Source of the DNA: Amphiscolops sp. MND2022
Lineage: Eukaryota
Direction: 5' to 3'
DNA: 64,000 nucleotides
Assembly: GCA_964187785.1 (NCBI GenBank)
Contig: OZ076410.1
Coordinates: forward strand, 3,782,001 to 3,846,000
In this document: positions 1 to 64,000 of the stretch, one piece after another
Numbering within the stretch: the first letter of the stretch is position 1
Layout: each line of letters begins with the position of its first letter
The notes under the pieces: generated by a model
What the model saw: only the letters and a program-made list of their open reading frames with translations
The model's database searches: none
What the model was told of the DNA's origin: nothing
Program-made: the position numbers and the translations under genes

Positions 1-113
1 TTCTCACAAACTGTTCATACGATTCGAACCAAAGCGAGTCAGAAGGAAAAAGACTTAAGCCGACTCCTTTACCGCATATGCGGCTCTGGTTACTTCTCTT
101 CATCGATATTTTA

Positions 114-459
114 AGTCGGCGCTTTTGAAGAAAAGTGCCCGACTCTTACAGTGGTTAGTTTTTTATACGCTTAAGATCCACTTTTTTGTTCATTTGTTAA
201 ACTTTAACTTCGGATGACCAAAACATACTGGCACGTTAGAACCTCTAAAACATACTAAGGATACAAACTATCTTTGTGTTTTTAACTTCGATTTTTTACG
301 GCACTTGTATTACACCAAAGGGTCCCCCTTCAATTTCTTTCATATTTTGCAGCAAACTGAAGTTTCAAAAACTCCAAATGGCCTCTTCTTACAATTTTAA
401 TCACTATGCGCTTTTTGAGTCTTGGAATTAGCGCCGACTTGGCCGTTCCCGGCTCGTTA
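114..459 (+). mobile_element. DINE-1/HINE-like non-autonomous Helentron-type element, diverged copy 1
   Basis: 5' AGTCGGCGCT with partial inverted copy CCCGACT nearby, 3' AGCGCCGACT followed by a degenerate stem-loop, internal AAAGGGTCCCCC motif; homologous to copies 2-5. Confidence 0.65.
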
Positions 460-777
460 AAATCCCGTATTGGACAGTTTTGTATTTTTTAATTTTGAAT
501 TCCTGAATTTTACATATACATGTTACTAATTTTTTCAGGCAAACCAGTCGCTGAAAGTTTGAATTCATCTGCTACCATTTAAAAACATCATAATTGTGGA
601 AAAGAAAAATAATGCGATTTCTCTGGACGTTCAATAAAATTGAGATATGATGACCTATTTTATAAATCATCCTTCACTTGCTGATGTTTTCAGAATGTTT
701 TTTATGGGACCGTTACTGACACTGTAAGGAGGCTCTGCAGCTTGCAGCTTTTTGACACCTGATCTTTTGCTGTATTT

Positions 778-1258
778 TTAGTCGGCGCTTTTATTAATAA
801 AAGAGCCCGACTATTACAGTCACTCTTTTTTTTCTTTTTTTTAAGACAGACTCGAAACGACGAACGTTAAAATTAACGTTCAAAATCTTCAACTAAAGGA
901 AACTAAACGAATACCCCAGAAACGCATTCCAAAGGGTCCCCCCTTTCGTTTTTTACTTTTTAAACGTTACCTACAAACTTGGACGGGACTAAAGGGTACC
1001 CCCTTTCATTTTTTTCGGCACTGTGCGACTTTTTTTTCGAAATTTTTTTTTGTCTCCAAAGGGTCCCCCCTTTCGTTTTTTACTTTTTAAACGTAACCTA
1101 CAAAACCGGCCGAGGCTAAAGGGTCCCCCCTTTTGATTTTTTTCGGCACTGTGCGACATTTTTCGAAAGAAAAAAATTTTCAAGTTTTTTTCCAAAAAAA
1201 TGTTTTGCGCTTTTTGAGCCTTAGATATAGCGCCGACTTTAGACGTTCCCGTCTTGTT
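778..1258 (+). mobile_element. DINE-1/HINE-like non-autonomous element, copy 2
   Basis: TTT-AGTCGGCGCT...CCCGACT at the 5' end; AGCGCCGACT + AGACG-TTCC-CGTCT hairpin + TGTT at the 3' end; several GGGTCCCCC/GGGTACCCC internal repeats; T-rich flanks. Confidence 0.8.
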
Positions 1259-1438
1259 TCATTTAACCTTACCGACACGCCCCCTCTGCACTATGGGCAC
1301 AAACAAGCTTATCAACAAAACTAATTTATGGTTTCATCACGCATCCTTATTTTCGTACTCTCTTGATTGTGGAAAACCGTTCAACAAAGTGAAAAGTGCT
1401 GTAACTGTTATGGTTATGAGCTGGTGTTTTGTTGCCAG

Positions 1439-4400
1439 GTGATGCAGATTGGGTTTCCGTTCAGTAGCCAGATCTTTCCAGACTCTTTTCCAGGCACTGA
1501 CCCCAACGACTGTCCCAGAGACATTTCCAAACGCAAGTTAGTGTCTACTTCGCTCGCTTATTTTTTATACTAATCGCTAAACCGCTTATTTCAAAATCGC
1601 TATTTCGCTGAAAATCTTTTTCGTTTAGCTATTGAATGTTTGAATTCAAGAATTTTTAAAATGTAAACGATAACTTGATGCATTTTTTTGCAAGAAAAAA
1701 ACTAGAATTTTTAATACTGTGCGGGTGTGTTTACAGAGGAAGTTATTTTTCGAAATTCATTTTGAAACTCCGTGTATTTACCGAGGAAATTTTGAATTTC
1801 GTCATTGTTTTCATTCGCTAATTTGAATCTTTAATAGAATCGCTGAAAAAACTATGTGCGGATGCTAAATCGCTAATTAGGGGGGGTGTCAAAACTCTGA
1901 GCCACACCACAATCGCCATTTGTGAGCAAAACTTCAACTCGCCCTCGGCTCCGGCTTAGAATCAATCGCCAATTCAGGTTCTATTTTCATCATTTCCATC
2001 AAGTTTCCGACTTGTCTTCAGTTTGTAATGGCGTATGATCGTTTTTTAGTCGGCGCTTTTATTAATAAAAGAGCCCGACTATTACAGTCACTCGTTTTTT
2101 TTAAGACAGACTTGAAGCGACGAACGTTAAAATTAAAGTTCAACTACTAATTACAGTACTACTAAAATACTGGCAGCGCATTTGAGATAGTGCAAAGGGT
2201 CCCCCTTTCAGTTAGTCCATTTTTATCGTAAGATACAAAACAGGACGAGACTATAGGGTCCCCCCTTTGAGTTTTTTTCGGCACTGTGCGACTTTTTCGA
2301 AAATTTTTCAATGTCCCAAAGGGTCCCCCCTTTGTGTTTTTTGTTATTTTGCAACAGAATGTTTATAAATCAAAAAGGGTCCCCCTTTTACATTTTTCGG
2401 CACTGTGCGACATTTTCCGAAAGCGAAATTTTTTTGAAAATTTCAAGTTTTTTTCGAAAAAAATGTTTGCGCTTTTTGAGCCTTAGATATAGCGCCGACT
2501 TTAGACGTTCTCGTCTTGTTCAAATATTGACAAAAGCTAGATTTTGCTGAAAAAAATCGCAGGGTGTATAATTAGGAATGGTGAAATATCACTTCAGCTT
2601 ATTTCTTAGAAAGAAGGCGATTCATTGCTCGTGTCACCAGAGCTTAGCTCCAATGCAAAATTGCTAATTGGGCTATGTCAATTCTGAAGTCAATGACCTA
2701 ATTCGGAATAGCGGCAGTGCCTATAAGTGTGAGAATTAAATTTCTCAAGCTGCCGACGACAGTTCAATTCTCGTGCGTGGAACGAGCGAGTGGCAATTAT
2801 GCTTTCGTACGCCGAGTTATTGAGATGAAGCGAATGAGTTAATTATTCGTTCGCCGAGAGCTTCGCCTGCATTCAAATGCGAATGTGAAACTTCGTCTAC
2901 GCTTAGTAGTTATATTTACTTTAGTCCGAAATTCAAATGCGGTATAAACTGGTGATTAATTGTGCGCTAAATAATGATTTAACAGGAGTGTATTTGTATT
3001 CCAGATATGATTCTATTATTAATGAAAGATTAAAAATAATAGTGTGCCGCGGAGGGGCCTATTTTTAAAATAGAGTCTTTTCAAGTGCCTTCTGTAACGG
3101 CAGTTCAGGCTTCAAATCAAATTCAACAGGCAGTGTACACCTTCGTTTCATTCTTAGAAATGAAGGTAGGAAATATTACTGTTGGCCGAGCTGTTTTGCT
3201 GGTACTGACCATGTAACGAGAAGTTGACTTGTTTGTTATTATCCACCCTTATCCGATATGGGAAGGAGAATATTTAAATCAGTTGCGTTTTTTCTCCAAA
3301 ATTTGCCATTTTCCAAATTCAAAGGGTTTCTCCCCATAGAATTCAACTGACAAAAATTTGTTTGGTGCGAGTTGTGTTTGTAGAGACTTTTTGTGATTTT
3401 TAGGTTGCCCCAAAATGGCCGCAAAAACTGAAATTCAAAAATACTATTTTCGGCTCTCACAAATTCATTTGTGTAGGGGAAGGAAAATCACCATCTGTGT
3501 AGCGTTTTTTTTTTCAAATTCTGCCACGTTATTACTCTGTATAGAATGTGGACATTTTGGTCACCGTGGCCCAGTTGGTAGTGCATCCGCCTGGCAGACA
3601 GGAGGTCGTGGGTTCGAACCCGGACAGCAGCCTGAACTTTTAGTGCCTGAAAATATCCCTGTGCTTAGCGGGCGTCTTGTTCGTACTAGCCACTATGTAA
3701 CAAAAAGGTGAGTTGGTTTGTTTTTTCTTCGTTTCAGAGCACAAAAGATGGATTGTCTGAACGCGGAGTTTCCCGACTCATATGGGCATTACAGAGAAGC
3801 CAAATTTGCTGCCTTGAAACATCACTGGTGGTGGAAGGTACGCATGCCGCTAGCTTCTAGCCAATATTACTTAGGTTGTTTACTGTATTCGTTGCAGCAT
3901 GAGCGTTATTGACTCTTTTCTACCCCCCCCTTAAAAGTTTTCAGGCTTTTCGTCGATGCGAAGTGTTGTTCACGACTTCCGTTGTTAGAAGAAAATCGAA
4001 AGAGAAAGCGGTCCCGTAGGTGGGAGGGGGGGTGTTATCGATTCCCGCCAACACCTTAAATTTTTTTCCAAAATTCCTCTAAAGGAAAAAAGCCCGACTG
4101 TTACAGTGACTAGTTTTTTGTCTCCGAAGGGTCTCCCTTCAATTTTTTTGATCATTTGCAACAGAATGGATGTTTAAAAAGCCCAAAGGGCCCCCCTTTT
4201 ACAATTTTAAAAACTTTGAGCTTTTTGGGCCTTAGATATAGCGCCGACTTTAGACGTTCCCGTCTTGTTGTGTCGATTTCGTTGAACGCAAGCTCAGAAC
4301 GCTCTATATTAAAGTACTAATCACCGCCGTAGTACAGTGGTAAGCCATCTGACTGCAGTCCTGGAGGTCCGGGGTTCGATTCCCGCTAACACCTTGAAAT

Positions 4401-7400
4401 GTTTTCCAAAATTTAGTATTCTCTCCAACTACTACTGTTGTGTCATGGATTTAGTTGAACTACGTGATGAAGAATATAGTTGGCAGTGTGGTGGCATCTT
4501 CGGTGCAGGTGGTTCTCTTGGAAGAAGACTACTACCTCGCCCCCGACGCCCTCTCAGTGGTACACTCCCTACGACAGGTGGCCTCCCAAGAGTGTCCCCA
4601 GTGCCAGCTACTCCAGTTAGGGGACTACGCCAAACTGCCCTCCTCCTCCAAACCCCCCCACCCACACAACTTCGCCACTGTAAGTCTCAACACTGCTTTC
4701 ACATCGCTATTTTTTCACTGAATCGCTCATTTCAAAATCGCTATTTCGCTGAAAATCTTTTTCTTCAAGCTCTATTAAATTGAAGTTGAATTCAAGAATG
4801 TGGTACTCCTGACCAAGTGTGGTCCCTAGCAAATTTAGAAGAGCAATCGTGAAGCAAACATTCGCCACTGTAAGTCTAAAACAAATCAAGGTTTTCACCC
4901 AAAACTCACGCGTAATAAATTCTATTTCGCTGAATTATATACAGACAATCGTCACGATTGCAAAGATAATTTTCTAGTAATATAATCTAAAAAGATTCTT
5001 CTTGTCAACAATGTATAGTTCTCGAAAAATTGTTTATTACCAACCATAGTTTAGAATTATTTAAATGATTCAGTCACCGTGAGCGTGTGAGATCTTAATC
5101 AGCCATGATCTTTGTTTATTTGCTCTCTTCCCACGTGCAATGTTGATTTTAACAATACAGTCGAACTCGGGTAAAAAAACATTTGGATATAAGAAACGTT
5201 TTCATTCCTCCGCTTTTATGCTAGACAAACCTACATTAATAGGACTACTGATAAAAGAAACTCTTACCGCCCGTTGTCGCCAGAGAACAACTTTAACAGT
5301 CAAACTACAAAATTTCTCTTAAAAATGAAGCGGTTCTTGCAAACTTGATATTGCGGTATGCATTGCCCATACCCAGGAGTACAGTTTGTAGAAAACGGAG
5401 TTCCATATGCCTTTTTCCTTTCGTGAGAAATAGTTATTATAACACCAAATTTAAAAGTTTTTACTTGTACTTTCCAAAAAGTAAAGTGAGAGCGTTTATT
5501 CCACACGCATTATGCAACATCCATTATACACCCAATGTATAGTAAACACCTGGCCCCCAGTGAATTGTCGTGTATCAAGTTTTTCGTGTATCGTGTATTT
5601 CGTGTATTTGCAAAAACAGTTTCATGTATTCGTGTATTTTGAAAAATAGTGTAAATTCGTGTATTTTTCTGAAAAATGAAATAGGGAACTTCGAAAGTTT
5701 GATTTTAATCTTACTCATTTTAAACAAAATTTCCAAGTTCTTCGGCGACATACAGTTTCTTCTATTTGCGCATCGCATGTTACATTGAGAAAATAGCCTT
5801 TCGACCGCTCCTGAGCTTGCTGGAATGGCTAAAACTTCAGGGATCAATTTTTGGATCAATTCATGCAATTCAATTCCTACGGTCAATTGCCGCCACATTC
5901 ACGCGCTCAATGTAATTATCGTGTTATTTTGTGTATATTTCAAAAACTCGTGTATCCTGTCGTGTATCGTGTACAATTCACTGCTGGCCCCACAAACGTA
6001 TCGTTGCGGAATTTCTTTTCTCATCGTCCTCTGAGTTTGATTGAGTCCATTATTGATTGAATGATACAAGAATCATGTAAGTGCAGCAGTGATTGTTGTT
6101 GTTTTTTCCTCCTCAGCTGCGAGTGGACGAGTACCTGTCTAGCAGGAACAACATGGCGCTGGTCCTGAACAAGACTGTCTACGAGGAGGTGCTGAATGAC
6201 GTCACGTGTGGGGCGGGTGCCTTCTGTGAGTACGACGACTACAACTGGGACTGGTCCCTCAACCACCTCTCTCTGTCCTGTCTCAGGGGAAACAGCAGGA
6301 TTAACAGACCCCTGTTGGTGCTTCTGCCAACACTGCCTCGGGTGCTGCACATTGGGCAGTGGTAAGTGAGGGGGGGGGGGTACAGTGCGGATACGGATCG
6401 AATTCCTACGGTGATCGAAAACAAGTGGCCTACGTAATCGGGTCGATCAGTGACAAAATATCCGCAAATTTATCGACTGAGTGCCGAACTGATAAAATTG
6501 CGGAAATATGCCGACGGAAATAGCTCTATTCAAAGTTTTTATCTGAAGTTCGCGACCGCTCGCGAATGAGCTGAGACGTTTTCAAAATTGTAGCTACTTT
6601 GGATAATTTGCATTGTTTTTTTTTTAAAAAAAAATTCATATCGGCGGCGCTTGGAACGAACTACTCCAGCCAGCCGTCTCTTGGATACATTTGAATTTTT
6701 GCATCTTTAAATCTTTCTCTGTGTTCCGTAGAAGCAATCATGCATTTGGTTGGAGCCAGTAATTCACGCCTGAAGCTTTATCGTCCACTTTATCGTGGCT
6801 TTCCTCCATTTTATCGCTGATGTTGTCATCAGTTTCTCCCTGTCGATTACTTTTGGCGATTTTTTTTCTCGCTATTTCAAAAGATGACACGACACGGCAG
6901 TGCCTGGGCAAGTGCGCGGCGCATTACAAGTGATAAGTTGAGATATGGGTACTCATGTTGAAAAATGTCTACAGCTATATCGTTTATTTTGAACTGGCAT
7001 GTTTTGAGTTTCGATGTTTTTTGGACTTGCTGTGTGGAGTGGTTTCCATTCAGTCGACTTCGCTGTTTTTACTGCGAAACTATTCCTAGTAATTACCACT
7101 TTTCATAGAGTGAGAGATTATTGTTAGGTGCTCGACTCTTTTTGTCGCATTACTATTAACAATAAAGGTTTTCATAATTAGCATTGTTTGAGATTAATTG
7201 GGTGGAGTTGTGATAGGTTGAAGTTCCCGTAGGATGAAATCGCAAAAGGTTGAAATTGTGAACTGCCGAATTGGCTGGGGTCGAAATCGTATAGATTGAA
7301 TTTGCGCAGTACGAAATATCTTGACATCCAGTTGTTTCACAGGTGCAATTCCAGAAAAGATTGTAGACTGGGGTGTTTTGTTGCCTCAAACCTCAAATAG

Positions 7401-9440
7401 TCCACAAACGATCTTGATGGTTACCAAGTTTCTTGCAATTCTAGTGTCTGTTATCTTGTTTATCCCGCGATCTTGGAAGATGAGCTTCATGCTAAGCATG
7501 GCCAATCTGTGAAATTTTTGTATCATGGAAAGTTACTCAATTTGCAATTAAGAAAGTGGTTTGCTAGTAACAAATTGACTGTAAATGTGTCAAAATGTGA
7601 GCTTCTCACTTTCGGGACAAAAAAGTAACAAATTGGGGAAAACCGTTTGGCGAAAATATTCCCAACAAAAAATCTGCAAAGTGTTCAGGCGTACAAAACT
7701 TTCGCGTTTGAACAAGTATTTCATGAACATGCAAATTATTTGACAAAAAATGTGGATTTATATACAAAATTAGGCACATGTATTAATGTAAATTTCTACT
7801 TCTGTTATATCCCGCGGAAGTGACATCAGTCATGAAATTCAGGTTTGGAAATTATCGAAAAACCCCGCGTTGAATCATTCGAGCATTTTTTTTCAAATAG
7901 AAAACCCAAAGATTGCTTGAGACTGACAAGTTTTGACATTTTTAATTTTTATCAATTGTATATAATCGAGGTTGTGTCGAGGTTTTCAAGCAGTTGAAAT
8001 CAGACTCACTATATACGTATCTGTCCACTAGCAACAACTTTTTTCATTGCAACTCGAGGAGAAAAGCGAAAAGTCTCTTTCCAGCAACGACCCACCGGAT
8101 TGTGATGATGGGAAAAAGTTTGAAAAGTACATTAAATGAATGTTACAATTGATTTGAAGCGATTTGATGCCTCCAATTTTGTTGAACCAATCGGATAATC
8201 AAACGAAAAACTACGTAAGAAAGTTAAGTACATAATATGTGATAAATAATAAGGATTTTTTAAAACAATTTTCGAGTGTTAGGGAATCGAATTGTTTTTC
8301 TGGGACTTGACGAGCTGAAAGGAGGCTCCTTTCCTGTCCATTTTGGCATTTTATACTCTATTGTTCTTCCGGTATGATTTATCCATATGAATCCATACGG
8401 TATGAAATTCCATATGAATTTTCTCATTGGGCACGTATTGACCACTTTTTCCGTTGGCCGATGTTTGTTATTTTCATACCGAAAAACAGCTAGATTTTCT
8501 TTTGAAAGAAAGTTCTTTTATGAAAAGCATTCGTTCAGCTGAATTCTTTCGTAGTTAGTATGAAAATGTTATCTCCATATGTAGCAAGATTTCACTGGGT
8601 ACAGAAAGTGTATGATTGCATGATTGTATTTTTTAGTCGGCGCTTTTATCAATGAAAGGGCCCGACTATTGCAGTCACTCGTTTTTTTTCAAGACAGACT
8701 CGAACGCGACGAAATATTTGTTCAATTTGTTCAACTGAACGAATACCCGGTAAACGCATCTATGTTTTGCAAAGGGTCCCCCTTTCATTTTTTTTTTGCT
8801 TTTTAAACGTAACATACGAAACCGGACGAGTGTGAAGGGTCCCCTCTTTCAATTTTTTTGGCATTGTGCGACTTTTTTCCGATTTTTTTGCCTCCAAAGG
8901 GTCCCCCCTCGATTTTATTGAAGTCCTTCCCCCGCCTCTAATTATCCGGATTTAAGCGCTATATCCGAACTTTTGACGTTATATCCGAACTATATTGCGT
9001 TTTTGTAAAGAGGAGGCGGATATCCCAAAACCGGAGTTTTTCATGAAAACGTTCTACGCATATTTCAAATTTGCGCTTTTTGAGCCTTACGTTTAGCGGT
9101 TACTTTAGACGTTCCTGTTTTGTTATTTATTTGTTTCAGCGGTGTGCACACATCCAAACGACAAGTGGAGAGAAACGAACGATGCAGTGCCGTGACATTG
9201 ATCGAAAACTTTGTCTCTGTGTTTGAAGAGTACCACAACAACATTAACAAAAACGAGAGGGCCGAGATGAAGCTAATAGGGGGTAAAAGCAGTGTCGCTT
9301 CACCCACCAAAGGCCTGTCCGCTCTCAAGAAAAACGGCGGCTGGGGCGACCCTAGAGACAAACGTCTGTGCCTTAAAATGGCACTGGAACCCCCCATGTC
9401 ATCATCCGCCCTTTCCTTGGCCGATCAAAAGATATCCTAG
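1439..9440 (+). CDS. MGAT2: Alpha-1,6-mannosyl-glycoprotein 2-beta-N-acetylglucosaminyltransferase (GnT-II), 3' five coding exons; 5' exons not found in the window (presumably upstream)
   Basis: Exons 1439-1536, 3738-3837, 4455-4679, 6117-6361 and 9140-9440 join in frame with AG/GT boundaries (phases 2,0,0,2). The spliced peptide has MGAT2 hallmark motifs: FPGTDPNDCPRD, CLNAEFPDSYGHYREAKF..KHHWWWK, LEEDYYLAPD (EED), FCEYDDYNWDWSL, PRVLHIGQCGVH, KNGGWGDPRD; stop TAG at 9438-9440. Confidence 0.95.
2046..2520 (+). mobile_element. DINE-1/HINE-like non-autonomous element, copy 3 (MGAT2 intron)
   Basis: Same termini and internal repeats as 778-1258. Confidence 0.8.
3559..3632 (+). pseudogene. tRNA-like sequence (tRNA pseudogene or SINE head)
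   Basis: A box TGGCCCAGTTGGT, variable loop AGGTC, B box GGTTCGAACCC; acceptor and anticodon stems pair poorly. Confidence 0.65.
4088..4269 (+). mobile_element. DINE-1/HINE-like element, truncated copy 4 (MGAT2 intron)
   Basis: AAAAGCCCGACTGTTACAGTGACT at the left and AGCGCCGACTTTAGACGTTCCCGTCTTGTT at the right. Confidence 0.7.
4322..4393 (+). pseudogene. tRNA-Cys(GCA)-like pseudogene or SINE head
   Basis: A box TAGTACAGTGGT, anticodon loop CTGCAGT, AGGTC, B box GGTTCGATTCC; acceptor stem unpaired. Its 3' part recurs at ~4038-4075 (TCGATTCCCGCCAACACCTT). Confidence 0.65.
5558..5983 (-). mobile_element. hAT-superfamily internal-deletion derivative (426 bp)
   Basis: 11-bp TIR CAGTGAATTGT (5558-5568) / ACAATTCACTG (5973-5983); perfect 8-bp TSD CTGGCCCC (5550-5557, 5984-5991); TCGTGTAT subterminal repeats; minus-strand peptide LAIPASSGAVERLFSQ..RRNCMSPKNLEIL matches the hAT C-terminal dimerization motif. 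Confidence 0.93.
7350..7625 (+). pseudogene. Degenerate non-LTR reverse transcriptase fragment
   Basis: Remnant of TGVPQ (ACTGGGGTG..CCTCAA) and KWFASNKLTVNVSKCELLTFG, typical of the C-terminal RT region of LINEs; frame disrupted. Confidence 0.55.
8633..9124 (+). mobile_element. DINE-1/HINE-like element, copy 5, ending just before the last MGAT2 acceptor
   Basis: TTTAGTCGGCGCT...GCCCGACT 5' end; decayed 3' end AGCGGTTACTTTAGACGTTCCTGTTTTGTT; carries an unrelated ~120-bp insert near 8925-9050. Confidence 0.7.
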
Positions 9441-9497
9441 AGAAGACCACCTCTTTTTTTGTTTGTGCAGTAGTTTTGAGAATGTAGGTATACCTTC

Positions 9498-9807
9498 CAG
9501 GGTTGGAAAAAAATCGGATTTTTTTTAAAAAATCAATTTAATCCGATTGTTTTTGATTAAAATCAGGATTTTTGTATATAATCATGATTTTTAAAGTTTA
9601 CTTGAAAACACGGCATTGAAATCAAATTTCAATTTCTTTTTTGTTTCAATGACGAATATAAAAATAAAAAATATAAATTCATCACAAAATTTTGAACATC
9701 ATAAAACAATTTTATGACATTGAGTTACTCAAGTCACTGAAAAAAATCAAAAATCTTTGATTAAAATCAATGATTATACTCAGCTTGATTAAAATCTGCC
9801 AACCCTG
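9498..9807. mobile_element. hAT-type MITE (310 bp) in the MGAT2 3' UTR region
   Basis: TIR CAGGGTTGG / CCAACCCTG; perfect 8-bp TSD ATACCTTC (9490-9497, 9808-9815); AAATCA/TGATTT subterminal repeats. Confidence 0.92.
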
Positions 9808-9829
9808 ATACCTTCTTTACCTTCGGAGC

Positions 9830-10727
9830 TTGTACAGACAAAAGAGCCCCAATACAACACGCCTCGCTAAAATCCTCCTAATTAAACCGGTTACATGACA
9901 TTTCATCCTTTGCAATTTCGACCTGAACTAATTTTGGCTAATGAGTCCTAATCCGGTTGAGCAAAATCGTACGGGTGGTTTTCGAAATCGTATTCCCGTC
10001 GGTGCGTTTCTAACAGTAATGTTTCCATAAGGGGTGCCGCCAATCAGGACTCAGGACCCTTTCCGAGGTGGCGGAAGAGGTTGGGAGTGCGCCCCGACCA
10101 CCTAGCGATGACAGCTCATAACTACACCACTAGATTGCAGGGGTTGCTACCTTGCGAATCACAAAGCTTACCACTGCAAACATGGTCCTTTGGTACTGCT
10201 AGAATGACCCTAAAATCGTTGAGAATGAAATCAAAGAACACGTAATTGGGGACATTGACATCAACGGGAGGAGCTTTGTATATAATTCCCCTCTCTGTAG
10301 GTATCAGCGGGTCCCCAAACTTCACTAAAGGATTTTGGGTGCCCTTTAGATATCCCATCACTTTAGGACAAAGGACCCATACAGGGGTTCCGGGCTCCAT
10401 CATCTGGCTGTAACACAGTATTCTCCTTTATTCTAACGAATTTTGGGTAAATGTGAGGAGAACATGACTTGTGCCTTCCACGCCCAGAACGATGAAACGG
10501 TCGTAGTTGTTTACTTCTTGATTTTTATTCTTAAAGTCGTGGCGTGCGGGCTTGAAATAATTTATTTTCTTTACCCCTGTCGTTGCATAAAGAAAGACTT
10601 TGAATCTCGAAGGCAGCTCCACCTCGTCACTTATGATTTCATTGTATTGGTGAGTGTGAAACCTTTGTGCAACACTCTGTACCTCCTCGGGAAATGGTTT
10701 GTCGATTTTAATGTAACCGGAAGCCAT
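9830..10727 (-). pseudogene. Helitron-associated accessory gene, copy 1 (unknown Cys-motif protein; disrupted)
   Basis: ORFs 10428-10727 and 10122-10403 align by eye with 20836-21632: YFKPAR/MFQPAR, YDRFIVLGV/LDRFVVYGV, PPVDVNVPNY/PPADVDAPNY, DHVCSGKLCDSQ/DNVCTGSFCDSQ. Confidence 0.7.
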
Positions 10728-11047
10728 TAGGTCTTGAAAAACACAACAGAAACAAACTGTTCACACTACTTCGAGACTTCAATTTCAAATACTTCCAAAA
10801 CTTTATTTTAAATGTTAAACGCTCTTGAAATATTCAATTAAGAAATGATTGTTCAATTTAAAACAGACCTAGTCAAAAACTTTAATAGCTTTATCAATGA
10901 AAATCGTCACATTATTCAAAATGAAATTTTCTTCGTATAAAACTGGCACAATGAAATGAAAAGTTAAAATCGGCATAATTCCTTTAAATTGAATTGAAAA
11001 CGCTCGCAAACGGGCCGCAATTGCGCCCCTTAGCTCGCTCTAACAGG

Positions 11048-14000
11048 CTAATGGTTAATTGAAATACAACAACAAAAATTAATGTATCCATATAAACCAG
11101 ATTGACAAAGTTTTTTAAACTCTTCCACGAAAACATCTATCCTCCAATTAAAAAATAATAGTTGCTGCGTGACTGTTTCCAAGGAAAGTCTCTCATTATC
11201 GCAGAGGAAATTGAAGGCGAATGCAGCCAGTGACCATGGTCGCCTATGCACCGGCAAGGTGAATGTACTCCAGTGACCAGAGTTGTGCTCTTATAATCGT
11301 GTCAACACACTTCTTTTAGTTTGCCCGACATACAGCGTCCTGAGACTTTTCTTTCAAACTAACAAGAATTTAAGCGAAACCAAAATTAACCACAGGAATT
11401 ACCACTCTTATCGACCGATAATTTACCTCTGGTCATTGCACATGAGTACCGGGGAACGACCCCATGCTTCGTAACATTCGAAGTCTTCTTTCAACTTCTA
11501 TCTCATGAAGGGTTGTCTTTGATAGAACAGACTTGATAGCTCGGCATGTTTCCTTGCTTGAAATGTGTAAGTTGTGTAAGATACTCAACATGTAAGAGAG
11601 TCAAGAACAAAAATGACTGATAAATATTTTAGCCTTAGCATCATTCAATCATATAAAAATTGAGAAGCTTGATTTGGGAAATAATAAAATTTTGATATGA
11701 AATAAAAAATGACACAACTTACACTTCACCAACAAAAGTAATGTTACGTAAATCTCGAACACGGCTAACAATGACGTATAACTGAGACGCAAGCCAAAGA
11801 GAATACTTCTCGGTAACAAACAACTGGGTGGTAAAGGTGTCTCCCATTAGTTTGTGAACTGCCAATGCAACATAGTTCGAGACAGGTATCTGCGTTCGTC
11901 GAACAGAAGAATTTTTCCATTTATGTACGTAGCCGGTAACTTTTCTCAACCTGCAAGATGGCCAACTCAAGTAGATTTTTTGTGAAAACAAGTTGGGATT
12001 GGCGATTGAATCTATTTCCGGCGCAACGTATACAAGAAGTTACGAATCGGTATCAGTTGGGAGTTCTCCCACAATACAAACTTGGCCTTGAAAAAAATTA
12101 GCTGTATTAATTGTTAAGCGGACCACAGACTCCAACATCAGTACAGCTTTTTGGGGTTCTCGGCACTCATTATTTAGAAATTTGATGACATCATCAGAAG
12201 CTGCAACCCACTGGGTACTTGTGCCATCGCAAATTTCGTCGACAGCGGAAAACTCAACATATGCTACTCCCGAGGAAACTATAGCTTCCTGATGGCGTTC
12301 CATAGCTTCGTGTTCAGCGTCTTTTCTTCTGAACACTTTCATCGTTTTCATGTAGCTGATCCCCAAGAAGGTGTGAAAGAACAATGCTTTCGAACAATAT
12401 TGACTATTATGTCAATATCATTTTCTGGTACTGGACGTTGAGTCATTAGGTTCAGAAGTTGCTGACCAATGGGCGAACCAATGTGGTAAGAAAATGTATT
12501 TCGAACACAAAAAGAAGTGTTGTCGACAGAAACACATCTGTACCATCGTTATTGGGCAACTGATTTGTGTCTCCATTTGCAATGATGAGGACACCGCCGA
12601 AGATGATATCATTTTCACGAAGTGTGCGCAAAATAATGTCAATGGAAGCCAAAAGTTCAGCGTTTATCAAACCAATTTCTTCAAGTACAAGCACTTTAAG
12701 TGATAAAAGCAGAGCTTTTTTCTCAGCTTGGTAATGCAAGTTTTTGAGAGCTCTCTCAGCTGTAGTCAAGGGATCACTTTTTTGTTAACATTTATGCAAG
12801 AGAGTCGGTGGATGTGTATACAATCAAAATGCTGAGACCGTCTGCCAGCTAAACTGATAACATAACACTGCAAGCCATTTAGCATAGTGTACAACAGCAC
12901 AATTGAGGTGATGTGACTCTTGCCTGACCCAGGCTTGCCTGAAACGAGTTGATGTTTGAAGGAACTCTGACAGTGGAAGAGGCAATGATAACTTTCAATA
13001 ATTCATCCAAAATAGCTTGTTCATTGAAGGATTTATCAGACTGAAATGACAGTTTGAACAATTGGGGGATCCAATGAACGTTGGGATTTTGCGATGAGGG
13101 ACTCGGAATATCGGAGTCATTGGACGGCTTCAAACGCTTGAATAATTCATCTTGTGTTTTAGCAAGGTAGGAGAGCACACTGTCTTCGCTCATTTCAGTT
13201 AGGATTGTCGGACTTCGGGAATTTCCGGATGTGAGCCAGTATTCACGTTGTCGTGCAGGACCAAACCTTCTATAGCTTCAGAAGCCAAGACAACCTTTGA
13301 GAAAAATGAAATATTTCTACCCGGAAGGAACTTGAGTTGTTCAACGACGTATCTTCTTAGCAAATCATTGGCATGACTTTCATCAAACTGCGTTACCTGA
13401 GCTAAAAATTTTGGCATTGACAAAACATTGTCTGAGGCTAGGGGCCGAGAAAAGGTCTAATTCTGTATCGAAATGCCCCATTGTGTATAACAAGTGCAAT
13501 AAAACTTTAGAGGATTTTTTGGGTATACTTTTGAAAACACAACGCCAGCAAGTAAGGGTGAAATGAGAGTACAATCTTGCATGTAGCAAATAGCTACTTC
13601 GCTCAAGTGTAAGCTAATCAGAACTGCAGAAATTGTGGAACGATTAAGCTTTGGCTTTGCACATTGTTCACCCAATGAGTCGCAATTCTGCAAGAGCTGT
13701 AGAACGAATTTTGATTACGGTGTTACTTCCATCAATCCATGGTCTCGGATTTCGACTTAGATAAGATGTAACAACTTCTCGTTTCAGACATTTATCACGA
13801 ATGAGAAACGAGTAATAAGGCTGTAATTGTCTGATAAACATCAATTCTGGCGGACGAATTGAAAACAGGGTAAATTTATCAGTACTGAAATGCGAAGCAG
13901 AGGCATCTTCGATTTGAACTTTTTGTTGCTGCGTAAAACAAAGGTAACTTGGTAAGCCTAACTGCTCCCTGACATTAAGATGATCGTTTGCAGATCCGGA

Positions 14001-17000
14001 GGAGCGAACGTAAACCCGACGTTTTCGAAAGTATTTTCCTCCTCGATAATCCAGTGAAACGGAAGGAACATGAATGAATGCAATGTTTGTAATTATCGCA
14101 GGGAGTTGGAACATCCACCACAAATATTCGGTTAGAGACACTTGCAAAGCTGATACCACATTCCCTTCATGCTTTTCTATCTCTGATTTTCTGAACAAAG
14201 CAGATCCAGTAATTTTGTTATTACTTAGCTTTGGAGCAGTGACACTAAAATGTTCTTCATCTGATCCTTGTTTAATTTTGACATCTGCATGCTCTTCTTT
14301 GCCAGCGGCATACTTGTCGAGATACTTGGAGCAAAAGTTTTCAGTGATAATTTTTACATTGCCACTAGACAGGGTTAGGGCAAACATTTCGGCTAAATTG
14401 AGCATAATATGTTCCCCTTTGGTAGAAGGGTACTTGTATTTTTGACATGCAAGTTCTTTATTTGGTTGGTAATTGAACTCGTCAATGAATGTGATTAGAT
14501 GTAACTTCTTTAAAATTGTGATGGCTTCTTTTGAATACTTTTGAGGAATGGTTTTCAGCCACATGTCATTCGAAGGCGGATAGGGAGGAAATCTACAAGT
14601 GGGTTCTTCGGACAACTTATGTGTTCGTTTGAAACAACGTTGGAATTTTCGGACACAATCAAGGGGTTGGAATCGGAGGTATAAATCAAAGATTTCGTTT
14701 ATATCATGCAAATCATCTATTATTGGCATATTGGAACGAAATAGATCTTGGAATTTTTGCAAAAAGGTGCTTCGAAGTGGACTGAATGATACTTTCGATA
14801 CTGTTCAAATCATCAGCAAGCCATATGAGTATATGATAGTGAGGAAAAATTAGCAACTGCGTCTTGAAACTCTGCCCTGCCCCAAATTTGATTATATTAC
14901 CTCTCGATATCAACAAATAGTCAACGAACTTATTAATAGTTTCATTCCACATTTGAAGCATTATGGGCATATACAACTGACAGGCTGCTTTGTACTGTTC
15001 AGAACTTTTGTCGGGAAACTTGGCTTCGATGGCGTTGAAGAGGGGAGCAATACCAAAGTGTTTTTTCATGTTAACTGTCAATGTCACGAACAGATTTGGA
15101 TTTTTTGTTTTCATGGCTTGACCTAATTCTAATACGTTCCGCTCAGAGTTAACTGAATTGAAAACAACGCTATCAAACATGGAATTAAGTTTCTTGCCTT
15201 ATACGTCAATATTCTGAATGCCACGTTTGAAGAAACCGTTCGTAGTTGTTTTGTGAAGTCTGACATGCAACAAAATATCAGTCAGTAAAAAGAGATAATT
15301 GACATTTGCAGATACTGGCAATTCCAGTTTATTGATACGAGCTAAAGCACGTTGGTGGGAACTGGCAAATCCAAATCTACTATTGTCAGATTGGTCTTCC
15401 AACAGAAAATATGGTATGGCCCCAGTGCATGAACCATCAGCTTGTTGATTGTGAAACAAACTGGGACACAAAAGTACCTCTGCTTGTAATAATGAATCAA
15501 CTTCTCCCGGATTCGATGCTGCAAAGTTTTGGAAAAAACGCAGATACTTCTTGGAAAGCGTTGAAGGACACGAGGCTCGCTTAAACACAGTGAGCACTCC
15601 ATTAAGTAGCAAATGAAGGGGGGCCATGTTACAGTCATCGTTGTCTTGCAGTTGAGGAAGTTCTAGCGAAGCCTCAGTTTCAGCGAATGATTCATATGGC
15701 AAAGCGGTTTCTTGAATTCCAATGTAACAACTATCGGACGAGGAAGAACTTTCTGAACGAGGTGAAGTTATAATTAAGGGATTTTTTGGCGTCTTCCTCT
15801 TCAGGACTAACAGAAACATAAAAATCGGCAGATGATGGAAATACTTCATAAACGTCTAATTTCCCACAAATATCAGCAAAGTGATGCGAACAAACAGCCG
15901 CGGAATGAGAGTCTTGCATACAACGCCAAGCAGACTTTCTTCGACAACTTTGCATGCAACAAATGTAAGATGACAATCTGAAATCAACACACAAGAACAA
16001 ATCGTGGCTAACACATTTAATAACTTCTTGACCACCGAAAAACGAGAGACACTGATCATGCAAGAGAGTTTTGATATCTGCAAAATAGACTAACAAATTC
16101 CAATCAGGGTTGAATTCGTCTACAACTGTTGGTTCCTGCTGCGACAAATGGAAACCGGGCAACATTATTGAGTAACGAAATATCATGGAGGACAAATTAT
16201 CTTAAGAAACTAACACAAGTGAAAAGGTGTGTTGCAAGAAACGCATAGTAATCGGAATGGCGTCACTCCTGCTCTGTTGATCCGAACAAAGTATCGCCAG
16301 AACTGGAATTGATATTCTGTGCTTGTAAACAAATCCTCAATCTCGAAGCGTATGATACTCCGGGTCGGCAAATAGAGACAACAACAAGAAGGCGTTCTGT
16401 CGAAAACGTTTTGAATAACTGATGAAAAATTCATATTCAACAAATCAGGAAGACTATAGAAAGATTGAAACTCCTTAACAACTGCGTCCACTGTAGAACG
16501 ATGATGTCTGCCCCGTAATTGTGATTGAGCCTGTCTTTTGAGGCACAAAATAAATTTTTGGGCATTGCTATTGTCTAACGAAAACTTACCAAACGGTTCA
16601 GCGTGAACTTGCAAGAAAACACACAATGATAAACCATGGTTTATGGAGAAAAACAGAGTGGAGACGGAAATCGGTTCATTGCCAAAGTCAGAGTCCTCGT
16701 GAACGAGCAGCAAAGATGGAGGGATGTTCGGCTTCAGAGTGACCGTGGAGTCCAAAAACTCTTTGGACTGTTTTGGAGAAATGGAAGATAATGAAAAATG
16801 TTTTTTGTACATCTCGGGCGTAATTCTAAGATCGGCATTGGTGATAGCCTGGACAAATGGTTCATTAATGACATTACTGTTGACCAAACGTGTAAGTAAA
16901 TTTGAAACATCGATCTATTCTTTGTGAACAGTGCCTCTGATTGTGGCAATGAATTTTCGCTCTTGATATTGAAATTTCGGATGGGAGTAATGTGTAGAGT

Positions 17001-18137
17001 TCTGATGCCGTCATATCCACCTTTACTGGTTGCCATTGCAAGATATTCCGTGGCTTTGAGGTCAGTAGCGCTAGGCGATCACTTTGGTAGTGGAGCAAGT
17101 TGCCCAAGGGTGAAGTTTGAAGATGAACGAATTTTTTAGACAAATCTGAATGGGCGGCACAAACTTTCAAGAAGAGACCGTCGGCATTAACTTCTAGATG
17201 AGGGGCACAAACGAAAACATCCAAATGCAAAGTAGACTGAAAACAGTCTTTCCGCATTCCCCTCAACTTTTCCTGTTGGCACCAAAACTAATAAGTTTTT
17301 AAAACCAGTAATCAGGACATGAACAAAAGAAATACTGGAACACGAATTTATGAGTGACGCACAACCGGCTGGACATTTCACAAAAGGGAATGCAAAGTCA
17401 TTGAACAAGTACTTTACATTGGAAGCTTTGAATTCACCAATTATCTTTTGAAAATGACCAAACTTCACAGTAAAATCTTGGAAAAGATTACTAATGGAAT
17501 CGTGGCGCTCAAATACTTGCATCGCGGGCTTCTCCCAAGACTCACGAAGTTCAGGAGGAAGCAGAGAATGGAAATATTCCCCATTACATTGAAACAGTTG
17601 CGGCAAAAACAGGAAAGTACAAATAACAGCAAGCCAAGCGAAGTTCCATTTGTTTGATTGCAAAAACATTTCACACAAATCACAAAGAGATACAGATTGA
17701 CCTAAATGGATTGACCTGTTGCATCCAAACTGACGTCGAACATGTTCCTGAGTCAAAGTAACGGATCTTAATTGGAACGGATAATGTTCGGTTCTTTCTC
17801 TCAAACAAAGACTGCACAAATCACTGATGTCACTCAACGGAGCAGCATTTGGAGAATTTGCTTTCAATCTGTTGTCTATCTCGAATACAACACGGTAACT
17901 TGACTGAACATAAGTACCGATGTCAACACTCTCGTTCTGATCTGCTGGAATTCCACTTGAATCGACTGGAGGATCATTAAAACCTACATCTAAAACATCG
18001 GAAGACTGGATTTGCACACTGGTAGATCCTACATTATCTTGAATCTGGAACGAATCCTCTTGAGAAGTGTGGACATCGATCTGACGAAAAAATCGACCAG
18101 TTTGTGGATCGCTTCTCAAAACTCTTCGGTGTCTCAT
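11048..18137 (-). mobile_element. Degenerate Helitron-like RepHel gene: Zn-finger-like N-terminus, HUH Rep, PIF1-family helicase, C-terminal GIY-YIG endonuclease
   Basis: Rep motif 1 PNLFVTLTVN (~15090), motif 2 EFQDAVANFPHYHILIWL (frameshift-joined, ~14820-14880), motif 3 KYLDKYAAG (~14310); Walker A GKPGSGKS (~12915-12945, off the listed ORF frame); LEEIGLINAELL..FGGVLIIANGDTNQLP; QIPVSNYVALAVHKLMGDT; QLYVIVSRV; then GFA*ILVSL..TLYVGQTKR..RL*EHNSG..RRPW (11400-11050). Many stops and frameshifts. Confidence 0.88.
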
Positions 18138-18415
18138 AGGTCAAACAATTCAATGGAAACAAAGAATACATTCAACGAAACAACAAATGCACTGCTGAAG
18201 TTATGAGGAAACTGAAAATGGTTACATTGAGGAACAAATCTATAGTGGATGAATATATATCCACCTCAGATTTGTATTTGAGTAACCACTGGAGCCACTG
18301 ACACAGAATTGTCGTTCAATAAACGATACGTTAATACGACAGCGCGACATTTTAGTCAATTGTATAAGAATTGCATGATAAGTTGTTGTAACAGACAAAG
18401 GCAATCAACAGATCT

Positions 18416-18775
18416 GTTATGGGTGATTACTCAGTAAAAATAGTAGCCACCTAAGAAATGTCTAATTTGAAGCAAGCAACAGATCTATTATGGGTGACTA
18501 CCTAGGAAAACCAGTAGTCACCTAAGAAAAATCTAATTCGATGATAAAAAAGAGGGCAATGTACAACTAGTGAAGAAAGATATGGCAGTGCGACCAGCAA
18601 TCTACAGAACTATAATGTATGACTACTTAGTAAAAACAACAGTCAGCGTAGAAATTTCTATTATGAATACAGTAAAGGGGCACGGTAAACAAAGGTAAGC
18701 AAAGCTTATTGAGAACAACAAATCTTTAATGGGTGACTACTAAAAATGAACAGTAGCCACCTAAGAAATGTCAAC
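18416..18775. repeat. Four dispersed ~55-bp hairpin-containing repeats upstream of the RepHel ORF
   Basis: Units of the type ATGGGTGACTAC-N12-GTAGTCACCTAAGAAA at ~18416, 18488, 18612 (diverged) and 18727; the inverted arms GGTGACTAC/GTAGTCACC are perfect in the 18488 unit. Confidence 0.75.
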
Positions 18776-19659
18776 TAAACTTTCAAATAGTGCAATCAAA
18801 TAACTGGAGACAAGTAAACCTGGTTGCTGCGTGTTAATACGAAACGAAAGTAACTGTTGTAACCTGAATGGCAAAGGTGATGAATACAGGTCTGAGAACG
18901 AAGACATGCAAAGAAGGAACCCATTACTGACATTTGTGTGAGGAACAACAATAACAATAACTGAAAAAAATTAAACGCTTTTATACGACCGTGTTTAATC
19001 AATGAATTTGCAAAATCCATATTTAAATAATTATTATGAAAAAAAACGATGACAACAATGCAGTTTTGAAAAATGGAACCTAAATGATAAAACCGGATTA
19101 TTTTAAAATGCAAAACAGTATTAAAGCAAGAAGCATTGAAATCTTGTATAAAAATGAATTTTGAATTTGTGAATTATTTAACTACAAAAATCGTACAGCT
19201 CACCGTGATATAACTGATTGAAAAAATGTTAATGCCGATCGTGTGGTACTAATTGATATCATAAAAAATTAATACTTCAATAAAAATCAATTGCTGTCAA
19301 AAGGCTACGAAATCAATGAAAAGATATCAGTAAATTTTGTTGTGTAAGAGTAAGATTAAAAAATTTTTAATGCCATTTCAAAGTAACACTAGATAATGTT
19401 AAAATTGTTCAAGAAAAAAGCACCATAGGGTACAGCATTGTGGATCAATGATAAACAAGAGAGAAAACAGCGAAAATGGTGCCGCAAGCAGCAAATATTC
19501 CAAGATTGAACAGTCAATCAATTAATACTGAAATGGCCTAGCAAGTGTAATTGGGCAAAACACAAAGACAAGGCATTATGATAAAAGACAAATGAGAACA
19601 GATCACTAAAACACAAATGATAATAACAAAATCAGTCAGCCGGCAACTAATAAATCAGT

Positions 19660-19860
19660 ATCTGCTAATAATTTTCGCTCTAATTAAAGCTTTTAAATTA
19701 AACATTCCTCTTCGATTCAAATGAACGCCGTCTTCATCCAATACATTCTTCATTGCCATTTTGGTAGAGACGCCATGGGCGTGAAAGACTGCGTGGCATT
19801 CGTCGTCGGAGGGCATTCCTACGGACGGTAGGCGTTGAAAAGGTATGTGGGTGCTAATGG
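19660..19860 (-). pseudogene. Possible SGNH/GDSL hydrolase C-terminal fragment
   Basis: Minus-strand frame reads ...KNVLDEDGVHLNRRGMFNLKALIRAKIISRY*; DGVHLN..G resembles SGNH block V. Upstream blocks are not recognisable. Confidence 0.4.
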
Positions 19861-20429
19861 GAAAAATTGACTTCTATCTTTCTTTTAAATAAAAGATAGG
19901 CAGGGCTCAATAGTTGAAGTTCGGCTAAGTTTTTAAACCTTTAGCTGCTTGTTCTTTTGGTAATTAATAATTCCTTTCGTGAATTGCAAACGACGATTTC
20001 TGAATCTGGATTGAAAACAGAATAAAATTTGAACATCTATTTCAAATAAGAGCCAAATGAACAACCAAATATTTTGTACGTCTATATAGTACAGAGAGAT
20101 TGAATGAGCAACGTATCAGATATTTCGAGAAGAGTTAGCAGCATCTAAATATTTGATTCCTCAAACAAATCAAGGACTAAAAATAAAAGTAAAGACAGGA
20201 ATGCGAAAAACGAACGTTCCATTGGAATCACTGCAGTTGGTTTTTAATGAAGATAGGCTTTCTGTTAAAATGCAGTTTTGTTAAAGTGTTCACGTGGAAT
20301 TACCAACCAGATGAAACGAGTGTTCACTATGATTTATTGTTCATACAGAAAATTATCAGGATAATTTGGAAGTATTGTTCTACTCAAGTTCCTTTTGATC
20401 AGCAAGGTTGTCTTTCTCGATTTGACAAC

Positions 20430-21632
20430 ACGGGTATTTCTCATCACTAGAATGTTTTGAATGGTGCAGCTTTGTCCAAACACGCTGTCTTTGCCGCCGG
20501 AGGCCCGTCGTCAATTGAATTGTAGTCTAAACATGTTTATTTTGAGGACTCTAAGAATTTGTGGTTTTAATACCACTTTAATACAACTATCGGAATTTAC
20601 CGTTTTTGTTCATTAAATTTTTTTGGTCATCTGTCATCGTTCCGTTGAGTGCCAGGTAACAAACGTGCACAGAAAATGTCTCCTGCGTGACGCCATTTTC
20701 TGCCACAGAAGGCTTGAACCAGCCTTTCAGTCGGAACCCTTGATGTGCATTCACCAAATCAGTCACGTTTCGCTGCTGCAAAATGCTGTTATTCTATAAC
20801 CTTTTTTTGAATTTCTTAGTTGTGAGAAAACACTCTCAACTAACGGCGTCATCCAAATCGAAAGGATCGATTGCGTCATTCGTCAAGGGCCACTGCAATT
20901 TCTCTTGGCTCATGAAAACTACAGCAGTTTTCATTGATGTTACAGTTACCTTGTCCCTGGCAATATCCTTGAATTCATCACATGAGAACGAGACTCCAAG
21001 CACCCAGTGCTTGTGTGGATCGGACGTCGTACAGAGACACGAGGCTGTGTTGGTCTGGGAATCACAAAATGATCCCGTGCATACATTGTCCTGTTGAGTG
21101 GCCGCGAAGATGTTGAGAGTTTTAGTGACGAATTCAAAAATTGTGTAGTTGGGGGCATCCACATCAGCAGGCGGGATAACATTAATTGTTGACGTTATGG
21201 CAACTTGAACAGGGATAATGGGATCCAGAGTCATATTTTCGAGGTTTTTAGGCCCCAAGTAAGAGGTCACACAGGGCATGATTATGAAAACATCTTGACC
21301 TTGAGGTAGGTGGCTGCTGAATCTTTGCTTTGTTGCTGCAGGTGTCTTCAAGAAGGTAATTACAACGTTTGGCGAGTCAGGAACTCCATATACCACAAAG
21401 CGATCTAATGTGGATATTTCTTTGTTCACTTGAGTTAAAGTACCACGCGCTGGTTGAAACATCCTTTGTTTTTTTTGCGATTTATCGCATACAAGTACGT
21501 TGCTTTGATCACATATCGCCTCGGCTTCTGGGCATCAGAGATCAGTTGCGCGAATGTTACTCTTTCGAACCTGTTGAGGCGCTCGACACAACGTTCGAAC
21601 GAATCGGAACTTTCGGAGAACCCTGTATTCAT
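20430..21632 (-). pseudogene. Helitron-associated accessory gene, copy 2 (frameshifted, probably spliced)
   Basis: ORFs 21435-21632, 20836-21462 and 20587-20781 chain with frameshifts; contains VCTGSFCDSQ..SCLC and GFRLKGWFKP; homologous to 9830-10727. Confidence 0.7.
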
Positions 21633-24357
21633 TTTATATCTGATTGTTGACTCGAAGGATTACGAAAAATGGAGATGATCAGGACAGGATGATTTCAATT
21701 CACGAGAATTTCAAGTTGAATCTGAAGGAAACATCGAAAATTACAGTGGCCGAGAACAATTATAAAATCCGGAATCTGATTAGGTTCAGTGGACGACAAA
21801 ACAATCATGACGAAAAGCAAATTGAACGTTATTGTAATGAAGAGAAAATTTAACATGCGAGCGTTGAAAAACAAGAAATGCTAGTTAAATTTGAAATATC
21901 GTCGACCGTGTTCTTCGTGGAATTGCTCGACACTAAATTATGGATGGATTAGATCAAGGATACCGAAAAAAAAGAAACTTTTTGAACAGTCATGTATCAT
22001 CAACTGATTCGGACAAATATACGTTAGGTCCTTGTTTTAATTTGTTTCAGGAGATATCCAATAAAGGTGACAATAAAAAATCTTCACGAGATAAAAAAGA
22101 ATTCCAAGACGAATGGCAGTTGTAATTCACAACATCACCAAGAGATTCTTGGTGCGATCACTGAAATTTATTAATTAATCTGGTGTACGGAAAAACATCT
22201 TTGGATATTTTCGTCTACTGAATTTACTGTAAAAGATTAACGGTGCTACGATGCTACAACGCTCTGACCGGTTATGAAGCTGTAAATGGTCAGAAACTGT
22301 GAAAAGGTACTGAACTAAGTCATGGTTCTATTTTAGGCCGGTTCGTGAGTTTTTGCGGTTCTGATAAGTAAAACAGAAGAGAATTTAAAATGGCTACTAT
22401 TCCCGAAAAAATCCTCAAACAGAACTTAGACATTGGATTGTTGTTCTATTGAATAGAAAATGTAGTAAACGCCTCTTACCATCATTTTGTATTTCAGTTA
22501 GAGGTTGAGCATTGTTGTTAACAAGACAACCGGGGTAAAAATATGTTCTCTAGTAAAAAATGTGATCTCTCCTCTAAATTCGTACCTATAAAAAGTCGCA
22601 TTTTTTTCTTCAAAAAAATGCTCCGCGATATCTTAGTATACAGTTATATCAAAAACGGTACGGTAATGCTATAAAGTTTATGCTCATGTTTTTTTCACTG
22701 AAATTGCCGTGTGTATTTAGTTTAAAAATTGAAAACCAATGACAAAATCGTGCTGTTAGACAATTGAAAAACTTTCTTGAAGTTCGAGACTGCTTCAATA
22801 ACCGGGGTGTTTCCCTTGGCATGTAACTTCTTTCACGCTCTAACTGTAATGGTTAAAGATTAAAAAGATGCTAGAACGGAACAAATAAATCAATGTCCTG
22901 TTTTTTCAAATTATCCCCCTCATTGCTAGAGCACAAATGAAATATCAGCATTCGACAAACCGCTGAACGATGAGGTAATGTTGATGCTCAATGATTTAGT
23001 TAAATTAACTGTTCAGTAAAAATGTTGGAAGTAACTCAAGTAATTTACCGGTGAAAATCTTTACTAATTTCAAAGCAGAACAGTTGCAAAATAGTTCAAA
23101 AAAACGTTTCATTTTTTCAACAGCAATAAATAGAAATTTTCAGCAAACGTTTATTTTTGAAATTTCTCATAACGTTTTTCACATTGCCATCGAATGATTT
23201 CCATATTAATCATCTTTCAACGCAATAAGACGTTTAGAACGATTGGAATTCAGAAAATAAAACAGCTAGGCATTGATTAAAGAATGGTCATTAAAAATTT
23301 TGAAACACCTTTTTTTCGAAAATGTGAAAATCGATCGATTGCTACAAGATCCTCTCGAATGAGAAATGAATGAAGAGAACTTTAATTTCGACCACAGAAT
23401 GATAGGTTATAACTTGAACAAGAAATTATGAAGAATATAGTCCCACTTGTCAAAAAATTATTTGGTGACTGAATTGTCATAAAATATTGGCTATTAACCT
23501 CCGCTCTGACAAAGTTTACATAAGTCACGAGGCGCTTCAGTCAAACAACCTTAACGGTGAAGTTCTTGTACCCTCTTGGACCAGCGTTGTTTGGATCAAT
23601 TGCTTGTAATGTTTTTTGTTGAGGAGACTACTTCATTTTGCGTTTTATACAATTTAATCGAAAGGCAAGCTTGAGTAGCGCCCACGACGGGGTTTCTTGC
23701 AGAGGGCTTCATATGAAAAAAAGGAAACAATAATTCCACAACATAAGCAATAATTGAACGATTTGATAGAAATAACCCAAAGAAAACGCTCTAAAGTTTA
23801 ATAACTTGGTAAACTGAGTAAGGACATGTTTTGGGGTTAAAGTCAGCAAATGTCAATCTCTTTCCTTTTAAGCACTCTCGAACTTTTTATACGTTACAAT
23901 TGTAAAATTCAAGGAAACTTTAGGAAAAATATTAAGAAATTTTTGTCAATTTTCAAAGCAATCCTCATTACTCAAAATGCATTTCCTCAGAACAGAAAAC
24001 TAAGTATAAAATAACATTGTCTAAGTGTTTCAACATAACCCTGGGACAAACGTACTGAAGAGTAATTAGAAGAAAACAAGTCAAGGGCCACAGCAATAAA
24101 TTACTATTACTTGTAGCGATCGTTACTGAGTCTTTTTTAGTCTTTTTTTGTCGTTGTGTTTCTTTTCAGTCAGTAATTTCATGAAAGCGTTTTTTAAGTA
24201 GAAATCAGACCGTCGTCTGCAACAACTTTCCCAGTTATACAAATAAATAAGTTTTGATAATTTGATGTCATTAAAAGCCTAACTTCTCCCAGTTTGTTTT
24301 GTCAATACCACGAATATCTAATAGGCATTTGTTGCGGCCTGTTCTCGAGAGGAAATG

Positions 24358-24752
24358 TCAAATAAAACCCATCGACCATGGTTGATTCTCTAGTAATTCC
24401 GTATCGTGGGTCCATTTACACCGTCGGAGTGCGTCTGAAAGGCTGTCGTCTGTCTCATTAATATACAACGTCGAATAGTTGTTGTCTGCCATGCTCACTA
24501 GCATATAACTGTAACCATTTTCAGTTGTTGGAACTTCAAAGTGATTTGTCAAGTACATTGTGCAAGGAACATTCGTGAGTTGTCTTGGAGATTCTTTGTT
24601 TCTTAACTTGGACATGGACTTATACACTATTTCTTCATGCTTATGTGTTGTACTTAACACCTTTCTCACAGCTGTCATTGTTTGCTCTTCACTTCCCGCA
24701 AAGTGTAATGATGACAACGTACGCATTCTGCTGATGATTACATAAATCTGCG
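24358..24752 (-). mobile_element. 3' fragment of a second, diverged Helitron-like RepHel (helicase motif VI + GIY-YIG)
   Basis: SQIYVIISRMRTL (motif VI), EQTMTAVRKVL (cf. KETCRAIKSVL in copy 1), GYSYMLVS..TLYINET..LRR..QPW; truncated at ~24752 by the triplicated segment. Confidence 0.8.
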
Positions 24753-25745
24753 ACAACACCATGAGTAAGCCTAATAAAAGCAGTCAGGTTGTAAATTTTG
24801 ATATTAACGTTAGTTAATCATGCTTTTTATGAAAACCTACAAATCGGCATAAAATGTCACTGCGAAAAGTCGACAATAAATCTCGAAATGACTCCAGAGC
24901 ACAAGTTGCAAAACTCGAATTTGAAATACTTTTCTCGTTCAAAAGTGGTTTTTTTATATAAAGTGAAAGTGCACCAAAAATACACTATATGCAACAGAAT
25001 AGACTAGTGTATGTGGACGTGAAGTATTTTCTGCGAAATATTTGTTGAAAAACTGTTCCTGAGGTTTTGAATTGATGAGCGCTATCAATTTGTTGTGAAA
25101 GTTCATTTGTGAAAATGTTTCCGGTTATTTTCTTCGTGGAGGCTCATACTATGGAGGAGTTATGGAGTTGTGAACGGGAATACATTTTAGATGAAACGAA
25201 TTGTTCTTAGGAAGTCACTGATGAGAAGTAGAAACTGATGACTCCTGTCAACATGTAATGATGTTGGCCTAAGAGCGGACGGAATTGTTCCATTTTGTAG
25301 CCTGATATATTTTTTAGTAATTTTAGATTATTTCAGAAGCGTTTCATTTGCTTAGCAATAGTGCGGGAATTTGCATTTCGGCCTAGTAGAGTAGGAAACG
25401 TATCTCCCGCGTAACATCCTCGGAACTCGAAGTTGAGTCTTGCGTCGTTGTTGATCAGCTCTATTAGCTGCGTGTTGTCAACCATTGTATATATTGGAGG
25501 TTTTGATATCCTCTCGGTTGCGATCAATGAGAACGATAGATCTTCTCATGTAAAGAAAATGAGGCGAAGCGGCTTTGATGTGGCTTTGGAGAATTTCAAC
25601 TCGAGACCCAACCGTGCGCCAGTGCGCTCGGGAGGAATCGTGTTGTCCTCGATGTGTTAGTCAGCAGTTAATTTGAAAACCAGACAGAAATGATTACCAG
25701 AATTGTCGAGAATTGTGCCGTTACCACCATGTTTTGAACCAAGCG
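24750..25745. repeat. Copy A (blocks X+Y) of the triplicated ~2-kb segment; contains the empty target site of the 18.4-kb transposon
   Basis: 24750-25320 matches 43300-43848 and 63700-64000; 25321-25745 matches 62244-62645; the junction TAGTAATTTTAGATT (25315-25329) is uninterrupted here. Confidence 0.9.
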
Positions 25746-26030
25746 CCTTGAGAGTGTAGTACTGTTGAATAAGACCGGACGACGTTATCATTTAGATGCA
25801 AAGGTGTCGCACCTGCGATTGATCTTTCACGGATGATTCGTGCAGTCTCAAGATCCAATTGTTGAAATTGGAAAGGGATTGCCTCAACATTGCCACCAAA
25901 GCTGGTTTCCGAAACCAAAAACAACACTAGTCGACTGATAGGAGCTCGGTTGAACATGTCTTCTCTGTAATACATGTTGACACCACTAGACATCAAAAAC
26001 GACACCACAGATTCAAAAAGACGAAAAGCA
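25333..26030 (-). pseudogene. Polinton/Maverick (adintovirus-like) relic: major capsid protein C-terminus overlapping the start of an adenain-like cysteine protease
   Basis: EDMFNRAPISRLVLFLVSETSFGGNVEAIPFQFQQLDL, NHFCLVFKLTAD, GARLGLELKFS and RSIVLIDRNRE resemble the Polinton MCP C-terminal half; MVDNTQLIELIN..FRGCYAGDTFPTL (starting ~25488) resembles the Polinton protease N-terminus. Frameshifted and truncated. Confidence 0.72.
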
Positions 26031-26637
26031 TGCAGACATTCAATCAATATTTGTTTTTGATGCAATAGTGCTTGTAAGAATTTTATACAAGTTTTTGAAG
26101 GGCCTGGAGAATACCCTGGTCAAGGGTATCATTCCTCCAGGCCCCCAAACACTCGTGGATCAGCCCGTGCTCGTGTTTGCGTATTTGCCAGAAGACAAAC
26201 ACATCCAGCACGGACTGAGTACTGGTTCCCTCAATGTAAGCTTGGATCCCCTGCAGCAGAAAAATTGTGAACTGTTGTTTTTGAGATAAAACTTCAACGA
26301 TAAAAAGCTCAGAAAAACAGAGAAGGAAAACATACCTCATCTCCACAAATCATTCTCAGAGTGTCGTATGTGTCACTGGAGACGTCGAGAACACACGAGG
26401 CCCTGCACCTCTTGTTCCCGACGCCCCAGGCGAAATGATCGATTTGATCGAGCTCTTGCCAACTGAGCATTTTTGCTAGAGCGAGTTTTGAGCTGAATGT
26501 GTCGAAACTAGGTTTTGCGATTTTTGAGCAAGGAATGAAGGGCTCCATTTTGATTCCTTGAGTGAATGCTTGAATTCCCTGCAGCAATGATTAGTGTATT
26601 AAACTTATTAAACTTATTAAATAGTTTCATATATTGA

Positions 26638-27471
26638 ATGGCAATGAGCTCAGACGAGGCTGTATCTTCGAGGAGACATGGATCTCAAACTGATATTGAA
26701 TCAGATCTTGATGGCAAGCCAAAGTCCTACTACCCAACTATGGAGGAGGTAATTGCCTGTGATCCCAGTATATTGGAGAAGCATCTCAAGAAAATGAATA
26801 AAGAAAACGTTTGCTGTCTTATTCGTGATCTTGTATCTCAATTGAAGATTATGCGAAAAAGTCTGGAACTGTCTAACAACAGAATGGATTCTTTGGACAA
26901 GTCCATGTCGCAACTTACCTCTGAAGTTCAGATGGTAAGTCAGCATCTGACAACCCATGATAATCATATAGAGGAAAAGATTGCCCCCCAGATAAAGTCA
27001 ACTTGTCCTTCCAATGCTCACTTGTTGCAGGTAAGAATCAGTGGGATACCGGAAAAAGTTGTTAGTTCAGATGAAAGGAACAAACAAGAAATGATCATCA
27101 CTCATGATCATTCTGCTATATCCGAAGTTTTTGAGAAATTAGGAGAGAAACCTGCTCTGAAGAACTTGCAGCGTTTGGGTAGGCGTGACACGAGTCGTGC
27201 GCGTCCCCGAACATTGCTGGTCACTCTTCACAGTGAATGGGAGGTTCGGAAAGTTCTGTCTAAAACTTACAAGCTGAAAGATGCATTTGCAGATAGGCAA
27301 ATTTTCGTCTCACCTGCCCTCAGTCCTAAAGACCAAACCATTGAAAGGAAACTACTGTTCACGCGAAGAAATCTAATAGCGTCTGGTGAAAACCGACAAG
27401 AAATCAAAATCAAGGACATGAAACTATATCTCAATGGTAAAGAAGTTCAACTACAGGAAACCGGTAAATGA
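26638..27471 (+). CDS. LINE ORF1p (coiled coil + RRM-like nucleic-acid-binding region), 277 aa
   Basis: Intact ORF; coiled-coil-like N-half then VRISGIPE, RLGR..RPRTLLVTL, IFVSPALS, typical of CR1/L2/Jockey-group ORF1. Confidence 0.85.
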   Translation: MAMSSDEAVSSRRHGSQTDIESDLDGKPKSYYPTMEEVIACDPSILEKHLKKMNKENVCCLIRDLVSQLKIMRKSLELSNNRMDSLDKSMSQLTSEVQMVSQHLTTHDNHIEEKIAPQIKSTCPSNAHLLQVRISGIPEKVVSSDERNKQEMIITHDHSAISEVFEKLGEKPALKNLQRLGRRDTSRARPRTLLVTLHSEWEVRKVLSKTYKLKDAFADRQIFVSPALSPKDQTIERKLLFTRRNLIASGENRQEIKIKDMKLYLNGKEVQLQETGK

Positions 27472-30379
27472 CTTGGCCCCTTGCAAGTTTTATCATTCAA
27501 TGTTCAAAATATTCTGACAATGGAAAGACGAACAGCTTTTGCCAATGCTATTAACGCTCTTGATTTTGATATTATCATGTTGACTGAGACATGGCTCTAC
27601 AGCAGTATTAAAAACCGTGAACTCCATCTGTCTCAGTTTGAAATCTATCGCGCTGAACGAAAATTGAGCAACAAAGGGGTCTCTCAACATGGCGGAGCCC
27701 TCATCGGTATCAGCACTTCAATTAAACAAGAATGGATAGACTTGAGTTGCTTGCCGAAGAGCATCATTGAATCTACTGTTGTGGTCAAGTGCTGGTCGGG
27801 TTCAACTTGCATCTTTGTCTGTTGCATTTACAATCCACCGCAGGATAGTTTTTATTGAATTCCCATCGACGACTTCAATAACCTTTTAGCCTTCATTTCG
27901 AATTCAACTTTCGACTTACTGTTTATCGGCGGTGACATCAATTTCCCTAAGACCGTATGGGGTACTGGATATAGTTCCGATCCCTATGAATTCTCGATTG
28001 TGGAGAAGCTGGATGAACTGAATTACTTTCAATTAGTCGACTTTCGCACTACGAAAACTAACACTTTAGATGTTCTTTTAACCAACAGACCTGAATTAGT
28101 GGACTCAGTTGCTGCAGACAATAAACTATACCAACTTTATCCAATTTCCAATCATTTTCCTGTCCGATTTGAAGTTTCGATACCTAGAACTCAAGTCAAA
28201 AATGCACCCGAGTGGACATTCAGTTACTGTAATTGCGATTTCTCTTGGCTAGAAAGCCTCATAATTGGAAGCCCCTTCGAACCGTATTGCTACTCTGATA
28301 TAAATGTTATGGTCGAATTATGGTACGAATGGATATTCTCTCTTATCAAGGAGTGCACACCAGTAAGAAGTCAACACCGGCGTTGCCTGCCCCCTTGGGT
28401 TTCCAGTGCAACCTCCAACCGCCTCAACCGTTTGAAAACACTTCGCCGTAAATACGCCAGGAAACCTACTGAATCCTTGCGCAGCAAACTCGAGTCAGAA
28501 GAAAATGTTTGCAAAGAAATGGAAGACATCGATTTGGCGAATTACGAAGCGCGTCTATTTTCAACTAGAAACTCTCGAGGCATTTATAAGTACTTCAAAA
28601 GCTTACGTGGCTCAGATCTTCCGACAGTCTTGAGATGGAATGAAATTAAGGCCTTCGAAGATTACGATAAAGCCCAACTTCTGAATAGCTACTTTTGCAG
28701 TGTCCTCAATACTAAAGGAGCTACTCACTGGAGGGATACCTGTGACCCAGTTGAAAAGATTTTTCCCATTACAACTGAGGAAATTATTGCAGCAATATCG
28801 TCCTTGAGTGTTTCTAAAAGTAGGGGTCCTGATTCAGTTCCCCCAATTGTTTTCAAGTTGAAGCATGTTTTGGCACCATCTTTACGGAATATTTTCAAAA
28901 ATATGTCCCGGCTTAGGAAATTTCCAGAAGTTTGGAAGCAAGGCGTCATCAGTCCAATTTTCAAAGGTGAAGGTAGCAGAGCAGATGTTGAGAACTATAG
29001 ACCTGTGACTTTGCTGAATATTGCACCTAAATTGTTTGAACGGCTACTCTTCAAGTACTTATTTGGTATATTCAAATCTCATTGTGCTCCTTCGCAACAT
29101 GGATTTCTACCCCGACGATCAGCAATTCTGCAGTTACTAACATGGCTGGACTTCGTGTATAAGACATATTCTGACTCAGAAGCCACCATTGGTTTATGCT
29201 ATCTTGACTTCTCTAAAGCCTTCGATAAAATTGATCATGAGATCCTACTCATGAAAGTGTCTCGGTTGGGCGTATCTTCTGCGTTTCTTGGACTTCTAGA
29301 AAATTACTTGGACGGACGAATGCAGAGCTGTCAAGGTGAACAGATCGGTCTCAGTTTTGGAACCTGATACTTCAGGGGTTCCACAAGGATCCATTGTAGG
29401 CCCCTTGTTGTTTCTTCTTTATGCGAACGACCTACCTGATTCGGTCTTTTTCAGTATCTGTTTTTCTTATGCAGACGACTTGAAACTTCTTCACAATGAA
29501 CCAGACGTGAGCACTGGCAGGCTCCAGGAGGTTCTAAAAAGATTAGAAAATTGGTGTTCCTTCAATAAATTGTTCTTCAATGCAAAGAAATGTTTTTTCT
29601 TGAACGTTAGAAACTGCCCAATTAATCTCACCATCGGAGAGGAGGCAATGAAGTCCCCGGACTACGTTAAAGATCTCGGACTCATTACTAACGCAAAGTT
29701 ATCATGGACGAACCATATCGAATACAGAAACAAGAAAGCTCTTGGTTTTTATCAGTTTTGCCGGAGAAACACGTCGAGAACCCTGTCAATGCTCAACAAA
29801 CTGGATCTCTACAAGTCAACAATTCTTCATATTGTTCTTTATGCCAGCGAATGCTGGAACCCGTCAAAATCTGACTTGAGATTGTTAGAGAACTTCAATA
29901 AGAAATTGTTGAAATGGATTGTATCCCAGAAGTCGTATTCACAGGCCTTATGCTACTTGAACGTTCTTCCGATTCCTTACTTTCAAGTCCTTAAAGATCT
30001 ACTTACCTTATCCAGTATCCTGATCGGGAATTTTGATTGTCATATCTCCGACTTCGTAGAAATCAATCCTTCCAGTCGCGAGGGTCCCTTCATATTACCA
30101 AGTATTAGATACGAGCTGCAACGGTCCAATTACTGGTATCGTACATGCCATCGTGCGAATCTGATATGGAATAAAGTGTGTTTCTGGGAACCAGAAGGAC
30201 TAAAAGGAAGAATTCTGAACCTCATGTGGATTTATTTCAATAACTTTTTCAACGACCATTCAACCTGCACCTGGACTTTCATTTGTCTTTGTAACTTTTG
30301 TCGACTTCGAAACCTCATCTCTGAACTCCAGACTGTGTCATATTGGGAGAAATCCCTTCGCTTATGCGTAAATTCTTGA
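27472..30379 (+). pseudogene. LINE ORF2 (apurinic endonuclease + reverse transcriptase), with one premature stop and one frameshift
   Basis: APE motifs SFNVQN, LTETWL, YNPP, GDINF, LDVLLTN, SNH; RT motifs NYRPVTLL, QHGF, YLDFSKAFD, GVPQGS..GPLLF, YADD. TGA at 27856-27858 and a frameshift near 29330. Confidence 0.92.
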
Positions 30380-33300
30380 TAATAATAATAATAATATTGG
30401 TTTTTGCTTGAGTGTCAGTTTAGAGAAGCTTTGCAATTAAAATGCCCACCGGCCCCCAAACACGCGTGGATCAGCCCGTGCTGGTGTTTGCGTATTTGCC
30501 AAAAGACAAACACATCCAGCACGGACTGAGTACTGGTTCCCTCAATGTCATCCTGGATCCCCTGCAGCAGAAAAATAGTGAACTGTTGTTTTTGAGATAA
30601 AACTTCAACGATAAAAAGCTCAGAAAAACAGAATGGAAGACATACCTCATCTCCACAAAATCTCAGAGTGTCGTATGTGTCACTGGAGACGTCGAGAACA
30701 CACGAGGCCCTGCACCTCTTGTTCCTGACGCCCCAGGCGAAATGATTGATTTGATCGAGCTCTTGCCAATTGAGCATTTTTGCTAGAGCGAGTTGTTTTG
30801 AGCTGAATGTGTCGAAACTAGGTTTTGCGATTTTTGAGCAAGGAATGAAGGGCTCCATTTTGATTCCTTGGATGAATGCTTGGATTCCCTGCAGCAATGA
30901 ATAGTGAATTGTTTTTGCTTGAGTGTCAGTTTAGAGAAGCTTTGCAATTAAAATGCCCACAGGCCCGAAAACACGCATGGATCAGCGCGTGCTGGTGTTT
31001 GCGTATTTGCCAAAAGACAAACACATCCAGCACGGACTGAGTACTGGTTCCCTCAATGTAAGCTTGGATCCCCTGCAGCAGAAAAATTGTGAACTGTTGT
31101 TTTTGAGATAAAACTTCAACGATAAAAAGCTCAGAAAAACAGAGAATGAAAACATACCTCATCTCCACAAATCATTCTCAGAGTGTCGTATGTGTCACTG
31201 GAGACGTCGAGAACGCACGAGGCCCTGCACCTCTTGTTCCTGACGCCCCAGGCGAAATGACCGATTTGATCGAGCTCTTGCCAATTGAGCATTTTTGTTG
31301 GAGAGTTGTTTTGAGCTGAATGTGTCGAAACTAGGTTGTGCGATTTTTGAGCAAGGAATGAAGGGCTCCATTTTGATTCCCTGGATGAATGCTTGGATTC
31401 CCTGCAGCAATGAATAGTGTATTGGTTTTTGCTTGAGTGTCAGTTTGGAGAAGCTTTGCAATTAAAATGCCCACCGGCCCCCAAACACGCTTGGATCAGC
31501 CCGTGCTGGTGTTTGCGTATTTGCCAAAAAAGACAAACACATCCAGCACGGACTGAGTGCTGGTTCCCTCAATGTAAGCTTGGATCCCCTGCAGCAGAAA
31601 AATTGTGAACTGTTGTTTTTGAGATGAAACTTTAACGATAAAAAGCTCAGAAAAACAGAGAAGGAAAACATACCTCATCTCCACAAATCATTCTCAGAGT
31701 GTCGTATGTGTCACTGCAGACGTCGAGAACACACGAGGCCCTGCACCTCTTGTTCCCGACGCCCCAGGCGAAATGATCGATTTGATCGAGCTCTTGCCAA
31801 TTGAGCATTTTTGCTAGAGCGAGTTTTGAGCTGAATGTGTCGAAACTAGGTTTTGCGATTTTTGAGCAAGGAATGAAGGGCTCCATTTTGATTCCTTGGA
31901 TGAATGCTTGAATTCCCTGCAGCGATGATTAGTGTATTGGTTTTTGCTTGAGTGTCAGTTTAGAGAAGCTTTGCAATTAAAATGCCCACCGGCCCCCAAA
32001 CACGCGTGGATCAGCCCGTGCTGGTGTTTGCGTATTTGCCAAAAGACAAACACATCCAGCACGGACTGAGTACTGGTTCCCTCAATGTCATCCTGGATCC
32101 CCTGCAGCAGAAAAATAGTGAACTGTTGTTTTTGAGATAAAACTTCAACGATAAAAAGCTCAGAAAAACAGAATGGAAAACATACCTCATCTCCACAAAA
32201 TCTCAGAGTATCGTATGTGTCACTGGAGACGTCGAGAACACACGAGGCCCTGCACCTCTTGTCCCCGACGCCCCAGGCGAAATGATCGATTTGATCGAGC
32301 TCTTGCCAATTGAGCATTTTTGCTAGAGCGAGTTTTGAGCTGAATGTGTCGAAACTAGGTTTTGCGATTTTTGAGCAAGGAATGAAGGGCTCCATTTTGA
32401 TTCCTTGGATGAATGCTTGAATTCCCTGCAGCAATGATTAGTGTATTGGTTTTTGCTTGAGTGTCAGTTTAGAGAAGCTTTGCAATTAAAATGCCCACCG
32501 GCCCCCAAACACGCGTGGATCAGCCCGTGCTGGTGTTTGCGTATTTGCCAAAAGACAAACACATCCAGCACGGACTGAGTACTGGATCCCTCAATGTCAT
32601 CCTGGATCCCCTGCAGCAGAAAAATTGTGAACTGTTGTTTTTGAGATAAAACTTCAACGATAGAAAGCTCAGAAGAACAGAGAATGAAAACATACCTCAT
32701 CTCCACAAATCATTCTCAGAGTGTCGTATGTGTCACTGGAGACGTCGAGAACGCACGAGGCCCTGTACCTCTTGTTCCTGACGCCCCAGGCGAAATGACC
32801 GATTTGATCGAGCTCTTGCCAATTGAGCATTTTTGTTGAAGAGAGTTGTGTTGAGCTGAATGTGTCGAAATTAGGTTTTGCGATTTTTGAGCAAGGAATG
32901 AAGGGCTCCATTTTGATTCCTTGGATGAATGCTTGGATTCCCTGCAGCAATGAATAGTGAATTGTTTTTGCGTGAGTGTCAGTTTAGAGAAGCTTTGCAA
33001 TTAAAATGCCCACAGGCCCGAAAACACGCGTGGATCAGCGCGTGCTGGTGTTTGCGTATTTGCCAAAAGACAAACACATCCAGCACGGACTGAGTACTGG
33101 TTCCCTCAATGTAAGCTTGGATCCCCTGCAGCAGAAAAATTGTGAACTGTTGTTTTCGAGATAAAACTTCAACGATAAAAAGCTCAGAAAAACAGAGAAT
33201 GAAAACATACCTCATCTCCACAAATCATTCTCAGAGTGTCGTATGTGTCACTGGAGACGTCGAGAACGCACGAGGCCCTGCACCTCTTGTTCCCGATGCC

Positions 33301-36300
33301 CCAGGCGAAATGACCGATTTGATCGAGCGCTTGCCAATTGAGAATTTTTGTTGAAGAGAGTTGTTTTGAGCTGAATGTGTCGAAACTAGGTTTTGCGATT
33401 TTTGAGCAAGAAATGAACGGCTCCATTTTGATTCCTTGGATGAATGCTTGGATTCCCTGCAGCAATGAATAGTGTATTGGTTTTTGCTTGAGTGTCAGTT
33501 TGGAGAAGCTTTGCAATTAAATTGCCCACCAGCCCCCAAACACGCGTGGATCAGCCCGTGCTGGTGTTTGCGTATTTGCCAAAAAAGACAAACACATCCA
33601 GCACGGACTGAGTACTGGTTCCCTCAATGTAAGCTTAGATCCCCTGCAGCAGAAAAATTGTGAACTGTTGTTTTCGAGATAAAACTTCAACAATAAAAAG
33701 CTCAGAAAAACAGAGAATGAAAACATACCTCATCTCCACAAATCATTCTCAGAGTGTCGTATGTGTCACTGGAGACGTCGAGAACGCACGAGGCCCTGCA
33801 CCTCTTGTTCCCGATGCCCCAGGCGAAATGACCGATTTGATCGAGCGCTTGCCAATTGAGAATTTTTGTTGAAGAGAGTTGTTTTGAGCTGAATGTGTCG
33901 AAACTAGGTTTTGCGATTTTTGAGCAAGAAATGAAGGGCTCCATTTTGATTCCTTGGATGAATGCTTGGATTCCCTGCAGCAATGAATAGTGTATTGGTT
34001 TTTGCTTGAGTGTCAGTTTGGAGAAGCTTTGCAATTAAAATGCCCACCGGCCCCCAAACACGCGTGGATCAACCCGTGCTGGTGTTTGCGTATTTGCCAA
34101 AAAAGACAAACACATCCAGCACGGACTGAGTAATGGTTCCCTCAATGTAAGCTTGGATCCCCTGCAGCAGAAAATTGTGAACTGTTGTTTTTGAGACAAA
34201 ACTTCAACGATAAAAAGCTCAGAAAAACAGAGAATGAAAACATACCTCATTTCCACAAATCATTCTCAGATTGTCGTATGTGTCACTGGAGACGTCGAGA
34301 ACCACGAGGCCCTGCACCTCTTGTTCCCGACGCCCCAGGCGAAATGGCCGATTTGATCGAGCTCTTGCCAATTGAGCATTTTTGTTGAAGAGAGTTGTTT
34401 TGAGCTGAATGTGTCGAAACTAGGTTTTGCGATTTTTGAGCAAGGAATAAAGGGCTCCATTTTGATTCCTTGGATGAATGCTTGGATTCCCTGCAGCAAT
34501 GAATAGTGTATTGGTTTTTGCTTGAGTGTCAGTTTGGAGAAGTTTTGCAATTAAAATGCCCACCGGCCCCCAAACACGCGTGGATCAACCCGTGCTGGTG
34601 TTTGCGTATTTGCCAAAAAAGACAAACACATCCAGCACGGACTGAGTAATGGTTCCCTCAATGTAAGCTTGGATCCCCTACAGCAGAAAATTGTGAACTG
34701 TTGTTTTTGAGATGAAACTTTAACGATAAAAAGCTCAGAAAAACAGAGAAGGAAAACATACCTCATCTCCACAAATCATTCTCAGAGTGTCGTATGTGTC
34801 ACTGGAGACGTCGAGAACACACGAGGCCCCGCACCTCTTGTTCCTGACGCCCCAGGCGAAATGATCGATTTGATCGAGCTCTTGCCAATTGAGCATTTTT
34901 GCTGGAGCGAGTTGTTTTGAGCTGAATGTTTCGAAACTAGGTTTTGCGACTTTTGAGCAAGGAATGGAGGGCTCCATTTTGATTCCTTGGAATAATGCTT
35001 GGATTCCCTGCAGCAATGAATAGTGTATTGGTTTTTGCTTGAGTGTCAGTTTAGAGAAGCTTTGCAATTAAAATGCCCACCGGCCCCCAAACACGCGTGG
35101 ATCAGCCCGTGCTGGTGTTTGCGTATTTGCCAAAAGACAAACACATCCAGCACGGACTGAGTAATGGTTCCCTCAATGTAAGCTTGGATCCCGTGAAGCA
35201 GAAAAATTGTGAACTGTTGTTTTTGAGATAAAACTTCAACGATAAAAAGCTCAGAAAAACAGATAATGAAAGCATACCTCATTTCCACAAATCATTCTCA
35301 GAGTGTCGTATGTGTCACTGGAGACGTCGAGAACACACGAGGCCCTGCACCTCTTGTTCCTGACGCCCCAGGCGAAATGATCGATTTGATCGAGCTCTTG
35401 CCAATTGAGCATTTTTGCTAGAGCGAGTTGTTTTGAGCTGAATGTTTCGAAACTAGGTTTTGCGATTTTTGAGCAAGGAATGGAGGGCTCCATTTTGATT
35501 CTTTTGATGAATGCTTGGATTCCCTGCAGCAATGAATAGTGTATTGGTTTTTGCTTGAGTGTCAGTTTAGAGAAACTTTGCAATTAAAATTCCCACCGGC
35601 CCCCAAATACGCCTGGATCAGCCCGTGCTGGTGTTTGCGTATTTGCCAAAAGACAAACACATCCAGCACGGACTGAGTAATGGTCCCATCAATGTAAGCT
35701 TGGAACCCCTGCAGCAGAAAAATTGTGAACTGTTGTTTTTGAGATAAAACTTCAACGATAAGAAGCTCAGAAAAAAAAGAGAACGAAAACAAACCTCATC
35801 TCCACAAATCATTCTCAGAGTGTCGTATGTGTCACTGGAGACGTCGAGAACGCACGAGGCCCTGCACCTCTTGTTCCCGACTCCCCAGGCGAAATGACCG
35901 ATTTGATCGAGCTCTTGCCAGTTTAGGGTTTTTGTTAGAGCGAGTTGTTTTGAGCTGAATTTGTCGAAACTAGGTTTTGCGAGTTTTGAGCAAGGAATGA
36001 AGGGCTCCATTTTTATTCCTTGGATGAATGCTTGGATTCCCTGCAGCAATGAATAGTGTATTGGTTTTTGCTTGAGTGTCAGTTTAGAGAAGCTTTGCAA
36101 TTAAAATGCCCACCGGCCCCCAAACACGCGTGGATCAGCCCGTGCTGGTGTTTGCGTATTTGCCAAAAGACAAACACATCCAGCACGGACTGAGTAATGG
36201 TTCCCTCAATGTAAGCTTGGATCCCATGAAGCAGAAAAATTGTGAACTGTTGTTTTTGAGATAAAACTTCAACGATAAAAAGCTCAGAAAAACAGATAAT

Positions 36301-39300
36301 GAAAGCATACCTCATTTCCACAAATCATTCTCAGAGTGTCGTATGTGTCACTGGAGACGTCGAGAACGCACGAGGCCCTGCACCTCTTGTTCCCGACTCC
36401 CCAGGCGAAATGACCGATTTGATCGAGCTCTTGCCAGTTTAGGGTTTTTGTTAGAGCGAGTTGTTTTGAGCTGAATTTGTCGAAACTAGGTTTTGCGAGT
36501 TTTGAGCAAGGAATGAAGGGCTCCATTTTTATTCCTTGGATGAATGCTTGGATTCCCTGCAGCAATGAATAGTGTATTGGTTTTTGCTTGAGTGTCAGTT
36601 TAGAGAAGCTTTGCAATTAAAATGCCCACCGGCCCCCAAACACGCGTGGATCAGCCCGTGCTGGTGTTTGCGTATTTGCCAAAAGACAAACACATCCAGC
36701 ACGGACTGAGTAATGGTTCCCTCAATGTAAGCTTGGATCCCATGAAGCAGAAAAATTGTGAACTGTTGTTTTTGAGATAAAACTTCAACGATAAAAAGCT
36801 CAGAAAAACAGATAATGAAAGCATACCTCATTTCCACAAATCATTCTCAGAGTGTCGTATGTGTCACTGGAGACGTCGAGAACGCACGAGGCCCTGCACC
36901 TCTTGTTCCCGACTCCCCAGGCGAAATGACCGATTTGATCGAGCTCTTGCCAGTTTAGGGTTTTTGTTAGAGCGAGTTGTTTTGAGCTGAATTTGTCGAA
37001 ACTAGGTTTTGCGAGTTTTGAGCAAGGAATGAAGGGCTCCATTTTTATTCCTTGGATGAATGCTTGGATTCCCTGCAGCAATGAATAGTGTATTGGTTTT
37101 TGCTTGAGTGTCAGTTTAGAGAAGCTTTGCAATTAAAATGCCCACCGGCCCCCAAACACGCGTGGATCAGCCCGTGCTGGTGTTTGCGTATTTGCCAAAA
37201 GACAAACACATCCAGCACGGACTGAGTAATGGTTCCCTCAATGTAAGCTTGGATCCCATGAAGCAGAAAAATTGTGAACTGTTGTTTTTGAGATAAAACT
37301 TCAACGATAAAAAGCTCAGAAAAACAGATAATGAAAGCATACCTCATTTCCACAAATCATTCTCAGAGTGTCGTATGTGTCACTGGAGACGTTGAGAACA
37401 CACGAGGCCCTGCACCTCTTGTTCCCGACGCCCCAGTCGAAATGATCGATTTGATCGAGCTCTTGCCAATTGAGCATTTTTGTTGGGGAGTTGTTTTGAG
37501 CTGAATGTGTCGAAATTAGGTTTTGCGATTTTTGAGCAAGGGATGAAGGGCTCCATTTTGATTCCTTGCATGAATGCTTGGATTCCCTGCAGCAATGAAT
37601 AGTGAATTGTTTTTGCGTGAGTGTCAGTTTAGAGAAGCTTTGCAATTAAAATGCCCACAGGCCCCAAAACACGCGTGGATCAGCGCGTGCTGGTGTTTGC
37701 GTATTTGACAAAAGACAAACACATCCAGCACAGACTGAGTACTGGTTCCCTCAATGTAAGCTTGGATCCCCTGCAGCAGAAAAATTGTGAACTGTTGTTT
37801 TTGAGATGAAACTTCAACGATAAAAAGCTCAGAAAAACAGAGAATGAAAACATACCTCATCTCCACATATCATTCTCAGAGTGTCGTATGTGTCACTGGA
37901 GACGTCGAGAACACACGAGGCCCTGCACCTCTTGTTCCCGACGCCCCAGGCGAAATGGCCGATTTCATCGAGCTCTTGCCAATTGAGCATCTTTGTTGAA
38001 GAGAGTTGTTTTGAGCTGAATGTGTCGAAACTAGGTTTTGCGATTTTTGAGCAAGGAATAAAGGGCTCCATTTTGATTCTTTGGATGAGTGCTTGGATTC
38101 CCTGCAGCAATGAATAGTGTATTGGTTTTTGCTTGAGTGTCAGTTTGGAGAAGCTTTGCAATTAAAATGCCCCCGTGGATGAGCCCGTGCTCGTGTTTGC
38201 GTATTTGCCAAAAAAGACAAACACATCCAGCACGGACTGAGTAATGGTTCCCTCAATGTAAGCTTGGATCCCCTGCAGCAGAAAATTGTGAACTGTTGTT
38301 TTTGAGATAAAACTTCAACGATAAAAAGCTCAGAAAAACAGAGAATGAAAACATACCTCATTTCCACAAATCATTCTCAGAGTGTCGTATGTGTCACTGG
38401 AGACGTCGAGAACACACGAGGCCCTGCACCTCTTGTTCCTGACGCCCCAGGCGAAATGATCGATTTGATCGAGCTCTTGCCAATTGAGCATTTTTGCTAG
38501 AGCGAGTTGTTTTGAGCTGAATGTTTCGAAACTAGGTTTTGCGATTTTTGAGCAAGGAATGGAGGGCTCCATTTTGATTCTTTGGATGAATGCTTGGATT
38601 CCCTGCAGCAATGAATAGTGTATTGGTTTTCGCTTGAGTGTCAGTTTGGAGAAGCTTTGCAATTAAAATGCCCACCGGCCCCCAAACACGCGTGGATCAG
38701 CCCGTGCTTGTGTTTGCGTATTTGCCAAAAAAGACAAACACATCCAGCACGGACTGAGTAATGGTTCCCTCAATGTAAGCTTGGATCCCCTGCAGCAGAA
38801 AATTGTGAACTGTTGTTTTTGAGATAAAACTTCAACGATAAAAAAGCTCAGAAAAACAGAGAATGAAAACATACCTCATTTCCACAAATCATTCTCAGAG
38901 TGTCGTATGTGTCACTGGAGACGTCGAGAACACACGAGGCCCTGCACCTCTTGTTCCTGACGCCCCAGGCGAAATGATCGATTTGATCGAGCTCTTGCCA
39001 ATTGAGCATTTTTGCTAGAGCGAGTTGTTTTGAGCTGAATGTTTCGAAACTAGGTTTTGCGATTTTTGAGCAAGGAATGGATGGCTCCATTTTGATTCTT
39101 TGGATGAATGCTTGGATTCCCTGCAGCAATGAATAGTGTATTGGTTTTTGCTTGAGTGTCAGTTTAGAGAAGCTTTGCAATTAAAATGCCCACCGGCCCC
39201 CAAATACGCATGGATCAGCCCGTGCTGGTGTTTGCGTATTTGCCAAAAGACAAACACATCCAGCACGGACTGATTAATGGTCCCCTCAATGTAAGCTTGG

Positions 39301-41356
39301 AACCCCTGCAGCAGAAAACTTGTGAACTGTTGTTTTTGAGATAAAACTTTAACGATAAAAAGCTCAGAAAAAAAGAACGAAAACAAACCTCATCTCCACA
39401 AATCATTCTCAGAGTGTCGTATGTGTCACTGGAGACGTCGTGAACGCACGAGGCCCTGCACCTCTTGTTCCCGATGCCCCAGGCGAATTGACCGATTTGA
39501 TCGAGCTCTTGCCAATTTAGGGTTATTGTTAGAGCGAGTTGTTTTGAGCTGAATTTTCGAAACTCGGTTTTGCGAGTTTTGGGCAAGGAATGAAGGGCTT
39601 CATTTTTATTCCTTGGATGAATGCTTGGATTCCCTGCAGCAATGAATAGTGTATTGGTTTTTGCTTGAGTGTCAGTTTAGAGAAGCTTTGCAATTAAAAT
39701 GCCCACCGGCCCCCAAACACGCGTGGATCAGCCCGTGCTGGTGTTTGCGTATTTGCCAAAAGACAAACACATCCAGCACGGACTGAGTACTGGTTCCCTC
39801 AATGTAAGCTTGGATCCCCTGCAGCAGAAAAATTGTGAACTGTTGTTTTTGAGATAAAACTTCAACGATAAAAAGCTCAGAAAAACAGAGAATGAAAACA
39901 TACCTCATCTCCACAAATCATTCTCAGAGTGTCGTATGTGTCACTGGAGACGTCGAGAACGCACGAGGCCCTGCACCTCTTGTTCCCGATGCCCCAGGCG
40001 AAATGACCGATTTGATCGAGCTCTTGCCAATTTAGGGTTATTGTTAGAGCGAGTTGTTTTGAGCTGAATTTGTCGAAACTAGGTTTTGCGAGTTTAGAGC
40101 AATGAATGAAGGGCTCCGTTTTTATTCCTTGGATGAATGCTTGGATTCCCTGCAGCAATGAATAGTGTATTGGTTGTTGCTTGAGTGTCAGTTTAGAGAA
40201 GCTTTGCAATTAGAATGCCCACCGGCCCCCAAACACGCGTGGATCAGCCCGTTCTGGTGTTTGCGTACTTGCCAAAAGACAAACGCATCCAGCACGGACT
40301 GAGTAATGGTTCCCTCAATGTTAGCTTGGATCCCGTGAAGCAGAAAAATTGTGAACTGTTGTTTTTGAGATAAAACTTCAACGATAAAAAGCTCAGAAAA
40401 AAAGAACGAAAACAAACCTCATCTCCACAAATCATTCTCAGAGTGTCTCTATCTAATCACATGGAACCCAGACAGTTAACCATAAGGCTGATTTCATGGT
40501 TAACAAAGACCAAATCAAAGGTTCGGTATTCTTTTGATCCTATTATTGAAACCTTACTGAGTCCACCTCTTTTCTTATCTGAGCTTCCACGGTAACGAAA
40601 CAAAAAAATACCGAACTCCCGTTATTTAAAACTAGAAACCTCAGTAATCATTACCTAAAAATTGTCCTGTTCGCAAATTTGAAACATACTAAAACGCGGT
40701 TTATGTTTTTTCTCAATTGTTTCCAAGTATCTTCTATCGAATGCCATTCGAAAAAGGTAAGTTTCCATGTCATTTGGTGTGAAAATATGGTTAGTTGAAA
40801 CAAGGGATTTTTCTTTTCTATTCTTAGTTGTTTTAAGGCGCATTGTTTTCCATTACGCAAGTGAGGATAAAACCAGGGAAATTTTTGTTCATTACAATCA
40901 CATCAAAAAGGTAACAATCTTAGAGCACATCTCAAAGTTGGTACTTGAAAGCACTCGTTATTAATTCCATTTCCTTTTATCCCGGCTGCAATTTCCACTC
41001 CCAACAAACCACTCCTTCCATTTTTATTACCGAACAGCACACAAAGGTAAGGAACTTTTCTTTGTTGCCTAGAAAAGAATGTAAAAATTATATTGGGCTC
41101 GTCTCTTCAAAGTTGTATAAAAAATTATTCGGGTTTCATTCGACTCTCGGTGAGTCCGTTCATGTTCGGATATGTCATGTTCGTGTCGCAATTATTACGT
41201 ATCGATTGAGAAAGTATTGTGGTTACCTTATTTGGTTACCCACTTTACCCGCTCGGTTTTGCCGCCTACTACTACTCAAGCAATACAGCTGGCTATAAAG
41301 GAGTAATCGCTGCGTGTTACTACACTCAACCGGCTGCCCTTCGCCGTACTTGTGAC

Positions 41357-42060
41357 TCAGGGAAAATCACTCTTCAGATTCGAGTTTTGGCCAAGAACCA
41401 AGGGAACGTCATTGGAACAGGAGGCTGCTCCTTCAGCTCTCGATTTCAGGTTCAAATTCTTCGCTGGGACATTCTTCAAGGCTGGCTGATTGTCTCCAAT
41501 CTGTTGTTTATAGGCATCGTTGAATTTTGATGCCCAAACCATGGTATGTTTCATCTTTGAACTTTTCCCTGATAATGCAAACTTGTTACAGCTGAATGCC
41601 CTAACTGACGGTCAACTGCCTCGAGAGCCTGTGGATGCGTCGCTTTCTGGGCGATATAACTTGTATTCTTTTTCCTGAGATTGCTGCTTGGGGTTTTCAT
41701 CCCGACTTCTTTCAATGGCGTGGACCAGTACTTCATTATCCCGCCGCACATAGCGTCCCAATTTCCCCTTCTATGTGCCTGTATTCGCATTTCTTGTCTT
41801 GATCAACTAAATCATCTCCTTTCTCTTCGCTGTCACGTCCCGTCCCGACTTTCGGGAGCACTTCTGCTTTGTTCCAGGGCTCCTCAATTTCAGGATCAAA
41901 GCCGGGGTCTTACAACGGCGGCATATTTGGCGCTGGTTCCTTTCGAAAATCAAAAATATCTCACACTTCGCAGCATCTTTTTTCCCGTGCGCATGGCGGA
42001 CATTTTGCAGGAGTGTCTTGTCCTCCGTTTCGCAAGTGAAGGTGTTGCAAATGTGGAACC
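41357..42060 (-). pseudogene. Tyrosine recombinase (Crypton-like) C-terminal relic
   Basis: YAAVVRPRL, then SSNLRKKNTSY..AVDRQLGHSAVTSLHY (R..H..Y catalytic pattern); frameshifted and cut at the 5' side by a hAT end. Confidence 0.65.
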
Positions 42061-42062
42061 AG

Positions 42063-42180
42063 CAGTAAATTAATTGTACACGTTACACGACAGGATACAC
42101 GGTTTTTTGCTTTTTAAATACAGAAACCTACACGAAACACTGTTTTTTGAAAAATGCACGGAAACCACACGAACTTACAG
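42063..42180. mobile_element. Isolated end of the same hAT family as 5558-5983
   Basis: AATTGTACACGTTACACGACAGGATACACG matches the reverse complement of the right end of the 5558-5983 element; ACACG subterminal repeats. Confidence 0.7.
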
Positions 42181-42256
42181 GATAATTAAATTGAGCGCTT
42201 GAATTTGGGACGCAGAAATGTGCCAGTAGTGTTCAAAAATCATCCTTGACGTTTTC

Positions 42257-43848
42257 TTCTCTCCAGAAAGCCCAGCATAGAGTCTGAAGGCCATTTTCCC
42301 AATGTAAAATGCGAGAAGAAGGTTGCCGCTGATACTCCTGGTATATAGAACAGTTTCGAACCCGAAAAGTGTATCCTTTTTCTTTTTGTGAAAAAACCAT
42401 CAACTGAAACAAATGCTTTCAGTACAAAAATAAATAATACAGAGTTGAATGATCGCAAAAAATAGAATCATTTCCGGACGGAATGGGTTGGAGCGACTAT
42501 TGCAGACTCGACTAAAAATACGGTCCGAGCAGCAGATATTTTTGAAATGGCGCAGCGCTTGAGTCAACTCCATTGATGAAAAACCAGAGCTGACCTGCCT
42601 CATTTTCGGGAATTCGAGTCGGAGGCTGTATGCTCCTTTCGCCTCCGGAATTTCGTTTTCCCGGCGCGAACCGAGTAATTCTGCAGCTCCTTGCACACCT
42701 CAGAGCTCGTCTTTTTATTAATTTTATCTTCAATGACTTCAACAATGATTCCTCCAATAAAGAAGCTCTGCTCGATGATGCCTCTATTTTGCTGGTTCTC
42801 AAGAAGCTGGCGCTTGCGACAGACCTCGTCCATCCCAGCTGCCCTCGAGAATAAAATTTCCTCGCTTTCCATTCAGGGGACAAACTGCTGCTGAAGTCCT
42901 GATACCAACTTCCCCTGCGCCTCCAGAGTGAGGATTTGTTTCCTCGTTATTGGTGTTGTCTGTGCACTGGACGAACCCGCAGACGACGGAGAAGACTGCC
43001 ACCTCCGTTTCCCCACCTTCTGGAGAGGTTGGCGATGAGAACGGTTCGAAGGTTAACTCTTCGTCAGAAGTGGAAACTTGATTCGGGCACGTGCGCGAAG
43101 CATCGCCTAGCAGCGTTTTAAAACAATCCAGCACACTTGGTACCTGCTGGAACTGGCTTGGCGTCAAGACCAAACCCGACGCCGAGCTCCTAAGGTTCTA
43201 CAGAGCTGGTCTGATACTCTCAGGCAACTGAAAGAAAAATGAAGCGAATGAATTTTTGTCTTTATTAGGTTGACAACAACGTGAATAAGCATTAATAAAA
43301 GGAGTCAGGTTGCACAATTTTGATATTTACGTTAATTAATCATGCTTTGTTTGAAAACTTATAAATTGGCATAAAATTACACTGCGAAAAGTCGACATTA
43401 ACTCTACGAATACTCCAAAGCACAAGTTGGAAAACTCGAATTTGAAATACTTTCGCGTTCGAAAGTGGCTAATTTGATTTATTTAAAGTAAAAGTGTGCC
43501 ACAATTACACTATATGCAACAGAATAGACTAATGTATGTGGACGTGAAGTATTTTTTGCGAAATACTTGTTGAAAAACTGTTCCTGAGGTTTTGAATTGA
43601 AGTGCGCTATCAATTTGTTGTAAAAGTTCATTTGTGAAAATGTTATCGGTTATTTTCTTCGTGGAAGCTCATACTATGGAGGAGTTATGGAGTTGTGAAC
43701 GGGAATACATTTTAGATGAAACGAATAGTTCTGAGGAAGTCACTGATGAGAAGTAGAAACTGATGACTCCTGTCAATATGTGATGAAGTTAGCCTAAGAG
43801 CGGACGGAATTGTTCCATTTTATAGCCTGATGTCTTTTTTTAGTAATT
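42257..43848. repeat. Copy B (blocks Z+X) of the triplicated segment; left flank of the 18.4-kb transposon
   Basis: Colinear with 62648-64000; continues at 62244 after the insertion. Confidence 0.9.
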
Positions 43849-44329
43849 CATTACGACGCATGACCCTACACTTTTTGTGCAGCTCAAAGTTGAGCCGCTT
43901 GAGCAGTGGAATCCTGGGCCAAGCTTTAAAACATACCAACCGCAAAGAGCGAAATTCGTCGCGTGGAATTCAGGGACTAATACCGCAGTGTATAATTTCT
44001 CGCGATTTCAGTTGACGGTAAGGCAAAATTGCGGGATCAGCTCGAAATCGTGGAATCCGCTGCTTACAGCGGATTCCGGGGCAGTGACAGCGGAATCCGG
44101 ACCAGTACCAGCGGAATCCGGGGCAGTGACAGCGGATTCCGAAGACTAAGGCAAGCAAGTATTAAAATGTTTGTTTTGTGAAGCGGAATCCACTGACAGC
44201 TCTGCGTGACATCTGTTTCAAGTTGTATGACAGCGGAATCCGCAGATGAGTGCGGGCTAGTATAAAGCTTGCTGTATACATTTATTATTGCGTTTAATAG
44301 GGCGTATACAGTTTCTGGGTTTAGGATAA

Positions 44330-45035
44330 ACAAGTCTCCTTGATGTATTATAGGCCTTCATGAATCACTGTTGTCTCTGGGATTAAGATTACTGTCTCCA
44401 TTATGTATTCTACTATGTTCTCTGGGATTAAGATTACTGAGACAAATTAAAATCTGTATCATATCTCTGTATTGCTCGTAATCTACTACTGTATTTTGTG
44501 TTTAATTGGGTGTGTTTTAATCTAGTTCTATGATAAGAAACAATTTCATTGAATTCAAACTTTACTCTAACTATTTTGTACTATCTTTTTGGTGAACAAT
44601 TCTTCATCTGCACTAAATTGGCAGGTATTAATAAACGAGCATCAATGAGACAATACAACTATGAATTAAAAGCCGACTAATTAATATACATTGTCTGAAA
44701 CCTCTACAGGGTGTATTCAGTTTCTGTGTTTAAGATAATTGTGTCTCCCTGATGTATTATTGGCCTGAATGTATTCTACTAATGCCTCTTGGATTAGGAT
44801 TACTGTTTCCATTATGTATTTATTATAGGCCTACATGCTATTAATACTAAATGTATGCTACTATTGTCTCTGGGATTAGGATTACTGTCTCCATAATGTA
44901 TAATAAGCCTACATGCTATTAATACTACATGTATACAACATGTGTCTCAGGGATTGAAATTACTGTCTCCATTATGTAATATAGGCCTACATGCTACTAA
45001 AACTACATCTACTCTACTATTTTCTCTGGGATTGA
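44330..45035. repeat. Degenerate ~65-bp minisatellite inside the transposon
   Basis: Recurrent TCTCTGGGATTAAGATTACTGTCTCCATTATGTA at ~44375, 44420, 44790, 44870, 44945, 45025. Confidence 0.75.
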
Positions 45036-45152
45036 GGTAGATGGTCTTGATTCTAAACTTGATTTAATATTTGATGCTAGCATACAATATATAATACACA
45101 CAATACAAACAGTACATACATGAATATATAATCTTCTCAAAGTAACCTAAAT

Positions 45153-47228
45153 TTAGAGTCCCTCATTGTGTTTAGAGTTGACATTGAGGATTTCCCGATA
45201 TTTTTCTTCGTTCCGGAAGCGTCCTTCACACGAGTTTATCTGAACCTTAATGGTTCGGAAGAGAAAGTCTTGGGATTCAGAGAATCGGATTGCTCTGATG
45301 AGGGTGTCCAGCGACTCTTCTCCGTCTCCTGGCAAGATGTCCCACCGCTCTCCAAAGAGTGAGTCCCCCGAGCGATGGCAACCGCGAAGTCCAGCTTCAA
45401 TATGAGCAGCAAACCTGACCTAAACATTAACATGAACTCAAAAAACTATCATCTTGTATTGTTTCATTGCTCTTAGTTAACAAATACTTAATGATTTCCT
45501 TAATTGACTAATTTTGTTTTCAAATTGAGTCCAGTTTCAATATGAGCAGCAAATCTGACCTAAACAATAACATGAACTCAAAAAATGATCATCTTGAATT
45601 GTTTCATTGCTCTTAGTTAACAATTACTTAATGATCTTCTTAATTGATCAATTTAATTTTGAAATACGTACATTATCCCGCGCTGAGTCTGCTTCGAATC
45701 CAACACATCGCCTGGTGAAAGTTGTAGCGGGGCACACATTAAAACTCGCAGAATGTTTTTTTCGACAAAGGCCTATGGCCCGCTTGATGGCAGAAAATAC
45801 AGCATATGCTCGATCAATGGGGCAAACCATGCTGTCTAGACTCACGGGGTCCAATGTTGTGTAATTTTCTTCCGGGAGCCTTACTGAAGACGCTGGAATT
45901 CTGCTAGTGAAGTCCGCATTTTCATCCCATGTTAAACTGACAAATGCTTTCTTCCTTGAAATAACGTACTCCAGCATTTCAATTGTGCATGTGTATCCTC
46001 CTCGGTCTAAAGCCTTGTTCCCTTTAACAAGAATGCCGTTTGTGCACGGAGCGCAAGTCAATGGCACGCTTGTCCTGGTTTCCCCGTCCGGAAGCACGGG
46101 GATTAAATTGATCATGTCAATTTCTAAGGGCTTCTCCTTCTGAGAGCGGGGCTTTTTTGGAGCCGGCGGACGAGGAATCGAGTCGCCATCGTCGTCATCG
46201 TCGTCTTCTGCTTTCGGGACGATGGCACTAACTTGCTGGACTGGGTTCCGTAGTACGCTGTACGAAACGTATCGAGGCATTTCGCCTTCTACAGAAACCA
46301 TCATTTGATGTAGGAACGGATCATTAAGCAGTATTCGTCCATGCTTCACAACGGCAACGTCTTCCGATTCGTCTAGGAAGTCAACCTAAATAAATGAAGG
46401 AATAAATCTAAATGCAGAGATCCTTCTGCAAAAATGCCTAATTGCAGAGTATACAAATCTTACATGGACTAAATCCTAATTAGCGTAGAAATAAAAATTA
46501 GACCTAATAAATAACACTTCTCCTAATTCCAGAGGTGTACAATCTTACATGGACTAAGTCCTAATAGGTATCCCGAACACTCTTCTCCTAATCCCAGAGA
46601 AATACAATCAAACATTGTACATGTCACAATACGATGCATAACCCAACACGTTTTGAAAAGAACGGAGTCGACTACTCACAGCATTTTGGACCTACAGGAC
46701 CTGGAATCCGCTGTTTTAAATGACGGATTTCAAAAACACACTTTATAACAAGTGCAGCGGAATCCCGGGACAAATCTCTTTACATTAAGTTTTTAGTGGG
46801 TTCCGGATGCAAATCCTATTATATTAGACAGCAGCGGATTCCGCAGTCTCTATTCCGATTTTAACCGCACTGATTTTCAAAAAGTAAAAACTATTTGGAC
46901 TGACACTCACCTCGTCGTGAACACAATGCTTGGGGTTGTACTCGAGTTGTACTACCCTTGGTGTTTGTCGTCTGTCCTCTCTGGAAAGGATGGAGGAATG
47001 TGTCTTTTCTATGACTTTTCGAACGTTCCATAACGACAAATCTCTACGCTTTTCTTCTGGTACCTCTATAGTTTCTGAGAGATAAATCGAAGTGTAGCCC
47101 ATCCACTTTATTTTAACAGACCAGTCGCTAACAATGCCAATAATTTTAGCCTTTGTCCACCTAGATACACTCTCGTCAATAACGTGAACAATTTCGTTTG
47201 GGCGAAAAATTTCCGCAGGCGTAGACAT
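45153..47228 (-). CDS. Transposon gene 1: 432-aa protein with an N-terminal Tudor/Agenet-like barrel; rest unknown
   Basis: Exons 47228-46911, 46385-45672 and 45419-45153, all phase 0 with GT-AG, no stops; N-terminus EIVHVIDESVSRWTKAKIIGIVSDWSVKIKWMGY resembles Royal-family domains (W..AKI....V.IKW.GY). Confidence 0.75.
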
Positions 47229-47527
47229 ACTGGGAATATTAATCAGGTAAGAGGTAAACAAGTACAGTAAGTTTTAAAATGTATATTGCGTACAATGACT
47301 GACTACCAGTAGAAATTTTAGTAAAAGCGAGGTGCTAAACTGACACCACCCTTTGGTTAGAGACTCATCAAGACCTTCTTTGAAAAGCGTCAATTCACTT
47401 TGAAAAAGCGTCCAATTATTTGAAAAAGCGTCAAATAACACTTTAACGTGGTAATTGAGTTGAGGTGCGAACGTCTGATGTGATATTAACCTCTCCATTC
47501 TTATTTTAATTTTCATCTTCATCTCCA

Positions 47528-50500
47528 ATGGCAGGATCAAGTTACATACAAAGTTTATGGGATGAACACCTGTTGATTGTCGAATGCAATAGGCAGTTTA
47601 TCAACAGCGACATTCTAGAAAAGATATATCTTGCGGAAATAAATTCCAAGAACAGGTATCGTAATATGCTTACAGCCGTCAAACAAATTGTTACTGGTAC
47701 TTCGCTGGATCGAGATCCAGAAGCTTCGGTCAGAAGAGTCAAAACCAAAAAAGGAGGACGTGAAGCAGTCTACGTAGCTGCGAAAATAATGAAACTTATC
47801 ATAGTTTGCGGATTGAGAGATCACACATGGAACCAAGCCAGGAAAGATTTTGTCTCCTTCTTTTTCTCCCGAGAGCTCATTCCTGATGTTGACCCTTACA
47901 ATGTATCTGTCCCAAACAACGTCCCCATCAATGCGTCTATACCAAACAACGTCCCCATCAATGCGTCTGTACCAAACAACGTCCCCATCAATGGTTCTGT
48001 ACCAAACAACGTTCCCATCAATGCGTCTGTACCAAACAAGGTCCCCTTCAAAGCATCTGTCCCAAACGTCGTCCCCTTCAATGCTCCTGCCACTAACAAC
48101 TTGTGTATGCCTGTTTCATCTGGCACATCCATCAAACGGACTAACCTAATTAAGAGCAGGCCGAAACTCTCATTACGTAAAAAGGCCCAGGATGTGTGTA
48201 GAGCCGGGGAAAAATTGAACTTGAAGAGCTTTTGGAGACAAGTGATTTGGTGCATCAGGTACAAAGGGATTAGTATTCGTGGGTTGACTGAAGCAGCTCA
48301 CAGAGAAGCTGAACAAAGGAAGAGGCGTAATGGAGCCTCCAAGAAGCAAATGAACATCATAGGGGGCCTTATTACTGGACTGTTCAAGGACAGGGGTAGC
48401 TGTTCTGACTTTCGCGACGCTTTGGCAATTCATACAAAGACTGGTAACGTAAATGACGTAATCAACCTGATCCGTTCTCGATTGTCAGTTCCTGGCCTGG
48501 GCTTTAACTTGGTACCCTCAATTCGTACGGTTGTCACGTCCAATGCCAAATTCACCCAACATTTCATTAAACTCTGCAATCCGGAAAGAACCTTTAGTGG
48601 ATTCCGAGTGGATGTTGTTCGATGCGTCAAACTTGCTGCATACGTAATCCTTGAAACTACAAACATCTCGGGATTGAAGGTTGATATCTGGGGAGTTGGT
48701 GCCGCAATTGGAGGAACAGAAGTAACAAGACTGGCGTTTAGATTGATCTGTGAGGAAGTAAGTGTGCAATCATCTGACAGTGTCTTCTGTTTTGCCGCGT
48801 ACCGAGGCAAGGACAGCAGGTATGCTTTGGAGCAAAATGTGGGATATGAAAAAGTTGGGGACCAAACATCAGGGTGGCTGTTCAAGCAGACTGTTGCATT
48901 GAGAGAACTCGGCGTCAAATTGACTTATAGCGAAGACAATCCGTTCTTACTTAGGTGCGCAGCATTTATTATTGCTTCAATTTTTTGCTGAACGAAAGAA
49001 AGAAAGTCTTTTAGTCTTCTGCAACCTGATTCATGAATTCTGGATTTAAGATAGTTTTTCGTCATTGTAATGTTTTTGCTGTAATTTGAGGAGAGTTTAA
49101 CTTTTTTCTTACATTTAGGCTAATTCTTGGAATCTCAAACGATCGCAGCTCAGATTTCCCGTCACTCATGCCACTGTTTCTGGGAACGGACGACACGTTT
49201 CTACCTACAACAGTCGATCCAGAATCTGGATACCGAAGCAAAGTTACAGTTCCATTTCGCACTGATCTACCTTCAACGTCTCTCGTAAGCTACGACGACA
49301 TACGATGCGTTTGCCCTGATGTAACGCACATGATAACCAGATGTGTGGAAAATGACTTGAAAAAAATTGCGCAGAAGCTTGTTGATGACAAGCATCCTAA
49401 AGAGAAAGGGTCACTCGCGCAATTGGAAGAAAATCTGACCAAACGAGATGTGAAGAAACCGCACTTCCAGTTCGATACGACTACCAAATCTGGACAGAAA
49501 GTGAAGACTGTCGGAGCGGTATCACTTTCTGGGTCGGCAGCACTTACAGCAATTGCCAACAAAGAAGAGCTTTCTGATATGATTCCAGACATGACAAACT
49601 TATTCGAAGGCGTATGGAAAGACGAAGAAGTATTAATGGGAAGCAACGACAATGAAAACTCCGTCAAGGTGTTGAAAGAGATGTACCCGTCACTGTTTTC
49701 GAAACCAAATCCCACGAAGAAGAATGAAAACCATGGGTACATTTCTATTTCAGATGCAGCTGAGCTCTTGAGGGAAAGCCTTAACATGTGCACTATTCTT
49801 TTGCGCAGTTCACGGACCGTTCTCGACATTGCAAGTTTCGGCAAGTGGGCAGAGACGTATTACCAAGTCTCCATGTTACTTTTTGGCAAAGATAAAGGAC
49901 TTACGCCTTACAAGCTGAAGATGCTACTTTATCCACAACTAATTGAGAGCGGACATATTATAACTCCTTGGAATCATATGTGCGAGGGTTTGGAGAAGTC
50001 TAACCATAATGCAAACAAAGCATTCCAGAGCAAGACGATGAGAGGCGGAGGAAAGCAGTCAACCCAGGACCCCCTTTTTTTCGAGCTTCAATTTTCCTTG
50101 CTGAAGCTGTTCAGGAAACAATCTATTAAAGCAAAACAAGTTTCAATTAACGATTTGTTATCAAAAGCCCTAGGAGTTGTCGGCATAGCCAATCAAGCTG
50201 ACGAAGAATCGAAGACTTACAATGATATTTGCCTGCAGCCTGTTTCCTGTGCTTCGATTGCTGTCGGTGAGACACGGGACAGGAAATACCGCTTTTTGGG
50301 ATTATACTTTTTTGTAGTGGGTCACTTTGGTTCTATGAAAAATGAAGATATCCAAAATGCGATAACCGATATGAGTGGAACAGTTTGCACCAAGGCAAGT
50401 GCTGAAACATTGTTACTTTCGCACTCGACTTGTCCAAACTGCTTTGTCGTTATGATAGACGAGAAAGAGTTTGAGGAAGTCGACGGGTGTTCTCAAAGAT

Positions 50501-50880
50501 CCATCGAACGATAAAGAGTTGACGGACGTGCCGAAGAAGTCTGTATCAGAAAATACGGCAACTGCGACTGGACTTCTATGTCGCAAATTTGCTGGCGGAG
50601 ATTGGAAATTCCTTCAGTTTTCGTTTGTACTGGATTCATTAAAATCAGATCGCATCCTGGATCCGAAAAAAGTACGAAATGTTACCAGGACCAAACGTCA
50701 AGAAGTTGCAAGTTAAAGATGTGCGCCCTTTGTTAGCAAGACAGTGCAGTGAACAAGGTCAGAAAGTTTCCGCTATCTCAGCCCTGAAGAGCCACAGAAA
50801 AAAAAGAAAGATCAAAGAGGAAAAAGCAGCGGATAATGAGGAAACTATCATTTTGAACCTAATTTCGTTTGTTTCTTTCT
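47528..50880 (+). CDS. Transposon gene 2: DDE transposase, RAG1/Transib/Chapaev-like, with C-terminal BRCT-like domain; disrupted
   Basis: Exon 47528-48954, intron, exon from 49119 (in-frame join ...DNPFLLR/LILGIS...). Motifs: KVDIWG[V]GA (first Asp position is GTT at 48695-48697), TYSEDNPFL, CPDVTH, LTPYKLKML..MCEGLEKSNH (cf. RAG1 TNYFHK..SEGNESGN). BRCT-like FLGLYFFVVGHF..ITDMSGTV and WKFLQFSFVLDSLKSDRILDPKK. Frameshifts near 50490 and 50670. Confidence 0.8.
47913..48080 (+). repeat. 30-bp coding tandem repeat (VPNNVPINAS x ~5.5) in the transposase N-terminal region
   Basis: GTACCAAACAACGTCCCCATCAATGCGTCT repeated in frame. Confidence 0.9.
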
Positions 50881-50984
50881 GATAGTTGTTCTTTGTATTT
50901 TGTTCTGTTTAATTGAGTTGTTTACGTACAAACTATTGTAGTACAAAAATTAAAAATTATTGAAGGTAAAATCATGGTTTTCAT

Positions 50985-51560
50985 TTATTGTCTCCCAAAA
51001 ACGCAGTGCGGAATTTAGGGTCAAACGGTAAAACATGTACAGCGGAATCAGCAGACAAATGGTAATACATTGCGAGTTTATTTTCCTGTACCATACCTCA
51101 AGAAAATGTCCAAATCTGCTTAGTAGCATAAAACAGTGGATTCGGCGTTTATCGCGAGTGTTGCGCCCATAACAGCGGAACCCGCTGTTTTGTATTCCAG
51201 ATTGATGCCTTCCAAAATCGCAGTGCGGAATTTAGGGGCCAATGTTAATACATGTACAGCGGAATCCACAGGCAAATGTTAATACATTGCAATTTCGGTT
51301 TCCTGTACCATACCTCAAGAAAATGTCCAAATCTGCTTAGTAGCATAAAACAGTGGATTCCGCGTTTACCGCGAGTGTTGCGTCTCATAACAGCGGAATC
51401 CCCTTTTTTATGTCCCAAAATAATGTCTTCCAAAACGCAGTGCGGAATTTAGGGACGAATGTTAATACATGTACAGCGGAACCCGCAGACAAATGCTAAT
51501 ACATTGCGACTTCAGTTTCCTGTACCATACCTCAAGAAAATATCCATATCTGCTCAGCAG
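50985..51560 (+). repeat. 217-bp tandem array (~2.6 units), left arm of an inverted pair
   Basis: CATGTACAGCGGAA at 51034, 51251 and 51468 (217-bp spacing). Confidence 0.9.
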
Positions 51561-52201
51561 TTTGAAATTCATAAATTCATAACAAAATCATCAATTCTCA
51601 ATCTAATTCCCAATCTAATCTATTTTCTCAAAATAACAAAAATAAAAGAAGTTTTGCTTGTATTTGCAGTTGATCTTTAATCCCATTTCTGGTTGGGAAA
51701 AGCTGTTGGTTAATTTCTTGGATGGGAAGTACCGGGGGACCCTGAAGGCACTGGGATCTCACAGCTTGAAGAAAGCCAGCTGGACATCTCTTCGAATGTA
51801 ACTCCATACTAAAAACAATATCCCTCCGTAAGAAAAATAAATACATTCCGTTTCACCAAAAACCAAAAGGCAATATACAAAAACAAAAAGCAAAAAACGG
51901 TTTTCGTCTAGTCGAACAAAGTCACAAAGTACTATGAAAATTTGCATGAAAATTACATACTTTCTGACAAACGGTGTCAATGGAACATTGAACAGTAGGG
52001 CAACTCGTCTTCTGTACAATCATGGCAGCGTTCAACAGCTGTGCCCTCTCAAGTTTGTCCACGCATGCAGAAGAACTAAAACATACCAACCTCTGTAATT
52101 AGGAATATGATCATTTGATCGTTAATACCAACAGACTATATACAAGAATTCATGCATCATGCAAAAGTAATAATAGTAATATAATAATGTGAAATAATGA
52201 T

Positions 52202-54657
52202 CTACCTCATCAAATTCGCGATGTGTGTAAACAACAGTCGGGGGCAATGGGGGTAACACTCGTTGTAGGGGTCACACCGGTCCCTCTCATTGGAGAACTC
52301 TTCTGCTGCTTTCTTCACATGCAGGCGGTGGATAAAGTTGACTCCCAGCGCGACGGACAAGCCGAAAGTCTCCACCGCGTGGATCATCTTTGCTGAAAGA
52401 ATCAGGGCCTGTCCCTCGAAGAGAGTGACTTTTGTGCACCCGCCCATGTCAAGCTCTTCATGGGAGCCAAAAAAGAGGTCCTTTCTGAACAATCATAAAA
52501 CAGTAATAATTTTTTCCCGGTTCTTAGTTATACATGCAAAACACAGAAAAAAGTATTGTGTAGTGTAAGTATAAACAATATTACTTGCCTGGGGAGATGT
52601 TTGAATGCCTTGAACAAGTCCACGTTTCTGGCAGTGGGCCTCACAACATGGAAAACTTTAACTCCTGTAACAATAGTTGGTCAGTCACCAAACACGACTA
52701 TTTTATAACACTATTTTTATATATTGTACTAAAAACTGGTACAAACCTTTGGCAAGATAATAGAAGACGCTGGTTGATGAAAAGTCCTGATGGAACCGCG
52801 TGATCGCGCCATATTGTGAAATGAGCAAATAGTTGGATTCACGCTCTGGACGCATTTCTGCAGGGGTCTCGTCCCAGCTCATGTGCCCAACGGAAACATG
52901 GTCTAGGAAGCTGGGCTTCTTGAATGAGGCTCCTGGGCTTTTGTTTGCCTCGGCGTCGATCACGTTGTAGAACTTGGGGGGGTCACTCTCCATCATCTCG
53001 GTAACTCTGTTACCTGGCACAACTTTTTTCCCTTCCTAAATGATAAACCAGGTCAGGTTAAGGTATCCTTAAAATCAATAAAGAAAACAAAACTGATGAT
53101 TGTATCTCCACCAGCAGTTATAATCACTGTGCTCACCTCGAACTTTGTCGTTAAATAACGAAGTGTCACGGGGTTGGCACTATATTCTTGCATCATCTGT
53201 TGGACAGACGACATTCGGCTCATCTTCTCCCTTGTTAGCTTCGTCTTGAAACCGGGGATGGCCGAACCGTCATGGATGACGAAGACATATTCCCCGTCCA
53301 AAAAAGCCGGGTCTGAGAGCAGTTCCTGCGTGATTTCGTCCGCTGCAATGTCACGCCGCATCGAGGTAGCATTTGGAATCTAAATTCAACACAAATCACT
53401 TTACTCAGAAGACAAAATCTCATTCTTCAATCCAGAGACTTCAGTCTAGAGAAGAGATCTTATTCTTGAATCCAGAGATTTAGATATAGAGATATCTTAT
53501 TCTTGAATCCAGAGACTCAAATCTATTTAGATCTAGAGTCTGAAGAAGAGATCCCGTTCTTAAATCCTGAGAAGAGATCCCATTCTTAAATCCAGAGAAG
53601 TTCTTACTTGACTCATAAGGTCACGTAGCTCCCAGATGCTACCGAACGATTTCATGTGGTGCGTATCCGTGATGTTCAACCTTCGCAAGGTTAGCGTGCA
53701 TCTGCTCAGCTTTGGCATCTGCAATGGCCTTCGCGATACACATTCGCCGTCGTTTCTGTTCCCACATTTCCTTAAGCAATATCACTATTAGGTGTTTTAA
53801 TCCCACCAAATCATTATGATTTTAAAACTAGAAATCCATAGAAATTACACATGCTGAAAAATAATACTTGAAACATGAAACAAACATTAATAAAAATACA
53901 TACACTTTTGGGCTCTTCCACTTGAATGTGATTGACTTTTGCAACGTTGAAGGCTTCCAAAACTACAATGGAAGCGATTGCCTGTTCTTCTTTCGTCTCC
54001 TCAAGAAAGACAGGTGACTCTTCCGCAGTAGCTTCTTCCGCCTCTGTTGCAAAGTGAAGGGTGGAAGAGGAGGAAACAACACCAGCATGCTCAGGCTCCA
54101 CAGGACTGCTGCTTTCCGGAACCTGTTCAAGGATAAATCATTTTAACTCAAAAATGTAAATCAAAAACTAGGACTTGATTCTTATTCATGCACAAAAACA
54201 ACGTTTATAATGGATGATTTTAATATGTTTGGATGAATTACCTCCCACCACGGTGTTGATGTCGATGTCGCACTGGCTTCTCGTTTAATCGCCTTGGATG
54301 GTGGCGGTTGCTCGAAGAACTTCCTCGTCCTCCCTTCTGCCGAGAAGGCCTTCTTGCACCCCGGGTATGTGTCTCTTACGAGAACAAAGTTTTCTCGTGT
54401 GGGCTCGAGTAATTTTGCTCGATCTTCCGCTGTCAGGGCATTTCGAGCATTCCAGCATCGGAGTGTCAGCACATGATCAGCAGTCTGCTGCACGTCCTTG
54501 AAAAAGGAGCCATCTGTAGGCGAGCCACAAAACATGCACTTCATTCTTGTGCCGCGCGTCTGCTCTCTCTTACCGCAACTCTGATTGATGTGCCGGGTCA
54601 GATTACCCTTATTTGAGAGGGTCAGTTGGCACGTGGGGCATTGAAATTGGGGCATAT
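52202..54657 (-). CDS. Transposon gene 3: C2H2 zinc finger + JmjC histone demethylase (KDM2/KDM7-like); one probable frameshift
   Basis: Exons approx. 54657-54241, 54122-~53910, ~53785-53609, then 53379-53137, 53035-52747, 52664-52589 (GC donor), 52484-52202. FQCPTCQLTLSNKGNLTRHINQSC; JmjC YLLISQYGAITRFHQDFSSTSVFYYLAKGVKVFHVVRPT..CTKVTLFEGQALILSAKMIHAVETFGLSVALGVNFIH retains the T, H-x-D, K and H ligands. Confidence 0.87.
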
Positions 54658-55329
54658 TTTCAGAGAGAACCTTCAAACATAAAAATTTTTAGGCCTAATA
54701 CGATTTCCTACATTCATGGTCATAATTGCAGAGGTTGGAAAATAGCATTTGATCTTAGGTTTCAAGAGATTACAGATACTTTTCCTAATTCCAGAGGTAA
54801 GCATCAGTCTTACGTGTTGCGCGTACTGATACTTTTCCTACTTCCCGAGATATGCATCAGTCGTACATGCAATCGTGACAATGCACAAGTTAGTACGGCA
54901 TATGTTGCAATCGCAAAAGTGTAACGGAAACTGTTACTGAAGCAGCGTTACGTGATTTTTACTTTAATCGATTTGATCTCACTGCACCAACTGCGCCCCG
55001 CCTTAGCATACTGTTATCTCGTTAGATGAAAATTTTAAACTCTAAATGACATTTCTCTGGGTTTCGGAATGAGCGACTGCTCCCAAGTACCCTGTGACGA
55101 CTCCCAAGCCACCTTGGAGGAACCGATCACAAAAGCTTCAGTAGACGATTCTAGGCACTTTTATATGCGCTTATAAGACAATTACAGACATATAGACACT
55201 GATAGACTCTTATAGATTCTACTTGACTTCTAGTTAATTAGGATTTCAACCTGGGAAATTTGAGATTACTGGTCCCAAAATGCATTTTCAAGAGAGGGTT
55301 TGAAAAAACTAAAATTCTTGAACACAGTT

Positions 55330-56126
55330 TCATGATCCTGAGCAGATTTGAATATTTTCTTGAGGTATGGTACAGGAAATTGAAATCGCAATGTATTAAC
55401 AATTGCCTGTGGATTCCGCTGTACATGTATTACCATTGGCCCCTAAATTCCGCACTGCTATTTTGGAAGGCATCAATCTGGAATACAAAACAGCGGGTTC
55501 CGCTGTTATGAGGCGCAACACTCTCGCTAACCACGGAATCCACTGTTTTATGCTACTAAGCATATTGAATATTTTCTTGAGGTATGGTACAGGAAACCGA
55601 AATTGCAATGTATTAACATTTGCCTGTGGATTCCGCTGTACATGTATTACCATTAGCCCCTAAATTCCGCACTGCTATTTTGGAAGGCATCAATCTGGAA
55701 TACAAAACAGCGGGTTCCGCTGTTATGAGGCGCAACACTCTCGCTAACCACGGAATCCACTGTTTTATGCTACTAAGCATATTCAATAATTTCTTGAGGT
55801 ATGGTACAGGAAATTGAAATCGCAATGTATTAACATTTGCCTGTGGATTCCGCTGTACATGTATTACCATTGGCCCCTAAATTCCGCACTGCTATTTTGG
55901 AAGGCATCAATCTGGAATACAAAACAGCGGGTTCCGCTGTTATGAGGCGCAACACTCTCGCTAACCACGGAATCCACTGTTTTATGCTACTAAGAATATT
56001 GAATATTTTCTTGAGGTATGGTACAGGAAACCGAAATTGCAATGTATTAACATTTGCCTGTGGATTCCGCTGTACATGTATTAACATTTGTCCTTAATTT
56101 CCGCACTGGTTCTTTGGGAGGCAATA
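55330..56126 (-). repeat. 217-bp tandem array (~3.6 units), inverted relative to 50985-51560
   Basis: Repeated ORF starts at 55396/55613/55830 show the 217-bp period; the sequence is the reverse complement of the 51-kb units. Confidence 0.9.
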
Positions 56127-56693
56127 ATATGGAGTATGAAACAGTTTGTTGTTATAAGGAAAAAATCGTTTGGTGCTTCATGTTGTTCTAGATTGTGTAA
56201 CATAGATTGTATATTATTATTATAGATAGGGTTTTATCATGCCGTAAGTGTCAGCCGGCCAATCCGAGATACATGTGTTTTACACACTCATCTTTCAAGT
56301 TCTGATGAAAACTTGGGCATTCTTTCGGGCCAATGAACGAACAATGAGAACGAGTGCTGATGATTCAAGTCAAATGGTAGATGAGGTGTGGTTTTAACAC
56401 TTCCACATGATTAAGAACCGCATCAGGCGCTGCCAAAAATTATAATATAAATAATTATAAAATTATACTCATTATAATTATATAACTACAATTATTTCCA
56501 TTGGCAGCGTCTGATGAGGCTTTTATTAATTTGTCAAAGTGGAAGTGTTAAATTACTATGATGGCAATCATCAGTTAAGTAATTAGCAGTTTCAGTAGAG
56601 TAATATCACAATACTATTCATTATATAATTTTGATCTACTAGGAATCAGTCAATTTGAATTGTACATCGTTCTATTTGTCGAAGGAACCTACA

Positions 56694-59600
56694 ATGTCTC
56701 TGCAAACGCATCAAATTCAATCACAACCATTAGAAGATCTTGGAAATTTGACAGAACTTCAATCGCCTCAACTAGTTACCTCAACGCCAGTGCAACCCGA
56801 GACGTTTACACTTACACTGCCTCATCCTCCAGTTCCAACATTAACCCCTCTCTCACGATCGCATGAATATTTGACAACCCCCACCGGAAAGAGCCCGGCT
56901 GCAGTTCGCCAATACTCACACCCGTCATATTTTGAATGGAATCAATCGCAATGGCTCAACATGGATGGAATATCGCACGAAATTCCCCCGACCATGTTTG
57001 GTGAAATGCTTCCACCACCTGAACATTCGCCGGACCTTTTTCTTCCTCCGCTTGAAGCTTCGTCGACTGAGCAACTTGAAGAAAGTCGTAAAAGAGCAGC
57101 TAGCTCTGCAACAAATGATATTCCGGAGGTCAGTTTTTGACTTTCAATTGAAAATTTCAAACTGAAGCGGGAGATTTTAACCTTTTAGAACCACATAGAG
57201 CACGAAAAGAGTTTCATTCATCATAGCAGCGGAATCCGCTGTCTCATGTTTCATATCATTGACTTACAAAAGAGCATTGCGGAATTTAGGGGCTAAGGTT
57301 AACACATGTACAGCGGGATCGGCAGACAAATCCTAATACATTATGATTTTAATTTCCTGCACCATACTCCAGGAAAATTTCCAGCTACCGCCTTGGCTGA
57401 GCCGTGACGGATTTTTTTCAGCTTTCACTTTCAAGAAAAGACGGAACGTGTCACACACCTCGCAGTGTTTGCACGATGGTATAAAATAAGCGAAAATTTC
57501 GAGGAGAAACTTCATATTTCCTAGATTTTAAAATTCATTTTGCGTTTGAATTTGAAAACCAATTTGCATTTGAACTTAATGAGTTTTATTTGACTTTCAT
57601 TATAATATTTGAAGTTGTTTTTGAAATTTGTACTCAAATTATTTAGAAAATATCGAAGACTTCTATCAGGGCTACTTGTGGCGAGACGACTGAAGAAGAA
57701 CTTGAGATAGCCATCAGGGACATTGTAGAGCAGTACAAGAAAACGGAAGCGCTGACACAAAAGCAAAGAACAATGCTCTTTCGTGCTTTGGCGTGTTTCC
57801 TGTCAAAGCATGCAGCACCACCAATGATGGACAAATGTATCACAGAGCTGACAGTGCATGCTGTTACACAGGCCATCGTTTCCTTGCAAGAGGACACAGA
57901 CGATGAAACAGCAGTTGATGCAGGAATCACAATCTATGTTGAGCCTGCTGAATTTTCTCCGATAAGATCGTCGCACACTGTTCCCCGATGGCTAGTGGAC
58001 GGTTTGAAAACATACTACCTGGAGGCAAGACCGCACTTCCTGCCAAAAGAAGGTCTTGATGTTTTCACCAGGGTTTTCGTAGATGACACAAGAACAGTGA
58101 GAACTCACCGCTTTTTCGTCAATTCCAATGGCTCAACCCATTTCAAAGTGCGCCAACTATGCGACCAATTCAAAGACACGGTAAAAACTTAAATTTCAAC
58201 CCAGAAACACCTAAATTGCTTCAAATGTTTCCAGGGCCACCACGCGTTTTACATTTATTTCAAATTCATGGAAAATTTAATTGCGAGACCGATTTGATTT
58301 ATTGAATCTACGCCACGAATTTTTTCGCAGTTAATCATGCATGTTTTCAATGTTTTTACCGAAGTTTGCGTCTTTTAGCTTCAGCAGCACATCGATAACC
58401 CTCAAGAGACCACCCTAGAGAGACATGTTGCGAGTTTTCTTCCGTTTCGAAGCGATCCAGGTTTCACCATTGGCAAACAGAAGCAAGTAATCAATCAGGT
58501 TTTGTTCTTTTTCGTTTGATAATAAAATATTGATTTTCCTTTCTAAACCTTTGTTTTCAACAAAGGAATGGAAATTCTTTTTTAGGTAAAAAGTCAGACA
58601 GAAAATTATACCCACAAAGAAGTTTCCAAGGCGGTGAAGCACAGACTTGACCAATTACGGTACCATCGGCAAACAATTAGAGCGCAACATTGGATCAAGA
58701 ACAATGGATGGTTACTGTCAAACTGCAGTGATTTGGAGCAGCGCCTGAACACCTTTTATGCGAGGATGGGCTGGGACAAATGCGACATCAAGAAAACGAT
58801 GACTATAGCTATAAAACAGGTTAGGTTGGGTTACGTCACGTTCGAGTACTTTAGATTGCAGTGCATTAGATTACGATAAAATTTCCCAATGGCACAAATC
58901 GAAAATCAAATGGGGCAAAAAAATCATTTGTTTTGGTACCATAGGGTAAGCAGCTAAAGGAGTGTTTGGCCTGTCTAGAGCTGCCCCATGCTAAGTGATC
59001 CATAGTTATTAGAAAAAATCATTGAGTTTGGATGCTTTGTGTTTTGAATAGATGAAGAGCACATCATCACGGACCAGTATATGCAGGCCGCAGTTCAATT
59101 CCATTATCTGCAAAGGAGACAGGTTGTCATACGAAAACCAGATAAGTTTGAAAGACCGAATTGACAACCAAAAGTGGGAGTGGATTTGCGATGCCCATTT
59201 CACCAAATTTGGTCGAGGCATTGTCAGTCTAGGAAAACTGGAGAAAGACACAATAATTGTAGACTACCACGGGAAAGTCATTACCGGCCAGAAGTTCGAG
59301 GAGTACGTGCAGCAACCCGACGTTACGAGCGAATTTGTAATGGAAGTAGCAGGTCCACCAAAGCGACTTATAGATGCCAGTTCCGAGATTTGTGTGCATC
59401 ATCCAACGAATTTATGTAATAATAATATTAATGATGTTTAATCTTTAGAGTTGTAAGAATAACAATCTCTACAATTTCTTTATGTTGTTTAGGTATGGGT
59501 CGTTTAGCCAACCACGCGACCCAGAGAAGAAACAACGCTGATAACAGAGAAGCCAACATGAAGTCTGCTAGCATCCTCTTGGACCATACAGATCCCCCTC

Positions 59601-59701
59601 TGAGAGTCGCAGTAATGAAGGCTAGACGACAGATAGAACCCTTCGAGCAACTACGTTTCGATTACGGCGATAAGACAGCCCAAGAACTTTTTACCGAATA
59701 A
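56694..59701 (+). CDS. Transposon gene 4: 631-aa protein with a C-terminal PR-Set7/KMT5A-like SET domain; apparently intact
   Basis: Exons 56694-57128, 57647-58180, 58379-58498, 58586-58819, 59052-59415, 59493-59701 give 1896 nt in frame with GT-AG boundaries; SET motifs KFGRGIVS..IIVDYHG..IDAS..MGRLANH..ARRQIEPFEQLRFDYGD. Confidence 0.9.
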
Positions 59702-60593
59702 CTCTGCTTGTAGAACTGCCATTTTATACATTCTATTTTGGATCTTTCAGTAACCTAGTCAAGTGTTCGTTCAGCTAAAACCTACTCGTTTTAATTTCTG
59801 TTTTGAGTTAAATATAGAGATACAAATAATTATCCTAAATACAGAGATTCCCTTAAATGAGCCCGGCCCTGTTCTGAATACAGAGATATATATCGTATAC
59901 GGAGACTAAATCTTGTCCCATGGTATTTTAAATCTTATCCTTAATACATAGGCAAATATATATCTTAATTACAGAGATTCCCCTAAATGAGCCCGGTCTA
60001 GTTATAAATGCAGATACCGTATATTTCGGCGAATGAGCCCCCCTCCGTATACTATACGGAGGGCTTTGCAAGCCCCCTCCCCAATTTTGAAAAAGAAGTT
60101 TTTGATATATGGTATGTTCGTCATATATCAAGAAAAATAAAAGAAAATAAAAGTTCAATAAGTGTAAATTGAATGAATTTTCTTGGTATAAATTCAATTT
60201 TCAATTCTACTAAAATCGGAGTTTCATTTCATTACTAAAATCTGTCATTTCAAGCTCTGAAATTTCTTCAAAAAGAAAAAATAAAAAAGGGGTTTATTTG
60301 CCGGAATATACGGTATATTTATATATTATATATTATTTATATTTATATATTTTTATCTTATACATTGATTCCCTCAAATAATCCTGACAAATATGTTGAA
60401 GAGTATAAATGTTACTTACCTTGATTTAGAATCAAAACTTTTTGAAGACTAAATAGGAAGAATATGTAAGAGGTAAGAAGACTTCGAGAATTCTTCAGCT
60501 AAGACTTGCTTATCAATTGTGAATCTTCAAATGAGAGGTATTCAGTAGAAGCAGGCTGGTCAACTTGTTTTAGCAGTAACTAATCACACACTG

Positions 60594-60875
60594 ACAAAAC
60601 GGTTTGTTTATTTTACTCTGTAATCGAACAATTCCAGTCACGTGACCAATGCATCGTTCTCTCAAACACAGAGAAGAGTGAGATTGGCGCCAGCCCGCTT
60701 ATGACGGTCGGCGCGTTGCTATAGTTACCGACACAAAACGGTTTGTTTATGTTACTCTGTAATCGAACAATTTCAGTCACGTGACCAATGCATCGTTCTC
60801 TCAAACACAGAGAAGAGTGAGATTGGCGCTAGCTCGTTTATGACGGTCGGCGCGTTGCTATAGTTACCGACACAC
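60594..60875. repeat. ~142-bp tandem duplication in the right part of the transposon
   Basis: Two near-identical units AAAACGGTTTGTTTA...CAGTCACGTGACCAATGCATCG...GACGGTCGGCGCGTTGCTATAGTTACCGACACA. Confidence 0.9.
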
Positions 60876-62243
60876 TAATTTAGCACAAATTATGAAGTTA
60901 ATATTGATGACTGTGATTAATTCTCTCTGAAACTCTAAAATCTTCAAATACAATTAACACTCATGATTATCAAAACGAATTAGCTGACCGATAAATTTAA
61001 TTAATACCACAACAAGGAATAATTCCTTTTTTCAACATTTTTTTAAAACCTTTACTTAATTTATGACAATCAATTTTAGATATAGTGTCAAGTATTTCCA
61101 CTGTCCTCATTATTGAACAATGTTATTTTCAGACAATGTTTGTTTTATTCGTCAAACTGGTAAAAAAAAGTCTTGAGCTGTCAAAACTTCTGACCTAATG
61201 ACTTCTGAAGTTAATATTGATGACATTCTTACAAATCAATACAAACAGTGCATTCTCTTAAACACAGAAGAGTGGTAAATTGTTTTACAAAGTTCGGACA
61301 AAATGCAATTTTGACAACTGAATTTTGACTAAAATTGGCTCTTTTCTTCGTTCATAATATAAGCATACAGAATCTTAATTACAACACATTTGACACAATC
61401 TAATTGTTACAAAAATTTAGCACAAATGATGAAGTAATGATAACATTCTTACAAATCAATACTATAATTAATATAACTAAATATTAATTTACAAGTTCTT
61501 CAAATCACTAGATCAATTGACATATGCTGAACCAGGTTCGCATAGTTTTGAATGCGTTTGATATGCAGATTGAACAATTTGACTAAAATTGATTCAACTA
61601 AAAATTATTAAGTTTGAAATACCTAATTAATTAAAACATTTAAATAGGCCAAATCCAAATTATGAGTGTCATTCATTGAAGTGTCCTTGTTGTGTGCTGA
61701 TGGGTGATGAACCAGAAGGAATACAAATGGTCCTAAACATAAATGTTGTAAGTGCTGATTAAACAAGGTACGGTACATATTTCGCGATATCTTGTAGTGG
61801 AATCCACTGTTAAAAACAGCAGCTGTCAAAAACTGCGGAATTCGCTTGCACAACAGCGGAATCCACTGGTGCTGTTGCGGAATCCGCTGTCGCAGCAGTG
61901 GATTCCACTGTTTTTTCCTCTACATTACGAAAGCTTGTCCTTGGAATCCGCTGTTTTTACGCTGTGTAATATTATGTGACCCCGGATTCCGGTACAGCGA
62001 CTGCGGAATCCACTGCTGTTTAATATAATAATATATGCCTCTGAATTCCACCAAAAATTCAAGGTAAAGAGATTTGTCCCCGGAATCCAGAAAAAATTGC
62101 AAGCGGAATCCGCTGCACATGTTATAAAGTGTGTCTTTGAAATCCGTCATTTTAAACAGCGGATTCCAGGTCTGATAGGTGCTACCTGCGGTTAGCAGTC
62201 AATTCCGCAGTTTTCAAAAAGTGTAGGGATATGCGTCGTAATG

Positions 62244-64000
62244 TTTTAGATTCTTTCAGAAGCGTTTCATTTGCTTAGCTATAGTGCGGCAGTTTGCATT
62301 TCGGCCTTGTAGAGTAGGAAACGAATCTCGCGCGTAACATCCTCGGAACTCGAAGTTGAATCTTGCGTCTTTGTTGATCAGCTCTGTTAGCTGCGTGTTG
62401 TCAACCATTGTATATATTGGAGGTTTTGATATCCTCTCAGTTGCGATCAATGAGAACGATAGATCTTCTCTCATCTAAAGAAAAAGACGAAACGGCTTTG
62501 ATGTGGCTTTGGAGAATTTCAACTCGAGACCCAGTGCGCTCGGGAGGAATTGTATTGTCCTCGATGTGTTAGTCAGCAGTTAATTTGAAAACCAGACAGA
62601 ATTGATCACCAAAGTTGTCGAGAGTGGTGCCATTACCACCATGTTTTATTCTCTCCAGAAAGCCCAGCATAGAGTCTAAAGGCTATTTTCCTAATGAAAC
62701 ATGCGAGAAGAATGTTGCAGCTGATACTCCTGGTATATAGAACAATTTCGAACCCGAAAAATTTATCTTTTCCATTTTGTGAAAAAATATAACAAACAAA
62801 AGCTTTCAGTACAAAAATAAATAATACAGAATTGAATGATGGTAAAAAAAGAAAATCAATTTGGGACGGAAAGGGTAGGAGCGACTATTGCAGACTCGAC
62901 TAAAATTACGGTCCGAGCAGCAGATAGTTTTGAAATGGCGCAGCGCTTGAGTCAACTCCATTGGTGAAAAACCCGAGCTGACCTGGCTCAATTTCGGGAA
63001 TTCGAGTCGGAGGCTGTATGCGCCTTTCGCCTCCGGAATTTCGTTTTCCCGGCGCGAACCGAGTAATTCTGCAGCTCCTTGCACACCTCAGAGCTCGTCT
63101 TTTTATTACTTTTATCTTTAATGACTTCAACAATGATTCCTCCGATAAGGAAGCTCTGCTCGATGATGCCTCTATTTCGCTGGTTCTCAGGAAGCTGGTG
63201 CTTGCGACAGACCTCGTCCATCCCAGCTGCCCTCGAGAACAACTTTTCCTCGCTATCCATTCAGGGGACAAACTGCTGCTGAAGTCCTGATACCAACTTC
63301 CCCTGCACCTCCTCCAGAGTGAGGATTCGTTTCCTCGTTATTGGTGTTGTCTGTGCACTGGACGAACCCGCAGACGACGGAGAAGACTGCCACCTCCGTT
63401 TCTCCACCTTCTGGAGAGGTTGGCGATGAGAACGGTTCGAAGGTTAACTCTTCGTCAGAAGTGGAATCGGATTCGGGCACAGGAATCCCCGTGCGCGAAG
63501 CATCGCCTAGCAGCGTTTTAAAACAATCCAGCACACTTGGTACCTGCTGGAACTGGCTTGGCGTCAAGACCAAACGCGACGCCGACCTCCTAAGGTTCAT
63601 CAGAGCCGGTCTGATACTTTCAGGCAACTGAAACAAAAATGAAGCGAATGAAGTTTTGTCTTTATTAGGTTGACAATAACATGAATAAGCATTATTAAAA
63701 GTAGTCAGATTGCACAATTTTGATATTTACGTTAATTATTCATGCTTTGTTTGAAAACTTATAAATTGGCATAAAATTACACTGCGAAAAGTCGACATTA
63801 AATCTACGAATACTCCAAAGCACAAGTTGGAAAACTCGAATTTGAAATACTTTCGCGTTCGAAAGTGGCTAATTTGATTTATTTAAAGTAAAAGTGTGCC
63901 ACAATTACACTATATGCAACAGAATAGACTAATGTATGTGGACGTGAAGTATTTTTTGCGAAATATTTGTCGAAAAACTGTTCCTGAGGTTTTGAATTGA
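62244..64000. repeat. Right flank (block Y with MCP/protease relic) plus copy C (Z+X) of the triplicated segment, running off the window
   Basis: 62244-62645 matches 25321-25745; 62648-64000 matches 42257-43600. Confidence 0.9.

Follow-up and report, generated by a model that had tools for sequence, protein, structure and literature searches.

SETMAR (Metnase) ties a SET methyltransferase to a DNA transposase and to double-strand-break repair. SET genes are also found in the HarbingerS and MuDR DNA transposons of Phytophthora, TET/JBP genes in KDZ, Plavaka and other fungal elements, and VANC in VANDAL (PMC12730594). CMCT/RAG1 constitutes a broad structural group (PMC12730594) which takes in the Chapaev/CMC transposases and, by its predicted fold, also the transposase reported here. 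Chapaev elements are recognized by a TSD of 3-4 bp and by ends that invariably read 5'-CAC...GTG-3'; the motifs C(2)C, LH and H(4)H complete their hallmarks (PMC4079192). Here we describe a transposon in which a transposase with a predicted RAG1-like core travels with genes for a predicted writer, a predicted eraser and a probable reader of histone methylation. No published description of the element was found in the literature; Repbase and Dfam lay outside this search. All coordinates are positions within the 64,000-nt window, i.e. the whole stretch of DNA that was analysed and not the element.

Boundaries and copies of the element

Positions 43849-62243 form a discrete insertion of 18,395 bp in the window (Table 1). 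Its termini read CATTACG...CGTAATG, and the 29-bp TIRs named in a preliminary description indeed pair as inverted repeats. The empty paralogous site, which was said to fix both boundaries, was aligned with the flanks. The left flank (43272-43848) was 90% identical to 24752-25322, the right flank (62244-62647) 91% identical to 25321-25735. Therefore, the two flanks meet in one continuous paralogous stretch, exactly at the claimed boundaries. A search for copies elsewhere retrieved independent loci at which these ends again enclose these genes. Copy 2, from another assembly, was ~97% identical and collinear across the full length; it has GA as TSD and its own empty site. Copy 3 was collinear from the left end up to the contig stop, with a different flank. 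Beyond the window, the left boundary was repeated in two copies whose flanks are unrelated (L001:4457 and L002:4442), and the right boundary at L003:13252, where the TSD is GA and the empty site is the adjacent 60-bp tandem unit. The transposase and Tudor-like ORFs each had 75-76 cluster members. The word depth of the element was very high in the read contigs, which are short, DNA-like and without exon joints. The insertion belongs to a multi-copy DNA transposon of the cut-and-paste type, which makes 2-bp TSDs, and its mobility is demonstrated by ends, TSDs, empty sites and independent copies.

Intron 1 of the Tudor-like gene contains a third end-like sequence, an addition to the preliminary description. 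It shares ~83% identity with the right end (61990-62244) read as reverse complement, and copies 2 and 3 have it too. Divergence of this intron was lower than that at synonymous sites (0.048 vs 0.157).

Table 1. Features of the element and its insertion site (positions in the window).
Feature	Position	Strand	Basis or remark
Paralogous empty site	24752..25735	+	other copy of the ~2-kb repeat unit hosting the insertion
Left TSD copy (TT, 2 bp)	43847..43848	.	filled vs empty paralogous site 25315-25329
Left TIR, 29 bp (CATTACGACGCATGACCCTACACTTTTTG)	43849..43877	+	27/29 vs reverse complement of right end
Left subterminal cluster, six CGGAATCC	44071..44241	.	exact-site scan
Tudor/Agenet-like three-barrel gene (predicted)	45156..47228	-	pieces conserved in other families
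Tudor-like exons	~47228-46953, ~46385-45651, ~45390-45156	-	cross-family conservation of all three
Third end-like sequence	46627..46857	+	left-end orientation
Transposase, predicted RAG1 fold and C-terminal BRCT	47528..~50855	+	splice junction fitted to family consensus
Transposase exon 1	47528-48954	+	family-consensus fit
Transposase intron, GT-AG	48955-49118	+	family-consensus fit
Transposase exon 2	start 49119	+	family-consensus fit
217-bp repeat array with CGGAATCC	50989..51600	+	downstream of transposase
C2H2-zinc-finger/JmjC gene (predicted KDM2/KDM7-like)	52202..54655	-	Pfam and PDB phmmer
ZnF-JmjC stop codon	52202-52204	-
JmjC exons	53035-52747, 52664-52589 (or 52585), 52484 (or 52480)-52205	-	fit to L005 homologue
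ZnF exon	54185-54655	-	Pfam zf-C2H2
217-bp repeat array, seven CGGAATCC	55323..56144	-	inverted vs 50989-51600; divergent JmjC/SET intergenic region
SET gene (predicted PR-Set7/KMT5A-like)	56694..59701	+	Pfam/PDB matches via L004 homologue
Upstream SET-gene exons, provisional	56694-57137, 57647-58189, possibly 58586-58876	+
Diverged 217-bp repeat unit	57208..57436	+	inside 5' part of SET gene
SET-domain exons	59052-59415, 59493-59698; stop 59699-59701	+	77-bp GT-AG intron
Right subterminal cluster, six CGGAATCC	61857..62111	.	exact-site scan
Right TIR, 29 bp	62215..62243	-	recurs as end at L003:13252
Right TSD copy (TT, 2 bp)	62244..62245	.	filled/empty site comparison

The transposase

The spliced transposase ORF comprises 940 aa without stop. 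Sequence similarity to Transib/RAG1 was undetectable by phmmer, by the family profile or in Pfam, and of the canonical motifs that were sought, C(2)C and H(3-4)H, neither is present. The predicted model of a relative, P0012, matched RAG1 506-972 (VIA Z 14.5), HzTransib (Z 12.7) and BbRAGL of amphioxus (Z 12.3); the next unrelated folds, Hermes and ISCth4, reached ~6. According to this model the catalytic core is a RAG1/Transib fold. The last-E region 'EGLEKSNHNANKAF' resembles 'EGNESGNKLF' of RAG1. Throughout the family the transposase is fused to a C-terminal BRCT domain, whose match at the sequence level is weak (best 1.6e-6, 3/22 members).

The transposase of the window copy is damaged, a correction to the preliminary description. 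D390V (48695-48697) alters the invariant DIWGDG motif in the window copy alone. The BRCT tail has two +1 frameshifts (~50470-50472 and ~50666-50671), with a premature stop at 50512-50514 as the outcome. None of the read contigs has the extra T at 50470. Because of D390V and the two frameshifts the window copy is probably unable to move by itself. Since its ends and the catalytic motifs of the cargo are intact, relatives could mobilise it in trans.

The cargo genes

As proposed earlier, the four genes are arranged as two divergent pairs, Tudor-like (-)/transposase (+) and ZnF-JmjC (-)/SET (+). The window SET exon by itself matched Pfam SET with an E-value of 0.02. The L004 homologue, with which the exon junction (...HHPTNL followed by CMGRLANH...) agrees, gave 3e-10 for Pfam SET and 4e-4 for SETD8/KMT5A in the PDB. 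The motifs NH and FDYGD are present, the latter as 'RFDYGD' vs 'LYDYGD' in SET8. Concerning a possible host orthologue, the relatives were only unnamed element-type ORFs with no named host KMT5A among them, in a search which sees only proteins sharing short exact words with the query. With SETD8/KMT5A as its nearest match, the gene is predicted to encode a PR-Set7-like lysine methyltransferase, in line with the earlier call.

In the ZnF-JmjC gene Pfam zf-C2H2 matched the ZnF exon with an E-value of 3.7e-4, a score that falls short of the curated cutoff. The separate JmjC exons gave KDM2A (1.5e-4) and PHF8 (3.8e-3) in a PDB phmmer search; a fit to the L005 homologue, which has no introns, placed introns of 82 and 104 bp. 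The iron ligands HxD...H are present, plus the K in 'VKVFH'. A KDM2/KDM7-like demethylase is predicted, and the earlier assignment is retained with KDM2A and PHF8/KDM7 as nearest proteins. E-values of SET and JmjC against solved structures are only 1e-3 to 1e-4, and at such identities substrate specificity is unreadable.

The Tudor-like gene is spliced as described previously; its exon set was incomplete and the third exon (45156-~45390) has been added. A profile of this protein family retrieved 136 clusters at 50% identity; neither Pfam nor the PDB yielded a sequence match for the protein. The AlphaFold model of a relative, P0142 (pLDDT 79.7), had as top fold matches the Agenet repeats of AGDP3, the triple Tudor of SETDB1, the tandem Tudor of UHRF1 and the Tudor of TDRD3. 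The Z-scores were middling (5-7.6), as these are small SH3-like barrels, and KOW domains and R67 DHFR score alike. The Tudor-like call is based on predicted folds, and the protein of three Tudor/Agenet-like barrels is a probable reader.

Conservation of the cargo among families

Five other families, several of them in one assembly, have transposases which are only 35-48% identical to that of the window. All three cargo genes were present in L004 and L005, and two each in L006, L007 and L008. The cargo kinds are retained at 26-47% identity, and gene order and strand are shuffled. Copies devoid of cargo had been considered as refuting evidence; the copies elsewhere carry the same genes, and the five families two or three cargo genes each. 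The divergence grouping was the same for transposase, Tudor-like and SET proteins, i.e. the window, L004 and L005 are closer and L006-L008 farther; for JmjC the columns are few and the grouping is noisy. Between the window and copy 3 dN/dS was 0.24 for the Tudor-like gene, 0.21 for the transposase and 0.16 for ZnF-JmjC (p <= 2e-7). The between-subfamily range was 0.16-0.24, cargo and transposase alike, so purifying selection on the cargo is as strong as on the transposase. Because the cargo recurs in five diverged families with such dN/dS values, we consider it an inherent component of the lineage that is maintained by selection. As judged from sequence, the SET, JmjC and Tudor-like genes are core equipment and not chance passengers.

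DNA transposons often capture genes, and the cargo might consist of inert passengers captured once or even represent a host gene cluster between two repeats. Single copies with broken cargo, such as copy 2 with a 116-bp deletion of a JmjC exon, would agree with this. We regard it as very improbable in view of a selection equal to that on the transposase, of the same cargo kinds accompanying such distant transposases, of intact catalytic motifs, of exact ends, TSDs and empty sites at independent loci, and of the outcome of the short-exact-word search, in which no named host KMT5A appeared.

The Tudor-like gene adjoins the transposase in five of the six families, whereas the positions of SET and JmjC vary. 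RAG1 is served by the PHD finger of RAG2 and chromoviruses by chromodomains. By analogy, the Tudor-like protein might be a chromatin-reading accessory which targets integration or licenses cleavage at a methyl mark, with SET and JmjC tuning this mark. Its modelled fold matches H3K9me-reading tandem Tudor and Agenet modules, and the two insertions whose empty site can be recognised lie in repeats (the ~2-kb unit and the 60-bp tandem array). However, these are just two or three insertion sites, repeats dominate the region anyway, and the adjacency is broken in L005. We consider this alternative unlikely.

Motif arrays and a proposed function

A family-specific motif, CAGCGGAATCCNCTG with the core CGGAATCC, is found at both ends and in the intergenic arrays. 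All 26 exact CGGAATCC sites of the window are inside the element and none outside; 1.4 were expected by chance. The sites are kept in copies 2 and 3 and are nearly missing from the other families. In CACTA-type elements subterminal repeats are ordinary transposase-binding sites, too.

Because the transposase has long travelled with genes for a writer, an eraser and a probable reader, we infer a chromatin editing to the benefit of the element. Tentatively, we propose that the module acts on the histone methylation of the element itself via recruitment by the motif arrays. The CAGCGGAATCCNCTG arrays at the ends and in intergenic, presumably promoter, regions would recruit an element-encoded DNA binder, for which the demethylase, through its zinc finger, and the transposase are candidates. 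Recruitment would be followed by the removal of repressive marks and the deposition of the element's own at places that have to be accessible for transcription and for recognition of the ends. Such a system would do at the level of histones what the sequence-specific anti-silencing by VANC does in plant VANDAL elements. A PR-Set7-type (H4K20) writer, however, is not an obvious activating enzyme, which counts against anti-silencing.

A role in break repair suits the BRCT tail and an H4K20-type writer about as well. The module would then serve the transposition reaction and not transcription, steering end joining and making the excision of 18 kb survivable. RAG1-type cleavage results in double-strand breaks at donor and target sites. 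PR-Set7 and H4K20me bring 53BP1 to breaks, and its tandem Tudor reads H4K20me2. H4K20me1 is removed by PHF8, and KDM2A opposes the H3K36me2 deposited by SETMAR at breaks. The element might accordingly carry a break kit of H4K20-type writer, Tudor mark readers, KDM2/PHF8-type resetting eraser and a phosphopeptide-binding BRCT on the transposase. The family-wide BRCT fusion, the proximity of SET to SETD8/KMT5A and of JmjC to KDM2A and PHF8, and the co-inheritance of all four genes suit such a kit, as does the Phe at the Phe/Tyr switch ('RFDYGD') which predicts di-methylation. Yet the intergenic motif arrays are left unexplained, the BRCT match in sequence is weak, and the cargo substrates are deduced from distant similarity only. 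To us, this role appears somewhat less likely than the recruitment proposed above.

Comparison with known systems

As in Transib, RAG1 and ProtoRAG, the predicted core superposes on RAG1, HzTransib and BbRAGL, far above Hermes or ISCth4. In contrast to these systems, the element is devoid of the zinc motifs C(2)C and H(3-4)H, its ends read CATTACG and not a heptamer-like CAC, and its TSD is 2 bp instead of the 5 bp of Transib and ProtoRAG. It has no RAG2-like gene, but three chromatin genes in addition, and its transposase bears a BRCT tail. The subterminal short-motif arrays are reminiscent of the CACTA subterminal repeats in the Chapaev/CMC group, and the short TSD matches the 2 bp of Mirage. 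Of the initial designation 'RAG1/Chapaev-like' the first part is upheld by the predicted fold (Z 14.5); 'Chapaev-like' is unsupported because of the 2-bp TSD, the CAT...ATG ends and the missing C(2)C and H(3-4)H motifs.

With the transposons that carry epigenetic enzymes the element shares a gene acting on epigenetic marks beside the transposase and, as in VANC targets, family-specific short motifs arrayed in non-coding regions. It differs in the transposase superfamily and the BRCT fusion, in having a predicted writer, eraser and reader-like gene and not a single enzyme, in a gene set conserved down to ~35% transposase identity, and in its predicted target, histone lysine methylation instead of DNA methylation. 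SETMAR is a single domesticated primate host fusion gene with a mariner transposase and is not mobile, whereas here SET is a separate gene in a mobile multi-copy element with a transposase of predicted RAG1 fold.

Boundaries and further copies of the element

The element had been delimited by terminal inverted repeats (TIRs) and by a paralogous site lacking it, and both boundaries proved exact. The left end, starting at 43849 (CATTACGACGCATGACCCTACACTTTTTG), matched the reverse complement of the end at 62243 in 27 of 29 positions, i.e. the TIRs are 29 bp long. In a self-comparison of the window, the left flank (43272-43848) was 90% identical to 24752-25322 and the right flank (62244-62647) was 91% identical to 25321-25735. 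Because both flanks match one uninterrupted paralogous stretch, the empty site joins them at the insertion point. Two additional T's at the filled site give a target-site duplication (TSD) of 2 bp (TT). The insertion target is a repeat unit, roughly 2 kb long, which occurs at least three times in the window with about 90-95% identity. A satellite array lies between the empty site and the element. Its units belong to two or more subtypes (75% vs 95-100% identity), which suggests a higher-order structure.

Further copies were reached from the second long ORF of the transposase. It had 76 relatives, and the contigs of the two closest were retrieved. Copy 2 (loci L001 and L003, a single 173-kb contig) was about 97% identical to the window element and collinear with it from the left end at L001:4457 through the right end at L003:13252. 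Its flanks were unlike those of the window (...GGTCGAGA|element|GACCAAAAGG...) and the adjoining 60-bp tandem unit reads GGTCGAGACCAAAAGG. Copy 2 thus adds another empty site and another unambiguous TSD, GA, again of 2 bp. Copy 3 (locus L002) was 86-93% identical, started with the same base, had a third flank and was collinear up to the end of the contig. The transposase ORF cluster had 75 member sequences and the Tudor-like ORF cluster 76, and the depth of element words was very high in the read contigs of four runs. The preliminary description had raised the possibilities that other copies lack the non-transposase genes (cargo), that the TIRs flank unrelated content elsewhere or that the cargo genes are single-copy host orthologues. 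All were answered in the negative; we therefore regard this as a real multi-copy element which carries its cargo to independent loci with unrelated flanks. With TIRs, a TSD, an element-free site and the same ends and content at independent loci it has the features of a class II cut-and-paste transposon. A 563-aa ORF (L002:609-2300) some 2 kb off the left end of copy 3 weakly matched DUF1759, a family known from retrotransposon gag-like proteins; it is probably an unrelated neighbouring element.

Positions of features in the window
Feature	Position	Remarks
Empty site	24752-25735	paralogous repeat unit without the element
Partial copy of satellite array	25986-26612	
Satellite array	30283-40472	period about 516 bp, about 20 units
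2-kb repeat unit, left of element	42251-43848	recurs at 62643-64000
Element	43849-62243	
Tandem duplication, 138 bp	45388-45665	two units; Tudor-like intron 2/exon 2 boundary; common to other copies
Internal end-like sequence	46627-46857	left-end orientation; Tudor-like intron 1; in all three copies
Transposase exon 1	47528-48954	
Tandem repeat, 30 bp	47899-48084	transposase exon 1; encodes repeated peptide VPNNVPINAS
CGGAATCC site in transposase exon 1	48599	
Altered codon in DIWGDG	48695-48697	GAT to GTT
Transposase exon 2	from 49119	
Frames matching relative P0001	49168-50478, 50462-50671, 50667-50849	three consecutive frames
217-bp repeat array	50989-51600	downstream of transposase
JmjC cassette	51797-55926	
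217-bp repeat array	55323-56144	divergent JmjC/SET intergenic region, inverted orientation
217-bp repeat array	57208-57436	5' part of SET gene
SET-domain exons	59052-59415, 59493-59698	
Tandem duplication, 139 bp	60594-60874	two units; AT-rich right arm; common to other copies
2-kb repeat unit, right of element	62244-64000	

The transposase is RAG1-like in its predicted fold

The two transposase exons are separated by a GT-AG intron, and the junction ...DNPFLLR|LILGISND... agrees with intronless relatives. The spliced ORF encodes 940 amino acids. The number of VPNNVPINAS repeats encoded in exon 1 apparently varies between copies.

Sequence similarity to RAG1 was absent in Pfam and PDB phmmer searches with both long ORFs and with a 22-sequence profile; neither phmmer nor the profile matched a HzTransib or RAG1 PDB chain at E ≤ 10. 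Sequence methods being silent, the link to RAG1 comes solely from the predicted fold. The AlphaFold model used was that of a relative, P0012, which is 46% identical to the window transposase (core pLDDT 85-95). Its best 30 Foldseek matches were all RAG1 or Transib. VIA-align gave Z-values of 14.5 for RAG1 506-972, 12.7 for HzTransib and 12.3 for amphioxus BbRAGL over 315-345 residues; the next-best folds, ISCth4 and Hermes, scored Z ~6. Thus, the transposase core is predicted to have a RAG1/Transib-like fold, consisting of an RNase-H-like core, a RAG1-type insertion and C-terminal domains. Weak RAG1 leads from an ESM Atlas feature search (scores ≤ 0.79) were set aside as evidence.

At the C-terminus, evidence for a BRCT domain was weak but consistent. 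Pfam BRCT_2 matched 3 of 22 relatives at 1.6e-6 and the window protein at 0.0083, a profile search returned the PARP1 BRCT at E 0.032, and the C-terminus of the P0012 model aligned with the BRCT domains of RFC1, BARD1 and BRCA1 at Z 4.2-4.7.

Transib elements have a 5-bp TSD and RSS-like CAC termini. In contrast, the element reported here has a 2-bp TSD and no detectable sequence similarity to the Transib transposase in the PDB. Chapaev elements are characterized by a 3-4-bp TSD, invariable 5'-CAC...GTG-3' termini and C(2)C, LH and H(4)H motifs (PMC4079192). The designation Chapaev-like in the preliminary description was abandoned because the TSD is 2 bp at two independent insertions, the termini are CATTACG...CGTAATG and the Chapaev motifs are missing. 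The sequence signature of the CMCT clade, which comprises EnSpm, Mirage, Chapaev, Transib and RAG1, is C(2)C and H(3-4)H (PMC12730594). When the spliced window protein and eight relatives were scanned by regex, neither C..C nor H(3-4)H proved to be conserved in the relevant segment. Since the predicted fold is that of RAG1, yet the hallmarks of Chapaev and of the CMCT clade are missing, we call the transposase RAG1-like in fold only and do not assign it to a superfamily.

The window copy carries lesions

The family-invariant DIWGDG is located on strand beta-1 of the RNase-H fold. The window transposase has DIWGVG; the aspartate is kept in copies 2 and 3 and in 15 of 16 relatives. From its position on strand beta-1 we infer that the altered residue would be the catalytic aspartate. 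Further, relative P0001 aligned with the window in three consecutive frames because two homopolymers of the window are one base longer, with TTT instead of TT at about 50470 and A6 instead of A5 at about 50666. Both +1 frameshifts are in the BRCT tail, and copies 2 and 3 have neither. No read contig contained the additional T at 50470; hence it is either private to the window copy or an assembly error. For 47000-52999 the four runs yielded short DNA-like contigs with no joints. With a changed aspartate and a broken frame in the BRCT tail, the window probably does not encode the DDE transposase of an active copy. The other copies were also damaged: in copy 2, 116 bp of a JmjC exon are gone and exon 1 of the transposase contains a stop; copy 3 has several stops. 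Intact 561-aa ORFs of transposase exon 2 were found on several contigs.

A putative writer, eraser and reader

The proposed resemblance of the SET gene to PR-Set7/KMT5A was borne out. The two SET-domain exons join as ...HHPTNL|CMGRLANH.... The window fragment alone matched Pfam SET at E 0.02, and the single-ORF homologue from L004, a locus of another family, did so at 3e-10 (above cutoff), with SETD8/KMT5A as best PDB matches (4e-4). The window exons contain the NH and (F/Y)DY motifs in 'GRLANHA' and 'RFDYGD'. RFDYGD stands where SET8 has LYDYGD, which presumably places a Phe at the Phe/Tyr switch described in SET8 studies. By sequence, the product is thus a putative PR-Set7/KMT5A-like lysine methyltransferase. 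Relatives of SET, sought by matching short exact words, were all unnamed ORFs from metagenomes or assemblies; no named host KMT5A was among them.

The JmjC gene likewise fell into the KDM2/KDM7 group as anticipated. Separate exons had KDM2A (1.5e-4) and PHF8/KDM7 (3.8e-3) as best PDB matches. The iron-ligand stretches (HxD...H) aligned as well, 'FHQDF' with KDM2A 'FHVDF' and 'MIHAVET' with PHF8 'WIHAVLT'. Pfam JmjC was under the cutoff on the scanned fragments; PF02373 was precomputed on the L007 homologue and faint on that of L006. Two short introns, with proposed junctions 52747/52664 and 52589/52484, were fitted to the intronless L005 homologue. The first exon encodes a C2H2 finger, which is conserved in L005. 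We consider the product a putative 2-oxoglutarate/Fe(II) demethylase of the KDM2/KDM7 group.

The Tudor-like gene has three conserved exons. A profile search yielded 136 clusters at 50% identity; the domain alignment had no direct Pfam or PDB sequence match. The AlphaFold model of a relative, P0142 (pLDDT 79.7), has three beta-barrels. Its best Foldseek matches were AGDP3 Agenet repeats, the SETDB1 triple Tudor, the UHRF1 tandem Tudor and FMRP, and further ADCP1/AGDP1 bound to H3K9me2 and MBT repeats. Domain 1 superimposed on the TDRD3 Tudor with an rmsd of 1.0-1.6 Å (Z 5.3), and domain 3 resembled BAH, PWWP and Tudor barrels (Z 6-7.6). Such Z-values are intermediate, with KOW domains and R67 DHFR in a similar range. 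A weak profile match, P0256, carries MSL3-chromo, MBT, Tudor and Agenet repeats. The ESM Atlas feature search with this ORF gave noise and was set aside as evidence. Of the claim that the protein is a Royal-family methyl-lysine reader, the Tudor/Agenet-like fold is supported by the model, and methyl-lysine reading is only plausible. Such a reader might direct integration to marked chromatin, which we consider improbable.

BRCT domains, H4K20-type writers, Tudor domains and PHF8/KDM2-type erasers are components of 53BP1/NHEJ signalling. A role of the cargo in break repair would fit the BRCT tail of the transposase, an H4K20-type writer, the Tudor barrels and a PHF8/KDM2-type eraser alike; we regard it as possible, if somewhat unlikely.

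The cargo is an integral part of the lineage

Five loci of other families were compared: L004, L006 and L007 belong to the assembly of copies 2 and 3, L005 to a different one and L008 to GCA_029980085.1. Their transposases are 35-48% identical to that of the window. Cargo homologues were present at each locus, with differences in order or orientation.

Gene order and strand in the window element and at five loci of other families
Locus	Genes
Window	Tud- Tnp+ JmjC- SET+
L004	SET- Tud+ Tnp+ JmjC-
L005	Tud- SET+ Tnp+ ZnF-JmjC+
L006	Tud- Tnp+ JmjC-
L007	Tud- Tnp+ JmjC- SET+
L008	Tud- Tnp+, JmjC pieces to either side
Tud, Tudor-like; Tnp, transposase.

Divergence of transposase, Tudor-like and SET genes grouped the loci alike, i.e. 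window, L004 and L005 were closer and L006-L008 farther; divergence of JmjC was noisy due to few columns. CATTACG-type ends were looked for at the five loci and none were found. Recent capture of host genes was considered and rejected because the cargo of different families in a single assembly is only 28-40% identical.

Comparing window and copy 3, dN/dS was 0.24 for the Tudor-like gene, 0.21 for the transposase and 0.16 for ZnF-JmjC (p ≤ 2e-7). For SET it was 0.34 between window and copy 2. That the cargo genes are inert passengers appears very improbable. These data demonstrated a mobile element with a selected set of histone-methylation genes.

A family-specific motif and inverted repeat arrays

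The near-palindrome CAGCGGAATCCNCTG has the octamer CGGAATCC as its core. Of this octamer the window contains 26 sites (1.4 expected), all of them within the element: the two subterminal regions have six each, the internal end-like sequence has two, transposase exon 1 has one and the three arrays of a 217-bp repeat together have eleven. The sites are kept in copies 2 and 3 and almost missing from the other families. Each of the diverged families (L004-L007) has an abundant short motif of its own, for example ATGTTAAGCATCGG-type words in L005 (about 130-144 occurrences), AGTCGATGCAC in L006 (about 65) and AAACGCGTT in L007 (about 68). Inverted intergenic repeat arrays are also present in L004 and L005.

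By analogy with VANC of the VANDAL elements (PMC12730594) we tentatively propose that the cargo serves self-directed editing of the element's own chromatin, a role which it may quite conceivably have. The SET and JmjC enzymes would be recruited to the family-specific motif arrays at element ends and promoters.

Inverted 217-bp arrays flank the JmjC cassette, and the strand of the cassette varies among families. The window cassette is 86% identical to L002:12718-16884, against 91-93% for the rest of the element in copy 3, which suggests exchange or inversion of the cassette between subfamilies. Recombination at the 217-bp arrays could underlie both gene shuffling and mosaicism. Non-coding parts of the element are less diverged than synonymous sites (Tudor-like intron 1, which includes the internal end-like sequence, 0.048 vs dS 0.157); this suggests cis-acting constraint or gene conversion.

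The internal end-like sequence resembles the right subterminal region (83% over about 230 nt) more closely than the true left end does. It may be a regulatory site, a relic or the alternative left end of a 15.6-kb sub-element. That it marks a nested or composite insertion was rejected as the main explanation since the exons on either side form one Tudor-like gene kept in other families, and since the feature is present in three of three copies.

Relation to known systems

Transposons are commonly viewed as targets of chromatin silencing. In this lineage, a RAG1-fold transposase and a BRCT domain have long co-evolved with a histone lysine methylation toolkit of writer, eraser and reader-like protein. 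V(D)J recombination descends from the RAG1-fold transposase family and is licensed through the PHD of RAG2, a histone-mark reader. Conceivably, although this seems rather doubtful, the lineage has swapped a RAG2-type reader for a circuit which writes, erases and reads one mark (H4K20-type) and for the BRCT domain of the transposase. The element would then set, read and reset break-signalling chromatin at its own ends during cut-and-paste. If true, coupling of RAG-family recombination to the reading of histone marks would be an old, recurrent strategy of transposons and not a vertebrate innovation. The family is a natural system in which to study the manipulation of host chromatin or break repair by a mobile element. 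It could also be a source of compact SET/JmjC/reader modules which are paired by nature and come with family-specific DNA motifs.

In the literature, with Repbase and Dfam outside the search, we found no account of a RAG1-fold transposase with SET, JmjC and Tudor-like genes; the publications found described neither a Chapaev or Transib element with SET or BRCT nor a KMT5A with a transposase. Fusions of chromatin domains and transposon domains have been surveyed (bioRxiv 10.1101/2021.11.30.470311). SET genes are carried by HarbingerS and MuDR elements of Phytophthora, TET/JBP genes by fungal elements and VANC by VANDAL (PMC12730594). Each of these elements has a single epigenetic gene, whereas the element reported here combines a writer, an eraser, a reader-like protein and a BRCT domain, which would make it the most complete element-encoded chromatin toolkit described to date.

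What the first reader, a model, noticed from the sequence alone, without database searches (positions are those of the whole stretch)
52202..54657. Zinc-finger/JmjC demethylase fusion inside a transposon, with a GC-AG intron
Seen: the JmjC Fe(II)/2-OG ligands (T, HQD, K, IHAV) are all present; one clear and one atypical C2H2-like finger lie at the N-terminus. The intron between exons 52664-52589 and 52484-52202 uses a GCAAGT donor and restores the frame (HLPR/KDLFF). One extra G near 53645 (GTTCGGTAGC) would separate the ZnF and JmjC frames. Established: KDM2/KDM7 enzymes act on H3K36, H3K9, H3K27 or H4K20 methyl marks and normally carry CXXC or PHD domains. Inference: C2H2 fingers could target demethylation to the element's own repeats.
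Basis: partly seen in the sequence, partly recalled or inferred. Interest (0 to 1): 0.72.

Follow-up and report, generated by a model that had tools for sequence, protein, structure and literature searches.

The report
Transposon-borne zinc-finger JmjC gene
This stretch is a frameshifted copy of a gene that joins zinc fingers to a histone-demethylase-type (JmjC) domain. Every copy examined lies inside the same large cut-and-paste transposon, and selection has kept the gene intact in other copies, so the element may edit the chromatin that would silence it.

Summary
A minus-strand, multi-exon gene encodes a zinc-finger exon, two linker exons and a KDM2/KDM7-like JmjC core. The T, HxD, Y, K and second-His positions are all present. 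The 52664-52589 / 52484-52202 junction uses a GC-AG intron, found in 40 of 45 genomic copies and in two other assemblies.

Two details are wrong. The frame break is not an extra G at 53645. It is an 8-bp deletion between 53745 and 53744, private to this copy among the 45. The CDS also probably continues past the TAG at 52202 into two more exons (52075-51961, 51808-51710).

The gene sits inside an 18.4-kb element (43849-62243). Thirteen of 45 copies are open through exons 1-8, all in a sister subfamily. Three lineages give dN/dS of about 0.2, and exon indels between the lineages compared are all multiples of three. A distant element in another assembly keeps the transposase, zinc-finger and JmjC genes together.

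The fusion-in-a-transposon reading is therefore supported. Targeting of the element's own repeats is untested. No RNA data were available, and I found no paper describing a transposon-encoded JmjC gene. The scan had already noted this family on other DNA of this genome.

The parts
43849..62243 (.). Host element: an 18.4-kb DNA transposon with about 30-bp terminal inverted repeats that start CATTACGACGCAT
   Evidence: Homology with deletion derivatives stops exactly at 43849 (L024) and 62243 (L019). The ends were read, and the inverted repeat pair is I24.
54242..54655 (-). Exon 1: ATG plus 138 codons with two C2HC-type zinc fingers and a conserved GCKKAFS block. It is as tightly constrained as the JmjC exons.
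   Evidence: Pfam zf-C2H2 E 2e-4, below the curated cut-off. The exon profile hits classical C2H2 fingers in the PDB. dN/dS is 0.12-0.25. A 39%-identical homologue lies upstream of the JmjC gene in L057.
53904..54122 (-). Exon 2: acidic, Ser-rich linker of 73 codons, phase 0 at both ends
   Evidence: AG/GT sites are conserved. In-frame 9-nt and 18-nt length variants occur between lineages. dN/dS is 0.5-1.0.
53608..53770 (-). Exon 3: linker, 171 nt in the other copies and 163 nt here. An 8-bp deletion between 53745 and 53744 shifts the frame and brings the TAG at 53641-53639 into frame.
   Evidence: Alignment of 13 copies. The 45-copy table shows -8 in the window alone. Majority read contigs carry 8 extra letters at 53742-53744 (table 4).
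53137..53379 (-). Exon 4: 81 codons, the N-terminal part of the catalytic core region
   Evidence: It aligns with residues 184-219 of the intronless homologue P0029, upstream of that protein's JmjC core in one ORF. The score was 66; none of 300 shuffles exceeded 49. dN/dS is 0.10-0.26.
52747..53035 (-). Exon 5: first half of the JmjC barrel with T79, H82 (52792-52790), D84 (52786-52784) and Y92
   Evidence: PDB hits to KDM2A and PHF8, with FHQDF aligned on FHVDF. dN/dS is 0.09-0.22.
52589..52664 (-). Exon 6: 76 nt carrying the 2-oxoglutarate Lys (GVKVF), followed by the GC donor AG|GCAAGT
   Evidence: GC donor in 40 of 45 copies and in L060 and L061. The product is collinear with P0010 and P0004.
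52485..52588 (-). Intron 6, of the GC-AG class
   Evidence: The alternative GT-AG model is excluded by subfamily B.
52206..52484 (-). Exon 7: second half of the JmjC barrel with the distal His (MIHAV, 52381-52379). It ends at a phase-2 donor AG|GTAGAT that overlaps the TAG at 52204-52202.
   Evidence: PHF8 hit with IHAV on IHAV. 47% identity to P0010. Lineages B and C read GTAC at the donor, so they have no stop there. L058 has a CA|GTGAGT donor at the same place and phase.
51961..52075 (-). Probable exon 8: 38 codons plus a split codon
   Evidence: It is an island of 85-97% identity between subfamilies, set in poorly conserved sequence, with conserved AG and GT sites. It is open in all 13 intact copies. 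It is 79% identical in amino acids in the 76%-identical lineage C, with dN/dS 0.36-0.40.
51710..51808 (-). Probable exon 9: 32 codons and a TAA stop
   Evidence: The frame stays open from exon 8 in all 8 subfamily-A copies that cover the exon. Subfamily B has an in-frame 6-nt indel and a stop at nearly the same place.
50985..51567 (+). 217-bp repeat array (2.6 units) just beyond the 3' end of the gene. The units carry GCGGAATCC.
55323..56144 (-). 217-bp repeat array (3.7 units), inverted relative to the first, about 670 bp upstream of the ATG

Best explanation
Shown. The interval is one copy of an accessory gene of an 18.4-kb cut-and-paste transposon. The gene has seven clear exons, and probably nine. 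It encodes one polypeptide of about 565-635 residues: two C2HC-type zinc fingers, an acidic linker, and a KDM2/KDM7 (PHF8)-like JmjC Fe(II)/2-oxoglutarate oxygenase core with every metal and cofactor ligand in place. The window's copy is disabled by a private 8-bp deletion in linker exon 3. Thirteen sister copies are open throughout.

Inferred. The protein is an active lysine demethylase that serves the element. The zinc-finger module brings it to chromatin, possibly to the element's own GCGGAATCC-bearing repeat arrays. There it would remove repressive methyl marks such as H3K9me1/2, H3K27me2 or H4K20me1, by analogy with KDM7 and PHF8. That would keep the transposase and passenger genes transcribable and the ends accessible. 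It would be an animal counterpart of the plant VANC anti-silencing factors and the fungal transposon-borne TET/JBP enzymes.
For: JmjC class. Exons hit only KDM2A, KDM7, PHF8 and PHF2 chains, with the ligands aligned. The intronless homologue P0010 hits ceKDM7A at 2.7e-22, PHF8 at 6.6e-22 and KDM2A at 6e-18, and reaches the Pfam JmjC cut-off.

One ORF. 13 of 45 copies are open over exons 1-8 with conserved splice sites. Between lineages A, B and C the only exon indels are multiples of three. The exon order is collinear with the intronless homologues P0029, P0010 and P0004.

Selection. dN/dS is 0.18-0.23 overall, 0.09-0.22 in JmjC exons 5 and 7 and 0.12-0.25 in the finger exon. dS is 0.3-0.5 and intron K is 0.21-0.33.

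Part of the element. Copies share transposase-side and SET-side flanks, and the termini are defined by deletion derivatives. The finger exon occurs in the genome only beside this JmjC gene. A roughly 50%-identical element in another assembly (L057) keeps the transposase, finger and JmjC genes together.

Motif. All 18 GCGGAATCC sites in the window lie inside the element, at both subterminal regions and in the arrays flanking the gene. Chance expectation is 0.26.
Against: There is no transcript evidence. No RNA run holds the sequence, and the runs I laid are DNA contigs. There is no biochemical evidence.

Single exons do not reach Pfam's JmjC threshold, and the joined model was not searched.

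The protein has no PHD or CXXC reader domain and no recognisable JHD helical domain.

Only one finger resembles a DNA-binding C2H2 finger, and its last ligand is Cys. The AlphaFold model of exon 1 was useless (pLDDT 44).

The repeated 9-mer may be the transposase's binding site rather than the finger's. Some JmjC proteins are hydroxylases or are inactive despite intact ligands. The copy in this window cannot make the full protein.
Confidence: 0.55

Rival explanations
1. The JmjC enzyme serves the element, but not by demethylating histones at the element itself. It could hydroxylate or demethylate a non-histone protein such as the transposase, a repair factor or a silencing factor. It could also prepare target-site chromatin for integration.
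For: The same selection and linkage evidence applies. The family lacks the histone-reading PHD or CXXC modules of KDM2/KDM7. No JHD domain was detected in the exon or homologue Pfam scans. JmjC enzymes that are hydroxylases exist (general knowledge).
Against: All PDB matches at the thresholds used are lysine demethylases of the KDM2/KDM7 group; none is a hydroxylase such as FIH or JMJD6. By earlier first-reader notes that I did not test, the element also carries a SET gene, which points to histone lysine methylation as the shared theme.
Confidence: 0.2
2. The zinc-finger and JmjC parts are made as separate proteins, from an internal promoter or start codon or by alternative splicing. The long ORF would then be only one of several products, or none.
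For: There are no RNA data. Linker exon 2 evolves almost neutrally in sequence, with dN/dS 0.5-1.0. The first four exon junctions are all phase 0, so exon skipping is frame-neutral. In-frame ATGs exist in exons 3 and 4.
Against: The frame is preserved through both linkers in three lineages, with only 3n indels. Exon 3 has dN/dS 0.25-0.37. The finger-then-JmjC order is also kept in the distant L057 element and in distant families of this genome.
Confidence: 0.12
3. The gene is a neutral passenger: a captured host gene fragment with no function for the element, as in Pack-MULE-type captures. It looks intact only because the copies are young.
For: Many copies are decayed. None of the 12 window-like subfamily-A copies is intact. 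Deletion derivatives lacking other genes still spread.
Against: dN/dS is about 0.2 between lineages that differ by dS 0.3-0.5. Exon indels are 3n only. Splice sites, including the rare GC donor, are conserved. The gene is retained in an element whose proteins are only 39-59% identical. No host paralogue of the finger exon was found.
Confidence: 0.04
4. It is a host gene, the KDM2/KDM7 orthologue or a domesticated derivative, that merely lies among repeats.
For: It belongs to the KDM2/KDM7 sequence group.
Against: At least 45 copies exist, and the 12 examined over 10 kb show element-wide flanking homology. E5 exon matches to KDM2A and PHF8 are weak. The gene has neither a PHD nor a CXXC domain.
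Confidence: 0.02

Closest known systems
KDM7 / PHF8 / PHF2 and KDM2 (JHDM1) JmjC histone lysine demethylases
   Same: The catalytic core is of the same group. These are the only families matched in the PDB. The T, HxD, Y, K and distal His positions align.
   Different: The match is remote: the E5 exon alignments to KDM2A and PHF8 are weak. There is no PHD or CXXC reader and no detectable JHD domain. The N-terminus carries C2HC fingers instead. The gene is multicopy and encoded inside a transposon, so it is not a host orthologue.
VANC anti-silencing proteins of Arabidopsis VANDAL (MuDR) transposons (PMC5735166, PMC10398659)
   Same: A transposon-encoded accessory protein proposed to act on the element's own non-coding repeats to undo epigenetic silencing. 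In both cases the element carries short repeated motifs.
   Different: I know of no homology between VANC and JmjC, and VANC has no known enzymatic domain (my own knowledge). VANC's effect is shown experimentally. Here both binding and activity are only inferred.
TET/JBP dioxygenase genes carried by fungal DNA transposons (PMC12730594)
   Same: An Fe(II)/2-oxoglutarate dioxygenase that erases a methyl mark, carried as a passenger of DNA transposons in several lineages.
   Different: The superfamily branch and the substrate differ: 5mC in DNA versus, presumably, methyl-lysine. The host kingdom differs and the finger fusion is absent.
SET histone methyltransferase genes in HarbingerS and MuDR transposons of oomycetes (cited in PMC12730594)
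   Same: A histone-methylation enzyme gene incorporated into DNA transposons. By first-reader note s1-151925, this element also carries a SET gene.
   Different: Those are writers, not erasers. I found no report of a writer and an eraser together in one element.

Membership tests
JmjC domain (Pfam PF02373), cupin Fe(II)/2OG oxygenases | HxD/E...H iron triad | tested here: met
   FHQDF (H at 52792-52790, D at 52786-52784) aligns on FHVDF of KDM2A. MIHAV (H at 52381-52379) aligns on IHAV of PHF8. The triad is kept in the intact copies.
JmjC domain (Pfam PF02373), cupin Fe(II)/2OG oxygenases | 2-oxoglutarate contacts (Thr before the HxD, Tyr, and Lys on the next strand) | tested here: met
   AITRFH, VFYY and GVKVF align with YTDFH, VWYH and GxKxF of KDM2A and PHF8 (alignment; for E6 through P0010).
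JmjC domain (Pfam PF02373), cupin Fe(II)/2OG oxygenases | Score at or above Pfam's gathering cut-off | tested here: inconclusive
Single exons give no Pfam hit. The homologues P0010, P0043 and P0045 score 24.4, 25.4 and 31.7 against a cut-off of 24.
JmjC domain (Pfam PF02373), cupin Fe(II)/2OG oxygenases | Double-stranded beta-helix fold | not tested
   No fold prediction of the catalytic part was made, because it would need the joined model.
KDM2/KDM7 (JHDM1, PHF2, PHF8) subfamily | Closest sequence relatives are KDM2 and KDM7 enzymes | tested here: met
   All PDB hits for E5, E7 and P0010 are KDM2A, KDM7, PHF8 or PHF2. The nearest Atlas cluster carries JmjC plus JHD.
KDM2/KDM7 (JHDM1, PHF2, PHF8) subfamily | PHD or CXXC chromatin/DNA reader domain | tested here: not met
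   The Pfam scans of all exons show neither. The N-terminal module is a pair of C2HC fingers.
KDM2/KDM7 (JHDM1, PHF2, PHF8) subfamily | JHD helical domain after the barrel | tested here: inconclusive
   No Pfam JHD hit. Exons 8 and 9 show no detectable similarity to the tail of P0010.
KDM2/KDM7 (JHDM1, PHF2, PHF8) subfamily | Host orthologue at low copy number | tested here: not met
   At least 45 copies of this family inside a repeated element, and more than 1000 candidate JmjC-like places in the genome.
KDM2/KDM7 (JHDM1, PHF2, PHF8) subfamily | Methyl-lysine demethylase activity | not testable with these tools
   This needs an enzyme assay.
Classical C2H2 zinc finger (PF00096) | CX2-4CX12HX3-5H with the hydrophobic core | tested here: not met
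   Finger 1 is CX2CX12HX4C and finger 2 is CX2CX17HX5C, so the last ligand is Cys in both. Pfam gives 22.1 bits against a 25.2 cut-off. The resemblance is real, since the profile hits Aart, CTCF and ZBTB17 fingers, but strict membership fails.
Transposon accessory gene (anti-silencing type, as VANC) | Encoded within the element in many copies and lineages | tested here: met
Transposon accessory gene (anti-silencing type, as VANC) | Purifying selection on the protein along element lineages | tested here: met
   dN/dS 0.18-0.23, with only 3n indels in exons.
Transposon accessory gene (anti-silencing type, as VANC) | Sequence-specific binding to the element's own repeats and loss of silencing marks | not testable with these tools
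   Only the element-specific motif distribution is shown.
GC-AG introns | Donor GC in an AG|GCAAGT context with a normal AG acceptor, conserved, and a frame-correct product | tested here: met
   Confirmation from RNA was not possible.

The most novel reading that the evidence does not exclude
The element carries a self-addressed chromatin kit. The finger module of the JmjC protein would recognise the GCGGAATCC-bearing arrays that bracket its own gene and the element's subterminal regions. The enzyme would erase the host's repressive lysine methylation there. Together with the neighbouring SET gene it would form a transposon-encoded writer/eraser pair. This would be the first animal equivalent of plant VANC anti-silencing, acting directly on histones.
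Probability: 0.2. Interest if true: 0.85.

Novelty: new variant of a known kind. Interest (0 to 1): 0.7.

Why it matters
Few transposon-encoded counter-silencing factors are known: VANC in plants, TET/JBP in fungal transposons, and SET genes in oomycete transposons. Six full-text searches found no paper describing a transposon-encoded JmjC gene. A recent paper on transposon-encoded TET/JBP enzymes names VANC, SET genes and TET/JBP as such factors, but no JmjC gene (PMC12730594).

Here an animal-type genome holds dozens of copies of a DNA transposon that has kept a finger-JmjC fusion under purifying selection across diverged lineages and in other assemblies. If the enzyme is active, it gives a directly testable case of a mobile element rewriting histone marks for its own benefit. 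It would also be a natural example of a DNA-targeted demethylase. Intact copies exist, so expression, demethylase assays and binding-site mapping are straightforward.

Tried and rejected
- **RNA evidence.** The look-up of sequencing runs returned only four runs from one study, none on record as RNA. Laid on the stretch, they behave as DNA contigs that cover the introns and show no splice joints.
- **Pfam on single exons.** No JmjC hit.
- **AlphaFold2 on exon 1.** With a 7-row alignment the mean pLDDT was 43.9, which is unusable. I did not run a fold search.
- **Protein Atlas on exon 1.** Only leads below 0.9.
- **Transposase ORFs against the PDB and Pfam.** No RAG1 or other transposase hit by phmmer, only a faint BRCT. 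I therefore did not confirm the superfamily that earlier notes name.
- **Searches for annotated full-length homologues.** The all-library HMMER search with exon 5 gave only 45 hits, mostly unnamed ORF fragments. The search for homologous proteins with P0029 gave 4 unnamed hits.
- **P0045 and P0050.** These long JmjC proteins show no similarity to the finger exon.
- **Exons 8 and 9 against the tail of P0010.** No similarity.
- **Further DNA from the genome.** The distant finger-JmjC families could not be inspected. The DNA of P0029's contig was also unavailable.
- **Rejected readings.** The 'extra G at 53645'. A programmed +1 frameshift at CGG-TAG, which I considered before I found the 8-bp deletion. 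A GT-AG alternative to the GC-AG intron.
- **Restraint.** Exons were joined in a script only to count their total length.
Full report
**What is there**

On the minus strand between 54655 and 52202 lies a split gene. I mapped its exons by aligning 44 other genomic copies and checking every junction.

| Exon | Coordinates | Content |
|---|---|---|
| E1 | 54655-54242 | ATG, 138 codons, zinc fingers |
| E2 | 54122-53904 | acidic linker |
| E3 | 53770-53608 | linker, broken in this copy |
| E4 | 53379-53137 | N-terminal part of the catalytic core region |
| E5 | 53035-52747 | first half of the JmjC barrel |
| E6 | 52664-52589 | 2-oxoglutarate Lys, GC donor |
| E7 | 52484-52206/52202 | second half of the JmjC barrel |

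The ATG is 2 nt inside the stated end.

**The JmjC part**

No single exon reaches Pfam's JmjC threshold. Against solved structures, E5 matches KDM2A (E 1.7e-4), the C. elegans KDM7 homologue, PHF8, KDM7 and PHF2. E7 matches PHF8 (E 3.8e-3) and KDM2A. No other family matched at E up to 1.

The alignments put FHQDF on FHVDF and MIHAV on WIHAV. The Thr, Tyr and Lys that hold 2-oxoglutarate are also present. All these residues are kept in the intact copies.

An all-library HMMER search with E5 found only 45 relatives, mostly unnamed ORF fragments. Three of them, P0010, P0004 and P0029, carry the core in one uninterrupted ORF.
- P0010 reaches the Pfam JmjC cut-off (24.4 against 24).
- P0010 hits ceKDM7A at 2.7e-22, PHF8 at 6.6e-22 and KDM2A at 6e-18.
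- Its nearest Atlas cluster is JmjC plus JHD.

The catalytic core therefore belongs to the KDM2/KDM7 group, as a remote branch.

**The zinc fingers**

E1 holds CX2CX12HX4C followed by CX2CX17HX5C. Both fingers end in Cys.
- Pfam zf-C2H2 is sub-threshold (22.1 against 25.2 bits).
- A profile of the exon finds classical DNA-binding fingers (Aart, a consensus finger, ZBTB17, CTCF) for residues 4-30.
- A 39%-identical homologue in another assembly keeps three of the four ligands of finger 1, all four of finger 2, and a GCKKAFS block. The first Cys of finger 1 lies upstream of the readable frame in that copy.
- The AlphaFold model was too poor to use.

"One clear, one atypical finger" is a fair description. 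Strict C2H2 membership fails.

**The GC-AG intron**

The donor AG|GCAAGT is present in 40 of 45 genomic copies. The rest are mutated or deleted, and none has GT. It is also present in two independent public assemblies, L060 and L061.

Splicing it gives ...HLPR/KDLFF.... This is exactly collinear with the intronless P0010 and P0004, and within one residue of P0029.

I noticed that a canonical GT-AG intron shifted 4 nt downstream would also keep the frame in the window. Subfamily B, which holds all the intact copies, reads AAGG before the exon, so that acceptor does not exist there. The GC-AG reading stands. RNA proof is lacking.

**The frame break**

That string has the same length in the 12 other copies inspected there.

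The real lesion is about 100 nt upstream. The window lacks 8 bp between 53745 and 53744, with two adjacent substitutions, and the other 44 copies all have them. With the 8 bp present, E3 is 171 nt and reads straight through from the E2 junction to the donor at 53608. The TAG at 53641-53639 is out of frame in every other copy.

The contigs of four DNA runs also carry 8 extra letters at 53742-53744 (table 4). Those contigs reflect the many-copy majority, so they cannot confirm or deny the deletion in this one copy.

**The 3' end**

In subfamily B and in lineage C the TAG at 52204-52202 is TAC (B) or is likewise not a stop (C). The TAG overlaps a phase-2 donor, AG|GTAGAT.

Downstream there are two islands of conservation with AG and GT sites and an open frame: 52075-51961 and 51808-51710, the latter ending in TAA.
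- The first island is open in all 13 intact copies.
- It is 79% identical in amino acids in a lineage that is only 76% identical in DNA, with dN/dS 0.36-0.40.
- The distant homologue in L058 has a perfect CA|GTGAGT donor at the same position and phase, followed by a weakly similar exon (shuffle p about 0.02).

I take exons 8 and 9 as probable, at about 75%. The gene would then end at 51710, about 140 bp from the 217-bp array.

**Is it one gene, and is it selected?**

Thirteen of 45 copies are open over all exons with correct splice sites. All 13 are in subfamily B, which is about 84% identical to the window. None of the 12 window-like subfamily-A copies is intact, and the window itself has a single lesion.

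In the copies compared between lineages (window, L021 and the B group, L061), exon length differences are all multiples of three: 15 nt in E1, 9 nt in E2, and 3, 18 and 12 nt in lineage C.

| Comparison | Overall dN/dS | dS | Intron K |
|---|---|---|---|
| Window (subfamily A) vs B copies | 0.18-0.23 | 0.29-0.34 | 0.21-0.22 |
| A or B vs C | 0.22-0.23 | 0.45-0.48 | 0.33 |

| Exon | dN/dS range |
|---|---|
| E5 | 0.09-0.22 |
| E7 | 0.12-0.15 |
| E4 | 0.10-0.26 |
| E1 | 0.12-0.25 |
| E3 | 0.25-0.37 |
| E2 | 0.5-1.0 |

Post-insertion decay pushes such values towards 1, so this is conservative evidence for purifying selection on both the finger part and the enzyme part. It also shows that the frame is preserved through the linkers.

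**Context**

Copies share the transposase-side and downstream flanks over 10 kb. Homology with two deletion derivatives stops exactly at 43849 and 62243, where about 30-bp inverted termini lie.

The finger exon occurs in the genome only next to this JmjC gene. Three distant hits (35-37% identity) were also found. Two of them lie about 1.2 kb upstream of distant JmjC hits.

L057 comes from another public assembly and has no DNA match in this genome. It carries a transposase that is 48-59% identical, then a finger exon, an E4-like ORF and the JmjC core, here on the same strand as the transposase.

L061 is a third lineage from yet another assembly. It has the gene convergent with the transposase, as in the window.

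The 9-mer GCGGAATCC occurs 18 times in the window, always inside the element. It lies in both subterminal regions and in the inverted 217-bp arrays that bracket the gene. Chance expectation is 0.26.

**Interpretation**

Shown: this is a broken copy of a conserved, selected transposon accessory gene. The gene encodes a finger-JmjC fusion of the KDM2/KDM7 group with a complete ligand set.

Inferred: it is an active demethylase used by the element against heterochromatic silencing. The aiming of the fingers at the element's repeats is a hypothesis. The same motif could equally be the transposase's binding site.

The main rivals are a non-histone or non-self target, and separate finger and JmjC products. 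A neutral passenger and a host orthologue are effectively excluded.

**Novelty**

Six full-text searches found no description of a transposon-encoded JmjC gene. A 2025 paper on transposon-encoded TET/JBP enzymes names VANC, SET genes and TET/JBP as such factors, and no JmjC gene (PMC12730594).

Earlier notes of this scan report the same element family, and other JmjC-bearing elements, elsewhere in this genome. They agree with what I tested. I did not rely on them.

**Limits**

No RNA data exist in the served runs. The organism is not identified here. The genome is about 1.07 Gb, with contigs of up to about 104 Mb.

Noticed in passing
window 50985-51567 and 55323-56144: Two arrays of a 217-bp unit in inverted orientation bracket the finger-JmjC transcription unit almost exactly. 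A weaker third copy lies at 57208-57383. Each unit carries GCGGAATCC. They could be regulatory, insulating or protein-binding arrays, or the ends of an older nested cassette.
   Followed up: partly
window 46626-46857 vs 61990-62244: The right terminal ~240 bp of the element is repeated internally in inverted orientation (81-83% complementary). This gives a possible second 'left end' 2.8 kb inside the true left end at 43849. The element may be composite, or it may use alternative ends.
   Followed up: no
G000, many places, e.g. C1521:218775-219038, C2:32796991-32797254, C1:26460100-26460363: Hundreds of further JmjC-like matches (32-46% identity to E5) lie in long intronless ORFs of 200-530 aa, often as identical repeated copies. 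Other mobile-element families in this genome therefore also carry JmjC genes. Earlier scan notes ascribe some of them to BEL/Pao retrotransposons.
   Followed up: no
window 31001-40000: GC content (0.440-0.450) and GC skew are nearly constant over 9 kb, which suggests a long tandem or satellite-like array.
   Followed up: no
window 28000-30379 (+): Two overlapping ORFs both hit reverse transcriptase (RVT_1). This looks like a retroelement pol gene split by a frameshift.
   Followed up: no
window 53417-53600 (intron 3): Short tandem repeats (37-bp and 26-bp units) fill intron 3. Read contigs show length variants there.
   Followed up: no
L021 and L023 (subfamily B copies), downstream of exon 8: A duplication of about 270 bp repeats the 3' half of exon 8 and the start of the next intron. 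L022 lacks it.
   Followed up: partly
L058:1-114 and 10421-10702: The distant homologue's JmjC 3' end appears twice, about 10.6 kb apart, on one contig of another assembly. This suggests tandem or neighbouring element copies.
   Followed up: no
window 47528-50514 (+): The two large transposase-side ORFs have no Pfam or PDB transposase match by simple sequence search, only a faint BRCT-like tail. They are 48-59% identical to ORFs next to the JmjC gene in L057.
   Followed up: partly
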